A DNA stretch of 64,000 nt from Nemertoderma westbladi (taxonomy: Eukaryota > Animalia > Xenacoelomorpha): the NCBI GenBank assembly GCA_032718475.1, contig JAUCBJ010009163.1, forward strand, positions 1 to 64,000, in the 5' to 3' direction. Below, in pieces: positions 1 through 64,000 of this stretch. Made by a program: the position numbers and the translations under genes. Every line of letters begins with the position of its first letter. Within the stretch, counting starts at the first letter, position 1. Below the pieces are notes generated by a model. The model worked only from the letters and a program-made list of their open reading frames with translations. It had not been told where the DNA came from and searched no databases.

Positions 1-1025
1 TCTAATAAAACAATTTGACTATTTCTTAAATATTAATATAACTTGTTTGTTTACATTAGGGGTTTATGAAACCTGTTATACATTATATTTTCTACATCTT
101 TTAACCGATTAAGGGCACACGCAGTTTATAGCCACAGGTAGTATTATTGTCTATGTCTATAATGTACGTGGTGTGGTGTCTGTTTCCTCTGAATGAAAAA
201 TTATTTTTCATTCATTATTTTTTTCATTTGTTGTATTTAGTTTTTTTAAATATTGCCTATAAAGTCAACAAGATAGATTGATTTCCTTTGTTCTATGTTA
301 TGTAGTATTACCTATTAGTCGATCCCTACCTATTAGTACTATTAGTAATTACTAATAGTATCGCATTAACTAATAATAATATAGTAACTACAATTTGATT
401 TACAATGTGGTAAAAGGTATTTGTTTAACATTGTGATTTAATGATATATTATTAGTACCGTTATTTGTTCACCAGTTGTCCTGTCTGTCAATATGTTGTT
501 TTGTCCGCTGTACAAGGGTGTTCGGTAGATGTTCTAGGAGTAAATAATATTAACTATAAGACCTGCCTCTGGCTAGGCAACCCTCGGGAGAGGGCACTGT
601 TAACCGATGCCACGAGGTGTCTTAAGGACCGGTCAACCATAATCCAGGGTGTTTCATTCTAAATGGTGTAGCCCATTCCTCGGTCTTCACGATCGGGGTT
701 GTGAGACCACGAACTTCCAGTATAGCATTAAAAAGCTATATACATGGGATACGTCCTCTCATCTCCCGGACACAACCGACATCCGGACTACAGTATATGT
801 GTTATATGTTGTACTGTTGGACAACTGGAAGTTGTAATGGTTATATATGTGATGCCATTAATACTGTAAATATAACTGTAAATGTAATACGACGATATAA
901 TTAGATTTAATATTTACATTTTTATTTGGTGACTTTGTGTATTCGCCTATTGTGCTTTATATTATTCTGTATGTATTGGTATTGGTAGATTTTTAGATTT
1001 CGGTTCCCGAAAATCTAGAGGGGGC

Positions 1026-1392
1026 TGTGGAAATAGCTCGCCCTCTAGCGGCTAGATTCCCTCTTCCCTATATATAAGAATTTCTATACCATTATACATC
1101 AGTCAGGAGTCAGTAGTACGGTAGGACAGTCAGCAGTGTACCGTAACTCACTGCTGTGCCCAATATTTTTCGTACCACATATCATTAACTGTCATATACT
1201 TCACACGTTTCAGTGTTTAGATATTATTATACATACTTCTGTTTTGTATTTTACTCTTTATCTGTTATTCTCTATAACATGCCGAGCGTGTGCAGACAGG
1301 CAGAGGTGCGTCAGCGATCAATATTACCATAACTCAGTCAATCACACGTTAACACCGTACTTCCGGACTGGATAGCGCGTGTGATCGTCACA
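1026..1392 (+). mobile_element. Candidate short LTR (solo or 3' LTR) of an unrelated element
   Basis: Starts TGTGG right after purine run AGAGGGGGC, ends TCACA, has a TATATATAAG box near 1069. No partner LTR or TSD seen in the window. Confidence 0.35.
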
Positions 1393-1442
1393 TGGTAAAT
1401 ACATCCCGCTATTAGCGTGCTAATCGCTGGATATGTATTTGC

Positions 1443-1471
1443 GGGGGGGGGGGGGGGGGGGGGGGGGGGGG
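1443..1471. repeat. Poly-G homopolymer
   Basis: 29 consecutive G. Similar G/C tracts at 37047-37070 and in both arms of the MITE (~43820-43841, ~44629-44655). Confidence 0.9.
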
Positions 1472-1594
1472 TCTCTGCAAGCTATCCTAGAAGAATTACA
1501 AATAGGAATAATGTATATAAGAATATGTAAACCTATATAGCTAACAATTAAATAATTGCTACATACTAATTAGACATGGTGACATTTACTGTAT

Positions 1595-2763
1595 TGTTCG
1601 CGCTTTTAGACCTTTAGCAGTTTAACCTGCCAAATTTAGGTGTCTTCTAGGTTATAAATCGACTTTAGCCTATAACAAGTATTTGATACACATAAAGCTA
1701 CATTAGCCGAAGCCAGCCTATGCGCGATCATTCACCCACGGTTAAGGGAGACTGGATTCGGATGCTCTGACCTTATTGCGGTGTAGGCCTACTGTACTAT
1801 TCGATTGATCGTTAATATATAATCTCTGACAAATATTATTCACTTTCGGGAAATATTAACAGTTCCTTTAGGACGTGGCGCTCTAAGTATGTAAACAGAG
1901 TTATGACTTACACTAAACACAACGGGATGGCTAATGATTTACGTATAAAGCGCATTCTTTAGGAAATGCTTTGTTATCTGTCACACTCATGCACACTACC
2001 GCACACTGCTGCACACTGATCTGCCGACCTTCACTAATTTTAATCATATATAAGGAGAACAGCAACTGACACATGTAGGGTCTATGAAATAGCATTCAAT
2101 TCACTCCAAAACCACTATAATGTAAGTCGCAATTGCTATATGTAACCGGTCTCTCTAACCTTCAGTATATCAAGAAGATTGGGGTTTTCTGATTATTCAT
2201 CGATATTCTCCAAATATAACAACATTCCATCAACTGATAACAATTAATAACCGACAGTAAATAGCAGTAAAATAATGCGGTGAAAGGTATGTATAGTCAT
2301 GTATGAGTGTGATCAGTCGATAACAGTTATACGTTTCTATGATCAAAGCCGTTCTAATGTTTGGCTAAAGTCTGAAACACAGAATAATTCCACAGCCGAT
2401 GTTCTGGGCTCAGGAAAAAAGGTAAACAAAGACCATAATGCATTGCGCGATTTCCCGGAGGCTTCTGTGCAAATAAAATGAAAATCGCTCTGATTGGTCG
2501 AGCCGAACAAAGAACAAAGAAAGCTCTACGTGGACATATCAGCTGATAGATGTCGTCATCTGAACTACACTGTATCAAGAGTATTTTGGCGTATTGCGGC
2601 ATAAAATCGCTAGTTATGTCCGCTAAAGTACACATACAGAAAAATGGCTTTTTATGTCCACTAAAACACCTACACAGTAAGAAAACGGCTTTTTATGTCC
2701 GCTAAAACACCTACAGAGTACTTTGCGGGGAAAATGACTAGCTAGATCCGCAAAAGCTTTACA
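1595..2763 (-). repeat. 3' LTR of element B (1169 bp)
   Basis: Matches 37482-38811; reads TGTAAAG...CGAACA on the minus strand, preceded by PPT GGAGCGG. Confidence 0.92.
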
Positions 2764-2789
2764 CCGCTCCCAGAAAATGGGATTTAATT

Positions 2790-4392
2790 CTATAAAATAT
2801 AAAAAATCACAGTTTCTAAAATATAAAAATACTCTAAACAGTAAGTCTTTCTTGCGGGACGGCGTTTACGCAGTTTTTTGAGGCTAGCAAGAGTCCTTTT
2901 CTCTATGGGGCGAGCCACTTTACTAGGAGGGCTATAACTCCTGGGTGAAGGGTGCAATACAATTGCATCGGAAGGTTTAGGATTACGGTCGGTGTATCCG
3001 CCGGTCGAGGTACCTGGTTGATCGATATCAACCTCAGTGGAACGAGGTCGAACAACCTTGAGAGCGCGTTTTAAGACAGCAGCTCTTACTGGTCCCTGAC
3101 GGGTCGTTTGCACGAAAGCGGTAGGTGGACCGTGTGTAGTGAGAAATTTCCTCGGTTTGATGATTCTTTCCAACTCGCGTTCTCGGGCTCTATCGGAATC
3201 GATATGCTTCTCCTCGAGCTGATTTTCCTCCGCTTGTCGTTGAAAGCATTCGTCCAAAACTCTTGCAGAAAGTAGAGTCGTCCAAGTTCGATATCTTCTT
3301 AGAGATTCTGGATTTCCTGATCGAACTGAGATAAAGCTAATTCGTTTACCGCTTGGACTTGCTGCTGCAATTTACGTTTCTCTAAACAATTGTAGGTTCC
3401 TTTTCCGATCTTTTGACGAATAGTGTCCAACGCGTTTCGTACAACTCTCTCCTCCACCTCGGTGACAGGTTGTATCGGGTTAAACCGGGACGATGATACG
3501 GTTGAATGGCGATATTAGATGTCCGCGTCCCAATCCGGCTAGGTAAGATGGGCGAATATCTAGGGAGCCCACAACCGGAGTGCCACCGACTAACTGTTCG
3601 GGTAACACTAGATCTTTGAACAGTGAGTACAGTTCGGGAGGATCCGTGATACTATTAGGATCAAGAGTCTGAGGTCTCACTAGGGAATGAGGAGGTCTGA
3701 CCGAGTATTCCGGAACTCTGATCATAGGTTTATTTAAGGATCGTTTGAGTCGAGCGAGCGTAGGTGATACATCGAACAAGTTTCGCTCGAAACTCCCGTA
3801 AATATAGCGAGTAAAACCGTGTTTAAAGCAACGTCTCCGCGGATGTTTATGTCTTTCCGTTTGTTGGTTGGGTCTTGGGCATTCATCGCAATAATACCAA
3901 AGACGCACGTCTTGTAGGGGAAACGCGGGTGATATTTATTCGGTTTTACAATGTTTCTCTCAAGAATTCCAAATATACGTTGGAGTTACCGCGTTTATCC
4001 GGTTCTTTAACGTCTTCTCTTTCGAGTCGATTTCGAATAGAATTTTCGCATTCGATTTTCAGTTTATCGTTCCGACTCCGCTGGGTAGGATATTTAAATA
4101 GGACCATTTCCCTTTCGGTGTCGACATCGTCCGTATCGTGTAAATCGATAGGATGACCAGTAGTTAAGAAGTCCATATGCGTACCATTACGATGCGTATA
4201 GCGAGCAGTGAATTTTCGATAGTCCAATTCACGAGTGAGTTGCTCCTGGGACATTGGCGGTTCGATATAACGACCATCGTCCTCCGTAGTAGTTGGACTA
4301 GCGTCGCCGCGTATTAAGCTATCAACAAACGCTTGCAACGGTAGAGTATATCGCTCCCTGATACCAAGATCATCTTCTATCAACTCAGTCAT
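2790..4392 (-). pseudogene. Fragmented accessory ORF2 of element B (Zn-domain homologue, no exonuclease seen)
   Basis: ORF pieces 3946-4392, 3480-3908, 2790-3257. LWYYCDEC...RRCFKHGFTRY resembles LYYQCGSC...ARCSNHQQLRY in C ORF2 and LFYKCGEC...TRCQAHQFLRY in A ORF2; same position between pol and the 3' LTR. Confidence 0.6.
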
Positions 4393-5215
4393 AGCTGCTA
4401 TATGAGTTTATCAATATTATAATGAGTTTATAATTAGGCTAGCGGGCGTCGCTGCCTACCCCTCACGGCCCCCGGACAGCGCAAGATCCTCAGCGCTGAT
4501 GTACTGTCGCCGCTGTGCCTATCGCCAACATAGTAGCTGCACAACGACAACAACAACCAGCGCGAGTCACTCCACTGTCCGTCCCAAGGGCTAAGATTTA
4601 CTTCAGGTTCTTACTGCAGAGTTAGGGCTACTTTCACAATTGCGACTCGCTACTGTAAACACACTTTAGTAGTAACATTCACCTATAAACGCACAAATTC
4701 CACACAACTGTCACAAACCGCACACATTCGGGCCATTTGTCCGTTAGTCAAGTGCCTTCCAGAATGCCACGTTATTATTGGGTATCCTTGGATACTAGCA
4801 GTGTGCTATTTATTCCTTATGCTATTCAATGGGGCAAGCCTTTATTGTTCTTTTAACTCACTTCTAATTCTAGCGTGGTTGTTGCCATGGTGACATTATG
4901 GAAAGCTAGCAGTAGAATTAGGGTAATTCTCATGCATACAGATCTGGGATGCTATTTAATAGTAATTCTTTAATTGTCAATATTCCTCTTTATACATGAT
5001 TTTATGAATTTTATCGGCTATTGACTATATATTGGAGATTCTCGCACACTAATATACTTAATAGGGTGAATCTCCGCTCCCATGATCTATTAATTAATGG
5101 AATTTTGGGAATGTTATAAATTGTATAAAAATGACAATTTATCAAATTCATTAAAAGATATGAATTTAAATTTATTCCCGTAAATTTTATTATTTAATAT
5201 TAAATAGACACAATT

Positions 5216-5575
5216 TTATTCCAGAGCATGTCTGGGGACTAGGATCCTGAATTCTAGGAAATTTGTCCTTTTAAGAGTATCGGTAAGTGCTACGATATCT
5301 TAATCGACTAGAATTTTAAAGGATCTAAATTTTAACAGATTTTAATTTATAGATTTTCTAGAGTTAACTTGTAAGTATTTACTCTATTGTATTTGTTTGA
5401 CAGATTTTATAAATATTAATAGTTAATATTTAAGATGGGCACCGGTTTATTCCAGAACATGTCTGGGGACGTTAACCACTGATTCTAGAATTTTGTCTTT
5501 CAAGTATATCGGTGGGTGCCGCGATATCTTAATCGACTAGAATTACAGATGGTCAAAGGGTTTAACAGATTTATT
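5216..5575. repeat. Diverged ~130-bp direct duplication in B's inter-ORF region
   Basis: TTATTCCAGARCATGTCTGGGGAC...GATATCTTAATCGACTAGAATT...TTTAACAGATTT present at ~5216 and ~5447. Confidence 0.75.
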
Positions 5576-6097
5576 TTGCGTTTTACGCTACTGTTAAAGG
5601 GACATCACGCTACTATATGTATTATTTAATATACGGTATGAGAGCAATATCGCAAGAAGCAATGTCAGTGAGAAGAGGCAAGTCGTTTCCAAGGTCTACC
5701 CAGAGCTTGGTTTAGCCGAGACACGAGGATCTGAACTTTGCATTCCTAATACTCTACTTACCAATAATACTTGAATATAGTAGGAGCTTTATTGTACTTT
5801 AATAAGTACGGACATTTCATCTTACTGTAGTCACGTATTTATAATGTAATACGGACAGTAAGGAAAGAGAAAAAGAATTATTTCTCGCCGTCGCACTAAA
5901 TATATAATATATAAGTAATTAAGTAATAAACACTAATATATATTGCACTAATCTACTAAATAATCGCTAAAATAACATTCTACTAAATAAAATTAAAGAA
6001 AACGATTATAATAAAATTACATAATAATACATACATAAATATAAAATAATAAAAACAAATATAAAATAATATAGTCACACACCCACTCCAGACGCTG

Positions 6098-9000
6098 TTA
6101 CGTTGGGGAGTCCCTAGATGTTTGTTGGATTAGGGAGGTGGTCGTGGGAAGAGTATCTTGCCTTCCATAGTTTCCGGACAGTTCTCGGTCTCTTTCCAGT
6201 AAACATAAACGACCAACTGGGCGATTGAGTTGTTGTGTTTCGAATACAATTCCAGGTTTCCTCTTCGTCCTGGAATAGTGACGATAGAAACATCGCTTCA
6301 AATACACGACGGCCTTACAAAGCCGATTCCAGGAGCTATAGTGGTCCATCGCTCCCGGCAGGAGAGGTGAGAGTCCCTGCGAGACGTCTGGTGTTCCAGA
6401 TCTCCAGTCTCTCTCTCTGATCTCCACAACAGATCTGTTCGCGGTGGGGGAGTTTAGATCCACAGCGTCGTCCCTGGCAATGTGTAGTACAGACAGATCT
6501 ATCACGGGTTTAAATAACCTTGATTTACTCGTCCGGGTTTTAGGTTTGACTTTCTCCGCTCCCTTGGCTTGTCTAATCTCAGCCGTGGTAAGATGGGGAG
6601 GCCATTCATCTTCTTTACTTAGGAAGTCGGGTCCACCTAACCAGTCTGGAGTATCTGTCAGTTCTTGAGGAGTTGCTCCTCTGGAAGCGATGTCGGCTAG
6701 ATTAATCGTCTCGGGGCAATGTCTCCATTGATCTACATTAGAGTTAATATCGTCATTATCTGAGGAGTATGGTGTTCCCTCAGTTGTGGTCGTCTCTCCC
6801 TCACTGATGTCTTCTTCCCATTCACTCTCCTGATGGACCTGATCTTTGGGTAGCCTTTCCATGAGTGTCCTACGGGAAGGTCCAGTGAGGTACCAACCTA
6901 CTCTTGTTCTTCCCGCATAGGTTTGCAATGGTTGCGGTCGAGCAGGCCGTTTCTCTAATGTCTCAAGCGCCTCATGCGCATTTTGGCCGATGAGTATCTG
7001 TACCCCTGGGTAGTCGGTGTTGAATCTAGGTATCTCATGCTGCTGGGTGAAATCGTCTTCATCCCAGTTATAAGGTTCCACTTGGCTGGTAGCGAAGTTC
7101 TTTATCGCCACCATTTTTACTGACCTTATACTGTGTTCTCCTAGTTCATCCTGGGGGGTGGACAACGCGCCTACATAGTAGTCTGTAGCTACTGTAGATT
7201 TCCAAACCTGCATAATTCCTGAAAGGTTCAACTTAGTTCGGAACTTGGGTTGTCCAGCAAAGATGTCTTCGGCTAGTTCTTTGTCGATGAATGTTCCTGT
7301 GCTGCCGGAGTCAAGGAGGGCGTTCACTATATAGCTCTTTTTTAACCCGTGGACTCTCAACTGCACTACGGGAAATTCCCGGATTCCTACGTTGGAAGTT
7401 GGCGCTTTCCAAGATGGTTGTCGGTCAGGAATAGTTAGGGGGAGCTCGCTATCGGTTTCAGTCTCATACGTAAGTGCTCGATACACTGCGGTGTTTATTA
7501 GGTAACAGGATTCGTTTTCGTCGGAGAATTCATCCGTATAGAATCCTTCCATCTCAGAACTTTGGTCAGTGTCGTTCACATCACTGAATTGGACATGTAG
7601 TTCGGACTCACTTACCTGACTCGGGCTGTTTCTTTCGAATTCAGTGTGCAACAAGATATGATGTTTCGCGCCGCACTTAGCACACCTTGCGTCGGAGTAA
7701 CAGGTTCGCCGTTGGTGTCCTTGTCTGAGGCAATTATAACACAACCGCTTATCCCACATGACTTCACGTCTATCTTTTAGTGATTTCCTCAGAAATTCAT
7801 CACACACACTTAAACGGTGGGGCCCGTCGCACAGCACACATTTTGGTTTGATGTTACTTACCTTACTTTGGGTAACGTTGTGCACACTCGTTCTTTCCTC
7901 GGGCTTTCTTCCATGAATTCTCTTAGGAGACGTAGGAGGAGTTTTTCTTACCTGTTCTCTCCTGTCATTGGTTCGAGACTTGAATTTACTTACGTCTTTA
8001 GGCGCTTTGTTGACATAGTAAGATCTTTCAGTGTCTTTCCCGCTGTCTTCTTCTTGAGAAGCCTGGCTTTCGCCGTCGTCTGTATAACACACTGGTGTTA
8101 CCTTTCTCCTAGAAACGGGTTTCTCACTTACCTTATTTTCCGGTGTCTTCTCTCTGGACTGCTTTAGGAGCTGTAATTTTACCTCTCCATCTAAGAATGA
8201 CATGAGATCAGCCATGGTAGGGTCTCTTCGTTGTTGTTCCATCATATATAACACTTTCTTGTCCCAGCGTGTACCTACTCCACCCTTTGGCAAAGTAGAT
8301 GCTACGGCTCCAATAACCATAGAATTCTGGTATTCATGAGACTTACCTAACCAATCTAGTTGTCTACAGATCTCCTGAATCTCGTCGGAAAACTCTATAA
8401 TCCCGCTGCTAAGAAACTTTCGGGGCGCCATTAATTTCGCATACAAATACCTAGCTATGTTATTCCTATTACCATACCTGATGTTTAGTGTATCCCAAAC
8501 TTGTCTTAATCCATCTGGATGTCCAATAAACTTTAACGCCATTAACTTGGGAGATCCTTCCAAGCACTCGATGAGGAATCTAAGTTTCTCTCCGTTAGAT
8601 AGCACAGAGTTCTGTATGTTATCTTTATAATATTCATTAAAAGGTAACCATTTCATCTCATCTCCATTGAACTTGACGATCTCTCCCACCTTTACCGCTT
8701 GACGGGCTTCGGTTCTAGCCATTTGACGCGTAAAACTTTCTTGGGCCATCGTATTATTTAATATCGAGTTATCGGTATATAAATTACTCGGATTATTATC
8801 AGGTCTATATGGAATATCATTGTCAACAGGTTTATAATTACCCTTAATAGGGTTTACTATAGGAGTTTCTACTTCACTAGCAGTATAGATGCGTGTAGGC
8901 TCCACACCTTGCGCATGAAATATTTCAGACCTAACAGGTTGACACATTGTTACAGGGGGTGGTGGTATACCCTTTTGTGTATTTACTAATTTATCGCGTT

Positions 9001-11047
9001 CTAACGCGATACTCTGCTGCACTTCTTGCAACTCTAACCTACTTTCCCTTACTGTTCCTTTGAACTGTTGAACAGTCTCCTGCATCTGCCTGAGCAGGAG
9101 ATCCATCCCCCGCCGTCCCTCATCCACCCACTCGACCGCCGAAGCAGGAGCCGCCAACATAGTAGCGGGCAGACGAGGGACAACGGGCGACAAATCGTCG
9201 AGATTTCGCTCGGAGTCCAGGACAGGAACTGTCTCAGGGGCGGTTCTGCTGGGCACAGGTAGTTTAGTGCTGTGCAAAGGGAATTTTGAGTCGGGCTCTG
9301 GAAGTACAGGGGTCTCTATCACAGAGGGGGTGGCTTCGAGAACAGGCCTAATTATTTCAGGCTCATCTACTATAGTAGGGGGTCTTTCTACTTTAACAAT
9401 TTGGTCTGTGGGTTCTGTGCTACCTAAGTCTGTGCTAGCTAGTTGCCTTCTCACAGCTGGGGGCAGATTAGGCAATTTCTGACGGTGAGGCATTCTTCTA
9501 CGTCTGTTGGAACGAGATCAATTTCCTCCGCCTTCAGGATCGGTGGTATCGCCTTCATCAGATGATGTAAATCCTTGTCTTTTGGGAGTAGATCGACTTA
9601 TCATCTGCAATTGACTAGCTGTTAACTGTTTATCTAGGTAGTCTTGCTTCTCTTGCAGATTTTCCAACTCTAGTTGGGTGGTCTGTTCAGATGCTTTCCG
9701 TTCTGCTTCTGCCACTGCTATCTTTCTTTCCGCTTCTGCTGCTTTTCTTTCCACTTCTGCCGCTGCCTCTGCCACTTTTCTTTCCACTTCTGCCACCTTT
9801 CTTTCCGCTTCTGCCGCTGCCACTGCTGCTGCTGCTGTCTTTCTGTCTTCTATACGTTTTTTCTTTACTTGTTCTTCTTGGACCCTAGTGATGCGGAGGC
9901 ATTCATCAAATTTAGCTTGGTTCGCAGCTAACATTTCCGCATCTATTGGGTCCAACACAAACTTGGCTCCTTCACTATTAGGACGAGGTCCAGCCAGCCT
10001 TCTCCTCAACTCTTCGTCACCTAGAAATCGTTGATAGTCTGACAGATAGATGTCAATAGCATCCTTCTTCTGCGGTTTCTCTGCTGTCGCTTCGCTTTCC
10101 ACTTGAGAAAAGGTAGCGTCTGTTGATTCTCCGTGGGTTGAGTGCTCAGCCAGCTGAAATTTCCACTGGGCCGTTCCTTGAACCTTGAGACTCAACCGCT
10201 GGAACCAAGTCTTTACGGCAACTTGCAACAACATGTCTTGTCTTCTTTTCGAAGCTTCCTCAAAGGCTGATAGGATTAGTCTGATTCATAGAATTCTTTC
10301 TCGAACTTGATAAAGCAGCTCTCCCTGCTCTTGAGGTCCTTGGGGTTATTGAAACAGTTGTTCCTCTAATCGCTCCAAAGAGCTGAAGAATCCCTGTACA
10401 TATCCTGCTGCCGACCTCTTCCACACAGCTGGATCACTAGTGTCTTTTGTCACTCCCATCCGGTATAAGTCCTCCCAGGCGGCTTCCGATAAGTTAAACG
10501 GGAGTCCGGGTCCGGGGAAGTTCCATTGCGACTCTACAATAGACTTCAGTTCCTCCCTTGTGTATCTCGCATAACTATCCTTGGTCGATCGCTTACTTCT
10601 CGCCCAATCAATTTGGTGTTCCTCCACCGCAATCAATACCCTAGTGAGTACGGCTGCAGGAAGAATGAGAAGGGGATCCGAATAAACCGCATCTGCCATC
10701 TTTGCTCCGCGCTCGGGTGTCAGCTCTACAGTATCCGAACTACTGGAGCTATCGGGCCGCTGAGAAATAAGTTCTCGGCTCGAGTGTTGCTGCTGTTTAA
10801 CAGCTGCTTCTTGGTCCCGCTTGACTTGAGCCCGAGTGCCTATGACAGACCTACGGCGCCTCACTAACTTCGCAAATTGCGAAATTGCTTCTACTAACCT
10901 AGGTTCTGACACAACTACTGTAGGGGTTGCCTTTCTTACAGTAGGAGGGGTCTCAGACCTCGGTCTGGGATTCTCTATACTCCTATCTGAGAAACAGACT
11001 GTTGTTTCTAGGAGACTATCTGACAGAGTTTGCTTTGTGTCAGCCAT
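6098..11047 (-). pseudogene. gag: Bel/Pao gag-protease polyprotein of B; RT, most of RNase H and integrase absent; three in-frame stops
   Basis: ORFs 10346-11047, 9518-10234 and 6098-9493 are one frame split by TAA/TGA/TGA. Coiled coil, Bel gag core (KFNGDEMKWLPF...EKLRFLIECLEGSP), triple knuckle (CVLC, CYNC, CAKC), protease LLDSGS, then a jump to the RNase H tail QWRHCP...NLADIASRG and YSSWNRL. Confidence 0.88.
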
Positions 11048-11341
11048 GTTTGTTTGTACAGTTGAATGCCTACTACTATAATGACAGTTAAAGCAAGTCT
11101 AGTAATTCAGTATCAACTATAAGCCTAGTGATTAATTACCAATATCGTTACTCAGTGTAACGTGATATATATATATACACAATATATTAGAATACTGGTA
11201 TACACATATAGTATATATATAAGTATTATTACAGACTAGGTTTATCATAGAATACCGGTATATAATTTCAGCGCAAATATATAGAAATATATAATAAGCC
11301 TATCGTGAATACCAGTATACAACTTACACTTATAGTGTATA

Positions 11342-13643
11342 TGTTACGGTATATGGCGCTGTATCCACATTGTTAGCCGTTGTACTGTATACACGATATT
11401 AGTTATTATGCAGTACACATTATTAGCCATTATACAGTATAATATATTGGTTCATTATACAGTATAATATATTAGTCCGTTATACTGTACGCAATATTAG
11501 TCCGTTATGCAGTATAATATTTTAGATAAGACATAATAGCGCAGTGACATTTAGATAAGGAAATTAAAACGCCCATATATTTTGAACTCATCCATTTTGT
11601 ATAGTATGTAGCCCTACCTACGTAATTTTGTAATATGATATAAGTAGATAGTTCCAGGGTAGCAAGTTCAGTCGGACCCTGGATTTCGGGCTTGCTGTTA
11701 TTAGCCTCGATGGGCTAGCTATCACGGGTCTGATTTCTTTATAATCGCGCTAAATTAACTTTTGTGCATCATGTTATTAGTACCGCTAAATTAAGCATCG
11801 GCAAAATTACCTTATATGGTGACGTTTTGAGGGTTTGGGAAGCAATAGGGCTACAATCCGGCTTTCTTATTGGACTAACTGCTTCCAGGTTGGTCTAATG
11901 CTAGCGCGGATTGGAGAGCCAATGAGAGAGCGATTGCATCACCCTTCTCGGATCACCTATAAATTGGCGGTTTGCCGGTAGAGCTGTACCTCATTTAGCT
12001 GTACTCCAGCAATAACAGCAGCAACTCACTCAGACATATTTAGTGCCATTAAGTTTAGGAGTATAATTTGTGTGTATTTTCTGCATTTCTACCTTTTCGA
12101 TTAATTTCTTGGAATGATTCGTTAGTGCTACTATTCTCACTTGTGTTTCTCAATCAATCCCAACAATTACTGCTAATTACAACCGGAACTATGATTTCTA
12201 CCTCTTTTGTTAATGGTTCTATGTAATTCATTTCGACGCAATAATCCTACGGGATTTTCTGAGACTGGCAGACTTGTGATTTGCATGCGCCGCTACGGTA
12301 GCTATTCATCTTGATGGAGGGCTAAGGTACCGGTAGGCGGTGGGCGCATCGGGGGGTTTAGCGACTAAGGGAGTGCGGAGGATTCAAAGGCGGGCAACGC
12401 TGGCGGGGGGTCAACGTTGCGGTCGGGCAACTTGCGTTGTAGCGGGCAGACCATTTGCTGGTACGGCAATTAGGGGGCTGATGATCCAGATTTTGTCTCT
12501 ATTTTGTAGTATTAGGGGGGCAGGAATTGGGTTAGTTAGGAAGCCTTAGATGTACCGGGAGAGGCCTGCGTGCTTTACAATAGCGAGTTGCATGGCGAAT
12601 TATATGATTGCGGATTGTATATTTGCAAGTTGTACTATTGTGATCTGTGATTGCTGACGCTGATTGGTGTGTTACTGAAGTGTGCCTATGATTACGAATG
12701 CTTAGGTAGGCGCCCCTTTTCTCTTTGATTGATTTCTATTTCTTAGTTTACAATAAATGATTACTGATTAGGTCAAAGTAATACAGTATTTTAGGCTGTT
12801 ACTAGTGAAACCTGTTGTGTAATAAATTAGAATTACGCATTCTGGAACTCTTAGTAATTAGTACGCTGTTACATATTTGTGACTGTAATTAATTAGAAAA
12901 ATTAAGAATTAGTACGCAGCATAGCGGAGAGTAGCTAAGGTAATAATTTAGAGTACCGTAAACTATTCACGCTGAGCGGTTATTTGAATTAGCGGGCAAT
13001 AAGCTAGATCGCAGTATTCAATACGCAACACGCATTAGTAAATTGCTGGCCTAAAGCCAGCCGCAGGCAAGTTTAGACCCGGAGCGGTATTACCCACGAA
13101 AGACATCGTACCGTACCATTATTTGATTATTTTAAATATTCTCGCATTCACACATTCCGTTAGGGAACCCCCAGTATTCGCGATTAGAAAAGACGTAGGC
13201 ATTGGCGTACTTCAATAGTAGTAAAATTAGGCGTAAGAATATACTCTGAATGCAAAGCCTCTCGCACTCGTCTTAAGTAAGCTTAGGGAGCCGACTCGGG
13301 TTTATTGTTTTGGTTATTCCCGCGTGGCTCATAGATTCGAACAGTTAGCTCTCTTTCGAGCGATCGGTAGAGAAAGGAACAAGCGATTTTGCAGGAGCCG
13401 TGTAAATTTAGTAAAATATATTAGCGGACGGCAGATTAGCGCCATCCAACGGTAAGTAGCGATTTTGTATTTAGCAGCCCTACAATTTAGTAATAGCACG
13501 CTCCTGATCACCTTTATTTAACAGTAGAGCAGTTTTTGTGTCTTATTGGTTAGGCGGGAACTCATTAGGTTAACAGAGAAGTATACCGGTATTTGTCTGT
13601 TCTACAGTTCTGCTGTTAGTATAGGTGACGCGCTAGTTTAACA
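11342..13643 (+). repeat. 5' LTR of element A (2302 bp)
   Basis: About 99% identical to 33555-35857 (roughly 25 differences by eye); ~23-25-bp tandem repeats at ~11370-11530. Confidence 0.95.
11910..11995 (+). promoter_or_regulatory. Putative Pol II promoter of LTR A
   Basis: ATTGG 11910 and CCAAT 11919, TATAAAT 11958-11964, TCATT initiator-like sequence ~11991; AATAAA at 12752. Confidence 0.5.
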
Positions 13644-14773
13644 GTAAAGCACATTCTGTTTTGCTGTACTGCGTACAGTAAATACAAATTAGATTACTGT
13701 ATTAGGCACTGTACAGCGTACAGTAGAACATTGAGTGTATTCTTAGGCTGTTAGTTTAGATTACTGTATTCACTGGCCGCGTACAATAGTACAGTAGTAC
13801 ATTAGGCTGATTGCTGTTACTGCGTACGGTAGAAGGGATATTTGTTTGCCGTACCACACACAGTATCATTAGGCTGTTAGGTTGGTGTACTGTTTGCTTA
13901 CTGTACTGCATACAGTGGATGTACGGTAGTGCGTTTTTACTAATTGCGAATACAGCAGTTCCTTAGGCCTTAGGGTGAATTGTAATTAGTAAGTTTTTTG
14001 AAAATTTTAGCTAGGTTTGCGAGAATTCAGTTTCGGTCAAAATTATTTGTAAAATTCTAGAGTTTTGTACCGGTATGTTAGGTAACCGCTTAGTTATTTT
14101 ATACCATCTGGAGATACATGGCAAGACGGAACTTCTGAGTTTGGGGTTCGTGTGGGTCTGCGGGTTCGGTTTGCAATCAGCGAAGGGACTGAAACTTTGG
14201 ACGCGGACGTGGAATCTCACAGCAAACAAGGTTAGTTGTTCTGTTGGCACCATTGTGTTTGTGGAAGCAGTAAAAAATTATCGGTTGTTTAACTGCGAAG
14301 CTGAACTCAATTTATTAGTTAGGTTAGTTAGGTTTAGCCGGCCATGGTTTTGAATCGCTCAAGTTAGAGAGAGATTTAGAGAGAGTCGCAACCCGAAGAT
14401 GTAGCCACGCGCTAGTGGATACATATAATATTTGAAATTAAAATTACGTTGATTAGAGCTATATATGCAAATTGGAATTATTTGGGTGGCAAATTTATTC
14501 TGAATATTTTGTATTAGATTCAGAAATTATTTTGTGTCATACCGGTATTTAATTGCTATAATAGCTATATAATAATATTTTTGTTTAAATATTGTGCTAG
14601 TATTTGCTATAACTATACCATATTAAATTCACAATATTGCATTGCGAATTTATTTTGACATTTTGGACCAACTAATTATTAGACAAATAATTTGACCGTA
14701 TTTTCGGTTAAATTATAATTATATCTCGAAATTTTGCGAGATTTTTGCCGGAAGGCAAAACATTATTTAGACT

Positions 14774-17700
14774 ATGAGTGTCTCAGACAAAGAGGCACTA
14801 GAGGACAGCTATGAGACGGCGGCTGGACCGCTGACTGACGATAGCGTAAATATTACTGTTGACGACAATGCCGACTATGACGACGCAGTGAGCGACGCTG
14901 ACGTAAGCGAACAGGAGGACGAGACAGTGACTAGTGAGGAAGAACAACAACCTCAAGTAATAGTATTAGGATCCCCTACCACTACTGTAAGGAAGGACCG
15001 CACAGCAGCCCGGACAGAGGTGAGTGATAGGGAGGGTAGTGTAGCAGAAGCGAGAGCCCGGAGCCCGGTTTCCAGACCTGTGGGTATGGTAAGTGCCGTG
15101 GTCCCAGCGGCTATAAGGAGTACCCGTAGTTCCCGAAATAATCCTTCAAGTCCACCAAGTGTAAGTCAGGTAAGCGAGAGAGAACTTGACATCGCGATAA
15201 AGAAGAAACTTCGCGCGCACGCCGGACATATAACTCGGTAAGGAAGGTAAGGAAGATGTTAGCAGAATCAGCGAACATCGGAAGGGAAGGGTTAGTAGAG
15301 ATTAGAAAAGGATATAACTCAGCATTATTTAAGCAGACGGAGGAGCTTGCAGTCCTAGCAAAGAAGGCAGTGGAGTCTCAGTCGAGCGACGTGGCGACGA
15401 GGGTTTATGATAGGGTTTTAGCAGCCTTGTTAGAGCACCGCGCGTTATCGGAGCGATTTCGACGAGTTAGGATGGAGAACTGGCTGCTATGGGCATCACA
15501 AGCGCAGGCGACTCAGGTGAGTGACGTAGAGTTGAGAGACTTAGTGGAGCGGGAAGAGATCCAAGATAAAGAAGAGCGCCGGTATCAGAGGGAAGTTACT
15601 AGCTGGCTGATGCAGAGTGGAGTGGTGGTACTGGGTCAGGTGCTACCGACGACTGAGAATATCCAACAGAGGACGTTAACTCCACCCGATAACGCATCTA
15701 GAGACAGTGGCGATTCCCAGGTTAGTCACGCGCGAGGTAAAGTTATATGTGAGGAGAGATATATATATACGGAGGAGAGAAGACGCTGACTGGACGAACA
15801 ACAGGCGGAAGTTTTGCGTTCATCGGAAGCACGGAAGGAAGCCGAGCGGGAACGGGAGCGCACACGTAAGTTAGACGCGAAGTTGCGAGAGTTGGAAGAT
15901 AAAGGTAAGCGGGAACAAGCGGAACACAAACAGAAGGAACGAGAACTCCAACTTCAACGCGAACGCGAAGAACGCGAACGCCAACTTCAATGCGAACGCG
16001 AAGAACGCGAACTCCAACTTCAACGCGAACGCGAAGAACACGAACTCCAACTTCAACGCGAACGCGAACGGGAAGCTAAGGAATGCGAGCAAAGAAGACG
16101 CGAATTCCAACTCGAACGCGAGCGCAAGGAGCGCGAACTTGAGCGCGAGAAGGAGCGACGGGCATTGTATGAAGAAAAGGCGCGTGTGGAAGAAGAGAGC
16201 GCAGCGAGACGAGCGAGGGAAGAAGAAGAACGTAAACTGGCGCAGTTGGAAAGTGCGAGATTAAATTTAGAGAGCGAAGAACGGACCAGGAAGGCGAATG
16301 AAATCGCCGAGAAGGGGATGCGAATGATCGAAGAATGTGGGGCGAGTGTAGGGACTGAGTTGCGAGAACTGTTCGCACTGCAGAAGGCCGAACAGGAAGC
16401 GAGAACTCCGACCATACGCGAGTCGACGACGACCAGAATTCCTATACCCGGACCAGCTATTACGAGTACACGGATCGCTAAACCGTTCTCTACATATCGC
16501 ACGCCATTTGGTATTAGTGCTTCACCTATCGCGCAGGATCCACGGCATCAGAACACCGCACCACTACATACCGAACGCGAGAATGAAGAGTTTAGAGAAA
16601 CTCCAACGGGACGAGTATTTGGCGAACCGAACCCGCGGGTTTGGAATATGCGGACGGAGCGCCGACCCAGTTTGACGGAGAACTTCCGGGTTAAACCGGA
16701 AGAGGGATCATATGAGAGACAGCGGATTACTCAGATAGAGCCGACTATACAACAGAACCCTAGCCAGGAATTTATTATGAGGGATGAGGTAAGTGCTAGT
16801 TTAGCGCAAGCTATATCGCTGCACATCCAACCTATAACAGACATGCTTAGTAACCTACGGTTAAAGGAAGCAGCCCAGGTAAGAAGTAATTCAAATCCTA
16901 GCAGGCCTGAGTTAGATAAAGTCCAGCCTAGTCAACGAGTACGCATATCGGAGGAGACTATACCACATAGACCTCAGGTAAGGACGCCTGTCCCGAATAT
17001 CCATAATCCCAATTTCGAAAATTCGGCCGATAAATTTATACAAGGTGCTTGGGTCAGGGCCTCGGCGCCAAACCAACGCGAGCGCTAAGGACTGACACCG
17101 AGTCAAGCGATGAAGAGGAAGACATGAGACGTCAGAAGTCCCGAAACTATAAGGAAAGAAGGACAGACGCGGAGCAGGTAAGTTTTAATCCCCGGGAAAG
17201 GACCAGACTTAACATCCCTGCGGAACTAAACCATTTGTTAACCCGGAACGACGCAACCCTTAGGGACATAGGTAAGTTTGCTGCTAGGCAAGGACTGCCG
17301 ACGCAACAACCCCAGAAGTTTATGGGTAACCACAAGCACTGGAGGACTTTCAAAACCTATGTCGACGAACAGCTAACCAACAGCACCTTTACTCCCAACG
17401 AGAAGTTCAACTATTTGCTTCAGATGCTCCATCGAGAACCTAGAGCCATTGCTGACAACTTCGTCGGCAATGAAAGAGCATTCGAGTTAGCAATGAAGAC
17501 GCTTAGTGACATCTACGGGAATAAAACCAAGATGGCGCAGTCGATAGTAGAAGACTTGGGTAAGGGCGGAAGGATTACAACTCCGTTAGAGCTGTTGAAC
17601 TTAGCGAACGCTATTTCGAATGCATTGGACATCTTGAAGACGGTGAATCTACCTCATCATGGTGATCACGCCGAAGTTTTAAAGAGCGTAATAAGACGTT

Positions 17701-20700
17701 TAAACATGCGTTACCGACAGAAATGGCACAAATTAGAGAATAAGTTGGAGGGTCAAGGTAAGGTGTTGACACTTCAGCATATTCATGACATGATAGCCAC
17801 AGACGCAGTAGCAGAGATGAAATCAAACTTCTCAGAAGAGAATATGAGAGAGTCTAAACCTGTTACCGGTAAGTCTATGGTAAGTTTTGACGATGACAGG
17901 ACCACTGTGACATTTAACTCAGTAGACAGATATAATTCGATTACCCCAGCCTTTAGATCAGACTCGCGAGTATGGTCAGGTGAGCGGTTAGATAGACCTA
18001 GGTTAAAGCAACAGGAGTTGCCGGATGGATTTGTAGGTTGCCAATACTGTTTACTAAAGGAGGTAAGATCTGACGACCATAAGTTAGATAGTTGCAGACG
18101 GTTCAAAGAATTAAATTCGGAACAGAGAAGAGTTCAAGTGCGGATGTTGGACACCTGTTGGGCATGTCTTGCGCCAGGTCATGTACGGCGGCAGTGCCCG
18201 AACAGCAAGGACGGATGCATGGAATGCGGCAGACTACATCACAAGTTGCTACATGCGGATTTCCACACCCCAACGGACCGTTACTTACAGCGAAATCCTC
18301 ACAGGAAGGGGAGCAAAGAACCCGTATCGATAAGGAGAAATACGTATACCGGCATTCAGGACGATGGTTACCAACCAGGTTCGTCGGACGAGGATGGCGA
18401 GTCGAGCACAAGAGAGGTGACCTGCCAAGGTTTCACCGCGGATAGTTTATCGACCAGCGCGCGGACGTATCTATCATCAGCCATGTCGGAAATATTCAGC
18501 GTGATTCCGGTGAAACTTACTGGAGATAATGGATCGAAGCGAATATATGTGATGTTGGACACTGCGTCCACAATATCTTATATCGATGAGGAAGTGGCGA
18601 GAGCCGTTTCTAGCTTCCAGGACGCCGAGGAAATCCAAATAGAGTTGAAGTCTATGCACGGGGTAGGTGACCTCAAGGGACACAGGATATCTGTGGAACT
18701 AGACTCCCTACTTCCGAGAGACCAACACACTCGACAAGAACGGAAAGCTTTGCCATTGGACGGATTTAAGTGTCTAGCTATGAAGGGATTCGGCAGGCAG
18801 TTAGGTAAGGTGCCACCGATGAGTCCCATAGCACAGGAGTATTTTGACAAGCTCAGAATACCCAGACATCAGGTAGGTTATAGGAATGTTTCTATGTTGA
18901 TTGGTGCAGAACAGCTGATCGCACACCAGATATGGGAAACGAGACCAGCTGAGCCGCATGTCAATGGACCACATGCCCATAGGACTATATTAGGTTGGTA
19001 TACAAGAGTACCCATGTCTTATGAGTTTACAGGTGGCGACAAGCCAATAGACAGATACGACGAATTACAGCCTATAACTCAACCACCGTTAGTAAAACCA
19101 CCAGACATAGACGAGTTTAGGAGAACCTGTATTGACCACTATAGTGACTTTAGCGAGTCGGACGAGGAGTTGATTCCCGATAATGTTAGGTTGTCGGAAC
19201 CACTTCACAACAACTGGACAGATAGTGAACCCGAGGACTACTGTTATCAGACCCGTGGGTCTGGTTCAGCGGCCCACGCTACCTATTTGAGTAACGTTTT
19301 GACTTATACCAACATAGTGGAGGGTCAAGTGGCTAAATATCGAGACCTAGACATTTTCCAATACAGTGAGGAGGAATTGCAGAAGGAATTGATACGCCAG
19401 GACCTCGAGACAGGAGCCAGAACCGTCGAATGGCTGGATAGGGACGCAATGGAACCTGGTGGATATGACCTAGCCATGTCTACTGATGAAAAACGGTCAC
19501 TGGAGATGATGGAAGATACCATACGTCTGCTACCGACTGGACATTTTGAAGTTGGAATGTTGTGGCGTCGACAACCACCTAAGTTGGAGAACAACTACAG
19601 CTTAGCCTTGAAAAGATTAAACGGAGTAAGGGCTCGGTTGTTAAGGAATCCAGACATTAGGGAGAAGTATTGCGCCCAGATCAACAACTATTTTGCCAAG
19701 GGATTTGCTGGGAAGGTAGAGGACCCTGACTTAGTGACAGACCAGACTTATTACCTTCCACACCACTATGTGACTCACCCTGACAAACCTGACAAAGTCC
19801 GAGTAGTCAATGACTGCGCAGCAGTCTATAGAGGTATGTCCCTGAATTCAGAGTTGATGGATGGTCCCAACCTGAACAATTATTTGATAGGAATACTGTT
19901 ACGTTTTAGACAGTGGCGATTCGCATTTACTTGTGACATCGAGGCGATGTTCCACCAGGTAAGAGCCTGTAAGGCAGACCAGGATAGCCTTAGCTTTCTC
20001 TGGTATGAGAATGAAGACTTATCCGGCCCAGTGGTTACATACCAGATGTACGTTAGGATATTTGGCACCCGCGATAGTCCAAATGGCACGCTGTTTGTTC
20101 TAAAGAAAACGGCAACAGCCCAGATTGGTAAGTATCCAGTAGAGGTGATCGAGTCCATCTTGAGAAACTTCTATATGGACGACGGATTGGTGTCCAAGGA
20201 CATAGCGGAACAAGCCATAGAAGTGGCTCACGGCCTGCAGGAGTGCTTGGCTACAGGGGGATTTCCTCTGACCAAGTTCACTACGAACTCGGAGGCCCTA
20301 TTAGAGTCGTTCCCGGTGAAAGATCGCGGGAGCGGAGACATTGAATTGGGGGTAGAACCAATCCCCATGGCGCGAGTACTGGGACTTGCTTGGAATCCGA
20401 ACACGGATAAATTCCAGGTAAGAGTTAGATTTGAGCCCAGTAGCCCAGACAAAGTTTTGACAAAGAGAATTTGCTTATCGACGTTAAGTAGACTATTTGA
20501 CCCGATGAACTTTATCAGTCCGGTAATATTACAGGCACGAGTGTGCATGAGGAAAATTTGGTTGTCCGACATAGAGTGGGACGAACCAATATCTCCTATA
20601 CATGCAAAGCAGTGGAGGGAGTGGGAAGCCGAGTTACATCTATTGAAAAATATAGATGTACCCCATTCCTACTTTCCGAATCAGCTGGTATTCCCAGCTG

Positions 20701-23126
20701 ATCTCGAACTGCACCTATTTAGTGATGCAAGTGACACCGGCTTTGGTATGGTAGCCTATCTTCGCCGAGAGGTAAGTCAGGACAAATTTGAGACGGCCTT
20801 TGTGACTTCTAGATCAAAGACAATGCCGGTCAAATACATGACTGTCCCTCGTGCAGAGTTACAGGCGGCAGTAGTTTCAGTCGAGGTAAGTAAGCAGATA
20901 ACAGAGGAGTTAGACACGACATGGACCTTATTCTATTGAACGGACGCATCCTTAGTGTTAGTATACATTGCGGCCGACAATATTGCACTAAAGACATTTG
21001 TGGCCAACAGACGCGCTCAGATCGTTGATTTTTCGACGAAGGAACAATGGAGACATTGTCCGGGAGTGTTGAACCCGGCCGACATAACTTCAAGAGGTGC
21101 AATGCCGGCGGAATTCTGTCAGGAAGAGTCGCAGGAGTTTTGGTTGCATGGACCTGATTTTCTAACGAGGACACAGGAACATTGGCCAGAGCGACTAAAG
21201 ATAGTGACCAATCCGATGCCTGAAGATGCAGAAGTCAAAGTGGAGAAAGTCTCTAAGTCGAAGTCAAAAGCCAAACTTAAGTCATTGGAGCGGCCTGAAG
21301 AGTCATTGGAGCGGCCCGGAGACCTGTCAGACCTACAGACTTACGTGACGACTAGGTCCGGAAGGGTAAGTTACGACATAAAACCACCCTTACAGACTAA
21401 ACCAGAGTCACAGTTGGTAAGTGACGGACAGAAAATGATCGACAAAATGGAGCCTTTGGTTTCCAAACCCGCGGGTTTGGATTCGAAACTTCCATTAATT
21501 AGCGGATAACCATCGCTGGCATTAGAGCCATGTAGTATTTATGACAAATTACTAAATTCGTCTGCCTCTTGGCTGACAATTTGTAAAAGAACTGCGTGGT
21601 TAAGCCGATACGTTTCGTACCTTTGTTTAAAACATTCGGAACATTTGGGAGAACAATTGAGCACCAATAGTGAGCGAATTCGGAAATTGAAACAACCTCT
21701 GACAGAGGATGAGATTGATCAAGCGGAATTAAAGCATTTGAAACATTATCAAATGTGTGCCTTCCCTAAAGAATTCCATCTATTATCGGCTCAACGACCA
21801 GTTCTCTATAAACCCCTTAGAAAATGGAGTCCATTAATCCATAAGGGTTTGATTTGTCATAGATCGAGAATCCAGACTGTCGACATAAACTCACAGTTTA
21901 GGTTCCCAGTGATAATCCCTAGTCACCCAATAGAATTGCAAAGAGCGATTCTATGGGATATACACAAGAGGTTGCATCACTCGGGAAAGTTACACTGTTT
22001 GTCGTCAGCGAGACAGCGATTCATTCTATTGCAGCCAAGCAGGGCAGTCGGCACTATGTATGACGCCTGTCTGGTTTGCAAGAGGGTGAACGCCAGAGTA
22101 TTGGAACAGGAGATGGCTGAACTCCCGGAAGCGAGAGTGCAGGCATATGACCCACCCTTTATGAACACAGGGGTGGACTGTTTTGGTCCGATTGAGGCAA
22201 AGAGTGGACGGCTGACCCACAAGCAATGGGGTCTGCTACTGACATGCATGGCTAGTAGAGCCATACATATTGAGCGTGTGGCAGACATGTCGACAAAATC
22301 TCTGCTCCTGGCCTTAAAGAGATTTATGGCCAGGAGAGGACTAGTAAAGGCGTTCTACTCTGACAAGGGTACAAACTTTGTCGGGGGGAATAGCGAGTTG
22401 AACGCGGCTCATAAAGCGGCACAGAATAAAGAAATTTCTGCAGCACTTTTGCTGCAAAGAGTAGAGTGGAGATTTAATACTCCAGAAAGTCCTTGGAGAG
22501 GAGGAAGTTGGGAGCGTTTAGTTCGCTCTGTAAAACAGGCCATTGCCAAAACATTGCCTGTAAACAAACAACTTACCGACGACGAGCTGGTCACAGCTTT
22601 CATCGAAATCGAGCATACCCTAAACTCGAGGCTGATGGCTATGTTACCAGACGGTGTTGCATTAACGCCGAATCATTTGCTAATGCAGAGTCCAGCATTT
22701 CTTGTGCCGGCATCAGAACCCATTAGTGCCGACCTATATAGTCGTAAAAGCTAGAAGGTGACACAATTAGTGGCGTACACATTCTGGGAATATTGGCGGG
22801 AATACTATCTTCCCACCATATCCACCAGAACAAAGTGGTACAAAACGGTTCGGAGTCTCCAAAGGGGAGATTACGTACTGATAACCGAGCCAATTGTCAA
22901 GAGAAAGTACTGGGAGACGGGAGTTATCTTGCACACACACCCAGACGTGCAAAACATAGTGCGCACAGTCACTGTGAAAATTAGGTGCAAGTGTCCGGAC
23001 CCAAAGAAGTGTAAAACTAATGGTTTACACACCTTGGACCGACCGGTCCAAGATATCGTGTTATTAGAGGAGACACGCATCGAGACGGGAGATTATAATT
23101 TGTCTCCTGCCTCAAAACAAAATTAG
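14774..23126 (+). pseudogene. gag-pol: Bel/Pao gag-pol polyprotein of A (Gag-PR-RT-RNase H-IN) with stops and frameshifts
   Basis: Coiled coil, gag core, knuckles, protease MLDTAS, RT (YLPHH, DIEAMFHQV, FYMDD), RNase H (FSDAS, RAEL, WRHCPGVLNPAD), integrase (HHCC, GVDCFGP, YSDKG, WERL). Domain order and motifs are diagnostic of Bel/Pao. Stops include 20937-20939 and 22752-22754 at Trp positions. Confidence 0.95.
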
Positions 23127-23881
23127 TGTTGGACGCAACTCACTTCGTATGCATTCCTCGTATGCAAATACTAGGAAATGCATAGGAGCGGGTTGGCGGT
23201 GATTTGCGTTGAGTTTTGTCTGGTGGGTATCAAAAACAAAATTTTATTTTCAAAATTTTGGAAAATTTAAAATTTTAAAAAATTAGAAGTGAACCCAAGA
23301 CAATTCCAGACACTGTGTATAGACGCGTTTTAGAATTCGTCTATAGATATACAGTAATTTGAAAAGTCGTGAAGCCTGGAAAATAGCATTTAGAAACCAT
23401 GGTGACGGCTATATTACGTAGGAGTGTAAATTGAGTTTAGCAATTTCCACAGATTGGTGCCAGCAGTACAACTAAGGTGCTAAAGGTTAGTAGCACCAGA
23501 GGCGTACACGGACCCCACTCAGTAGTTTGCAGTGAAGTGTGATGTTCGATTATCAAACCTGTGGGTTTGGTATAGTCGAGCATTGAGATTATGGTCCCTT
23601 CTAACTACTGTAGTTTAGTACGAGTAATGGGAGTAGTCTGGGCATCAAAAAGTGAGTTGGTCATGGCCAGTTTATCTCCAAAGTTTTTGCGCTATGCATG
23701 GGAATAGGTTAGAGGATAGTTAGGAAGAGACGAGATCTAGAGAGTCGAACCTGAACTGCTGGAAGGCAGCGCGGGGGGGTTCGGGAGGTCTGTCTTTCGA
23801 TGACATCTAACTGATTTACCCATAGTGTAATTGGTTACGTAATGGCACTTATTGGATATATATGTATATACGCGGCGCATA

Positions 23882-26800
23882 ATGGAGAAGGATATTAGAG
23901 CGCAACCGCGGAGAGGATTTACTGCTAGAGAGGAGGCGGAGTTACCATTCGCGCGACCGGGATGTAAAGATTCGAACGTTTACTACCATGGGAGGTCGGT
24001 GATGGAGCTAAATGGAAGGTATTTACCCACGTATGATAAGGAGCTAAGGAGGGAAAGAATGAGAACGTTGGGGGACCGTATGGAAGTTTTGCGGAGAGAG
24101 TATTGCACTCGGTATCCCTACGACTTCGCTTTAGACGTATGTGACATTAGTGCAGACCCGGATGAGGAGATCGCGCGGCTGTACCATATGAATATGTATT
24201 TACGATATGAAGAACCTCTACCTGCAGTCCGAGATCAGTTCAACGGAATGCATCTGTACCGGAGGACTAGAGGCGAGGATCAGGAGACGCCGAAAATCTT
24301 CAGCGTTTACAAGTTGTTTTACAAGTGTGGTGAATGCATGAACAAACAAGACGTGGCGATTCCTGACCGACTGGACGAGCAACATCCAGAACCGATATTA
24401 ACGCGATGTCAAGCTCACCAGTTCCTTAGATATAACGAGGGAGGTTACCCGATGAGCAACCCGATGATCAGTATCGACTTCAGCGGAAAGCGACCTCCAA
24501 GACCCATTACACCGACCGTTACGACATTAGATCCGTATACGGAGATTAAACCCTGTTCGACACCCAGTTTGATAGAGACGGCAGCGGCCATTTCGCTGTA
24601 CCGAGCCTATAAGGATCTAGAGGCGCGGCGCGAAGTGGCACGGGACTCGGGTACCATTGGAACGTTGACTGTCTACGGGAAGTTTTATGCGCGAAGTTCT
24701 TGCGTGATGTCCCGATGCAGATCACGGATTATGACACATTGGACAAGATTGGAGCTCCAGGGAAGGAGAGCAAATTGTTTGGATGGTTAGATAAATACAT
24801 CAAAGTATGGGTCGCGGTGGCTACATTCCCAGACGACGAGGAGGTAGACCAGACGTGGCTGAGGAGGAAAGGTTCTTACACCCGATATGATGACCACAAG
24901 GCTATCGAGCGCATGTGGACCTCAACAGACGAGATTCAGCGTCAGTGGAGGAAAACGGAGGAATCACTGCAGGATTGGAGGGTGATGTTCTACGACAATG
25001 AAGGAGGGTCCCATCAAGAATGTTTGACTAGCAAGTGCATTCAAATTCGCGCAGCCGATGGTGTGACTCATGTGTTTATGCGCGTGAGGGCAGATCGAGA
25101 GAGACCGGAGCCCATCATAACGACACAATATCGGAAGGGGAAGGATCCTAGGGAACAGATTTTGGAGGTATGCAGGCGAGGAGGTATGCATGGAGTGGAG
25201 CGTATCGACGCCAGGATGCTACCCAGATTACGTCAAGGTGGGATCAGGAGTCCAGAGCGATTTGGAGAGTGACTTCAACGCCATGACTGATTTGGAAGAT
25301 AGATTGCCGAGACCGTTTGTCGACACCAAGCTATTGTTGCTATGGGCACAGGATATTGGAATTTATAGGGAGTATCCCAACTCTGCCAAGACTGGTATGG
25401 GCTTTATAGCACATTTGTTGTATAATTGGGACTTTAAGTTAAAGACGCAGAAGAAGTACGAGGAGGCGTATGGTGAATACAACACGCCACAGGGAGTGGA
25501 GTTCAAATCCCACTTCAAGCGGCAAGCGTTAGTGTATTGGAACATTTGCGCGCCACCCCGTGCGTCGCTACAATATTATTTGGTGCTTGAGTCGAACACG
25601 GTAACCTGTTTATTAGCGGATATCGTTGCGCGAGTTTTGAAGCGTCATCCATTGGTATTCGGAGGAGATCAATACGTTCGCTCGAAAGGGGGAATCCAAT
25701 CCGACGTGATGAAGCGTTTCTTAACCCCGTTCTTCAACCAATTGTTAGATAATACGTCGATGGTTAGGAGAGGATTAGTGATATTCGAAGGAGTATATCG
25801 ACAGAACATCGGAGATTTGGGAGACCGACCGTCGATGGAGTATCCGACGCCAGAGGCCTTGGAGAAGTGGTTCGGGAATCCAACCCGCGGGTTTGGTACT
25901 CCCTTCCACTCGGAGGCTGATAGACCCGTTAAGGAGGGTTGGCCGGAGACGTTAGTAGAGGTGTTCGGAGTAGATCTTCCGGTGGAGAAGACATATCCGA
26001 AACGAACGCGGGAGGAAATATTGGAGATAGAGGACAAGGGCGAGGATGTTTACTTTTTCCGGATCGACAACCGCTGACCGGAGAGGACGACATCGTATTA
26101 GACATTGGGAAAGAAGGAAGTGCGAAACCGATTGGAGACCTCATATACGAGGGGGCCTGGTTTCCACAAGCGCGTAGGTGTAAGTTGTGCGGCAGCACAA
26201 GGCACAATCAAAAATAGTGCGATGCGGTAGTAGAGGCAGTGCATAAGGTCTGCCGTTGGTGTAATGAGACTGACCATTTGTTTCACACGTGCACCGTCTT
26301 CATTTCTCAATGTGGATACTGTGGGGTAAAGGGGCATCGCAGTGCGAGATGTCAGTTGCGAGATGATTCCTTCCAAAACCACAGCGCTAACCTACTTCGG
26401 GAGATGCTAGATAAGTGGGAGGGTGTGGCCGACTACCACATCCAAGCGCAGATGCGTTGGTTACCATTTAAGGCGGGATACGGATTTTGGGCAGTAGACC
26501 CATCTCACGTTGCGTATGAGCCGTATCTACAGTCTTTGCCACAATATCAGGAGCTCATCTTGACCGCTCAAGACCTTCCACAAAACACTGGAGTTATCGT
26601 AGTTCGAGAATACTTCAGACAGTTGAATATGGACAACAAGTACACTTGGAACTTCGTTGTTATTTGCGACTGGATCACAAAAGGTCTGTTTTCGGAAACT
26701 AGAAAAGTGGTACACGCGCGAGGAGATTGGAGGATGGCGGCTATACAGTACCGCAACGAGTTCTTGTTGACTCATGTACCAGTGGGGTCATTGACCGCTG

Positions 26801-27219
26801 AGAGGATACAGGAGCAGAGAATCGCAGCACCCACAACGTCGACCGTTGGAGCTCAAGGCTCACGGAAAGAACCAGGAGGAGAGGTCCAAGACAAACGTCA
26901 AGTCAAGGACGACCACTATCACTCTATTATAGAAGCGCAAAGATTGCAGCGCAAGGCGCAGGGAGCGTCGGAAAAGGCGCGCGTGCAATTGCAGAAGGAA
27001 GAGTTGGCGGAAGCGACCACAGGAGCACGACAATCGGGACGAGGCCGAGGTAGAAGTACCAGCCGGGAGTCTGTCGGGGCTCAGGGAACATCGTCGCCGG
27101 TTCTGGGGAGTGACGCCTCACGGACGGCGTCAACAGAATCGACTAGAGGACGATTGGTGTATCTGGGTAGAGGGCGAAAGAGGGTAGCGAGCCCAAAGAA
27201 CCCAGGAGCGGGTCGGTAA
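23882..27219 (+). pseudogene. Accessory ORF2 of A: Zn domain + DEDDy 3'-5' exonuclease + three CCHC knuckles, frameshifted
   Basis: Pieces 23852-24790, 24700-25272, 25190-26077, 25939-26217, 26239-27219 are collinear with C ORF2. Motifs MFYDNEG, IQIRAADG, KVGSGVQSD, FVDTK, YYLVLE; knuckles CKLC, CRWC, CGYC. Confidence 0.8.
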
Positions 27220-27764
27220 TGCATTTATAGCACGGGGCGACAGACTCTAGATATGTACATCATTGTTGCTCTGATGTACATTGTAGCATTTGGAAATATT
27301 CGACTAGACTCATATACACTAGTCATATCGATTTGAATTTATATTATGAGAGAGGCGAAGGAGGTGATTGGGGAGACAAACCTGCGGGTTTGGCTTACTC
27401 CTTTCACCTACAATAGCAAAATTTTTTATATTTGATCTTGTATGTAGTAATCATTATGTAAGAACGAACGAGAAACAATATTTTGTAAATTTAATTTGTA
27501 TGTAATTATCGTTAAACAGTGAGAGAGATAATATTTGGCAAATTTAATTTGTATGCAATTCCATTATGCAATATCTATGGCAATATTTGTAAATAGTAGA
27601 ATTTATAGTATCAAGTATTTTAAATTTTTTTTTTTTTTTTTTTTTTTTTTTATGCCGTTTATTTGTTAGTATTGCAGTATTGCTTCTTAACCTACCAAAA
27701 TTAATTTTAAAGCTGTCAGACTGTAATTATATTATAAATACTGAAATAGCGAGGTTAGCAATTA

Positions 27765-28370
27765 GGATTCCTTAGTGACGAAGGTTCCTTAGCGACGAGG
27801 GTTCCTTAGCAACGAGGGTTCCTTAGCAACGAGGGTTCCTTAGCAATGAGGATTCATTAGCGACGAGGTTTCATTAGCGACGAGGGTTCCTTAGCGACGA
27901 GGGTTCATTAGCGACGAGGATTCCTTAGCAACGAGGGTTCCTTAGCAACGAGTGTTCCTTAGCAACGAGAGTTCATTAGCGACGAGGCCTCCTTAGCGAC
28001 GAGGGTTCATTTCCTTAGCAACAAGGATTCCTTAGCGACGACGGTTCCTTTGTGACGAGGGATCCTTAGCAACGAGGGTTCCTTAGCAACGAGGGTTCAT
28101 TAGCGACGAGGGTTCCCTAGTGACGACGGTTCCTTTCCTTAGCAACGAGGATTCCTTTTGCTACGACGGTTCCTTCGTGACGAGGGTTCCTTAGCAACGA
28201 GGGTTCCTTAGCAACGAGGGTTCCTTAGCAACGTGGGTTCCTTAGCATCGAGGGTTTCTTAGCGTCGAGGGTTCCTTAGCAACGAGGGATTCTCAGCAAC
28301 GAGAGTTACATTCCTTAGCAACGAGGGATCCATTCTTTAGCGACGTGGGTTCCTTAGTGACGAGGGTTCC
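27765..28370. repeat. 17-bp minisatellite (GAGGGTTCCTTAGCAAC), roughly 35 units
   Basis: Head-to-tail degenerate units with no unique spacers. Confidence 0.92.
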
Positions 28371-28419
28371 AAACAAAGGAGAGCGATCTACAGTATCGAG
28401 GTTTGTCTCTTTAACAACT

Positions 28420-28692
28420 ATTTGTCTGCATCCTTCACTTTCTATAGGAACATTATTCTAATCATCATTTGCCCCATTGCCGTATCGCTTAATTACATAC
28501 CTATCAAATGTGGCATCAGCTATAATCATTCATTTACTTCAATATTTATGTTTAACACCCATCATTATTCATTATTGCTTTACCTGATTTGTCTGCATCC
28601 TTCATTTTCTAATAGAACATTATTTTAATCATCATTTGCCCCATTGCCGTATCGCTTAATTACATACCTATCAAATTGTGCATCAGCTATCA
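28420..28692. repeat. ~105-bp direct duplication upstream of the CRE ORF
   Basis: TTTGTCTGCATCCTTCA...CATCAGCTAT at ~28420 and ~28588. Confidence 0.8.
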
Positions 28693-28831
28693 CTAAATCA
28701 TTAATTTATTTCTTAAATATTTTTGTTTAATACTTTTGTTTGATTATTATTCACTATTGCCGATATAGTACCGCTCTGTTTAGGTATTTCATATTATTAG
28801 ATTTATTTTGGTACAAACAGCAGACAGTTCT

Positions 28832-31800
28832 ATGATGCCAGCCTGCTGTGGGAGTCACCCTATGAAAGGGAAATGTTCCCGGTGCGCATGTGTTAAGCTG
28901 GGACGTCCATGTACCACATGTGCGCCTGCTGTGGGTGGGCGCTGCTCGAATTCGATCGGAATAATCAGGTCCCAACCCGATATCCCCCATTCCGATCCTG
29001 CAGATGTAATTTATCCATCACCAACGAGTTTTTCGCAGCCGGCTAACAGCGACAGTGCCCCATATGTTAGCAGATATGTCCGAGAGGATACTCCCCCAGT
29101 TCCTGTCCAGTCGGTTGTAGCAATATCTGTGAATGGACCGACTTCCACCGATACAGAACACATAGCAATGCCTCCCGGCTACGGTGGTTCTGTGGGGCAT
29201 GGTGTCCTCGACTACTTGATGATGAATTCACCAAGAGCGAGACAGGCTACTGCTTCACTACGAGTCAATGATGATATACCACGAGATATAAACACTCACA
29301 CGCATACAAACTCAACTGTGGACGAACTAGATGACATAATAATGGACCTCACATCAACGCCTGGTAATGATAATGATTACATTGACTTGGACAGTACGCT
29401 AATCAGGTCCGTGAACAACGCAATGGGACCTGCCCCAGGGTGGGCAATCAGTCATTCTGGCGATGCCCTTGTTCAGTCCGGTTTCGCAGCTGGTCATTCA
29501 AATGAAACAACTGGTATCACCATTGTTGGTCAGTATGGTATTGATGAGGCTGGTCAGCCCGGTATAGATGAACTCAGCCTGTCGGGTTTCACAGTTAGTC
29601 AAGCTGGTTTCGTAGCTGGTCAGTCCAATATCGCCATTGTTGGCCATTCCGGTATCGCCGTCATAGATCAGTCTGGTAATGATGAAGTTAGCCAGTCCAG
29701 TTTCACAGTTGGTCAGGACGTTGCATCAGTTGATATTGTTGCTGGTCTGTCCGGTTTCGCTGCTGGTCAGCCTGGTATTGACGAAGTCACTCATCAGTCC
29801 GGTGTCAGTCAGTCTGGGGTTGGTCAGATTGAGGTTAGTCAGGCTGACATTGACCAGTCTGGTATCGATCAGTCTGGGGGCAGTCAATCCAGTGCCGGTC
29901 ATTCCGGCATTCGACAGTCTGGTATCAATCAGCCCGGTGCTGGTCAGATTGGGGTAAGTCAGTATGGTACTGGTCAGCCTGGTGTCAGTAAGTCAAGTGC
30001 TGGCCCAGGTGTCAGTCAGTCTGGCATCAATCAGTCCGGTTCTGGCACTGGTGTCAGTCAGTCTGGCGCCAATCATTCTGGTGTTGTTCAGTCTAGCTTC
30101 AGTGAATATGGGGACCGTCCTCCCGGAGCACCAACCCATATACCAGCTCAGTCAGGTGTCGGTCGGTCTGTCGATGGTCATTCTGGTATACCAATACTCA
30201 GGGATGGTCAGTCCATATCACTACCCAGTGGCAGGCAGATTGGTGTCATGCCCAGTGTCAGTCAGTGCGGTTCACCAATATCCACAAACATATTGGATGA
30301 TCCATCAGTAGACAGACTGATGGAACGTGCATATGGAGCTAAACTGACCCACAACAAAGACCTATGTGCCGAGTCTGTGTGGCATAAACGTTGGTGCCAG
30401 GTGACGGATAACACTGTACCATCACTATACATTGTCCCCAGTGGTGCAGTTGGCCGACACTTCGTGTCAGCTCTGTCCATTGAGGTGGAAAAACTGGCAT
30501 CAGATGTAACAACCTCTGAGCGCATTTTGGTGTTTGAGTCCCTCATGCTACAACGGGAGAAAGCCATAGTAAAGGGTTCCGATATCCGCCGACTACTGCA
30601 GCGTAGAATCGACATGTGGCATGAATCGAAATTCGATGAACTCATGAGTGAATTTAAGCGCTGCAATCGTTTAAACAAAACCAAAAGAGTCTCCGCTCAA
30701 CTGGAGCCCCAGCATACAGAGCGAGTATTTACTAAACTCATGCTCCAAGGCAGAGTCCGAGCAGCTGTGCGCTGGGTTACTGAGAGAAGTGTGGGAGGAG
30801 TATTAGACCCCCTATCCAAGATTGAAATCAAGGGGGAAGTTAAACAAGTGCTGGATGTCCTTCAATGCAAACACCCTGACTCATCACCACTGAAACTGGA
30901 TAGTCTGTTTGGTTATGATATGGTAGATCTTCCAACTATGGTGCCAGTTGATATTACTGCAACTCACGTGGAAGCAGTGGCCCATAAACTACAAGGCGGC
31001 GCTGGACCAGGTGGGGCAGATTCTGTTCATTGGCGTGATATGCTCCTCTACAGAGGTGCCCAGAGTGAGCGACTACGTGAGGCAGTAGCTAGTCTTATCC
31101 GAAGGCTAGCCAATGGTAGTGTTGAATGGGTGAGTATACGAGCTCTCATGGCTAGTAGACTGATTGCGTTAAACAAGTGTCCTGGGGTACGTCCAATAGG
31201 GATCGGGGAATCACTAAGATGGGTTATGGGGAAGTGTATGGCTGATGCAACAGGTGGTGACGTGCAAGAACTCTGTGGTGTCGACCAACTGTGTAGTGGG
31301 TTGTCTGCTGGAATAGAGTCGGCAATACATGTCATTAGAGACCTCTGGGATGAACACACTGGTCAGGGATGGGGAGTGTTATTAGTCGATGCGAAGAATG
31401 CTTTCAATTCCATCAATAGAATCACAGCTCTGTGGAATATTCGAATTTTCTGGCCTCGATGTGCTCGATTCTTTTTTAATACCTACCGAGGTTACTCAAT
31501 TCTGGTTCTCCATGGGCCTTCCGGAACTCTCCATTTACTCAGCAGAGAAGGATTCACACAGGGAGACCCACTGTCAATGCTGGGATATGCTGTCGCTGTC
31601 TACCCCCTTATCCTAGAACTGAAATCTGACGAATATAATCAGGTATGGTTTGCAGATGATTCAGAGAACGTGGGCGAATTGATAACGCTTCAAGAGTGGT
31701 TCATTCGTCTCATAAAGCGTGGACCATCCTATGGGTATTTCCCAGAGCCTGATAAATGCACCCTTGTCGTTGATAGTGGTGATGAGACAACTGCACGCCA

Positions 31801-33170
31801 TTTATTCAGTGGACTCGGCATCAATGTGGATGGGAGTGGTGTGGTAAATGGTACCAGGACTCTGGGTGGATTCGTCGGTGATAACAGTCTCCTAAATCAG
31901 TATATATCTTCAAAGGTTTCCAAGTGGGAGGCTGACATAGAACGCCTTGCAGAGATTGCCGTCAACCAACCACAAGCCGCCTACTCAGCCATAACACGCT
32001 CACTGCAATTTCAATGGGGATTTCTCCAGCGAGTGATGCCATCTAGCACAAAGGAACTGTATACACCAATAGAGAACGCCTTGCGTGACAAGTTCCTTCC
32101 AGCGATTATGGGTGGTTCAGTTTCCAATGTGGAACGGAAGCTGCTTTCCTTACCAGTAGGCAAAGGTGGCTTGGGAATCCCTGATCCGACTCAGACAGCA
32201 ACTACCTCACTAGAGACTTCTCGATCCGCAACGCAAGTGGCATGTGAAGCAATCAAAAGTCGATCAGAAATTAACTTTTATGAACATGGGCGCTCCGTGA
32301 AGGAGGCACGGCAATCCCACTCCAAGCAGGCATGTGAACACGCCGACAACATCCTTGATTCGGTGCAGAACGAAGCATCGACATCGAAGCTCTCGTCGAC
32401 GAGCAGTTGGAAGGGCCTCATCATCGACTTCGAGTTGGCTGACAGCACTTCCACTCAAGTCACAAAACTTCGATCTGGCAGCCAATGAGTTTAGGGATGG
32501 ACTCAGTCTTCGCTATGGACGTCCTCTAGTGGGTGCACCCACCAACTGTGATGGCTGCGGTTCAGCATTCACGCTCTCACACGCTTTGGATTGCAAGAAG
32601 GGTGGTTTAGTAACATTGCGTCACAACGAGGTGCGAGATGCCCAGGGTGAGCTCTTTAGCCTGGTCTTCTCGGAGGCATCAGTAGAGAGAGAGCCCATCA
32701 TCCGCGAGGCAGATGAGCAACACAACATGGAAGGACTGCGAGGTGACTTATCTGTACGGGGATTCTGGCAGCAGCAGAGGAGGGCGTTGTTTGATATTCG
32801 AGTTGTTGACTCTGACGCCCCCTCTTATGCTACCAGATCAGTACAATCGCTATTGAGCAGCGCAGAAAGAGAGAAGGAAAATAAATATCTGGACGCTTGC
32901 ACACAACGTCAGGCTGACTTCTCCCCTTTGGTTACCACAGTAGATGGCGTTCTGGGTACAGAGTACTCCATGGTCCTCCGCCGCCTGGCTGAGTTCCTCA
33001 GTACCAAGTGGGATAAACCCTACTCCCAGGTAATGTGCTGGGTCCGAACCAGACTGTCATTTGCGACACTGAGGGCCACCTGTGCCTGTTTTAGATCATC
33101 CAGGTCACGTTGGCGGTGCTCAGGTGTAACTGATGGAGCTGCACTACCTCGATTTACACTCGAGACCTAG
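28832..33170 (+). CDS. CRE-like RT-RLE polyprotein with one frameshift near 32390
   Basis: N-terminal Cys cluster, G/S/Q repeats, RT motifs GVRPIGIGE, DAKNAFNS, QGDPLS, WFADD, GGLGIPDP; second frame SSWLTALPL, CDGC...HALDC, RHNEVRD, GDL...FDIRV (restriction-like endonuclease). Confidence 0.88.
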
Positions 33171-33554
33171 ACACTTCCTGCAGCTGGTATTGAATAGTTT
33201 GCATTTTCAGGTTGTACAGTTTGCAGGGTTATCAACACTATTTTACTATAGCGATATATGTTTGTCTTCTGTCTTTCCTCCACTTTTTGGCCATATTTCA
33301 TTAATATTCTGTGCAGGTTATTGTCATTGTTATTGTTATTTACCATTAATTAATAATCTTTATATATTACTTTAACCCAGTAACCTAATTAACAAATCAA
33401 ATACAAAATAGGCTTGGCCTACCCCATCCCACAAGGAGGTTGAAAAAAAAAAAAGTATTTTAGATTATTTGAAAGAAATTTATTTTGTTTGTATACATCA
33501 CCTTATACTCTTCTACAGTTGGAGGGAAACATTGTATGATTTCCCTTGGAGCGG

Positions 33555-35857
33555 TGTTACGGTATATGGCGCTGTATCCACATTGTTAGCCGTTGTACTG
33601 TATACACAATATTAGTTATTATGCAGTACACATTATTAGCCATTATACAGTATAATATATTGGTTCATTATACAGTATAATATATTAGTCCGTTATACTG
33701 TACGCAATATTAGTCCGTTATGCAGTATAATATTTTAGATAAGACATAATAGCGCAGTGACATTTAGATAAGGAAATTAAAACGCCCATATATTTTGAAC
33801 TCATCCATTTTGTATAGTATGTAGCCCTACCTACGTAATTTTGTAATATGATATAAGTAGATAGTTCCAGGGTAGCAAGTTCAGTCGGACCCTGGATATT
33901 TCGGGCTTGCTGTTATTAGCCTCGATGGGCTAGCTATCACGGGTCTGATTTCTTTATAATCGCGCTAAATTAACTTTTGTGCATCATGTTATTAGTACCG
34001 CTAAATTAAGCATCGGCAAAATTACCTTATATGGTGACGTTTTGAGGGTTTGGGAAGCAATAGGGCTACAATCCGGCTTTCTTATTGGACTAACTGTTTC
34101 CAGGTTGGTCTAATGCTAGCGCGGATTGGAGAGCCAATGAGAGAGCGATTGCATCACCCTTCTCGGATCACCTATAAATTGGCGGTTTGCCGGTAGAGCT
34201 GTACCTCATTTAGCTGTACCCAGCAATAACAGCAGCAACTCACTCAGACATATTTAGTGCCATTAAGTTTAGGAGTATAATTTGTGTGTATTTTCTGCAT
34301 TTCTACCTTTTCGATTAATTTCTTGGAATGATTCGTTAGTGCTACTATTCTCACTTGTGTTTCTCAATCAATCCCAACAATTACTGCTAATTACAGCCGG
34401 AACTATGATTTCTACCTCTTTTGTTAATGGTTCTATGTAATTCATTTCGACGCAATAATCCTACGGGATTTTCTGAGACTGGCAGACTTGTGATTTGCAT
34501 GCGCCGCTACGGTAGCTATTCATCTTGATGGAGGGCTAAGGTACCGGTAGGCGGTGAGCGCATCGGGGGGTTTTAGCGACTAAGGGAGTGCGGAGAATTC
34601 AAAGGCGGGCAACGCTGGTGGGGGTCAACGTTGCGGTCAGGCAACTCGCGTTGTAGCGGGCAGACCATTTGCTGGTACGGCAATTAAGGGGCTGATGATC
34701 CAGATTTTGTCTCTATTTTGTAGTATTAGGGGGGCAGGAATTGGGTTAGTTAGGAAGCCTTAGATGTACCGGGAGAGGTCTGCGTGCTTTACAATAGCGA
34801 ATTGCATGGCGAATTATATGATTGCGGATTGTATAATTGCAAGTTGTACTATTGTGATCTGTGATTGCTGACGCTGATTGGTGTGTTACTGAAGTGTGCC
34901 TATGATTACGAATGCTTAGGTAGGCGCCCCTTTTCTCTTTGATTGATTTCTATTTCTTAGTTTACAATAAATGATTACTGATTAGGTCAAAGTAATACAG
35001 TATTTTAGGCTGTTACTAGTGAAACCTGTTGTGTAATAAATTAGAATTACGCATTCTGGAACTCTTAGTAATTAGTACGCTGTTACATATTTGTGACTGT
35101 AATTAATTAGAAAAATTAAGAATTAGTACGCAGCATAGCGGAGAGTAGCTAAGGTAATAATTTAGAGTACCGTAAACTATTCACGCTGAGCGGTTATTTG
35201 AATTAGCGGGCAATAAGCTAGATCGCAGTATTCAATACGCAACACGCATTAGTAAATTGCTGGCCTAAAGCCAGCCGCAGGCAAGTTTAGACCCGGAGCG
35301 GTATTACCCACGAAAGATATCGTACCGTACCATTATTTGATTATTTTAAATATTCTCGCATTCACACATTCCGTTAGGGAACCCCCAGTATTCGCGATTA
35401 GAAATGACGTAGGCATTGGCGTACTTCAATAGTAGTAAAATTAGGCGTAACAATATACTCTGAGTGCAAAGCCTCTCGCACTCGTCTTAAGTAAGCTTAG
35501 GGAGCCGACTCGGGTTTATGGTTTTGGTTATTCCCGCGTGGCTCATAGATTCGAACAGTTAGCTCTCTGTCGAGCGATCGGTAGAGAAAGGAACAAGCGA
35601 TTTTGCAGGAGCCGTGTAAATTTAGTAAAATATATTAGCAGACGGCAGATTAGCGCCATCCAACGGTAAGTAGTGGTTTTGTATTTAGCAGCCCTACAAT
35701 TTAGTAATAGCACGCTCCTGATCACCTTTATTTAACAGTAGAGCAGTTTTTGTGTCTTATTGGTTAGGCGGGAACTCATTAGGTTAACAGAGAAGTATAC
35801 CAGTATTTGTCTGTTCAACAGTTCTGCTGTTAGTATAGGTGACGCGCTAGTTTAACA
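33555..35857 (+). repeat. 3' LTR of element A
   Basis: Follows PPT CCCTTGGAGCGG; ends TAACA followed by TSD GTATA. Confidence 0.95.
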
Positions 35858-37481
35858 GTATATATAAGTATAATTATAGACTAGAATTAATTACAGAATA
35901 CCGATATATAATTTCAGCTTAAATTTATAGAAATAAATATAATAAGCCTATCGTAAATACCGGTATGTCAATTATTTTAGAATAATTGAATTTCTGAATT
36001 TTAGGGGTTACTTTACTTTACTTTATTACCGTTATTTAAGCAGTAGTCCAACTGATATTAAGACCTAATTGTTGTATGACAGGCCTACTATTTTATAAAT
36101 CGGTTTGAGTTGATTTATAATATATATACCCGTTTAATGGGTTTTGTAACAATATTGGAAATAAATGTTATTATTTCTGGGAAGGAGTCACTACACAGAA
36201 GCTGTACGCTCTCAGTGAAGTGCTACTTGTTGGACACTACAACAAATAATTCTACTTGCCTAAGTTACTTATTACTACAAATTATGTACAATTGCGGGGT
36301 GAGATTACAATCTCTAAATAAACACAAAAATTACACGTACGAATTTTAGGGGTAATTTTACAAGGAATCTACAAACCAGCCTAACAAGGAGTTAGAATTT
36401 CTGGTTATTACAAACGGACAGGATACTTCGGTATTTGAAAATAATAAAGCAGTAGTAAATATATTGCGTTTTCCAGATAGGAAAAATACCACCGTCTGAC
36501 GAATTATAGCCGTAGCGCTATAAGTACTACATTATGTACCCAGAGTGTTCCTACCTAGAAGTTAATTACCGCAGCCTACTATAGCTAACGTGCCTATTAA
36601 CCACTTTACAACACAAATATTTACATTCGGAAAGCACTGTACACTAAACCCTAAATTAGGTACAAGTACTTATACAACAAATAACCAGCGGTTAAAAATA
36701 CTTGTACAGCTAAAAGAACCACGGTATCTGCCGGAGTGACCAGAGCATAAAATCACCAGTCTTTACCTACGCCGAACAGCCCTGATGTAGTACCGGGGTT
36801 AATTTAACTATAACGGTATGTATAACAAGCACAATTACTGTAGGAATAAACTTGGGGGTATGTATGTTGCGAATAATCGCATAAACTCTGAATAATAAAT
36901 ATTACGCTACCCGTACAGACTACACAAACAAAATAAAGACCAAACGCTGGCAGACTACTATCAAGCCTAAATAAACTACAGTATATGCAGACTCCGAAAT
37001 GGTTAGTTAGTATGCGTTCTAACCGAGTAGTACAACTTATTCTTTCGGGGGGGGGGGGGGGGGGGGGGGGATTTACCTTACAGCACTGGATGCCCCCACG
37101 TTCCTAACTAGTACTTTATCGGACATACACTCTATACACACTGCAATCTCTTCAGACTTAACAACAGCCAGACAACAATCCAGCCTACAAATTATCTGTA
37201 CAATCTGAGCAGGCTTACACGCCTTCTGTTCAATATTAACTTACAGGTAAATAAAACTGACAGAAATAAGTAAAATCCCAATAAAAAACCAGGGCGGCCG
37301 TCCCTGATTAAATATCAAGACCTACCGGTATATAATTATCAAAATCGAATAATACTGCTGTACCTGTACTGCTGTAAGTACCGGTTCGGGTGGTTAGGTA
37401 GTCAGGCCTACTGGTTACTGGTCGACTGGTACTTTTCGACTTTATTGCCTACGTTGCAATAAAGAAAGCTATAACTGTTAT

Positions 37482-38811
37482 TGTTCGCGCTTTTAGACGT
37501 TTAGCAGTTTAACCTGCCAAATTTAGGTGTCTTCTAGGTTATAAATCGACTTTAGCCTATCACAAGTATTTGATACACATAAAGCTACATTACCGAAGCC
37601 AGCCTATGCGCGATCATTCACCCACGGTTAAGGGAGACTGGATTCGGATGCTCTGACCTTTTTGCGGTGTAGGCCTACTGTATTATTCGACTGATCGTTA
37701 ATATATAATCTCTGACAAATATTATTCACTTTCGGGAAATATTAACAGTTCCTTTAGGACGTGGCGCTCTAAGTATGTAAACAGAGTTATGACTTACACT
37801 AAACACAACGGGATGGCTAATGATTTACGTATAAAGCGCATTCTTTAGGAAATGCTTTGTTATCTATCACACTCATGCACACTACCGCACAATGCTGCAC
37901 ACTGATCTGTCGACCTTCACTAATTTTAATCATATATAAGGAGAACAGCAACTGACACATGTAGGGTCTATGAAATAGCATTCAATTCACTCCAAAACCA
38001 CTATAATGTAAGTCGCAATTGCTATATGTAACCGGTCTCTCTAACCTTCAGTATATCAAGAAGATTGGGGTTTTCTGATTATTCATCAATATTCTCCAAA
38101 TATAACAATATTCCATCAACTGATAACACTTAATAACCGACAGTAAATAGCAGTAAAATAATGTGGTGAAAGGTACGTATAGTTATGATATGATAAGTGG
38201 TAGATAGATAGACTAACAGTTATACGTTTCTATGATCAAAGCCGTTCTAATGTTTGGCTAAAGTCTGAAACACAGAATAATTCCACAGCCGATGTTCGGG
38301 GCTCAGGAAAAAAGGTAAACAAAGACCATAATGCATTGCGCGATTTCCCGGAGGCTTCTGTGCAAATAAAATGAAAATCGCTCTGATTGGTCGAGCCGAA
38401 CAAAGAACAAAGAAAGCTCTACGTGGACATATCAGCTGATAGATGTCGTCATCTGAACTACACTGTATTAAGAGTATTTTGGTGCATTGCGGCATAAAAT
38501 CGCTAGTTATGTCCGCTAAAGTACACATACAGAAGAAGTGGCTTTTTATGTCCACTAAAACACCTGCACAGTAAGGAAACTGCTTTTTATGTCCGCTAAA
38601 ACACCTACAGAGTAACTGTATCAAGAGTATTTTGGCGTATTGCGGCATAAAATGGCTTGTTATGTCCGCTAAAGTACACATACAGAAAAAATGGCTTTTT
38701 ATGTCCACTAAAACACCTACACAGTAAGAAAACGGCTTTTTATGTCCGCTAAAACACCTACAGAGTACTTTGCGGGGAAAATGACTAGCTAGATCCGCAA
38801 AAGCCTTTACA
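37482..38811 (-). repeat. 5' LTR of element B (1330 bp, extra 153-bp unit)
   Basis: Matches 1595-2763; tandem 153-bp units start at 38462 and 38615. Confidence 0.92.
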
Positions 38812-40347
38812 TGTATTTTAATTTCCAATACTGGTGTTGACGAAAAGTTATAATTGGAGGGGGGTGCATGTTGATTGAAAGGCTGTTACCTTGACGATCC
38901 AAATGAGAGTTCAAATGGGTCTGTATCTCTATATACAGCCGCGGTGGTCTGCATACTAAGTAATCGGGTTTATTGTAGAATTAATTGATTTAATTCTAAT
39001 TGATTTAATTTGTAATTTTTTTTTTCAATACTGCTGCAGGAGAGGTAACAGTTTAAGTTCTATTTATATATTATCATTATTTATGAATTTTCTTCTGTTT
39101 TGGGTTCATTTTCTTTCACTTTTAACACTAAATGCAAGACTATATTTACAATGCAGGGCTACATACAGTACTTAAATACAACATTAAACAACAAAATAAA
39201 TTAACTTTATATTTATCAACCCGCAATATTTTTCAAATTCAATCGAATACTAAGGAAATTGGTGTGATCATAATTATACACTTTTTTTTACTACTGGTCT
39301 GGCAGGATATTTCCCCTTTTCTTTACTACACAATGTTTAGCACTACTTAACCACCTCCATCTCATATTTGGATTTTGGAATATAATCTCGAGATCTCATT
39401 GGAACTATCAACTTTATCTCCAGATTCCGAAACCGTTTTTAGCCCGTTTTCTATTTAGATGCAATACCGTAGCGACACCTAGCGGTTAATCGCTGCAAAT
39501 AAGCTGTATAAAACATGGTGACCGAACATGCCGTTAGGCGTTCTCGAATTAGCGCACGTCCAGCTAGGTGACGGCTTTGTAGCTAAATCTAAATCGGGGC
39601 TTAAATTCGACCGAGAATTGCGTGGCTAATTCGGTAGTGACACATCTAGGATCTTTTTAACGGCTTGATAAAGCGAAATAACTAGAAAAATTAGAAACCC
39701 GCCCAGGTCAGTACCGGTAGTAAGAAAACTATGTCGAACTTCCATCATTAGGAATGGAAGTTTTCCGGATATATGATTTATGGAGGAATTTTCCGATGGC
39801 CATTATGAAGGAATAACTTTTTTATATAGTATAATACAGAATTGAAGCAGTATTATTATTATTTTTATGTATTATTTTATGACTTTCTAGAACACTGAAA
39901 TTTAAGTATAAATTTAGATCCTGTTGTAATACTCACGAATTAATTTAAATATCGCTGTACAGCTCTGTTTGTAAATAAATGTGAATTTCTCAATTGCGTT
40001 TGATAACTGGCAGATTGATTTATATTTCAGTTTTAGTTTATTTCAGTTATTATAGTTATAAACGAAAAATTATTAAAATCGTAAACTTTTCAAGAAAATT
40101 TCAGGTGTTTCCGGACTGTCATCGTTTGTAATATTATGGAAGACCTTGATGGCCTAAGTAAAACAAAACTGGGACTAAGTGCATGGTACATGAGAGTCTA
40201 CTGCGGTATGGGACCTACTGCGGTACATGGCCTATTTGCTTCATAGTATTAGAATCAGGTTATATTTTGTAGAATGTAATTAGATGTTCTAGTTTAAATT
40301 GTTCTTTTAATAACACTAATAAATAATTTTTATTAATTTACTTTCAG

Positions 40348-42890
40348 TTTGTACAATACTGCTACGTATGCGAAGAAGAAGGTAATTCAATCGAGAATTC
40401 CTGCTCCTCTTCTGGGATCGAGTTGGAACGTTGTACTGCTGATACTAACTTTCAGGGATGTTGGGTCAGTGAATTACTTATAATATGAACCTAATTTACC
40501 TTACATACCTTCCATTACACGAAGTAGGAACTTCGCGCAACACGTGTCATAAACTTATATTAAGTGTCAACTCGAAATAAGCAAAGTATAAGCAGATATC
40601 CGCTAATCACTTATACACCCCAAGCGGCAGACTGGGTTACTGCGGACGGTTTAATACCCCAGAAATACTCGGCCGTCGGCCTGGTGTCTAGAATATAGTT
40701 AGTTAGTTAGTTATTATTGACCTGCATGAGGTCCAATGGATTTAAATATACGCTTTTACTGACACTGACAGACCAAACACTCTCATAATATAAATAAGGA
40801 CCGGTTAAATGTTGCGAATCCTAAAAAGGTACCAGCCGCGGCACTCTTGAAAACATAAGAGAATAACACCAATCAAGATCAAAATAATGTGTATATACTA
40901 ATAGAGAACTCAAACGTTACGTACAAATAAATTAGTAATTAGAGTTAGAAAAATATATCGCTTACTTAATAATAAAGGTTCTAAATCAAAATACAATAAA
41001 TTACAATAAAATATCTAAATTTCTAACACTTAACAGTTCATATGTATATGTTTGGAATGTATTGGAACACTAGATAGTTCTGTGGATGGGGACGTGTATT
41101 CTAATGATAATCTATTTCTAAATTGGATCAATAAAAGGGCAAACGCAAATATCATTTGATTCAGATTGAGGCGAGCCACGCATGCAAATACGTCGTTCAT
41201 AAAGGACTCGATTCCATCTCCCTATTTCTACACTTTGATTGGTCGACCGAAGACGGAACCTGGTCCGCGCTTTGCGATGTGATTCGTAGATATCCAGCTG
41301 CGGCCGTGTATAAATGGTTGACGTCACGAGTGAAGGATTAAATGATTTGTAAACCATATTTCTAGTTGATCCGCTTATAAACACTCGGTTGTGTAGTTCG
41401 GACAGCTTCGTGTGGGTTGGGTCATCTTGTCAGTTTAAATGGCCTGAGATGACCCTACCCATTGGGGTCCAGCTTCGCAAACGAACTCAATCACGAAAAC
41501 TGCGGGTCTGTGCAAGTTTCTCCTAGCCTTGAGTTTACCCAAAAGATTTCGTTGGCTAGTCAGAAACATTGGCCAAGGCTCCCGTTAACCAGATTCAATG
41601 TACAATAATATCTCTATAAGTGTTGTTACGCACACATAAAGCAGCGCACAGTAGATTATTGTAATGTACTACAATAGCGGGAGCGGCGTTGCCTATCTAC
41701 GTATCAGATCCATAACAGATTGCCGATATCAATGTGGCACAAAAAACTTTCAGTTTCACACCTGTACAAATTGTTAAATACATTTATATCGTGTTTCTCA
41801 TCAGAAGTGATTTTACCAATAACCATAATTTTGTTTTTTTATGGTTTATAATCATTCCCGACTATGCACAAAAATCTAATAATATACCACGTTTTTTTAC
41901 ACAACGGTCACGGCTGGTTGCTAAAATTATAGAGTCATCGATAAGAATTAGAGAGTGCAGCGAATCTGAAAAGCCATCTGGGGTACAAAGCCGTAGCATT
42001 CGTACATATAAACGGGTTTATACATAAAGGTGAATAAAAAACAGCTACTGGGTGAAGCTTGTAGAACTCCTATGTTGGTGCTTATATAAATGGAACCTAG
42101 AATACTCTTAGCGCCAGAATATAAACATACAATGTGGTAAGCATCCTGCCACCGCATCACTGGAGCTTTTGCCGATGTAAATTCCAAGTTAAATATTATA
42201 TAGCCGCCTCCGCTTTACAGGGCATTTCGTTCGCCATGAAGACCAACCAGTGCATAATCTTGTGCTTTGGCAGCCCCATGGAGAAAATAATCATGGTTGA
42301 CTAGACAGCCAATGACTTTCTTGAAAAGCCTCTTAAAGGACACTTTCCTTGAAGATGCGGATGATCTTGCAAATATGATGTGTGATAGGGAGTTGTGGCG
42401 GCGCAATTTTATCGACAAGCCGGCACATTTGAAATTGTGCTAATAATTTGAGTGGACCTGATCATTAGGTTTAGTAATAATTAAATATACGTACATACAT
42501 AGATACATACATACATATACACCATTATGCATTGCATATAGTAGCAACTACATGTTTATAGTGAATAAATATTGAATAACTAATAATTCCCAGGTCGGTA
42601 AACGTGGAACTCTGAACGCCACTAGCGGAGAGGTGACTGTCGTCTACTACAGACAGTGCGGCGGTATCTGTACTGACCATTACGTTGTGCACGAGGGAAC
42701 TGTTGACGTCACTCGTTGCTATGAGACCTTCGACAAGAACGGAAACGCTATTGGATACGAGTGTTTGGCGTGTTGCCGGGGCGACCAATGTAATTCATTC
42801 GCATTCTCAGGAACAACCCGGACTGTTACGGAAACTAATGGAATTATTCTTTATTTTTTTGTGATGTTGATTTTCAATATTTCGCAGTAA
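40348..42890 (+). CDS. Host Ly6/uPAR (three-finger) protein, probably GPI-anchored; exons 40348-40464 and 42594-42890
   Basis: Canonical ag/gt phase-0 junctions join FVQYCYVC...C...C...GCW to VGKRG...CLACCRGDQCN plus a hydrophobic tail. The signal-peptide exon was not identified. Confidence 0.8.
40900..42420 (-). mobile_element. Decayed, 5'-truncated non-LTR retrotransposon in the LU-gene intron (clade unresolved, ends approximate)
   Basis: RT motif remnant IGVLQASPSSCFLF (41948-42187) and C-terminal TRFRLRS...EIGRWNR...ERRIC...CPF (41118-41384). Confidence 0.65.
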
Positions 42891-43589
42891 ACTATTGTAT
42901 ACTGATATGTGATTTACTTTGGCAATAATGTAGCTTTCGTCGGACTGTTATATCTTTATGGATCTAAAAAGATTATTTAATGTGATATAAATAGTCAACA
43001 GAAACAACGGATTAAATAATAATTAATATAATAAAATATTGTAAATCCCACCATCTTTTTTGTTTATTTGACCCGAAACTAGGTTGTCCGTCTCACATAT
43101 CCTGGGACCTATCCAATAAAACTACATCCATAATTGATATCGATAAGTCCAATCCTGTCAGTCAGTCAGTGGTCATCGAGAGTCAGCAGGGAAAACCTAA
43201 AAATTACATGATTCCAATCTACATAAGCAGTTTGAGTAAATCCCGTATGGGCTATTTGAAAGAAATTGTAGAAATTAAATATACTGTTTGGTCCTGCTTA
43301 CTTAATTCTTATTTAATTGTATATTTCAGAATAATTTTTAGAGAATAATAATTTTTAATTTTTTTCATTTGTTCAATTGGATAATATTCCGACTCGTCTA
43401 CACGTTTTGTACCCCAGATTTAAAATAAATTATATTACTGTAATATTAAGGAAGAATTAGTGATTTAATTTATTTTGCATAAATTATGCTAATTAGGTCC
43501 AAATTTGAAAAAAATTAAACTTTGAGCCACAACGAGCAACAATGGGGAACAATAATAATACACATCCTGACTATTTGATAATGGATAAA

Positions 43590-43740
43590 CAGTAACTACA
43601 ATATGTAGCAGTAACTACAGTAACAGTAACTATAATACACTAACTACAGTAACAGTAACTATAATACAGTAACTACAGTAACAGTAACTATAATACAGTA
43701 ACTACAGTAACAGTAACTATAATACAGTTACTTAACAGTA
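43590..43740. repeat. ~29-bp tandem repeat (CAGTAACTATAATACAGTAACTACAGTAA)
   Basis: Four to five direct units. Confidence 0.85.
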
Positions 43741-43777
43741 CATCACTATGTAGATTAAAGATTCATTATACAGTATA

Positions 43778-44693
43778 CACCATGTCCCAGAATATAGTGT
43801 CGTAATTCAGTGACACGGCCCCCCCCCCCCCCCCCCCCCCCTAATTTTTCTACAAATCTTAATGAGATTGCATGAAATTTGAAACAGAGATAGTTTCACC
43901 TCCCGACCACTGACTGGGTGAGCCAGAATTTTTATTTTTGCTTTCAATCTTTAGTTACAAGCGTTTAAAAAAGTGTCTCCAGCGATATTACACCAGTTAC
44001 ACCGCAGTTATTCTTCTACCTTATAGCTGTTTGTTGGTACCAATGGAAAGCTGGTCATGCAAGGATTCCAAATATGTAACACAATTTGAATTTCGTTGAA
44101 AAATAGCTGAGATATGGGCGTTCAAATGTTGCATGGTTTTGCACAGGCGCGAGGCTATTTTAATCTATTTTATAAATAAACCATATTCTGGAACATTTTT
44201 AAATGTATGAATAGCTACATAATAGTATGATTAAAAATGTAATGTTGCCCAGCTACGTATTTGGATAAACAAAATATTCCAGATTATGATGTATTTATTA
44301 AATAGAATAAAATAGCCTCGCATAGGTGCATAACCATGCAAAATTTGAACGCCCATATCTCCGCTATTTTTCATCGAAATTCAAATTGTGTTACATATTT
44401 GGAATCCTTGCAGGGTCAGCTTTCCATTGGTACCAACAAACAGCTATAAGGTAGAAGAATAACTGCGGTGTAACTGGTGTAATATCGCTGGAGACACTTT
44501 TTTAAACGCTTGTAGCTAAAGATTGAAAGCAAAAATAAAAATTCTGGCTCACCCAGTCATTGGTCGGGAGGTGAAACTATCTCTGTTTCAAATTTCATGC
44601 AATCTCATTAAGATTTGTAGAAAAATTAGGGGTGGGGGGGGGGGGGGGGGGGGGGCGTCACTGAATTACGACACTATATTCTGGGACATGGTG
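43778..44693. mobile_element. Palindromic Tc1/mariner-type MITE (916 bp)
   Basis: TA on both sides; termini CACCATGTCCCAGAATATAG / CTATATTCTGGGACATGGTG; inverted arms ~400 bp each; no ORF. Confidence 0.9.
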
Positions 44694-44816
44694 TAATGTA
44701 ATAGTAATTTATACTAAACATCATATCCTGCAATTGTTGTCGTTATTGAGGCGCCACCGACCCCCCCCCCCCCACCAAAAAAAAAACAAAAAAAAATTTA
44801 CGCAATGCCGGTAGGC

Positions 44817-45085
44817 AACTTTTTTGTCGAAACGAATCTTTTTGCCGAAACGCGAATTTTTTGACGAATCGCGAATGTTGCCGAAACGCAAATTTTATTT
44901 CTGAATCGCGTCTTTTTGCCAAATTGCGACTTTTTATTGCGACTTTTTTTGCCGAAACGCAAATATTTTGCCTAAACGCAAATTGTATTGCTGAATCGTG
45001 ACTTTTTCCAAATTGCGACTTTTTGCCGAAATGCATCTTTTTTGCCGAAACGTAACGTTATTGCCGAATCACGACTCTTGCCGAA
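44817..45085. repeat. Degenerate short-period tandem array (TTTTTGCCGAAACGCGAA-like)
   Basis: Many imperfect ~16-19-bp units. Confidence 0.75.
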
Positions 45086-45957
45086 CGCAACCGTTGCCAT
45101 AACGCGGTGTATCTGTCTGTGACCGATAATCATAAGAATGTAATTTAATGTGATAACTAACACACAGTGATATCTACTTAGTTACTAATAATTGTTCTAT
45201 AAAGGTTTTAATACTTGCCGCCTTTGATTGCCTTTATGAGACTTTATTTATTGCATCAGCTCTTTTCCTTTCGCCAGTAAATCCAACGGACGCCTGCGAG
45301 AATGAAGGGAAGTTGTAGCACATCGAGTGTGGGTTAGATATTTCCTTATGTTAGCGTATTCAATTCCGCTAGCAAGCCCCATAAAGTGAGCTTTAGGCAA
45401 TATTGGGAACACGAGGTTGATATCCAATATCAACCTCGTATCACCCCAATAAAGTGGGGACAAGAAAACCCCAGAGGACATACGCACAACAGGGGTCAGG
45501 GGTTACACCCCTGAGAGAGAGAGGGAATAACAGGAGCAACGGGAAACACTCCAGGGAAGGTAAAGGGGCGACAATTAGGATATTAGCCAATAGGGGGGAA
45601 GCATCGACTGGGTAGAGCAATATGGCCATCTGTGCAATATATTACCGGTCCATGCATTATTTCATTCACTTGTAGTAAGTCAGCTAGTTAGGACAGTAGC
45701 GGAACTCTAGTTACCGTCTCTGTCTCCGTCTACTGCCATACAATATATCATTTACTGGTACATTATACACCATTCTCTTCAACCGTGCTGTAACCTATCA
45801 TTGATTATACTATATGCATCGATCAACCAACAATCGAACTCTCTTTATATCTTTCACACACGGCGGGGACGCGTAAGCTAGAAACCAAAACCGGATAAAC
45901 CGGGATCCTCCGTAGATCCCGTCACAGTAACTAGAACGACTACTGCCTGGCTACAAG

Positions 45958-47492
45958 ATGAGCCGAATAGGAGAGACGACACCGCCGCGGACCCCGGACG
46001 GCGATCTAACGATCCGAGAGGCCACAACACGATGGTATAGGCCCACGACACCGGACCCATCGCCAAAGGGTGACCCGGTGATCCAACACGAGGGGAGCCG
46101 TCTACAACTAGAGGACGAGTCGGGAGGAGAGAGAGACGAGTCAACACACGACGGCGGTCGACGTGCCAGTGTCGCTGGCCAGCCACAGGCCGAGGGCGAC
46201 GGACGGCCCACCGGAACGGCGATGGTGGGGCCGCCGGTACGACGCTGGACCCAGAGAGATAGAGGAGATGTCAGCGATCGACTTCGACGGGCCTACAACG
46301 CGACCCGGAAACTACTTAAGGAGGCCAAAGAGGGGGCCCAGATAAACGAGGTAAACTTGAAGAAAAGACTAGGTGAGTCGAACGAACACTTTGACTATCT
46401 AAAGCGTTTTGGGCAGGGAGAACTAGCCAGCGAGAGAGCGAGAGGGGTTGCCACCGAACTGTTTGAACTATGGGAATGTAGGGGTATGGAACCTAGCATA
46501 GTGTACGTAGGGCCATACTTAGTCGATGCCCGGGGAATAAAATTAGTAGGTTGGAGGAAACCACAGGAGGGCGAATCCGAGGTTAACCCCGAGGATTCGG
46601 TCTCGTCGGTCGGAGAAAGTTCCGGAAAAAGGGGGGGGGGTTAGTAGGACCGGAAGGTGGAGGGAATCCATCACAACCGATAAGTCTGCTACATCCTCCG
46701 TAAAAGAAAGACGGGTGAGGGAAATAAATGCGGCGTGTCATCTTGAACTGATAGCGCAAGACCAGAGAGAAGTAGAGAGACAGTTAGAGGAGGGGAGAGT
46801 GCTATTAGAGAAAGAAATTGAACTTGTTAGAGAGACCGGAGAGAGGGCCGAGAAAGCCGCAAGAAACTTTAGGGAGTGTGAGGAAATAGGGAGGAAGGAA
46901 CAAGAAGAGCGTGAGGCGAGAGAGGAGTGTGAACGTAAAGATCGCGAGGCAGAACGAAAAGAGCGCGAGGCAGAACATAAAGAGCGTGAGGTGGCAAGGG
47001 AGGTGAAACGAATGGAGAGAGTTGAGAGAGAGAGGGATTTGGCCGAGCAGAGCGCGCGGGAGAGTCGGGAGAGAGCAGCAGAGGGGAAGCGTGTGCGGGA
47101 TGGTTTACATGCCCGCCTAGGGGGGCTTATTCAGTACCAAACCAAACAGAAGCGCAGACTGAAAATGGCCCAGATGGGGCTGTCAGAGAGTGACGCTGGC
47201 TCGAGTGCTTTCGAGGAGCCAAGGGTCGAGGAAACATTTATTAATACCCCACTTACAGGGACCGCACGACAGACCCGAGACTGGTGTAACCGTAAGGGCG
47301 GGGGGGTAATAATAATGATACAGTAGACAACGTTAATATTAATAGTACCGTACTAGATAATTCTAATCAAACCTTTATTGCAGGAAATAATATTTTGCCC
47401 GACAGTAGTAATTTAAATCCGAATGATTCTAATATTAATGTAGAAAATAATTCAAATAATTTAAATCTAAGTCCGAATTTACAAAATAATTC
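45958..47492 (+). pseudogene. N-terminal gag-like fragment of a fourth LTR element (D), interrupted by C
   Basis: Purine-rich ORFs 45958-46644 and 46715-47326 (PEDSVS motif, E/R coiled coil) broken at G-runs; an Asn-rich open frame continues ~47304-47492 up to C's LTR. Confidence 0.55.
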
Positions 47493-49202
47493 TATAGAAT
47501 TATATTCCCTAAATGCCGTGGATTTCCAAAATTTTATTTTATTCGAATTAACTTTGTAAAGATTGCTTTGAGTTCTCATTAGTATTGGTTCTATCTATTG
47601 TACATCTATCGGTCAAGTGGTTCAGTAGCTCAGTTGGTAGAGCGTTGGAAATTATAAGTGTAGTAGGTATCGAGTTCGAATCCTAGTAAGTGCGAATTAT
47701 TTTTTGTGCAGAATTTCAACTCATTTAAATTAACCGCTACAAATTAATTGCATTTATCTGTACCAATGAGGCTGTAGTTATTTGATTGTAACCAATGTCG
47801 TGCAAGTTATATATTAGCTGGACCAATAGCTATCTTTAAAACCTTGTTAGAACCCATAGAACAATCGAGAATTTTCTCGATTGATTGCGGCACAAATTTA
47901 GTATATAAAGGTGCGATTTCGTTCATTAGTACTACTATTCAATCAATCTCAATCTCACTTGCTGATCTACCTTAACTTTCTGTCTTATTTCAGATTACAT
48001 TGTTTATTGTATAATAGTTATTATATCTTTGTAATAAAAGTCAGAAATACTAGTCACATCTCAGCTTTTCTATCTGTTTCACTATGGTTTCGCTACGGTG
48101 AACAAACTCAGGGACAGGATGGCCAGCTAGAGATCGGGCCGCAGCAATGAACGGGAACATCACGGGAATGTAGACGAGAGACAACCCGCAATACCATTTA
48201 AAGTTATTCGCCCATCGCCTGAAAGGTTAGACAGCGTTCGATCCTTGCTACCTAAGTATAAGACCAAAAGATCAAAGGTAGACGTAGTGACACGCTGCAA
48301 GCCTAAAATTACATCATAGGGACTGTACTGTCTTGATCAGGGAAAACCGCAGTAGACCTTCATATTCCTACGGGGGGGAGGGAGAGAGCATAAGCAGATA
48401 CTAGTACGCAGATAGGACGTAGGCACACCGGTACAAGGCATACACATTGGTTAGGGTGCAGCAAACTGTACGCTTAACTCTTGCTAAGTACAGGTGTGTG
48501 TGCGACTATTTGCCGTACAACGGTGTCCAGTGCATTAGAACTTGTAGGCTAGGGGGGTTGCTGTGTTTTCACCTGAATTGGGATTGTACCGTTCAGGCGG
48601 TAGGGCAGTTTACGCTAGGCGCAAAATAAATTGAGGCTATCAGGGATATACTAACATCTACCGTGTCCCCGCCAACGCCCTAATAGGAAGTTACCCGGAC
48701 TACCTGGGTGACTAAAATTCTAGATAGGAGCCAGGATAGCTATTAGTACCCGTACGCCTACAGTAGTAAACTAACACATCTCTTCTTAGTATCAGGGACC
48801 TGGTACCTAAAATTGCCGAATTCTGGGCGTAGTATTAACCTTATGCCTGAATTTGAGTCCTGGAAATACGCAAGAGGGGAAGGAACCTTATCATTCGTGA
48901 GTATTGGACCTACAAGTTATAAAATTAGAATATTCGTAAAATGCACACCGTACCCAGTAATTATATATGTGAAGGAGCAAAACTGCTTTGACCGTTCAGA
49001 ATTAACACGCGCGCGTTAGAAATTATTTACACCTCAAAATATATAAAATTAACTTTCGTCCTTACTGCACTTTGCTCGCTAGTTAGACATCTCCAAATAT
49101 CTGCCTCTATACCTAGCTAGCGTCCCTTTGCCCAACCATATAAATCACACCGCGGCAAAGTATACGAGCCTCTTAGTCCGTCAGTGAGTCAGCCTGATTT
49201 TA
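47493..49202 (+). repeat. 5' LTR of C (minimum extent; true end not determinable)
   Basis: Near-identical to 62290-64000; CCAAT boxes ~47763, ~47792, ~47823 and TATATAAA 47902-47909. Confidence 0.9.
47619..47705 (+). ncRNA. tRNA-like Pol III unit in C's 5' LTR (A box, B box, T-run)
   Basis: TAGCTCAGTTGGTAGAGC (A box with intact D arm), GAGTTCGAATCC (B box), TTTTTT terminator; acceptor and anticodon stems do not pair. Confidence 0.6.
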
Positions 49203-50234
49203 GGATTCGCTGCGCGGGATTTGTTTTATCGAAGTTTGTCTGCTCGTAGACTGTTCTGCCTCACCGGTTAAAAGAGATCGATACTGCAATATATTCGCTT
49301 ACTTAGGGTTTACTGTTTTGGTGAGAAGGTCGGATTTATGATTTGATTTACAAACTTTACAGTAGGATATTGCAGGTATTGTTACCGTTTCTTCCGATAG
49401 TAGGAATAGGCGTATCTCTCCAATTTAGTAGGAATATGTTTTACTGAACTACGGTTCGGTAGGACTAAAGTTATTTGAAAATTTTGTATTTTGAGGTAAA
49501 AATTTGTATTTGATTAGCTAAGTGCTAATTTTTTGAAATAAAATTTGATTTGAACCGCGTGTAAAATATTTTTGGAATTGAATACCGGTGTTTAAAAGGG
49601 TTTAAATACCATATTGTACCGGTACAAAATTTTTCGTAAAGTAAAACCTAACTCTTTTGTTTTTCAGGATTCAGAACTCATTTCTAGACTGTAACGGGAG
49701 CAAGACCGTGTTTAGCAAGTTTGGGAGATAGATAACTCAACAACTTTGGTTGGGAAAATCGCGTTTCGTCCGCAACGTTAAAAACGGAAAGGTTCACGTC
49801 CGGTTTGTATCTGGGAATCTGTTTTTCTGGAGAATTATTGGAGTGGGTGAGTTTGAAAAGATGCATAAATAAGTTAGGCATTACCGTATTAGTTAAAATT
49901 ATTGTGGGTTCCACTGTCTCAAGTATTTATGCATTCCGTACGATTTCTTTGTTCATTGCTGAATTAGTCCGTATTATTGTATTTAATTTACCTTTTGATA
50001 ACGCATATCGTTATCCGATTTATTTGTTATAAAATTGGCCGCTAGGCTAATTTATTATATACTTATTCCGTGACATTTATTTGCTGTAAAATTGGCCGTT
50101 TAGGCTAATTTTATCCATCTGCTATAAAATCGGCCGGTAGGCTAATTTTATATGACTGTAATTAGTACCGTTTTATACAAATACGGTAAACTCGATACTT
50201 TGACACTCACTTCACTTGACTTACAACTACCGAA

Positions 50235-53200
50235 ATGAGTGACAAACAAGACTATACGAAGAATACACAAACCGACTATGACTCATGTGACGCGGATAAG
50301 TCAGCAGCGGAAGAACCACAGGGGAAGACTCGCGAGCCTACCGAACCTACACCGTGCGCGTCACCAGTACATCCAACGGGAGTACCGGATGCCGTAGTAC
50401 GAGGCGACGGCAGGACCGAGGACTTTCTAACTGTTCCGCAACCTAGATATAGGGAAACGGACATGGTAAGTTCAGCAGGAAGCACAGAAAGTGTGGTTAG
50501 AAGCGTCGGAGGATATATGGCGCATATAACCAGGAGTATTGGGGAAGGCCAACGCATATTAGACGAGTTGACCGCTCCGATGTCTCGATTCGAGTTCTAC
50601 ACCCTCCAGGTTAGAGTACAGAGTAAAGTATATAAGTCCGTAGATAATCTAGTTGGCCTACAAGATCTAGCTAGACAGAGACAGGACATGGATACTCAAC
50701 TTAGAATCCTCGAGAAACTAATGATCACTAGAGAGAAACTGATTCAGTTTAAGTCGACGATTAGACAGATACAACAGGAACAAGCGGACCAGTTGTTAGG
50801 TGAGTCAGTTTCGGACGAATTATTACAACCCGAGGAAGAACAGGAACTGTACCGACTGGATGGACAATTAAAACACCTGACGGACCACTTACGCATGTGC
50901 GGCGAAGACGTCGGCGATTTGGAAACCGTGCCGGAATACACGAGGGAAACTTCACTCGCACAAATCGAATCGGCACCGGGAATACTAAATCAATCATTGG
51001 TAAGTATTCGTAGCGAAATCTGCGAGGGAAGTATAGTCACGTCAGAAGTTGCTCGACAACAGCAGCAGTTCTACAGACAGCAACACGAGATGGAAGAACA
51101 AGCTCAACTTCTAATGATACAAACAGCAGTAGAGGAAGAGAAAATACGTGTTGCGAATGTAGCGAGAATCTCTCATCTGCAGGAACAAGCCGAACTCGAA
51201 GCGGCCGAAATGGAAAGGTTAGAGTTGGACATTGCCCAACAAGCGGCAGCGGCCGAGTTAGCGCAACGAACGGCAACAGCCGAGTTAGAGCGACAAACGG
51301 CAGCGGCAGCGGCAGCGGCAGCGGCCGAGTTAGAGCGACAAACGGCAGCGGCCGAGTTAGAGCGACAAACGGCTGCGGCAGAGTTAGAGCGACAAAGATT
51401 AGTTTCGGAAGCCAGAGTCGAGATGAAGACACGGCAAATAAAAGCCCAACAAGCGATACGATAAGCAGAGTTCGAGGCGCAACAACAACAAACGGAACAA
51501 CGAGAAAAGGAAGTTAAACTTCGTTTCGAACTTGAGAAAAGGGCGAGAGAATTAGCCGAAACCAAGGAAAATCTGGATCTTCTAGCCCGCGATCGATCGA
51601 TGAGATCCCGTGACGGACATGATTTGGACCAGTTAGAGGTAAGACATCGCCAAATTCAGGAACGGAAGAAGGAAGGAAGTGTAGGAGCACCCGGACGGGA
51701 ACGACAATTAGTAAAAGACGTGTGTCAACGATTCCCACAGGTAACTCATATGTTTGCACCGGTCACGACTAAGGAACCTGTTTCGATTGCTGGTAGCATC
51801 GATATCTCTCCTATCCATGGTGTGACGGAACACAGGTTTGTTATTCCGGACAAGTTTACACCGCCAAGAGCAACGTCGTCGCCTATTCCGAGAGTCAAGG
51901 TAAGTAACCCACCGATTACAGATCGTAGTAGTTTATTAGTCGGACCTGCACTACTGACGACAAAACAGGTGAGCACACCTTTGACACCTAAACCCGTTAC
52001 GCACTACGATTACCCAATGACATTTCGGCCTACAAGGCCTTTGGATTCAAACGCGGTCGTCCGACCACCGGTTCAGTTTACGTCGCAATCTACGACTTCG
52101 AGGAAGACTTGTGAGCCTACCGAACAACGGAGAACAATGGAAACGCGACCATTCAACCAGTTTACGTCGCAATCTACGACTTCGAGGAAGACTTGTGAGC
52201 CTACCGAACAACGGAGATCAGTGGACGATGTTCCGAAACGAGCCGTTAGAATTCGAACGACGCAACGGACGCGAGCACGTCGACCACCATATCCAGATGA
52301 TAGTAGTACTTCGAGCGAATCGGATTACCCGAAACGCGAGGTATTTAGAACAGGGGCGGCCGATGAATATAAACGCGAGCGTTCAGACAACTCCTTTGCA
52401 GACAATCCTCCACAGAATACACCAACACAGAAGGCGTTACAACCAACGGACGCAATTAGTACACAACAGTTCGCCGACATTCTGCGACCAGTTGTCAACA
52501 AGTTGGCTCAGATCGAGGAGCGTCTGGAGGAAGTTCAAACCGATAGTTCGAGGAACACCGAATTCGAACACAATAGACACCCGAAGGCACCACAAAGATC
52601 GGTACCTTCAAACCCCACATCGTATCAGGGAAAAGCGCCTAGAAGGGAGAACATCAACCAGGTTACCAACCAAGGACGCGAAACTCTGAACGTTGCCGAG
52701 GAGATAGCGAAATTCGCAGCCAGACAGGGATTGCCGGTACAACAACCACCGAAGTTCTCCGGTAGCTCAAAACACTGGCATACCTTCGTAGACTATATTG
52801 AATCCCAGATCGCCGTGTGCGCCTTTACATCACGAGAGAAGTTCAATTACTTGCTCCAAACGTTGTCAGGAGAACCTAAACGTTTGGCGGAGACTTTCGT
52901 CGGTGTACCAGACGCTTTCGAACTAGCGTACGATCGTTTGACTTCGATATACGGAGGTACAGTGAGTATGGCCAGGTCAGTAATAGAAGAACTCTGTAAG
53001 GGAGGGGCTATCACTAAACCCGTCGACTTACTAAAACTAGCTGACGAAATCAAGAACGCTATCACTACCTTAAGATCAATTGGACAACTTGATTACGGGA
53101 ATACCCCTACAGTCCTATTAAAGATAATAGGACGACTCCACCATCGACTTCGTCGGGAGTGGAGGAAGGTCGAATACCAGCGAGAGGAGCGAGGAGGATT

Positions 53201-56200
53201 CCTGAAATTAGAAGATGTGTACCTTTTAATATCCAGGGAGGCGGTAGTAGAAACTCGATCTAACTATACCGACCAGCACATCGTGGCAGAAGGAATCACA
53301 CTGCCATCCTCCAACCGACAAAAACCCCAGACAACATCCACAAAGACGGCCACTTACGCCACACCGACGGAATCACGACAATTCTCAGACAGTAATAGAG
53401 TATCTGCGCCCATTGGGACGAAACAGACGAGACAGCAACTCAGCACCGACTTCAACGGCTGCCAATACTGCGAACATCTAGGTAAGCGGTATATTGGTCA
53501 CAAGTTACGAGGTTGTCGACAATTTCGCGAGTTGAACTCGGAAGAACGACGGCTGCAGATACGGCCACTGGACTCTTGTTGGCGGTGTACGCGACACGGA
53601 CATGTCCGTAAGGATTGCCCAAACACCGACACTTGTCCATCCTGTGGACGCAACCACGACGGTCTGCTCCACACAGACAGCCACACGCCGACGAAACGCT
53701 TCGCCAGGGAACACCCGGAAGCAGCAGCGAGATGTGATGCGGCTTACCGAAAACGAGAATCGAAAACGACTCCGACTTTCGTGACCCATATAGAGGATTG
53801 CTTTTCAGAACAATCCGGATCGTCGGACGAAGAATCAGACGACGACGAATATTCTAATGGAGACGAACAACCGTCAATCGCGCTCCTGACCACTGACCAA
53901 CTGAAGGGATTCAGTGTAATCCCGATTAAGATCACTGGCACAAAAGGGAGTAAGAGGATTTACGCGATTCTAGACTCAGCCTCATCTCACAGTTACGTAG
54001 ATGAAAAGATAGCTGACGTCGTAACGGATCTCAGACAAGGTAAACACGTAAGTTATACAGTAAGTAGTATGCACGGCCAGCGTGCAATACCAGTGACACG
54101 AGTTAAGTTGGACTTAGACTCTCTTCTTCCAAAATCGCAACACAGCGAGAGGGAGAGGTCTTTGTTGCCCTTTAGAGATCTAACCTTTGCGGCCACGAAG
54201 GACTTTAGTAACCTACTGGGTCCAGTGCCGGAACAATCTCTGGAGGACCGTAAGTATTTCAGACACCTTGGTGTACCCGAATGTCCTGTCAATTATAGAT
54301 CGGTAGCAATGCTGATCGGGACGGACCAATTCAACCTACATCAGGTGTGGGAAACCAGACCGTCGGCAGTTGTAGCAGGAAACGCATACGCCTGCAGAAC
54401 GCCGATAGGGTGGTATACTCGAGCGCCTGTGCGCACACTAGACGTAAGTGACGAGGAAGACGATGTACAGAGTACATGTAGTTTATTGACTACAAATTCA
54501 ATTCATTCCTTTTCACACGACGTGAACCATACTACACTACAGTCGACAAAACATGACAGACGTGTAACTAGTATGATAAGTCACAAGGAGCAGCTAATCC
54601 ACATGGTGAGTTTAGAACTTGGGGAGAAGACGAGTCAGCTAGAGATTCCATCGACGACAGATGATAGGCTTGCGAGTCTACCTACCCCAACGACACCAAC
54701 AATGCCCGTCGATACAAAGAAAAGGACGACAGCGACAAAACTCAAGAAAAAACCGAAGGCGAAATGGAAGGATATAACTTCAAAGGTCAAGAGAGGAAGA
54801 CTTGCGAGCCTTTCTACACCAGACATATCGCCAGATGGTCAACCAGACACGTTACCAGACGATCAACCAGATACGTTACTAGACAGTCAACCAGGCATTC
54901 TACTAGACGTTAGTAATGTACTGACAAACAGTAAAGCCGCAGTTTCCCTAGTGGAGCGGCCTTCTATTGACAAACAACCAGATACGTTACCAGACGTATC
55001 GCCAGACACATTACTAGACAGTCGACTAGACACTAGTAATGTATTGACTAACAATAAAGCCGCAGTTTCCCTATTGGAGCGGCCTTGTATTGACAAACTA
55101 CCAATTTTGACACACTTGAGCAACCATAAGCACGGTGAAACCTCATGTATTACAGATGTGGGTAGTACCTACGCTAATGTAAATACAGGTGTTACTTTGC
55201 GCTCAAGAGACATACCGAACCTACAACCTACGGTGAAACCTGGGATTAATGTCGGCAGAAAATTAAGTTTACCAAAACCTGCTGACCCCATAGAGTTCAA
55301 ACCACCATTAGCGATCGACTTACAAAGTACCGACAATCAAGGTAAGAAGACAAAGAAGGACAAATTACTTGTAGACCCGGACGGATCAACAGTCAACAAG
55401 GGAATACTTACCGGCGGACCCGTGGGCCCTTCTAGTAATTCAAAACCTTCCAAGTTCTCCATTGACTTACCTGATGACGTCACAAATACTTATGTCGACC
55501 GTATTGTAAACCTAACAGATTCTTGGTCAAACGCTTGCCGAAAATTAGCGTGGATTGTACGTTTTGTACAATACGTTAAAGGCAAACGTGACTTTACACG
55601 TCGACTTACATTGGCTGAGATTGACAGGTGTGAGATTCAATTAATTCGCCATTACCAACTGAGATATTTCGCGCGCGAATTCACATCTATAAATCAAGGT
55701 CAACCAATCAAGTCGTCACCGATACTGAGTTGGAGTCCGATTATTTATAATGGCTTAATTTGTCATAAATCTCGGCTTCAAAACATTGACTTTAACACGA
55801 ACTTTAGGTACCCAATAATAATACCGCAACATCACGAACTACAACGTGCAATGATACTGGACGCACATTTACATCTGAAACACGCTGGAAGACACCACTG
55901 TCTTTCCTACTTACGTACTAGATTTGTATTAATTAGACCCAGTAAAGCATTAAGTTCAGTGACACGTACGTGTATTATTTGTAAAAAGGTACATTCTAGA
56001 ATAGGTACCCAAGAAATGAGTGAACTACCACAAGCACGACTTCAAGCATTCAGACCACCTTTTACAGAGACTGGAATTGATTGCTTTGGTCCCATACATA
56101 CTAAACGTGGACGTATACTAGTAAAACGCTGGGGACTGATTTTCACATGTATGTCCAGTAGGGCAGTTCACATTGAACGTGTGATGGATCTTTCCACCAA

Positions 56201-57002
56201 CGCGTTTATACTAGCACTGCGGCGATTTATCGCTAGACGCGGACTAGTAAAATGCTTGTACTCAGACCAAGGGACAAACTTTGTTGGTGCTCGGAATGAG
56301 ATTGCTAGAGCCTTTAAGAAATTAGATCATGATCAAATCTCGAACGAACTGCAACCTCACAAGATTGTTTGGAAGTTTAATCCTCCAGATAGTCCTTGGA
56401 GAGGCGGAGTCTGGGAGAGATTGATTAGATCTATAAAGACAGCCATGGCAAAGGTCATTCCAGTAAACCACATATTAACAGACGACCAACTGACAACATT
56501 GTTTGTTGAAATCGAGGCAATACTAAATACTAGACCAATAGTATTAGTACCCGATGACAAACAATCTCAGTTCGCTTTAACACCAGCACACCTGCTTATG
56601 CAGGCACCGACCACATTGACGCCGATTTCCATTCCAATGGAAAGCGATAGTTACGGGAGAAAAGCGTGGAAAATCACGCAACTACTGGCTAACAAATTCT
56701 GGGAAATATGGCAAAACCATTATTTGCCCTCTATTTCTGCCAGAACAAACTGGTATAATAACACCCGCGCATTAAAGCCGGGAGATCACGTGCTGTTGGC
56801 AGAAGTGAATCTAAAAAGACGCTTCTGGATAACAGGTGTCATTTTAGCCACACATCCATCTATGGATGGAGTGACAAGAACTGTGACGGTACGAACAATT
56901 GACGGTCGCACAGTAGACAGACCGACTCAACGTCTCGTACTTCTTGAAGAGACTCGTAACGAGTCTGGAGACTACAAATCTCCACCTAATACTAGTAAAT
57001 AA
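50235..57002 (+). CDS. gag-pol: Bel/Pao Gag-protease-integrase polyprotein of C lacking RT/RNase H; one in-frame TAA at 51462-51464
   Basis: 50235-51464 and 51600-57002 share a frame. Gag core, triple knuckle, ILDSAS protease, low-complexity linker, then DSWS, HHCC, GIDCFGP, YSDQG, WERL. No YxDD, LPHH or FSDAS motifs. Confidence 0.9.
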
Positions 57003-57660
57003 TTAGGAGTTTACAAATAGATTTCCACGTACCTGTACACCGTAGTAAGGACAGCGGTAGAATTCCATTGTCTTTATATGTGAACATTGAGGGTAGTACC
57101 CTTATGTGTCACATAGGAGCGGGATTTGTAGGTATAAGAAATGGAATTCTACTTGGAACTCACAATATTGAGACATTTTCGAAATTTTAGACAATCCATT
57201 TGGATTTGAAAAATTTTTAAAATTTTCTCCAGTGAATAGATTTCAGGGTACAGTCGGGTGGAACTTAAAATTAGAGAAACAAGAGAGGAAGACTTGCGAG
57301 CCTTTCTTAAAATTTTAATTAAATTTTACACGGTCTTGTTTCAATAAGTTACGTCAAAATAGACTCCCCTATATTTATTACTAACTCTTGACTGCTTATT
57401 TTCTGATAATAGTTTGGGATCAAAAGGTGAGTATTTTAGACTCACGGCCAGTTTAGCCCAAATTCGTTTTACTTCGGCAAAAAATTTTAGATAAGAAGCA
57501 GCGTGTCATTAAAGAAACCCTAGATCTTAGGCTATGGGTAGGAGGTTAGAGCGTTGTCGAAGCCCAAAGGGCAGACGAAACTCTCACGTCTCCTCACAAC
57601 TAACTACAAACTCTGTTGTATTCCCTCTAGTAGTAATGATTATGTAACTACACCCTAATT

Positions 57661-60600
57661 ATGGAGAAAGGGATACAAGGAGAGCCGAGATGGGGATATG
57701 ATATCCAAGAGGAGGCAGCAGCGCCATTCGAAAGATTTGGAGCCAAGGATTACACTATATTTGGTATAAAAGAATTATCGGAAAGTACAGCGAAACTCGC
57801 GAGAACTAAATATGACTCGAATGTATTAAAGAGAAGGCAAAACGCATTAAACGAAAGAATCGAAAGTTTGCGCCAAACCTTCAACGAACTTTACCCGTAC
57901 GATGCTTTGTGTGATACGGGAGACATTAGCGAAGACCCCGATACTGAAATTAGTCGTTTGTATCATACCATGCAATACCTAAAGGCGCACGAACCTATGC
58001 CTGCGGTACGCGATGAATTCGATGGAATGCATCTTTACAGACGAACTCGAGGGGACGATAGAGAAACCAAGGAAGCATTTTCAGTTTATAAACTTTATTA
58101 TCAATGCGGTTCTTGTATGCGCGAACAACGAAATGCGATTCCGATGCGTTTGAATAAGGAAAATCCCGAACCGATATTGGCGAGGTGTTCGAATCATCAA
58201 CAACTACGCTACCAGGAAGGAGGGTATCCTTTATCGAATCCATATCATTCATTTGCTATGACCGGACCAAAGGCGGGAGAAACTGTCATTTACCCACCTA
58301 AGGTTGTTGAACCCGATGTATTTGAACTTACGCTGGACGAGGCGAATCAGTCAACCCGCGAAAAGAAAGAAGCTCTTAGCCTATACAGAGCCTACAAGGC
58401 TTTCGAGAAAGGTGAGATGGAAGAATGGGGTGGAAGACTCGCGAGCCTACCTTGCCATTGGACGTCACACGATCAAACTTCAGCTAAGGAGATGACACCG
58501 GAAGTTTTCGAGAGCATAAACTTCGCTCAAAACGTTATTCAGAGACTACAGATTGCATCCCCGGAGAGGCCAAGAGAAATGCAACCGTAGTACTTCGTAG
58601 TACATAGTACTTCAGCTACGAAACCATTGAGTACGACACTCAATTTCCCTATTAGTACCAGTCCGACAGGATACGACGTACGAAATACCCATCGTGGATC
58701 ATCCAGAAATCATTTCAAACTTGGAGTTTCTTCCTGCAGTTGTTTTCAGCGATATGAGTAAGATATATGATTTACGTAGACATATTACTCAAAAGGTCGT
58801 GAACAACGTTCCACCTCATATCCAAGATTTTAAGGAACTGGATAGAGCTGGTGCCGACATAGCTCCGAGTAATCTGAAAGGATATCTAACCAAGACGATT
58901 CGTTTATGGATTGGAATCGGAACCTTCGAGTCGGATACAGATATTGCCGCAGATTGGCGAGGTAAGGTTATTCGTTTCGATGAGGATAAGGATATAGAGA
59001 AGATTTGGCAACCTTCGGAAGAATTGTTGGATGAATGGACTAGGACGTTTAGATCGTTTCAGGAAAACGGTTATATGTTTTACGATAACGAGGGCGGCAG
59101 TCATCAGCAGAGTTTGACTTCTAAGACTATACAGATTAGAGCGGCGGACGGAGTCCTGCACGTTTTCAGTAGACAGAGGAGCGACAAACGAATGCCGATA
59201 CCTCCAGCGAATACAAAGCGACACCATCTTATCACCGATATAGTAAAGAAGATGGACCAAGCTTGTAATATTGACGCTAGAATGTTACCGAAGATGGTAA
59301 GAAACATTATTTTAGATAAAACTGTTGTAAAGGTTGGATCAGGAGTAAGGGAGGATTTAATTAGCGACTTCGCCGGCATGACGGACAGCGATGACCGACT
59401 ACCGACACCATACGTCGACACTCGACCTCTTATTCTGTGGTCTATAGAACAGGGATATTTTCGTGAGTATAATACTCAGAAGACTGGAACTGGATACATT
59501 TCCTACCTGTTATTCAATTGGGATTATAAGGAAGGTAAAAGAAACAAGTATATTGAAACTTATGGAGAAGGTGATACTCCAGATATGAGTGAGTTTGAAT
59601 CACAGCTTAAATGGAGAGGATGCGTGTATTGGGCTATTACGTCACCTCCAAGAGCGGTCTTACAATATTATTTAGCGATAGAGTCGTCAGTGAATGTTTG
59701 CCTAATCGCCGACATTGTGTCTCGGACTCTCAAAAGACATCCACTTTGTCTCGGAGAAGATCATACGTTCTACATGGAAGGGAGAATTCGTACCGACGTG
59801 TTTAGACGATTCCTTGAACCCTTCTACAACTCCGACGCTCAGTGTAATGCCTTTACTCGAGCAGGATTTAGTATATTTCGAGACGTGTATCTTCGCTGTG
59901 CGGGATCTCTTATCGAAAGACCATCTATGTTTACATTGTTACCCTATGAAGGAGAACGTATTGTGGAAATTACGGATGAATCACGGCAGACGCGCGCGCC
60001 TATCGGTCACCTTGGTGATGAATTCGAAGTAACTACTACGATCGCCGACGATCCTTTAGAGGAACTTCTTGAGATAGAAAGGAACCTCCCGAAGAAATCT
60101 CAGACGGAGATTCGACAGCTTGAAGCAACAGATGCTATAGTTTGCATACAACCTTCAGAAACCTACCAACCCATAGACCCAGATGATTACGATTATAGTA
60201 TGGGAGGAAGCGCTCGACCGATTGGAGATCTTATATACGAACGAGTGTGGTACCCTGCTAATACGATGTGTAGTAAATGTGGCGTCGCTGGACATCATAT
60301 GGCAAAGTGCAGTGGAAAGCACATTACTACGACTCAGCTAATCTGTGGATGGTGTGGGGATCAAGGGTCTCATACCTTTTATACTTGCTGGAGATTTATG
60401 GCTCAATGTACTTACTGCAATATAAAGGGACATCGAGCATCTGAATGCCAACTTAGGGACATACCTTATGAACACGAATCTGTAAAACTCGTGAGGAAGT
60501 TATTTGATGAGTGGGAAGATTTAGCCGACGAACATGTATCGGCACAAAGAAGACGGTTTCCGATGAGAGCGCATCTCGGATTTTGGGCGGTAAATCCCCA

Positions 60601-61399
60601 AACGATGATGTCGGAAGGATATATCTCCGCTATGCCCCAATATGACGAACTTATCGAGGTTGTTGATATTTTGCCCCACGACAGCGGATTCCGAGTGGTG
60701 CGCGAGTATCTGTTACAGATTCACCCGGATAACAAAAACACGTGGAATTTTCAGAAAGTCGTAAATCGTATCACGTATGGTGAATTTGATCGTTTCCGAA
60801 CCGAAAAGCGGAATAAAGGAGCTTGGTTAACCGTCGCATGGGCGTACCGAGCCGCGTTTTACCATAAACGTATACGAGCGAGCGTATTCGAGGAAGAAGA
60901 GGTCCTAGAGGCGACGAATATATCAGCCACTCCGGTTGCGCCGTCTGCACGTCACCCTCGGGAGGACGGGCAGGGTAGGATCATACGGGTCCAGAAGGTG
61001 GGCCAACAATTGAAGAAAATTATTAATGTAGAAGAACGCAAGGGAGTTGAGCCGACTATTCGAGTTACTCGGGATACGGTATCACTTCCAAGAGAACCGG
61101 TAGGAGGATCGGGACATACACCAGCTGATCAACAGGGGGCGCAAGCTACTCTTGGGTCTGCGTCGTCCACTTCTCACGCGTTCCCAGACGTTCTACCGAC
61201 TGTAGTGACGACTGATCGGTCACGAGGAATTGGTCGAGGTTTTGGGATGCCAAATAGACGAATTTGTGAGGAAATAGTCGCACCGTCTCTTAACGTCCCA
61301 AGTAAACTAGTGACTCGCCCCATAAGTCCCATATCGCGAGCAAAGTCACCTGTGCGCAGTTTTCGAGGACGCGGCAGGGCTCGATCCACTAAGCGATAA
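57661..61399 (+). CDS. Accessory ORF2 of C: Zn domain (57661-58590) + DEDDy exonuclease and three CCHC knuckles (58694-61399)
   Basis: ExoI MFYDNEG (59075-59095), LPKMVRNIILDKTVVKVGSGVRED (WRN-type ExoII), YVDT, W...P...QYYLAIE (ExoIII-like); knuckles CSKC, CGWC, CTYC; basic RGRGR tail. Confidence 0.82.
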
Positions 61400-61479
61400 A
61401 AGGGAGGGCAAGGGTGGACGGAGGACTCGTGAGCCTTTCTTATGATTTGTGATTTATTTTGAATTATATGTTTTATATT

Positions 61480-62050
61480 TAGAAAATTTAGTAAACTTAT
61501 ATTTTATATTTGTGTTTATTTCGAACTTATGCAATTTGTATTGTTCCGAATTTATGAAATTTAGAAAGTTTATATTTAGAAGGAACTTATATTTGAAAGA
61601 TTTATGTTTCATATTTGAGATGCAAAGGTTTATATTATTCTAAACTTATGCAGTTTATATTTATATTTAAGTAAAGACTTATATTTAGTAAGACTTATAT
61701 TTAGTAAGAATTTATATTTTATATTTACGTGATTATTTCGAACTTATGCAATTTATATTATTCTGAACTTATGCAATTTATATTGTTCCGAATATTATGC
61801 AATTTATATCTTATAAGCAGTATTTGTACCTAAAGAGAAAGTTTTATAGACAGAAAATTTTGTGCTCAGAAAGACTCATATTTGTAATTATTCCAAACTT
61901 ATGCAATCTACATTTAGGTACGAAAGTATTTGTAATTACTTGAATTTATGCAATATTTGGGATGCAATAGTAGATGGAAGACTCGCGAGCCTTTCTTATT
62001 GTTTTCATTTATTTGTATTTGTAATTGTTTGAATTTATGCAATATTGAGA
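61480..62050. repeat. AT-rich degenerate repeats (GAACTTATGCAATTTATATT) in C's 3' UTR
   Basis: Numerous imperfect copies. Confidence 0.7.
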
Positions 62051-62289
62051 TGCAATAGATTTATATTGGTGAATTTAATTTAGATTTATATTGTACTTAC
62101 TTAGTAAAGCCTTAAATACGTAAAGTTTGAATTTGTAATTATTTGTATCGAATCATTACGTAGAAAGGAAGTATTGTTTGAAATTTAATTGTAAATATGT
62201 AAGTACGCCCTAAGTATTCTATAGTTCGATTGATTATTGGTGAAAACCGTATATTTTATGCACGATAATATCCTGTTTTCATGGAGCGG

Positions 62290-64000
62290 TATAGAATTAT
62301 ATTCCCTAAATGCCGTGGATTTCCAAAATTTTATTTTATTCGAATTAACTTTGTAAAGATTGCTTTGAGTTCTCATTAGTATTGGTTCTATCTATTGTAC
62401 ATCTATCGGTCAAGTGGTTCAGTAGCTCAGTTGGTAGAGCGTTGGAAATTATAAGTGTAGTAGGTATCGAGTTCGAATCCTAGTAAGTGCGAATTATTTT
62501 TTGTGCAGAATTTCAACTCATTTAAATTAACCGCTACAAATTAATTGCATTTATCTGTACCAATGAGGCTGTAGTTATTTGATTGTAACCAATGTCGTGC
62601 AAGTTATATATTAGCTGGACCAATAGCTATCTTTAAAACCTTGTTAGAACCCATAGAACAATCGAGAATTTTCTCGATTGATTGCGGCACAAATTTAGTA
62701 TATAAAGGTGCGATTTCGTTCATTAGTACTACTATTCAATCAATCTCAATCTCACTTGCTGATCTACCTTAACTTTCTGTCTTATTTCAGATTACATTGT
62801 TTATTGTATAATAGTTATTATATCTTTGTAATAAAAGTCAGAAATACTAGTCACATCTCAGCTTTTCTATCTGTTTCACTATGGTTTCGCTACGGTGAAC
62901 AAACTCAGGGACAAGATGGCCAGCTAGAGATCGGGCCGCAGCAATGAACGGGAACATCACGGGAATGTAGACGAGAGACAACCCGCAATACCATTTAAAG
63001 TTATTCGCCCATCGCCTGAAAGGTTAGACAGCGTTCGATCCTTGCTACCTAAGTATAAGACCAAAAGATCAAAGGTAGACGTAGTGACACGCTGCAAGCC
63101 TAAAATTACATCATAGGGACTGTACTGTCTTGATTCAGGGAAAACCGCAGTAGACCTTCATATTCCTACGGGGGGGAGGGAGAGAGCATAAGCAGATACT
63201 AGTACGCAGATAGGACGTAGGCACACCGGTACAAGGCATACACATTGGTTAGGGTGCAGCAAACTGTACGCTTAACTCTTGCTAAGTACAGGTGTGTGTG
63301 CGACTATTTGCCGTACAACGGTGTCCAGTGCATTAGAACTTGTAGGCTAGGGGGGTTGCTGTGTTTTCACCTGAATTGGGATTGTACCGTTCAGGCGGTA
63401 GGGCAGTTTACGCTAGGCGCAAAATAAATTGAGGCTATCAGGGATATACTAACATCTACCGTGTCCCCGCCAACGCCCTAATAGGAAGTTACCCGGACTA
63501 CCTGGGTGACTAAAATTCTAGATAGGAGCCAGGATAGCTATTAGTACCCGTACGCCTACAGTAGTAAACTAACACATCTCTTCTTAGTATCAGGGACCTG
63601 GTACCTAAAATTGCCGAATTCTGGGCGTAGTATTAACCTTATGCCTGAATTTGAGTCCTGGAAATACGCAAGAGGGGAAGGAACCTTATCATTCGTGAGT
63701 ATTGGACCTACAAGTTATAAAATTAGAATATTCGTAAAATGCACACCGTACCCAGTAATTATATATGTGAAGGAGCAAAACTGCTTTGACCGTTCAGAAT
63801 TAACACACGCGCGTTAGAAATTATTTACACCTCAAAATATATAAAATTAACTTTCGTCCTTACTGCACTTTGCTCGCTAGTTAGACATCTCCAAATATCT
63901 GCCTCTATACCTAGCTAGCGTCCCTTTGCCCAACCATATAAATCACACCGCGGCAAAGTATACGAGCCTCTTAGTCCGTCAGTGAGTCAGCCTGATTTTA
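62290..64000 (+). repeat. 3' LTR of C (partial)
   Basis: Begins TATAGAATT directly after PPT GGAGCGG; matches 47493 onward. Confidence 0.92.
62416..62502 (+). ncRNA. tRNA-like Pol III unit in C's 3' LTR
   Basis: Identical copy of 47619-47705. Confidence 0.6.

Follow-up and report, generated by a model that had tools for sequence, protein, structure and literature searches.

Juno and Vesta are gypsy-like LTR retrotransposons of bdelloid rotifers. Third ORFs coding for DEDDy exonucleases have been published for both, and for the Athena/Terminon elements of the same animals (PMC5408684; PMC6431247; PMC5718144), and DEDDy has been cited as a known accessory domain (PMC6338049). A Cys-His-Cys motif has also been noted for the rotifer elements Vesta2/5 (PMC5408684). 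Capture of a DnaQ-type exonuclease has been described in the DNA transposons Dada (DEDDy) and KolobokD (DEDDh), for which a role in DNA-end processing was proposed (PMC3706591, PMC9587614). Among cellular enzymes, the RNase D of Trypanosoma brucei (TbRND) consists of a DEDD nuclease followed by four CCHC zinc knuckles, a combination called very unusual; its knuckles bind single-stranded RNA, and its overexpression depletes guide RNAs (PMC7797062).

Bel/Pao elements are metazoan, and their ICTV profile names gag, pol and env only, giving size ranges of 4.2-10 kb for the element and 0.2-1.2 kb for the LTR (PMC8742986). In env-bearing members (roo and the mosquito gB-type elements) the third gene lies between the integrase and the 3' LTR (PMC13524379, PMC8742986) and codes for a fusogen (PMC13524379). 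A literature search found no exonuclease in Bel/Pao elements, in agreement with the original prediction, which knew of no precedent; the word "exonuclease" is absent from the main texts of PMC3118150, PMC13524379 and PMC5348765. Repbase/Dfam and paper supplements (e.g., the element sequences of PMC3118150) lay outside that search and may hold such ORFs.

Results

Two Bel/Pao Elements of the Window Carry a Conserved Third Gene

The window, a stretch of 64,000 nucleotides from Nemertoderma westbladi, contains nested LTR retrotransposons, among them A, B and C. The main features of A and C are the following:

11342..35857, plus strand: element A, with 2.3-kb LTRs that are 98.8% identical, TG..CA ends and a 5-bp target duplication (GTATA)
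47493..49202, plus strand: 5' LTR of element C; over 1711 nt, its identity to 62290-64000 is 99.8%
50220..57002, plus strand: gag, protease and integrase of C (Pfam DUF1759, Integrase_H2C2, DUF5641)
62290..64000, plus strand: 3' LTR of C, partial, cut by the window end

The end of the 5' LTR of C was not fixed, because its 3' LTR runs past the end of the window. Both elements are larger than the ICTV ranges for element and LTR length. Pfam searches identified DUF1759 (1e-9) and Peptidase_A17 (4e-37) in A, and DUF1759 (5e-11) and DUF5641 (1e-20) in C, which we take to be marker families of Pao-type (Bel/Pao) elements. The gene order of A is gag-PR-RT-RH-IN, with stops, followed by the third gene, and an RT-type ORF is inserted at 28784-33170. 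The domain order PR-RT-RH-IN of Bel/Pao (Belpaoviridae) was thus present in A; element C lacks RT and RNase H, since the RT-RH region of A queried against C gave a best E of 7 and Pfam detected no Peptidase_A17, and repetitive filler occupies their place. The gag-protease-integrase region of C contains an in-frame stop (51462-51464). Family C looks young, given its 99.8% identical LTRs, and its copies varied among public sequencing runs.

In both A and C, the third gene sits after the integrase and before the 3' LTR, i.e., in the env slot, so the Bel/Pao context and env position originally predicted were borne out. Its parts are:

23882..27219, plus strand: third gene of element A, in which ORF-X, nuclease, knuckles and post-knuckle domain all have homologous counterparts; interrupted by frame changes and a stop
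57661..58590, plus strand: upstream frame (ORF-X) of C, from ATG 57661; 46% identity to A 23882-24790
58631..61399, plus strand: frame of C that is open for 922 codons from stop to stop and covers the nuclease, the knuckles, the post-knuckle domain and the RG tail
59003..59848, plus strand: predicted DnaQ-type 3'-5' exonuclease domain (model and structure search, EXD2 profile match, alignment)
60269..60448, plus strand: three zinc knuckles, with spacings x2/x4/x4, x2/x5/x4 and x2/x4/x4
60461..60870, plus strand: post-knuckle domain, conserved and without a family name, 42% identity to A; also in the outside sequences P0003, P0004, P0006 and L001
60871..61399, plus strand: low-complexity, RG-containing tail of C, not alignable between C and A

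The frame of C is uninterrupted over nuclease and knuckles. It had been given as 901 residues from position 58694; the frame is indeed open there, but 58694 is a GTG, the first ATG is at 58754, and the true start of the gene probably lies about 1 kb before these positions (see below). The quoted motifs were all found in place: FYDNEG (59078), IQIRAADG (59129), KVGSGVREDLISD (59330), VDT (59414) and QYYLAIE (59663). The knuckles start at 60269, 60344 and 60407, and their best PDB profile matches were the knuckles of Air2 and Lin28. The array is therefore triple, as proposed, but the middle knuckle (C-x2-C-x5-H-x4-C) departs from strict CCHC spacing. The post-knuckle domain shows the motif (F/W)E-x-x-AD...G(F/A)(W/H). 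An RG-rich tail had been noted for both elements: RG repeats occur in C (61223 and 61364), but the tail gave no tblastn match between C and A. In tblastn, A aligned to the nuclease frame in three segments (33-44% identity, joint E 3e-151); its reading frame shifts near 25230 and again near 26070, and the first knuckle is interrupted by a stop, which confirmed a broken, frameshifted homolog. Hence, a conserved third gene is carried by two distantly related Bel/Pao elements. A reading of this gene as an env was rejected, since a hydropathy scan revealed neither signal peptide nor transmembrane segment (maximum 19-residue hydropathy 1.38 and 0.41).

The Upstream Frame Is Likely Part of the Same Gene

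ORF-X codes for a domain with conserved Cys/His and had no match in Pfam, PDB or Atlas. In C, it is parted from the nuclease frame by a stop (58588-58590) and a frame change before about 58660. Contigs of other copies vary in length at both breaks, and the ORF-X and nuclease homologies adjoin in A. From these two observations, ORF-X is likely to belong to the third gene as its N-terminal portion; the whole gene would code for about 1200 residues and be broken in the C copy of the window. Element B, on the minus strand, contains a weak trace of the ORF-X domain (E 0.006 among three frames) and no nuclease match by sequence comparison.

Relatives Outside the Window

A HMMER scan of 1.84 billion protein representatives gave five matches, none of them a close cellular homolog. 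P0002 and P0005 were dropped as relatives, their similarity being through the knuckles only. The other three (P0003, P0004 and P0006; single-member clusters from ENA assemblies) share the layout of nuclease, acidic linker, knuckles and post-knuckle domain, with three knuckles in P0003 and P0004; in P0006, two knuckles fit the pattern and a third is divergent. A profile built from these three proteins only scored the nuclease region at 66.4 bits, and neither the 300 shuffled sequences nor the reversed one exceeded 3.9; as the three proteins had been found using the window's own protein, this comparison tests chance and not independence. Word-index protein searches added nothing new (0 of 4950 candidates; P0004 only among 7996 and among 6230), and three scans of viral contigs gave no relative. 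Of two metagenome scans, one gave none and the other a single one, L001, a short 3' fragment with knuckles, post-knuckle domain and an RGG-rich tail at its end.

Predicted Fold and Catalytic Site of the Nuclease

The Pfam check suggested with the original prediction failed to detect the nuclease (DNA_pol_A_exo1, no match at E 0.1); the best NCBIfam match had an E of 0.038, and a single-sequence PDB search also missed it. With the outside proteins included in the profile, searching of PDB gave EXD2 as the best match (E=0.0011, over ExoI-ExoII), followed by Egalitarian (0.21) and WRN (0.51) among unrelated weak matches. The fold predicted from the single sequence was not usable (pLDDT 30.9), and a model of the nuclease core from a six-row alignment reached moderate confidence (pLDDT 64.2, pTM 0.70). 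Using this model, Foldseek returned no match at E<=0.001 (best 2.1e-3), with NrnC, EXD2, apPol and Egalitarian ranked first, in weak agreement with an exhaustive structure search in which all 50 matches listed were nucleases of the DnaQ type or polymerases containing a domain of that type, some of these family labels being presumed. The best of the matches listed was diDNase (Z 11.3, rmsd 3.8, 167 residues aligned); others among them were a second diDNase/NrnC entry (10.8), Nibbler (10.8 and 10.2), RNase D (10.0), WRN (9.9), trypanosome RNase D (9.7; PDB 7c42), Exd1 (9.4), Egalitarian (9.0) and EXD2 (8.3). DNA-acting enzymes (diDNase and polymerase proofreading domains) stood among the top structural matches. 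In the Atlas, the nuclease lay at 0.92 to a cluster with 50% PF01612 members, with 166 shared features, slightly below the usual mark of that resource. A viral fold library gave no match at E<=0.001.

Taken as a model, a DnaQ-type fold of the nuclease core is well supported. The narrower WRN/EXD2-like assignment is one of several tied candidates: EXD2 came first by profile, but by structure it was tied with or lower than RNase D, NrnC, WRN and Nibbler, and diDNase/NrnC, Nibbler, RNase D and WRN ranked above it. Since the structural matches are tied, no donor family can be named.

The predicted catalytic residues (numbered from 58694) are D131 (59084), E133 (59090), D221 (59354), Y326 (59669) and E330 (59681). 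D131 and E133 of ExoI lie at the end of the first strand of the model (E42-48) and align to D-C-E of EXD2, and D221 of ExoII aligns to the Asp of EXD2 KVGVGCSED; both sites are kept in 5/5 homologs. At ExoIII, element C has Y326-x3-E330, with Glu likewise in A and P0006 and the canonical Asp in P0003 and P0004; the predicted Asp to Glu replacement was thus verified. Across the five homologs, at about 25% identity, the four positions remain acidic and the ExoIII Tyr is retained. Since the Y-x3-D of strict DEDDy enzymes is absent from C, its nuclease would be classified from sequence as a DEDDy-derived variant and not as a strict DEDDy member. Glu in place of Asp at ExoIII of C, A and P0006 speaks against an active nuclease, as does the presence of Exd1 and Egalitarian, inactive RNA binders of DnaQ fold, among the matches listed.

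Comparison With Described Systems

The third gene resembles the rotifer DEDDy ORF3, as described in PMC5408684, in placing a DnaQ-type nuclease after pol, in lacking a membrane segment and in changing one catalytic Asp to Glu (there "DEED"). It differs in that the host is a Bel/Pao element and the Glu is at ExoIII, and the descriptions of rotifer ORF3 given in that source do not include the triple knuckle, the post-knuckle domain, the RG tail or the 300-residue N-terminal domain. Purifying selection and a spliced contig were seen here for the Bel/Pao gene. TbRND shares the succession of DEDD nuclease and CCHC knuckle array but is, as PMC7797062 describes it, a cellular mitochondrial enzyme with four knuckles and a canonical DEDD site; identity is 13%, and the window gene has three knuckles and extra domains and belongs to a mobile element. 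The likeness is probably convergent. Nibbler/Mut-7, WRN, EXD2, Exd1, Egalitarian, RNase D, NrnC/diDNase and Rrp6 have the same fold (Z 8.3-11.3 among the matches listed), with 9-17% identity, and none of these eight groups has the domain set of the third gene. Dada and KolobokD are DNA transposons whose descriptions in PMC3706591 and PMC9587614 mention no knuckle array. The third genes of roo and the mosquito gB-type elements occupy the same slot and, as stated in PMC13524379, encode fusogens, whereas the one described here has no hydrophobic segment.

To this known type of capture, the locus adds a new host superfamily as well as a new architecture. The rotifer nuclease capture is not isolated, as a selected, apparently spliced nuclease gene is found in the env slot of Bel/Pao elements. 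The new gene also offers a much better test object than the rotifer case, having an open nuclease-knuckle frame, predicted catalytic residues, and relatives whose active sites are canonical in some and variant in others.

A Probable Spliced Message for the Third Gene

Two candidate splice signals were located in C:

49846..49852, plus strand: splice donor G/GTGAGT in the leader; a 49845-57630 joint with GT..AG ends was found in one contig of run X1
57600..57630, plus strand: branch point CTAAC, pyrimidine tract and AG acceptor (TAG), 31 nt before ATG 57661

The donor at 49846 was the best-scoring one of the leader by a crude score. The acceptor rule fired at five places in the 13-kb interior of C, two of them at 57600..57630. 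The joint was seen in X1 and not in runs X2, X3 and X5; it comes from a single contig with 29 letters on its short side, and X1 had been labelled "DNA?" by guess. In X1, A>G differences occurred at 166 places and T>C at 87, the values for the other runs being 110/99, 122/109 and 32/32. This A>G excess, mainly due to one cluster in an LTR contig, would fit an edited RNA library. In element A, an acceptor-like CTAAC..TAG lies 56 nt before the ATG of the third gene, below the pyrimidine threshold; its leader has no G/GTRAG donor, the best candidate being GGTTAGT at 14231. The acceptor position is common to C and A. These observations indicated that the third gene is likely made from its own env-like spliced message and probably expressed.

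The Third Gene Is Under Selection

Comparison of C and A gave identities of 49-58% for the nuclease, 49% for the integrase, 45% for the protease, 43% for gag and 29% for the linker, with no match for the RG tail; the nuclease is therefore as conserved between both elements as the integrase. Silent sites were saturated (pS 0.82-0.98), with pN of 0.30-0.36 (integrase 0.34). Among copies of family C, 16 of 21 variants in the nuclease frame were silent (p=6e-5), as were 13 of 18 variants of the upstream frame (p 8e-4), where the expected silent fraction is no more than 0.33 in either case. These 39 variants came from the best-supported 40 of 153 single-base differences in public runs, the remaining one falling between the frames; the list was chosen by support, and nine of the upstream-frame variants cluster within 31 nt of one divergent contig. 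As judged from these substitution patterns, the third gene is under selection. Slow evolution of the nuclease domain is compatible with a replication role as well as with an arms race.

Discussion

The function that would best explain these results is that of a ribonuclease acting on small RNAs of the host. Single-stranded RNA would be held by its three zinc knuckles, which would pass the 3' end to a two-metal DnaQ-type site, and the nuclease would trim or destroy small silencing RNAs or their precursors. Nibbler, one of the enzymes of the same fold, has a role in piRNA trimming. The protein is likely to be an active DnaQ-type nuclease acting on RNA. We infer the RNA substrate and the knuckle-guided feeding by analogy with trypanosome RNase D and Nibbler, and the small-RNA target is the least supported part of the explanation. 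The complete statement (a Bel/Pao accessory third gene, an env-like spliced RNA, and an active RNA-directed 3'-5' exonuclease against host small RNAs) is tentative, with somewhat less than an even chance of being right. If small RNAs are attacked, this would explain how LTR elements of animals withstand control by piRNAs. The third gene has been retained in the young family C (LTRs 99.8% identical), which has neither RT nor RNase H, and this retention, together with a separate message, points to action in trans. The RT-less element C has also retained gag, protease and integrase, so that retention does not single out a role in trans. A broader statement would be an unnamed, widespread family of retrotransposon ribonucleases (DnaQ domain, triple knuckle and new domain), expressed by splicing from the env slot, degrading host piRNAs/siRNAs, kept by an RT-less family and convergent with the trypanosome guide-RNA nuclease; with all of its parts, it seems rather unlikely.

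Alternatively, the exonuclease could serve the replication cycle: anchored through the knuckles on the genomic RNA inside the particle, it could trim the primer, the RNA 3' end or the cDNA ends, or proofread RT. The evidence from fold and conservation applies equally to this role, and integrase-level conservation suits a core step; moreover, 3'-end processing has been proposed by the authors describing the rotifer and Dada nucleases (PMC5408684, PMC3706591). If replication intermediates were trimmed, an unrecognized step of Bel/Pao replication would come to light. Priming may be unusual, since no TGG-type start of a tRNA primer site (an 18-nt PBS is expected for Bel/Pao) follows the LTR end of A, but the signal for self-priming in A was weak, with no split match at 10-14 nt and a single 9-nt complement against a background of 3% per position. 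Furthermore, the gene set described for Bel/Pao elements is limited to gag, pol and, in some, env (PMC8742986), which means that they replicate without requiring an enzyme of this kind, and the protein is not fused to Gag-Pol and seems to be made from a separate message. The absence of RT and RNase H from C, which has no RT to proofread, weakens the proofreading version. Altogether, a replication function is possible but on the unlikely side.

A catalytically weak or dead RNA-binding adaptor, comparable to Egalitarian, Exd1 or the Cer1 CERV protein (reportedly a Rev-like accessory factor), would export, localize or protect the unspliced RNA of the element. It would accommodate the Glu at ExoIII, the presence of Egalitarian and Exd1 among the structural matches listed, the RG tail, and a spliced accessory message as for Rev-like proteins. 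Dead derivatives of the DnaQ fold usually lose catalytic acidic residues, and here 5/5 homologs retain the four acidic residues together with the Tyr, two of them with the canonical Asp, which makes an adaptor improbable. Less probable again is a Mut-7/Nibbler-like factor that aids small-RNA silencing, which would limit the element or its competitors or be of use to the host. Nibbler stands near the top of the structural matches listed and the idea has been raised in PMC5408684, but self-limiting elements should be out-competed, as the same source argues, and family C looks young and varies across runs.

The ribonuclease reading finally has to be set against a host gene that was captured and now rides along neutrally, an idea to which the two broken window copies and the lack of within-genome departure from neutrality of rotifer third ORFs (tested in PMC5408684 on env- and GDSL-like ORFs) would lend themselves; this is very improbable and already largely refuted, since no close cellular homolog appeared among the 1.84 billion representatives, silent sites are saturated with pN equal to that of the integrase, silent changes are in excess among copies, and the splice-acceptor position is conserved.

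Element C: interior and LTR

Inspection of element C, the Bel/Pao retrotransposon lacking RT and RNase H, revealed the following features:

54714-55500: repetitive filler in place of the RT/RNase H region
47620-47690 and 62417-62487: tRNA-like A-box and B-box in the U3 part of the LTR

The filler was covered by all four public sequencing runs compared with this element (X1, X2, X3, and X5). One X1 contig diverged from the window sequence at 54714, where it possibly continues into an RT-bearing relative. The LTR, starting at 47493, apparently begins with TA instead of TG, and its end and the target duplication fall beyond the window. The tRNA-like boxes in U3 were reported by neither ARAGORN nor Rfam. 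In addition, a dense A>G cluster resembling ADAR hyper-editing was detected across the LTR (window positions 48555-49255) in one X1 contig.

Priming of element A

No TGG primer site was found in element A, the Bel/Pao retrotransposon with RT and RNase H regions. The 9 nt located directly 3' of its LTR (13644-13652) are complementary to positions 12570-12578 inside the LTR; such a 9-nt pairing is expected by chance at 3% of leader positions in this element, and the self-priming signal is weak.

Element B and in-frame gag stops

2790-11098, minus strand: element B, a third Pao-type element, with gag and protease and without RT

The short ORFs of element B showed a weak trace of the domain of ORF-X (the frame upstream of the exonuclease-like ORF in C), and its LTR-like segment was found again at 37474-38614. 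In-frame gag stops occur in all three elements (A, 15787-15789; B, 9515-9517; C, 51462-51464), in each case inside or directly past the coiled-coil N-terminal part, and may represent either decay or read-through.

Other sequences in the window

27704-28365: 17-nt tandem array, ahead of the RT-type ORF insertion in A
28784-33170: RT-type ORF of 1234 codons, with a weak RVT_1 match, inserted within element A
42576-42890: Cys-rich frame with a hydrophobic tail at its end
43769-44700: long inverted repeat resembling a MITE or foldback element, with arms of 381 nt (95%)
45931-47326: coiled-coil fragments resembling Gag, from a different element

Inside element A, the RT-type ORF is followed by a Cys/His and endonuclease-like frame. 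The element owning the Gag-like fragments seems to be interrupted by C. Finally, the Cys-rich frame is reminiscent of a host gene exon of the Ly6/uPAR type.
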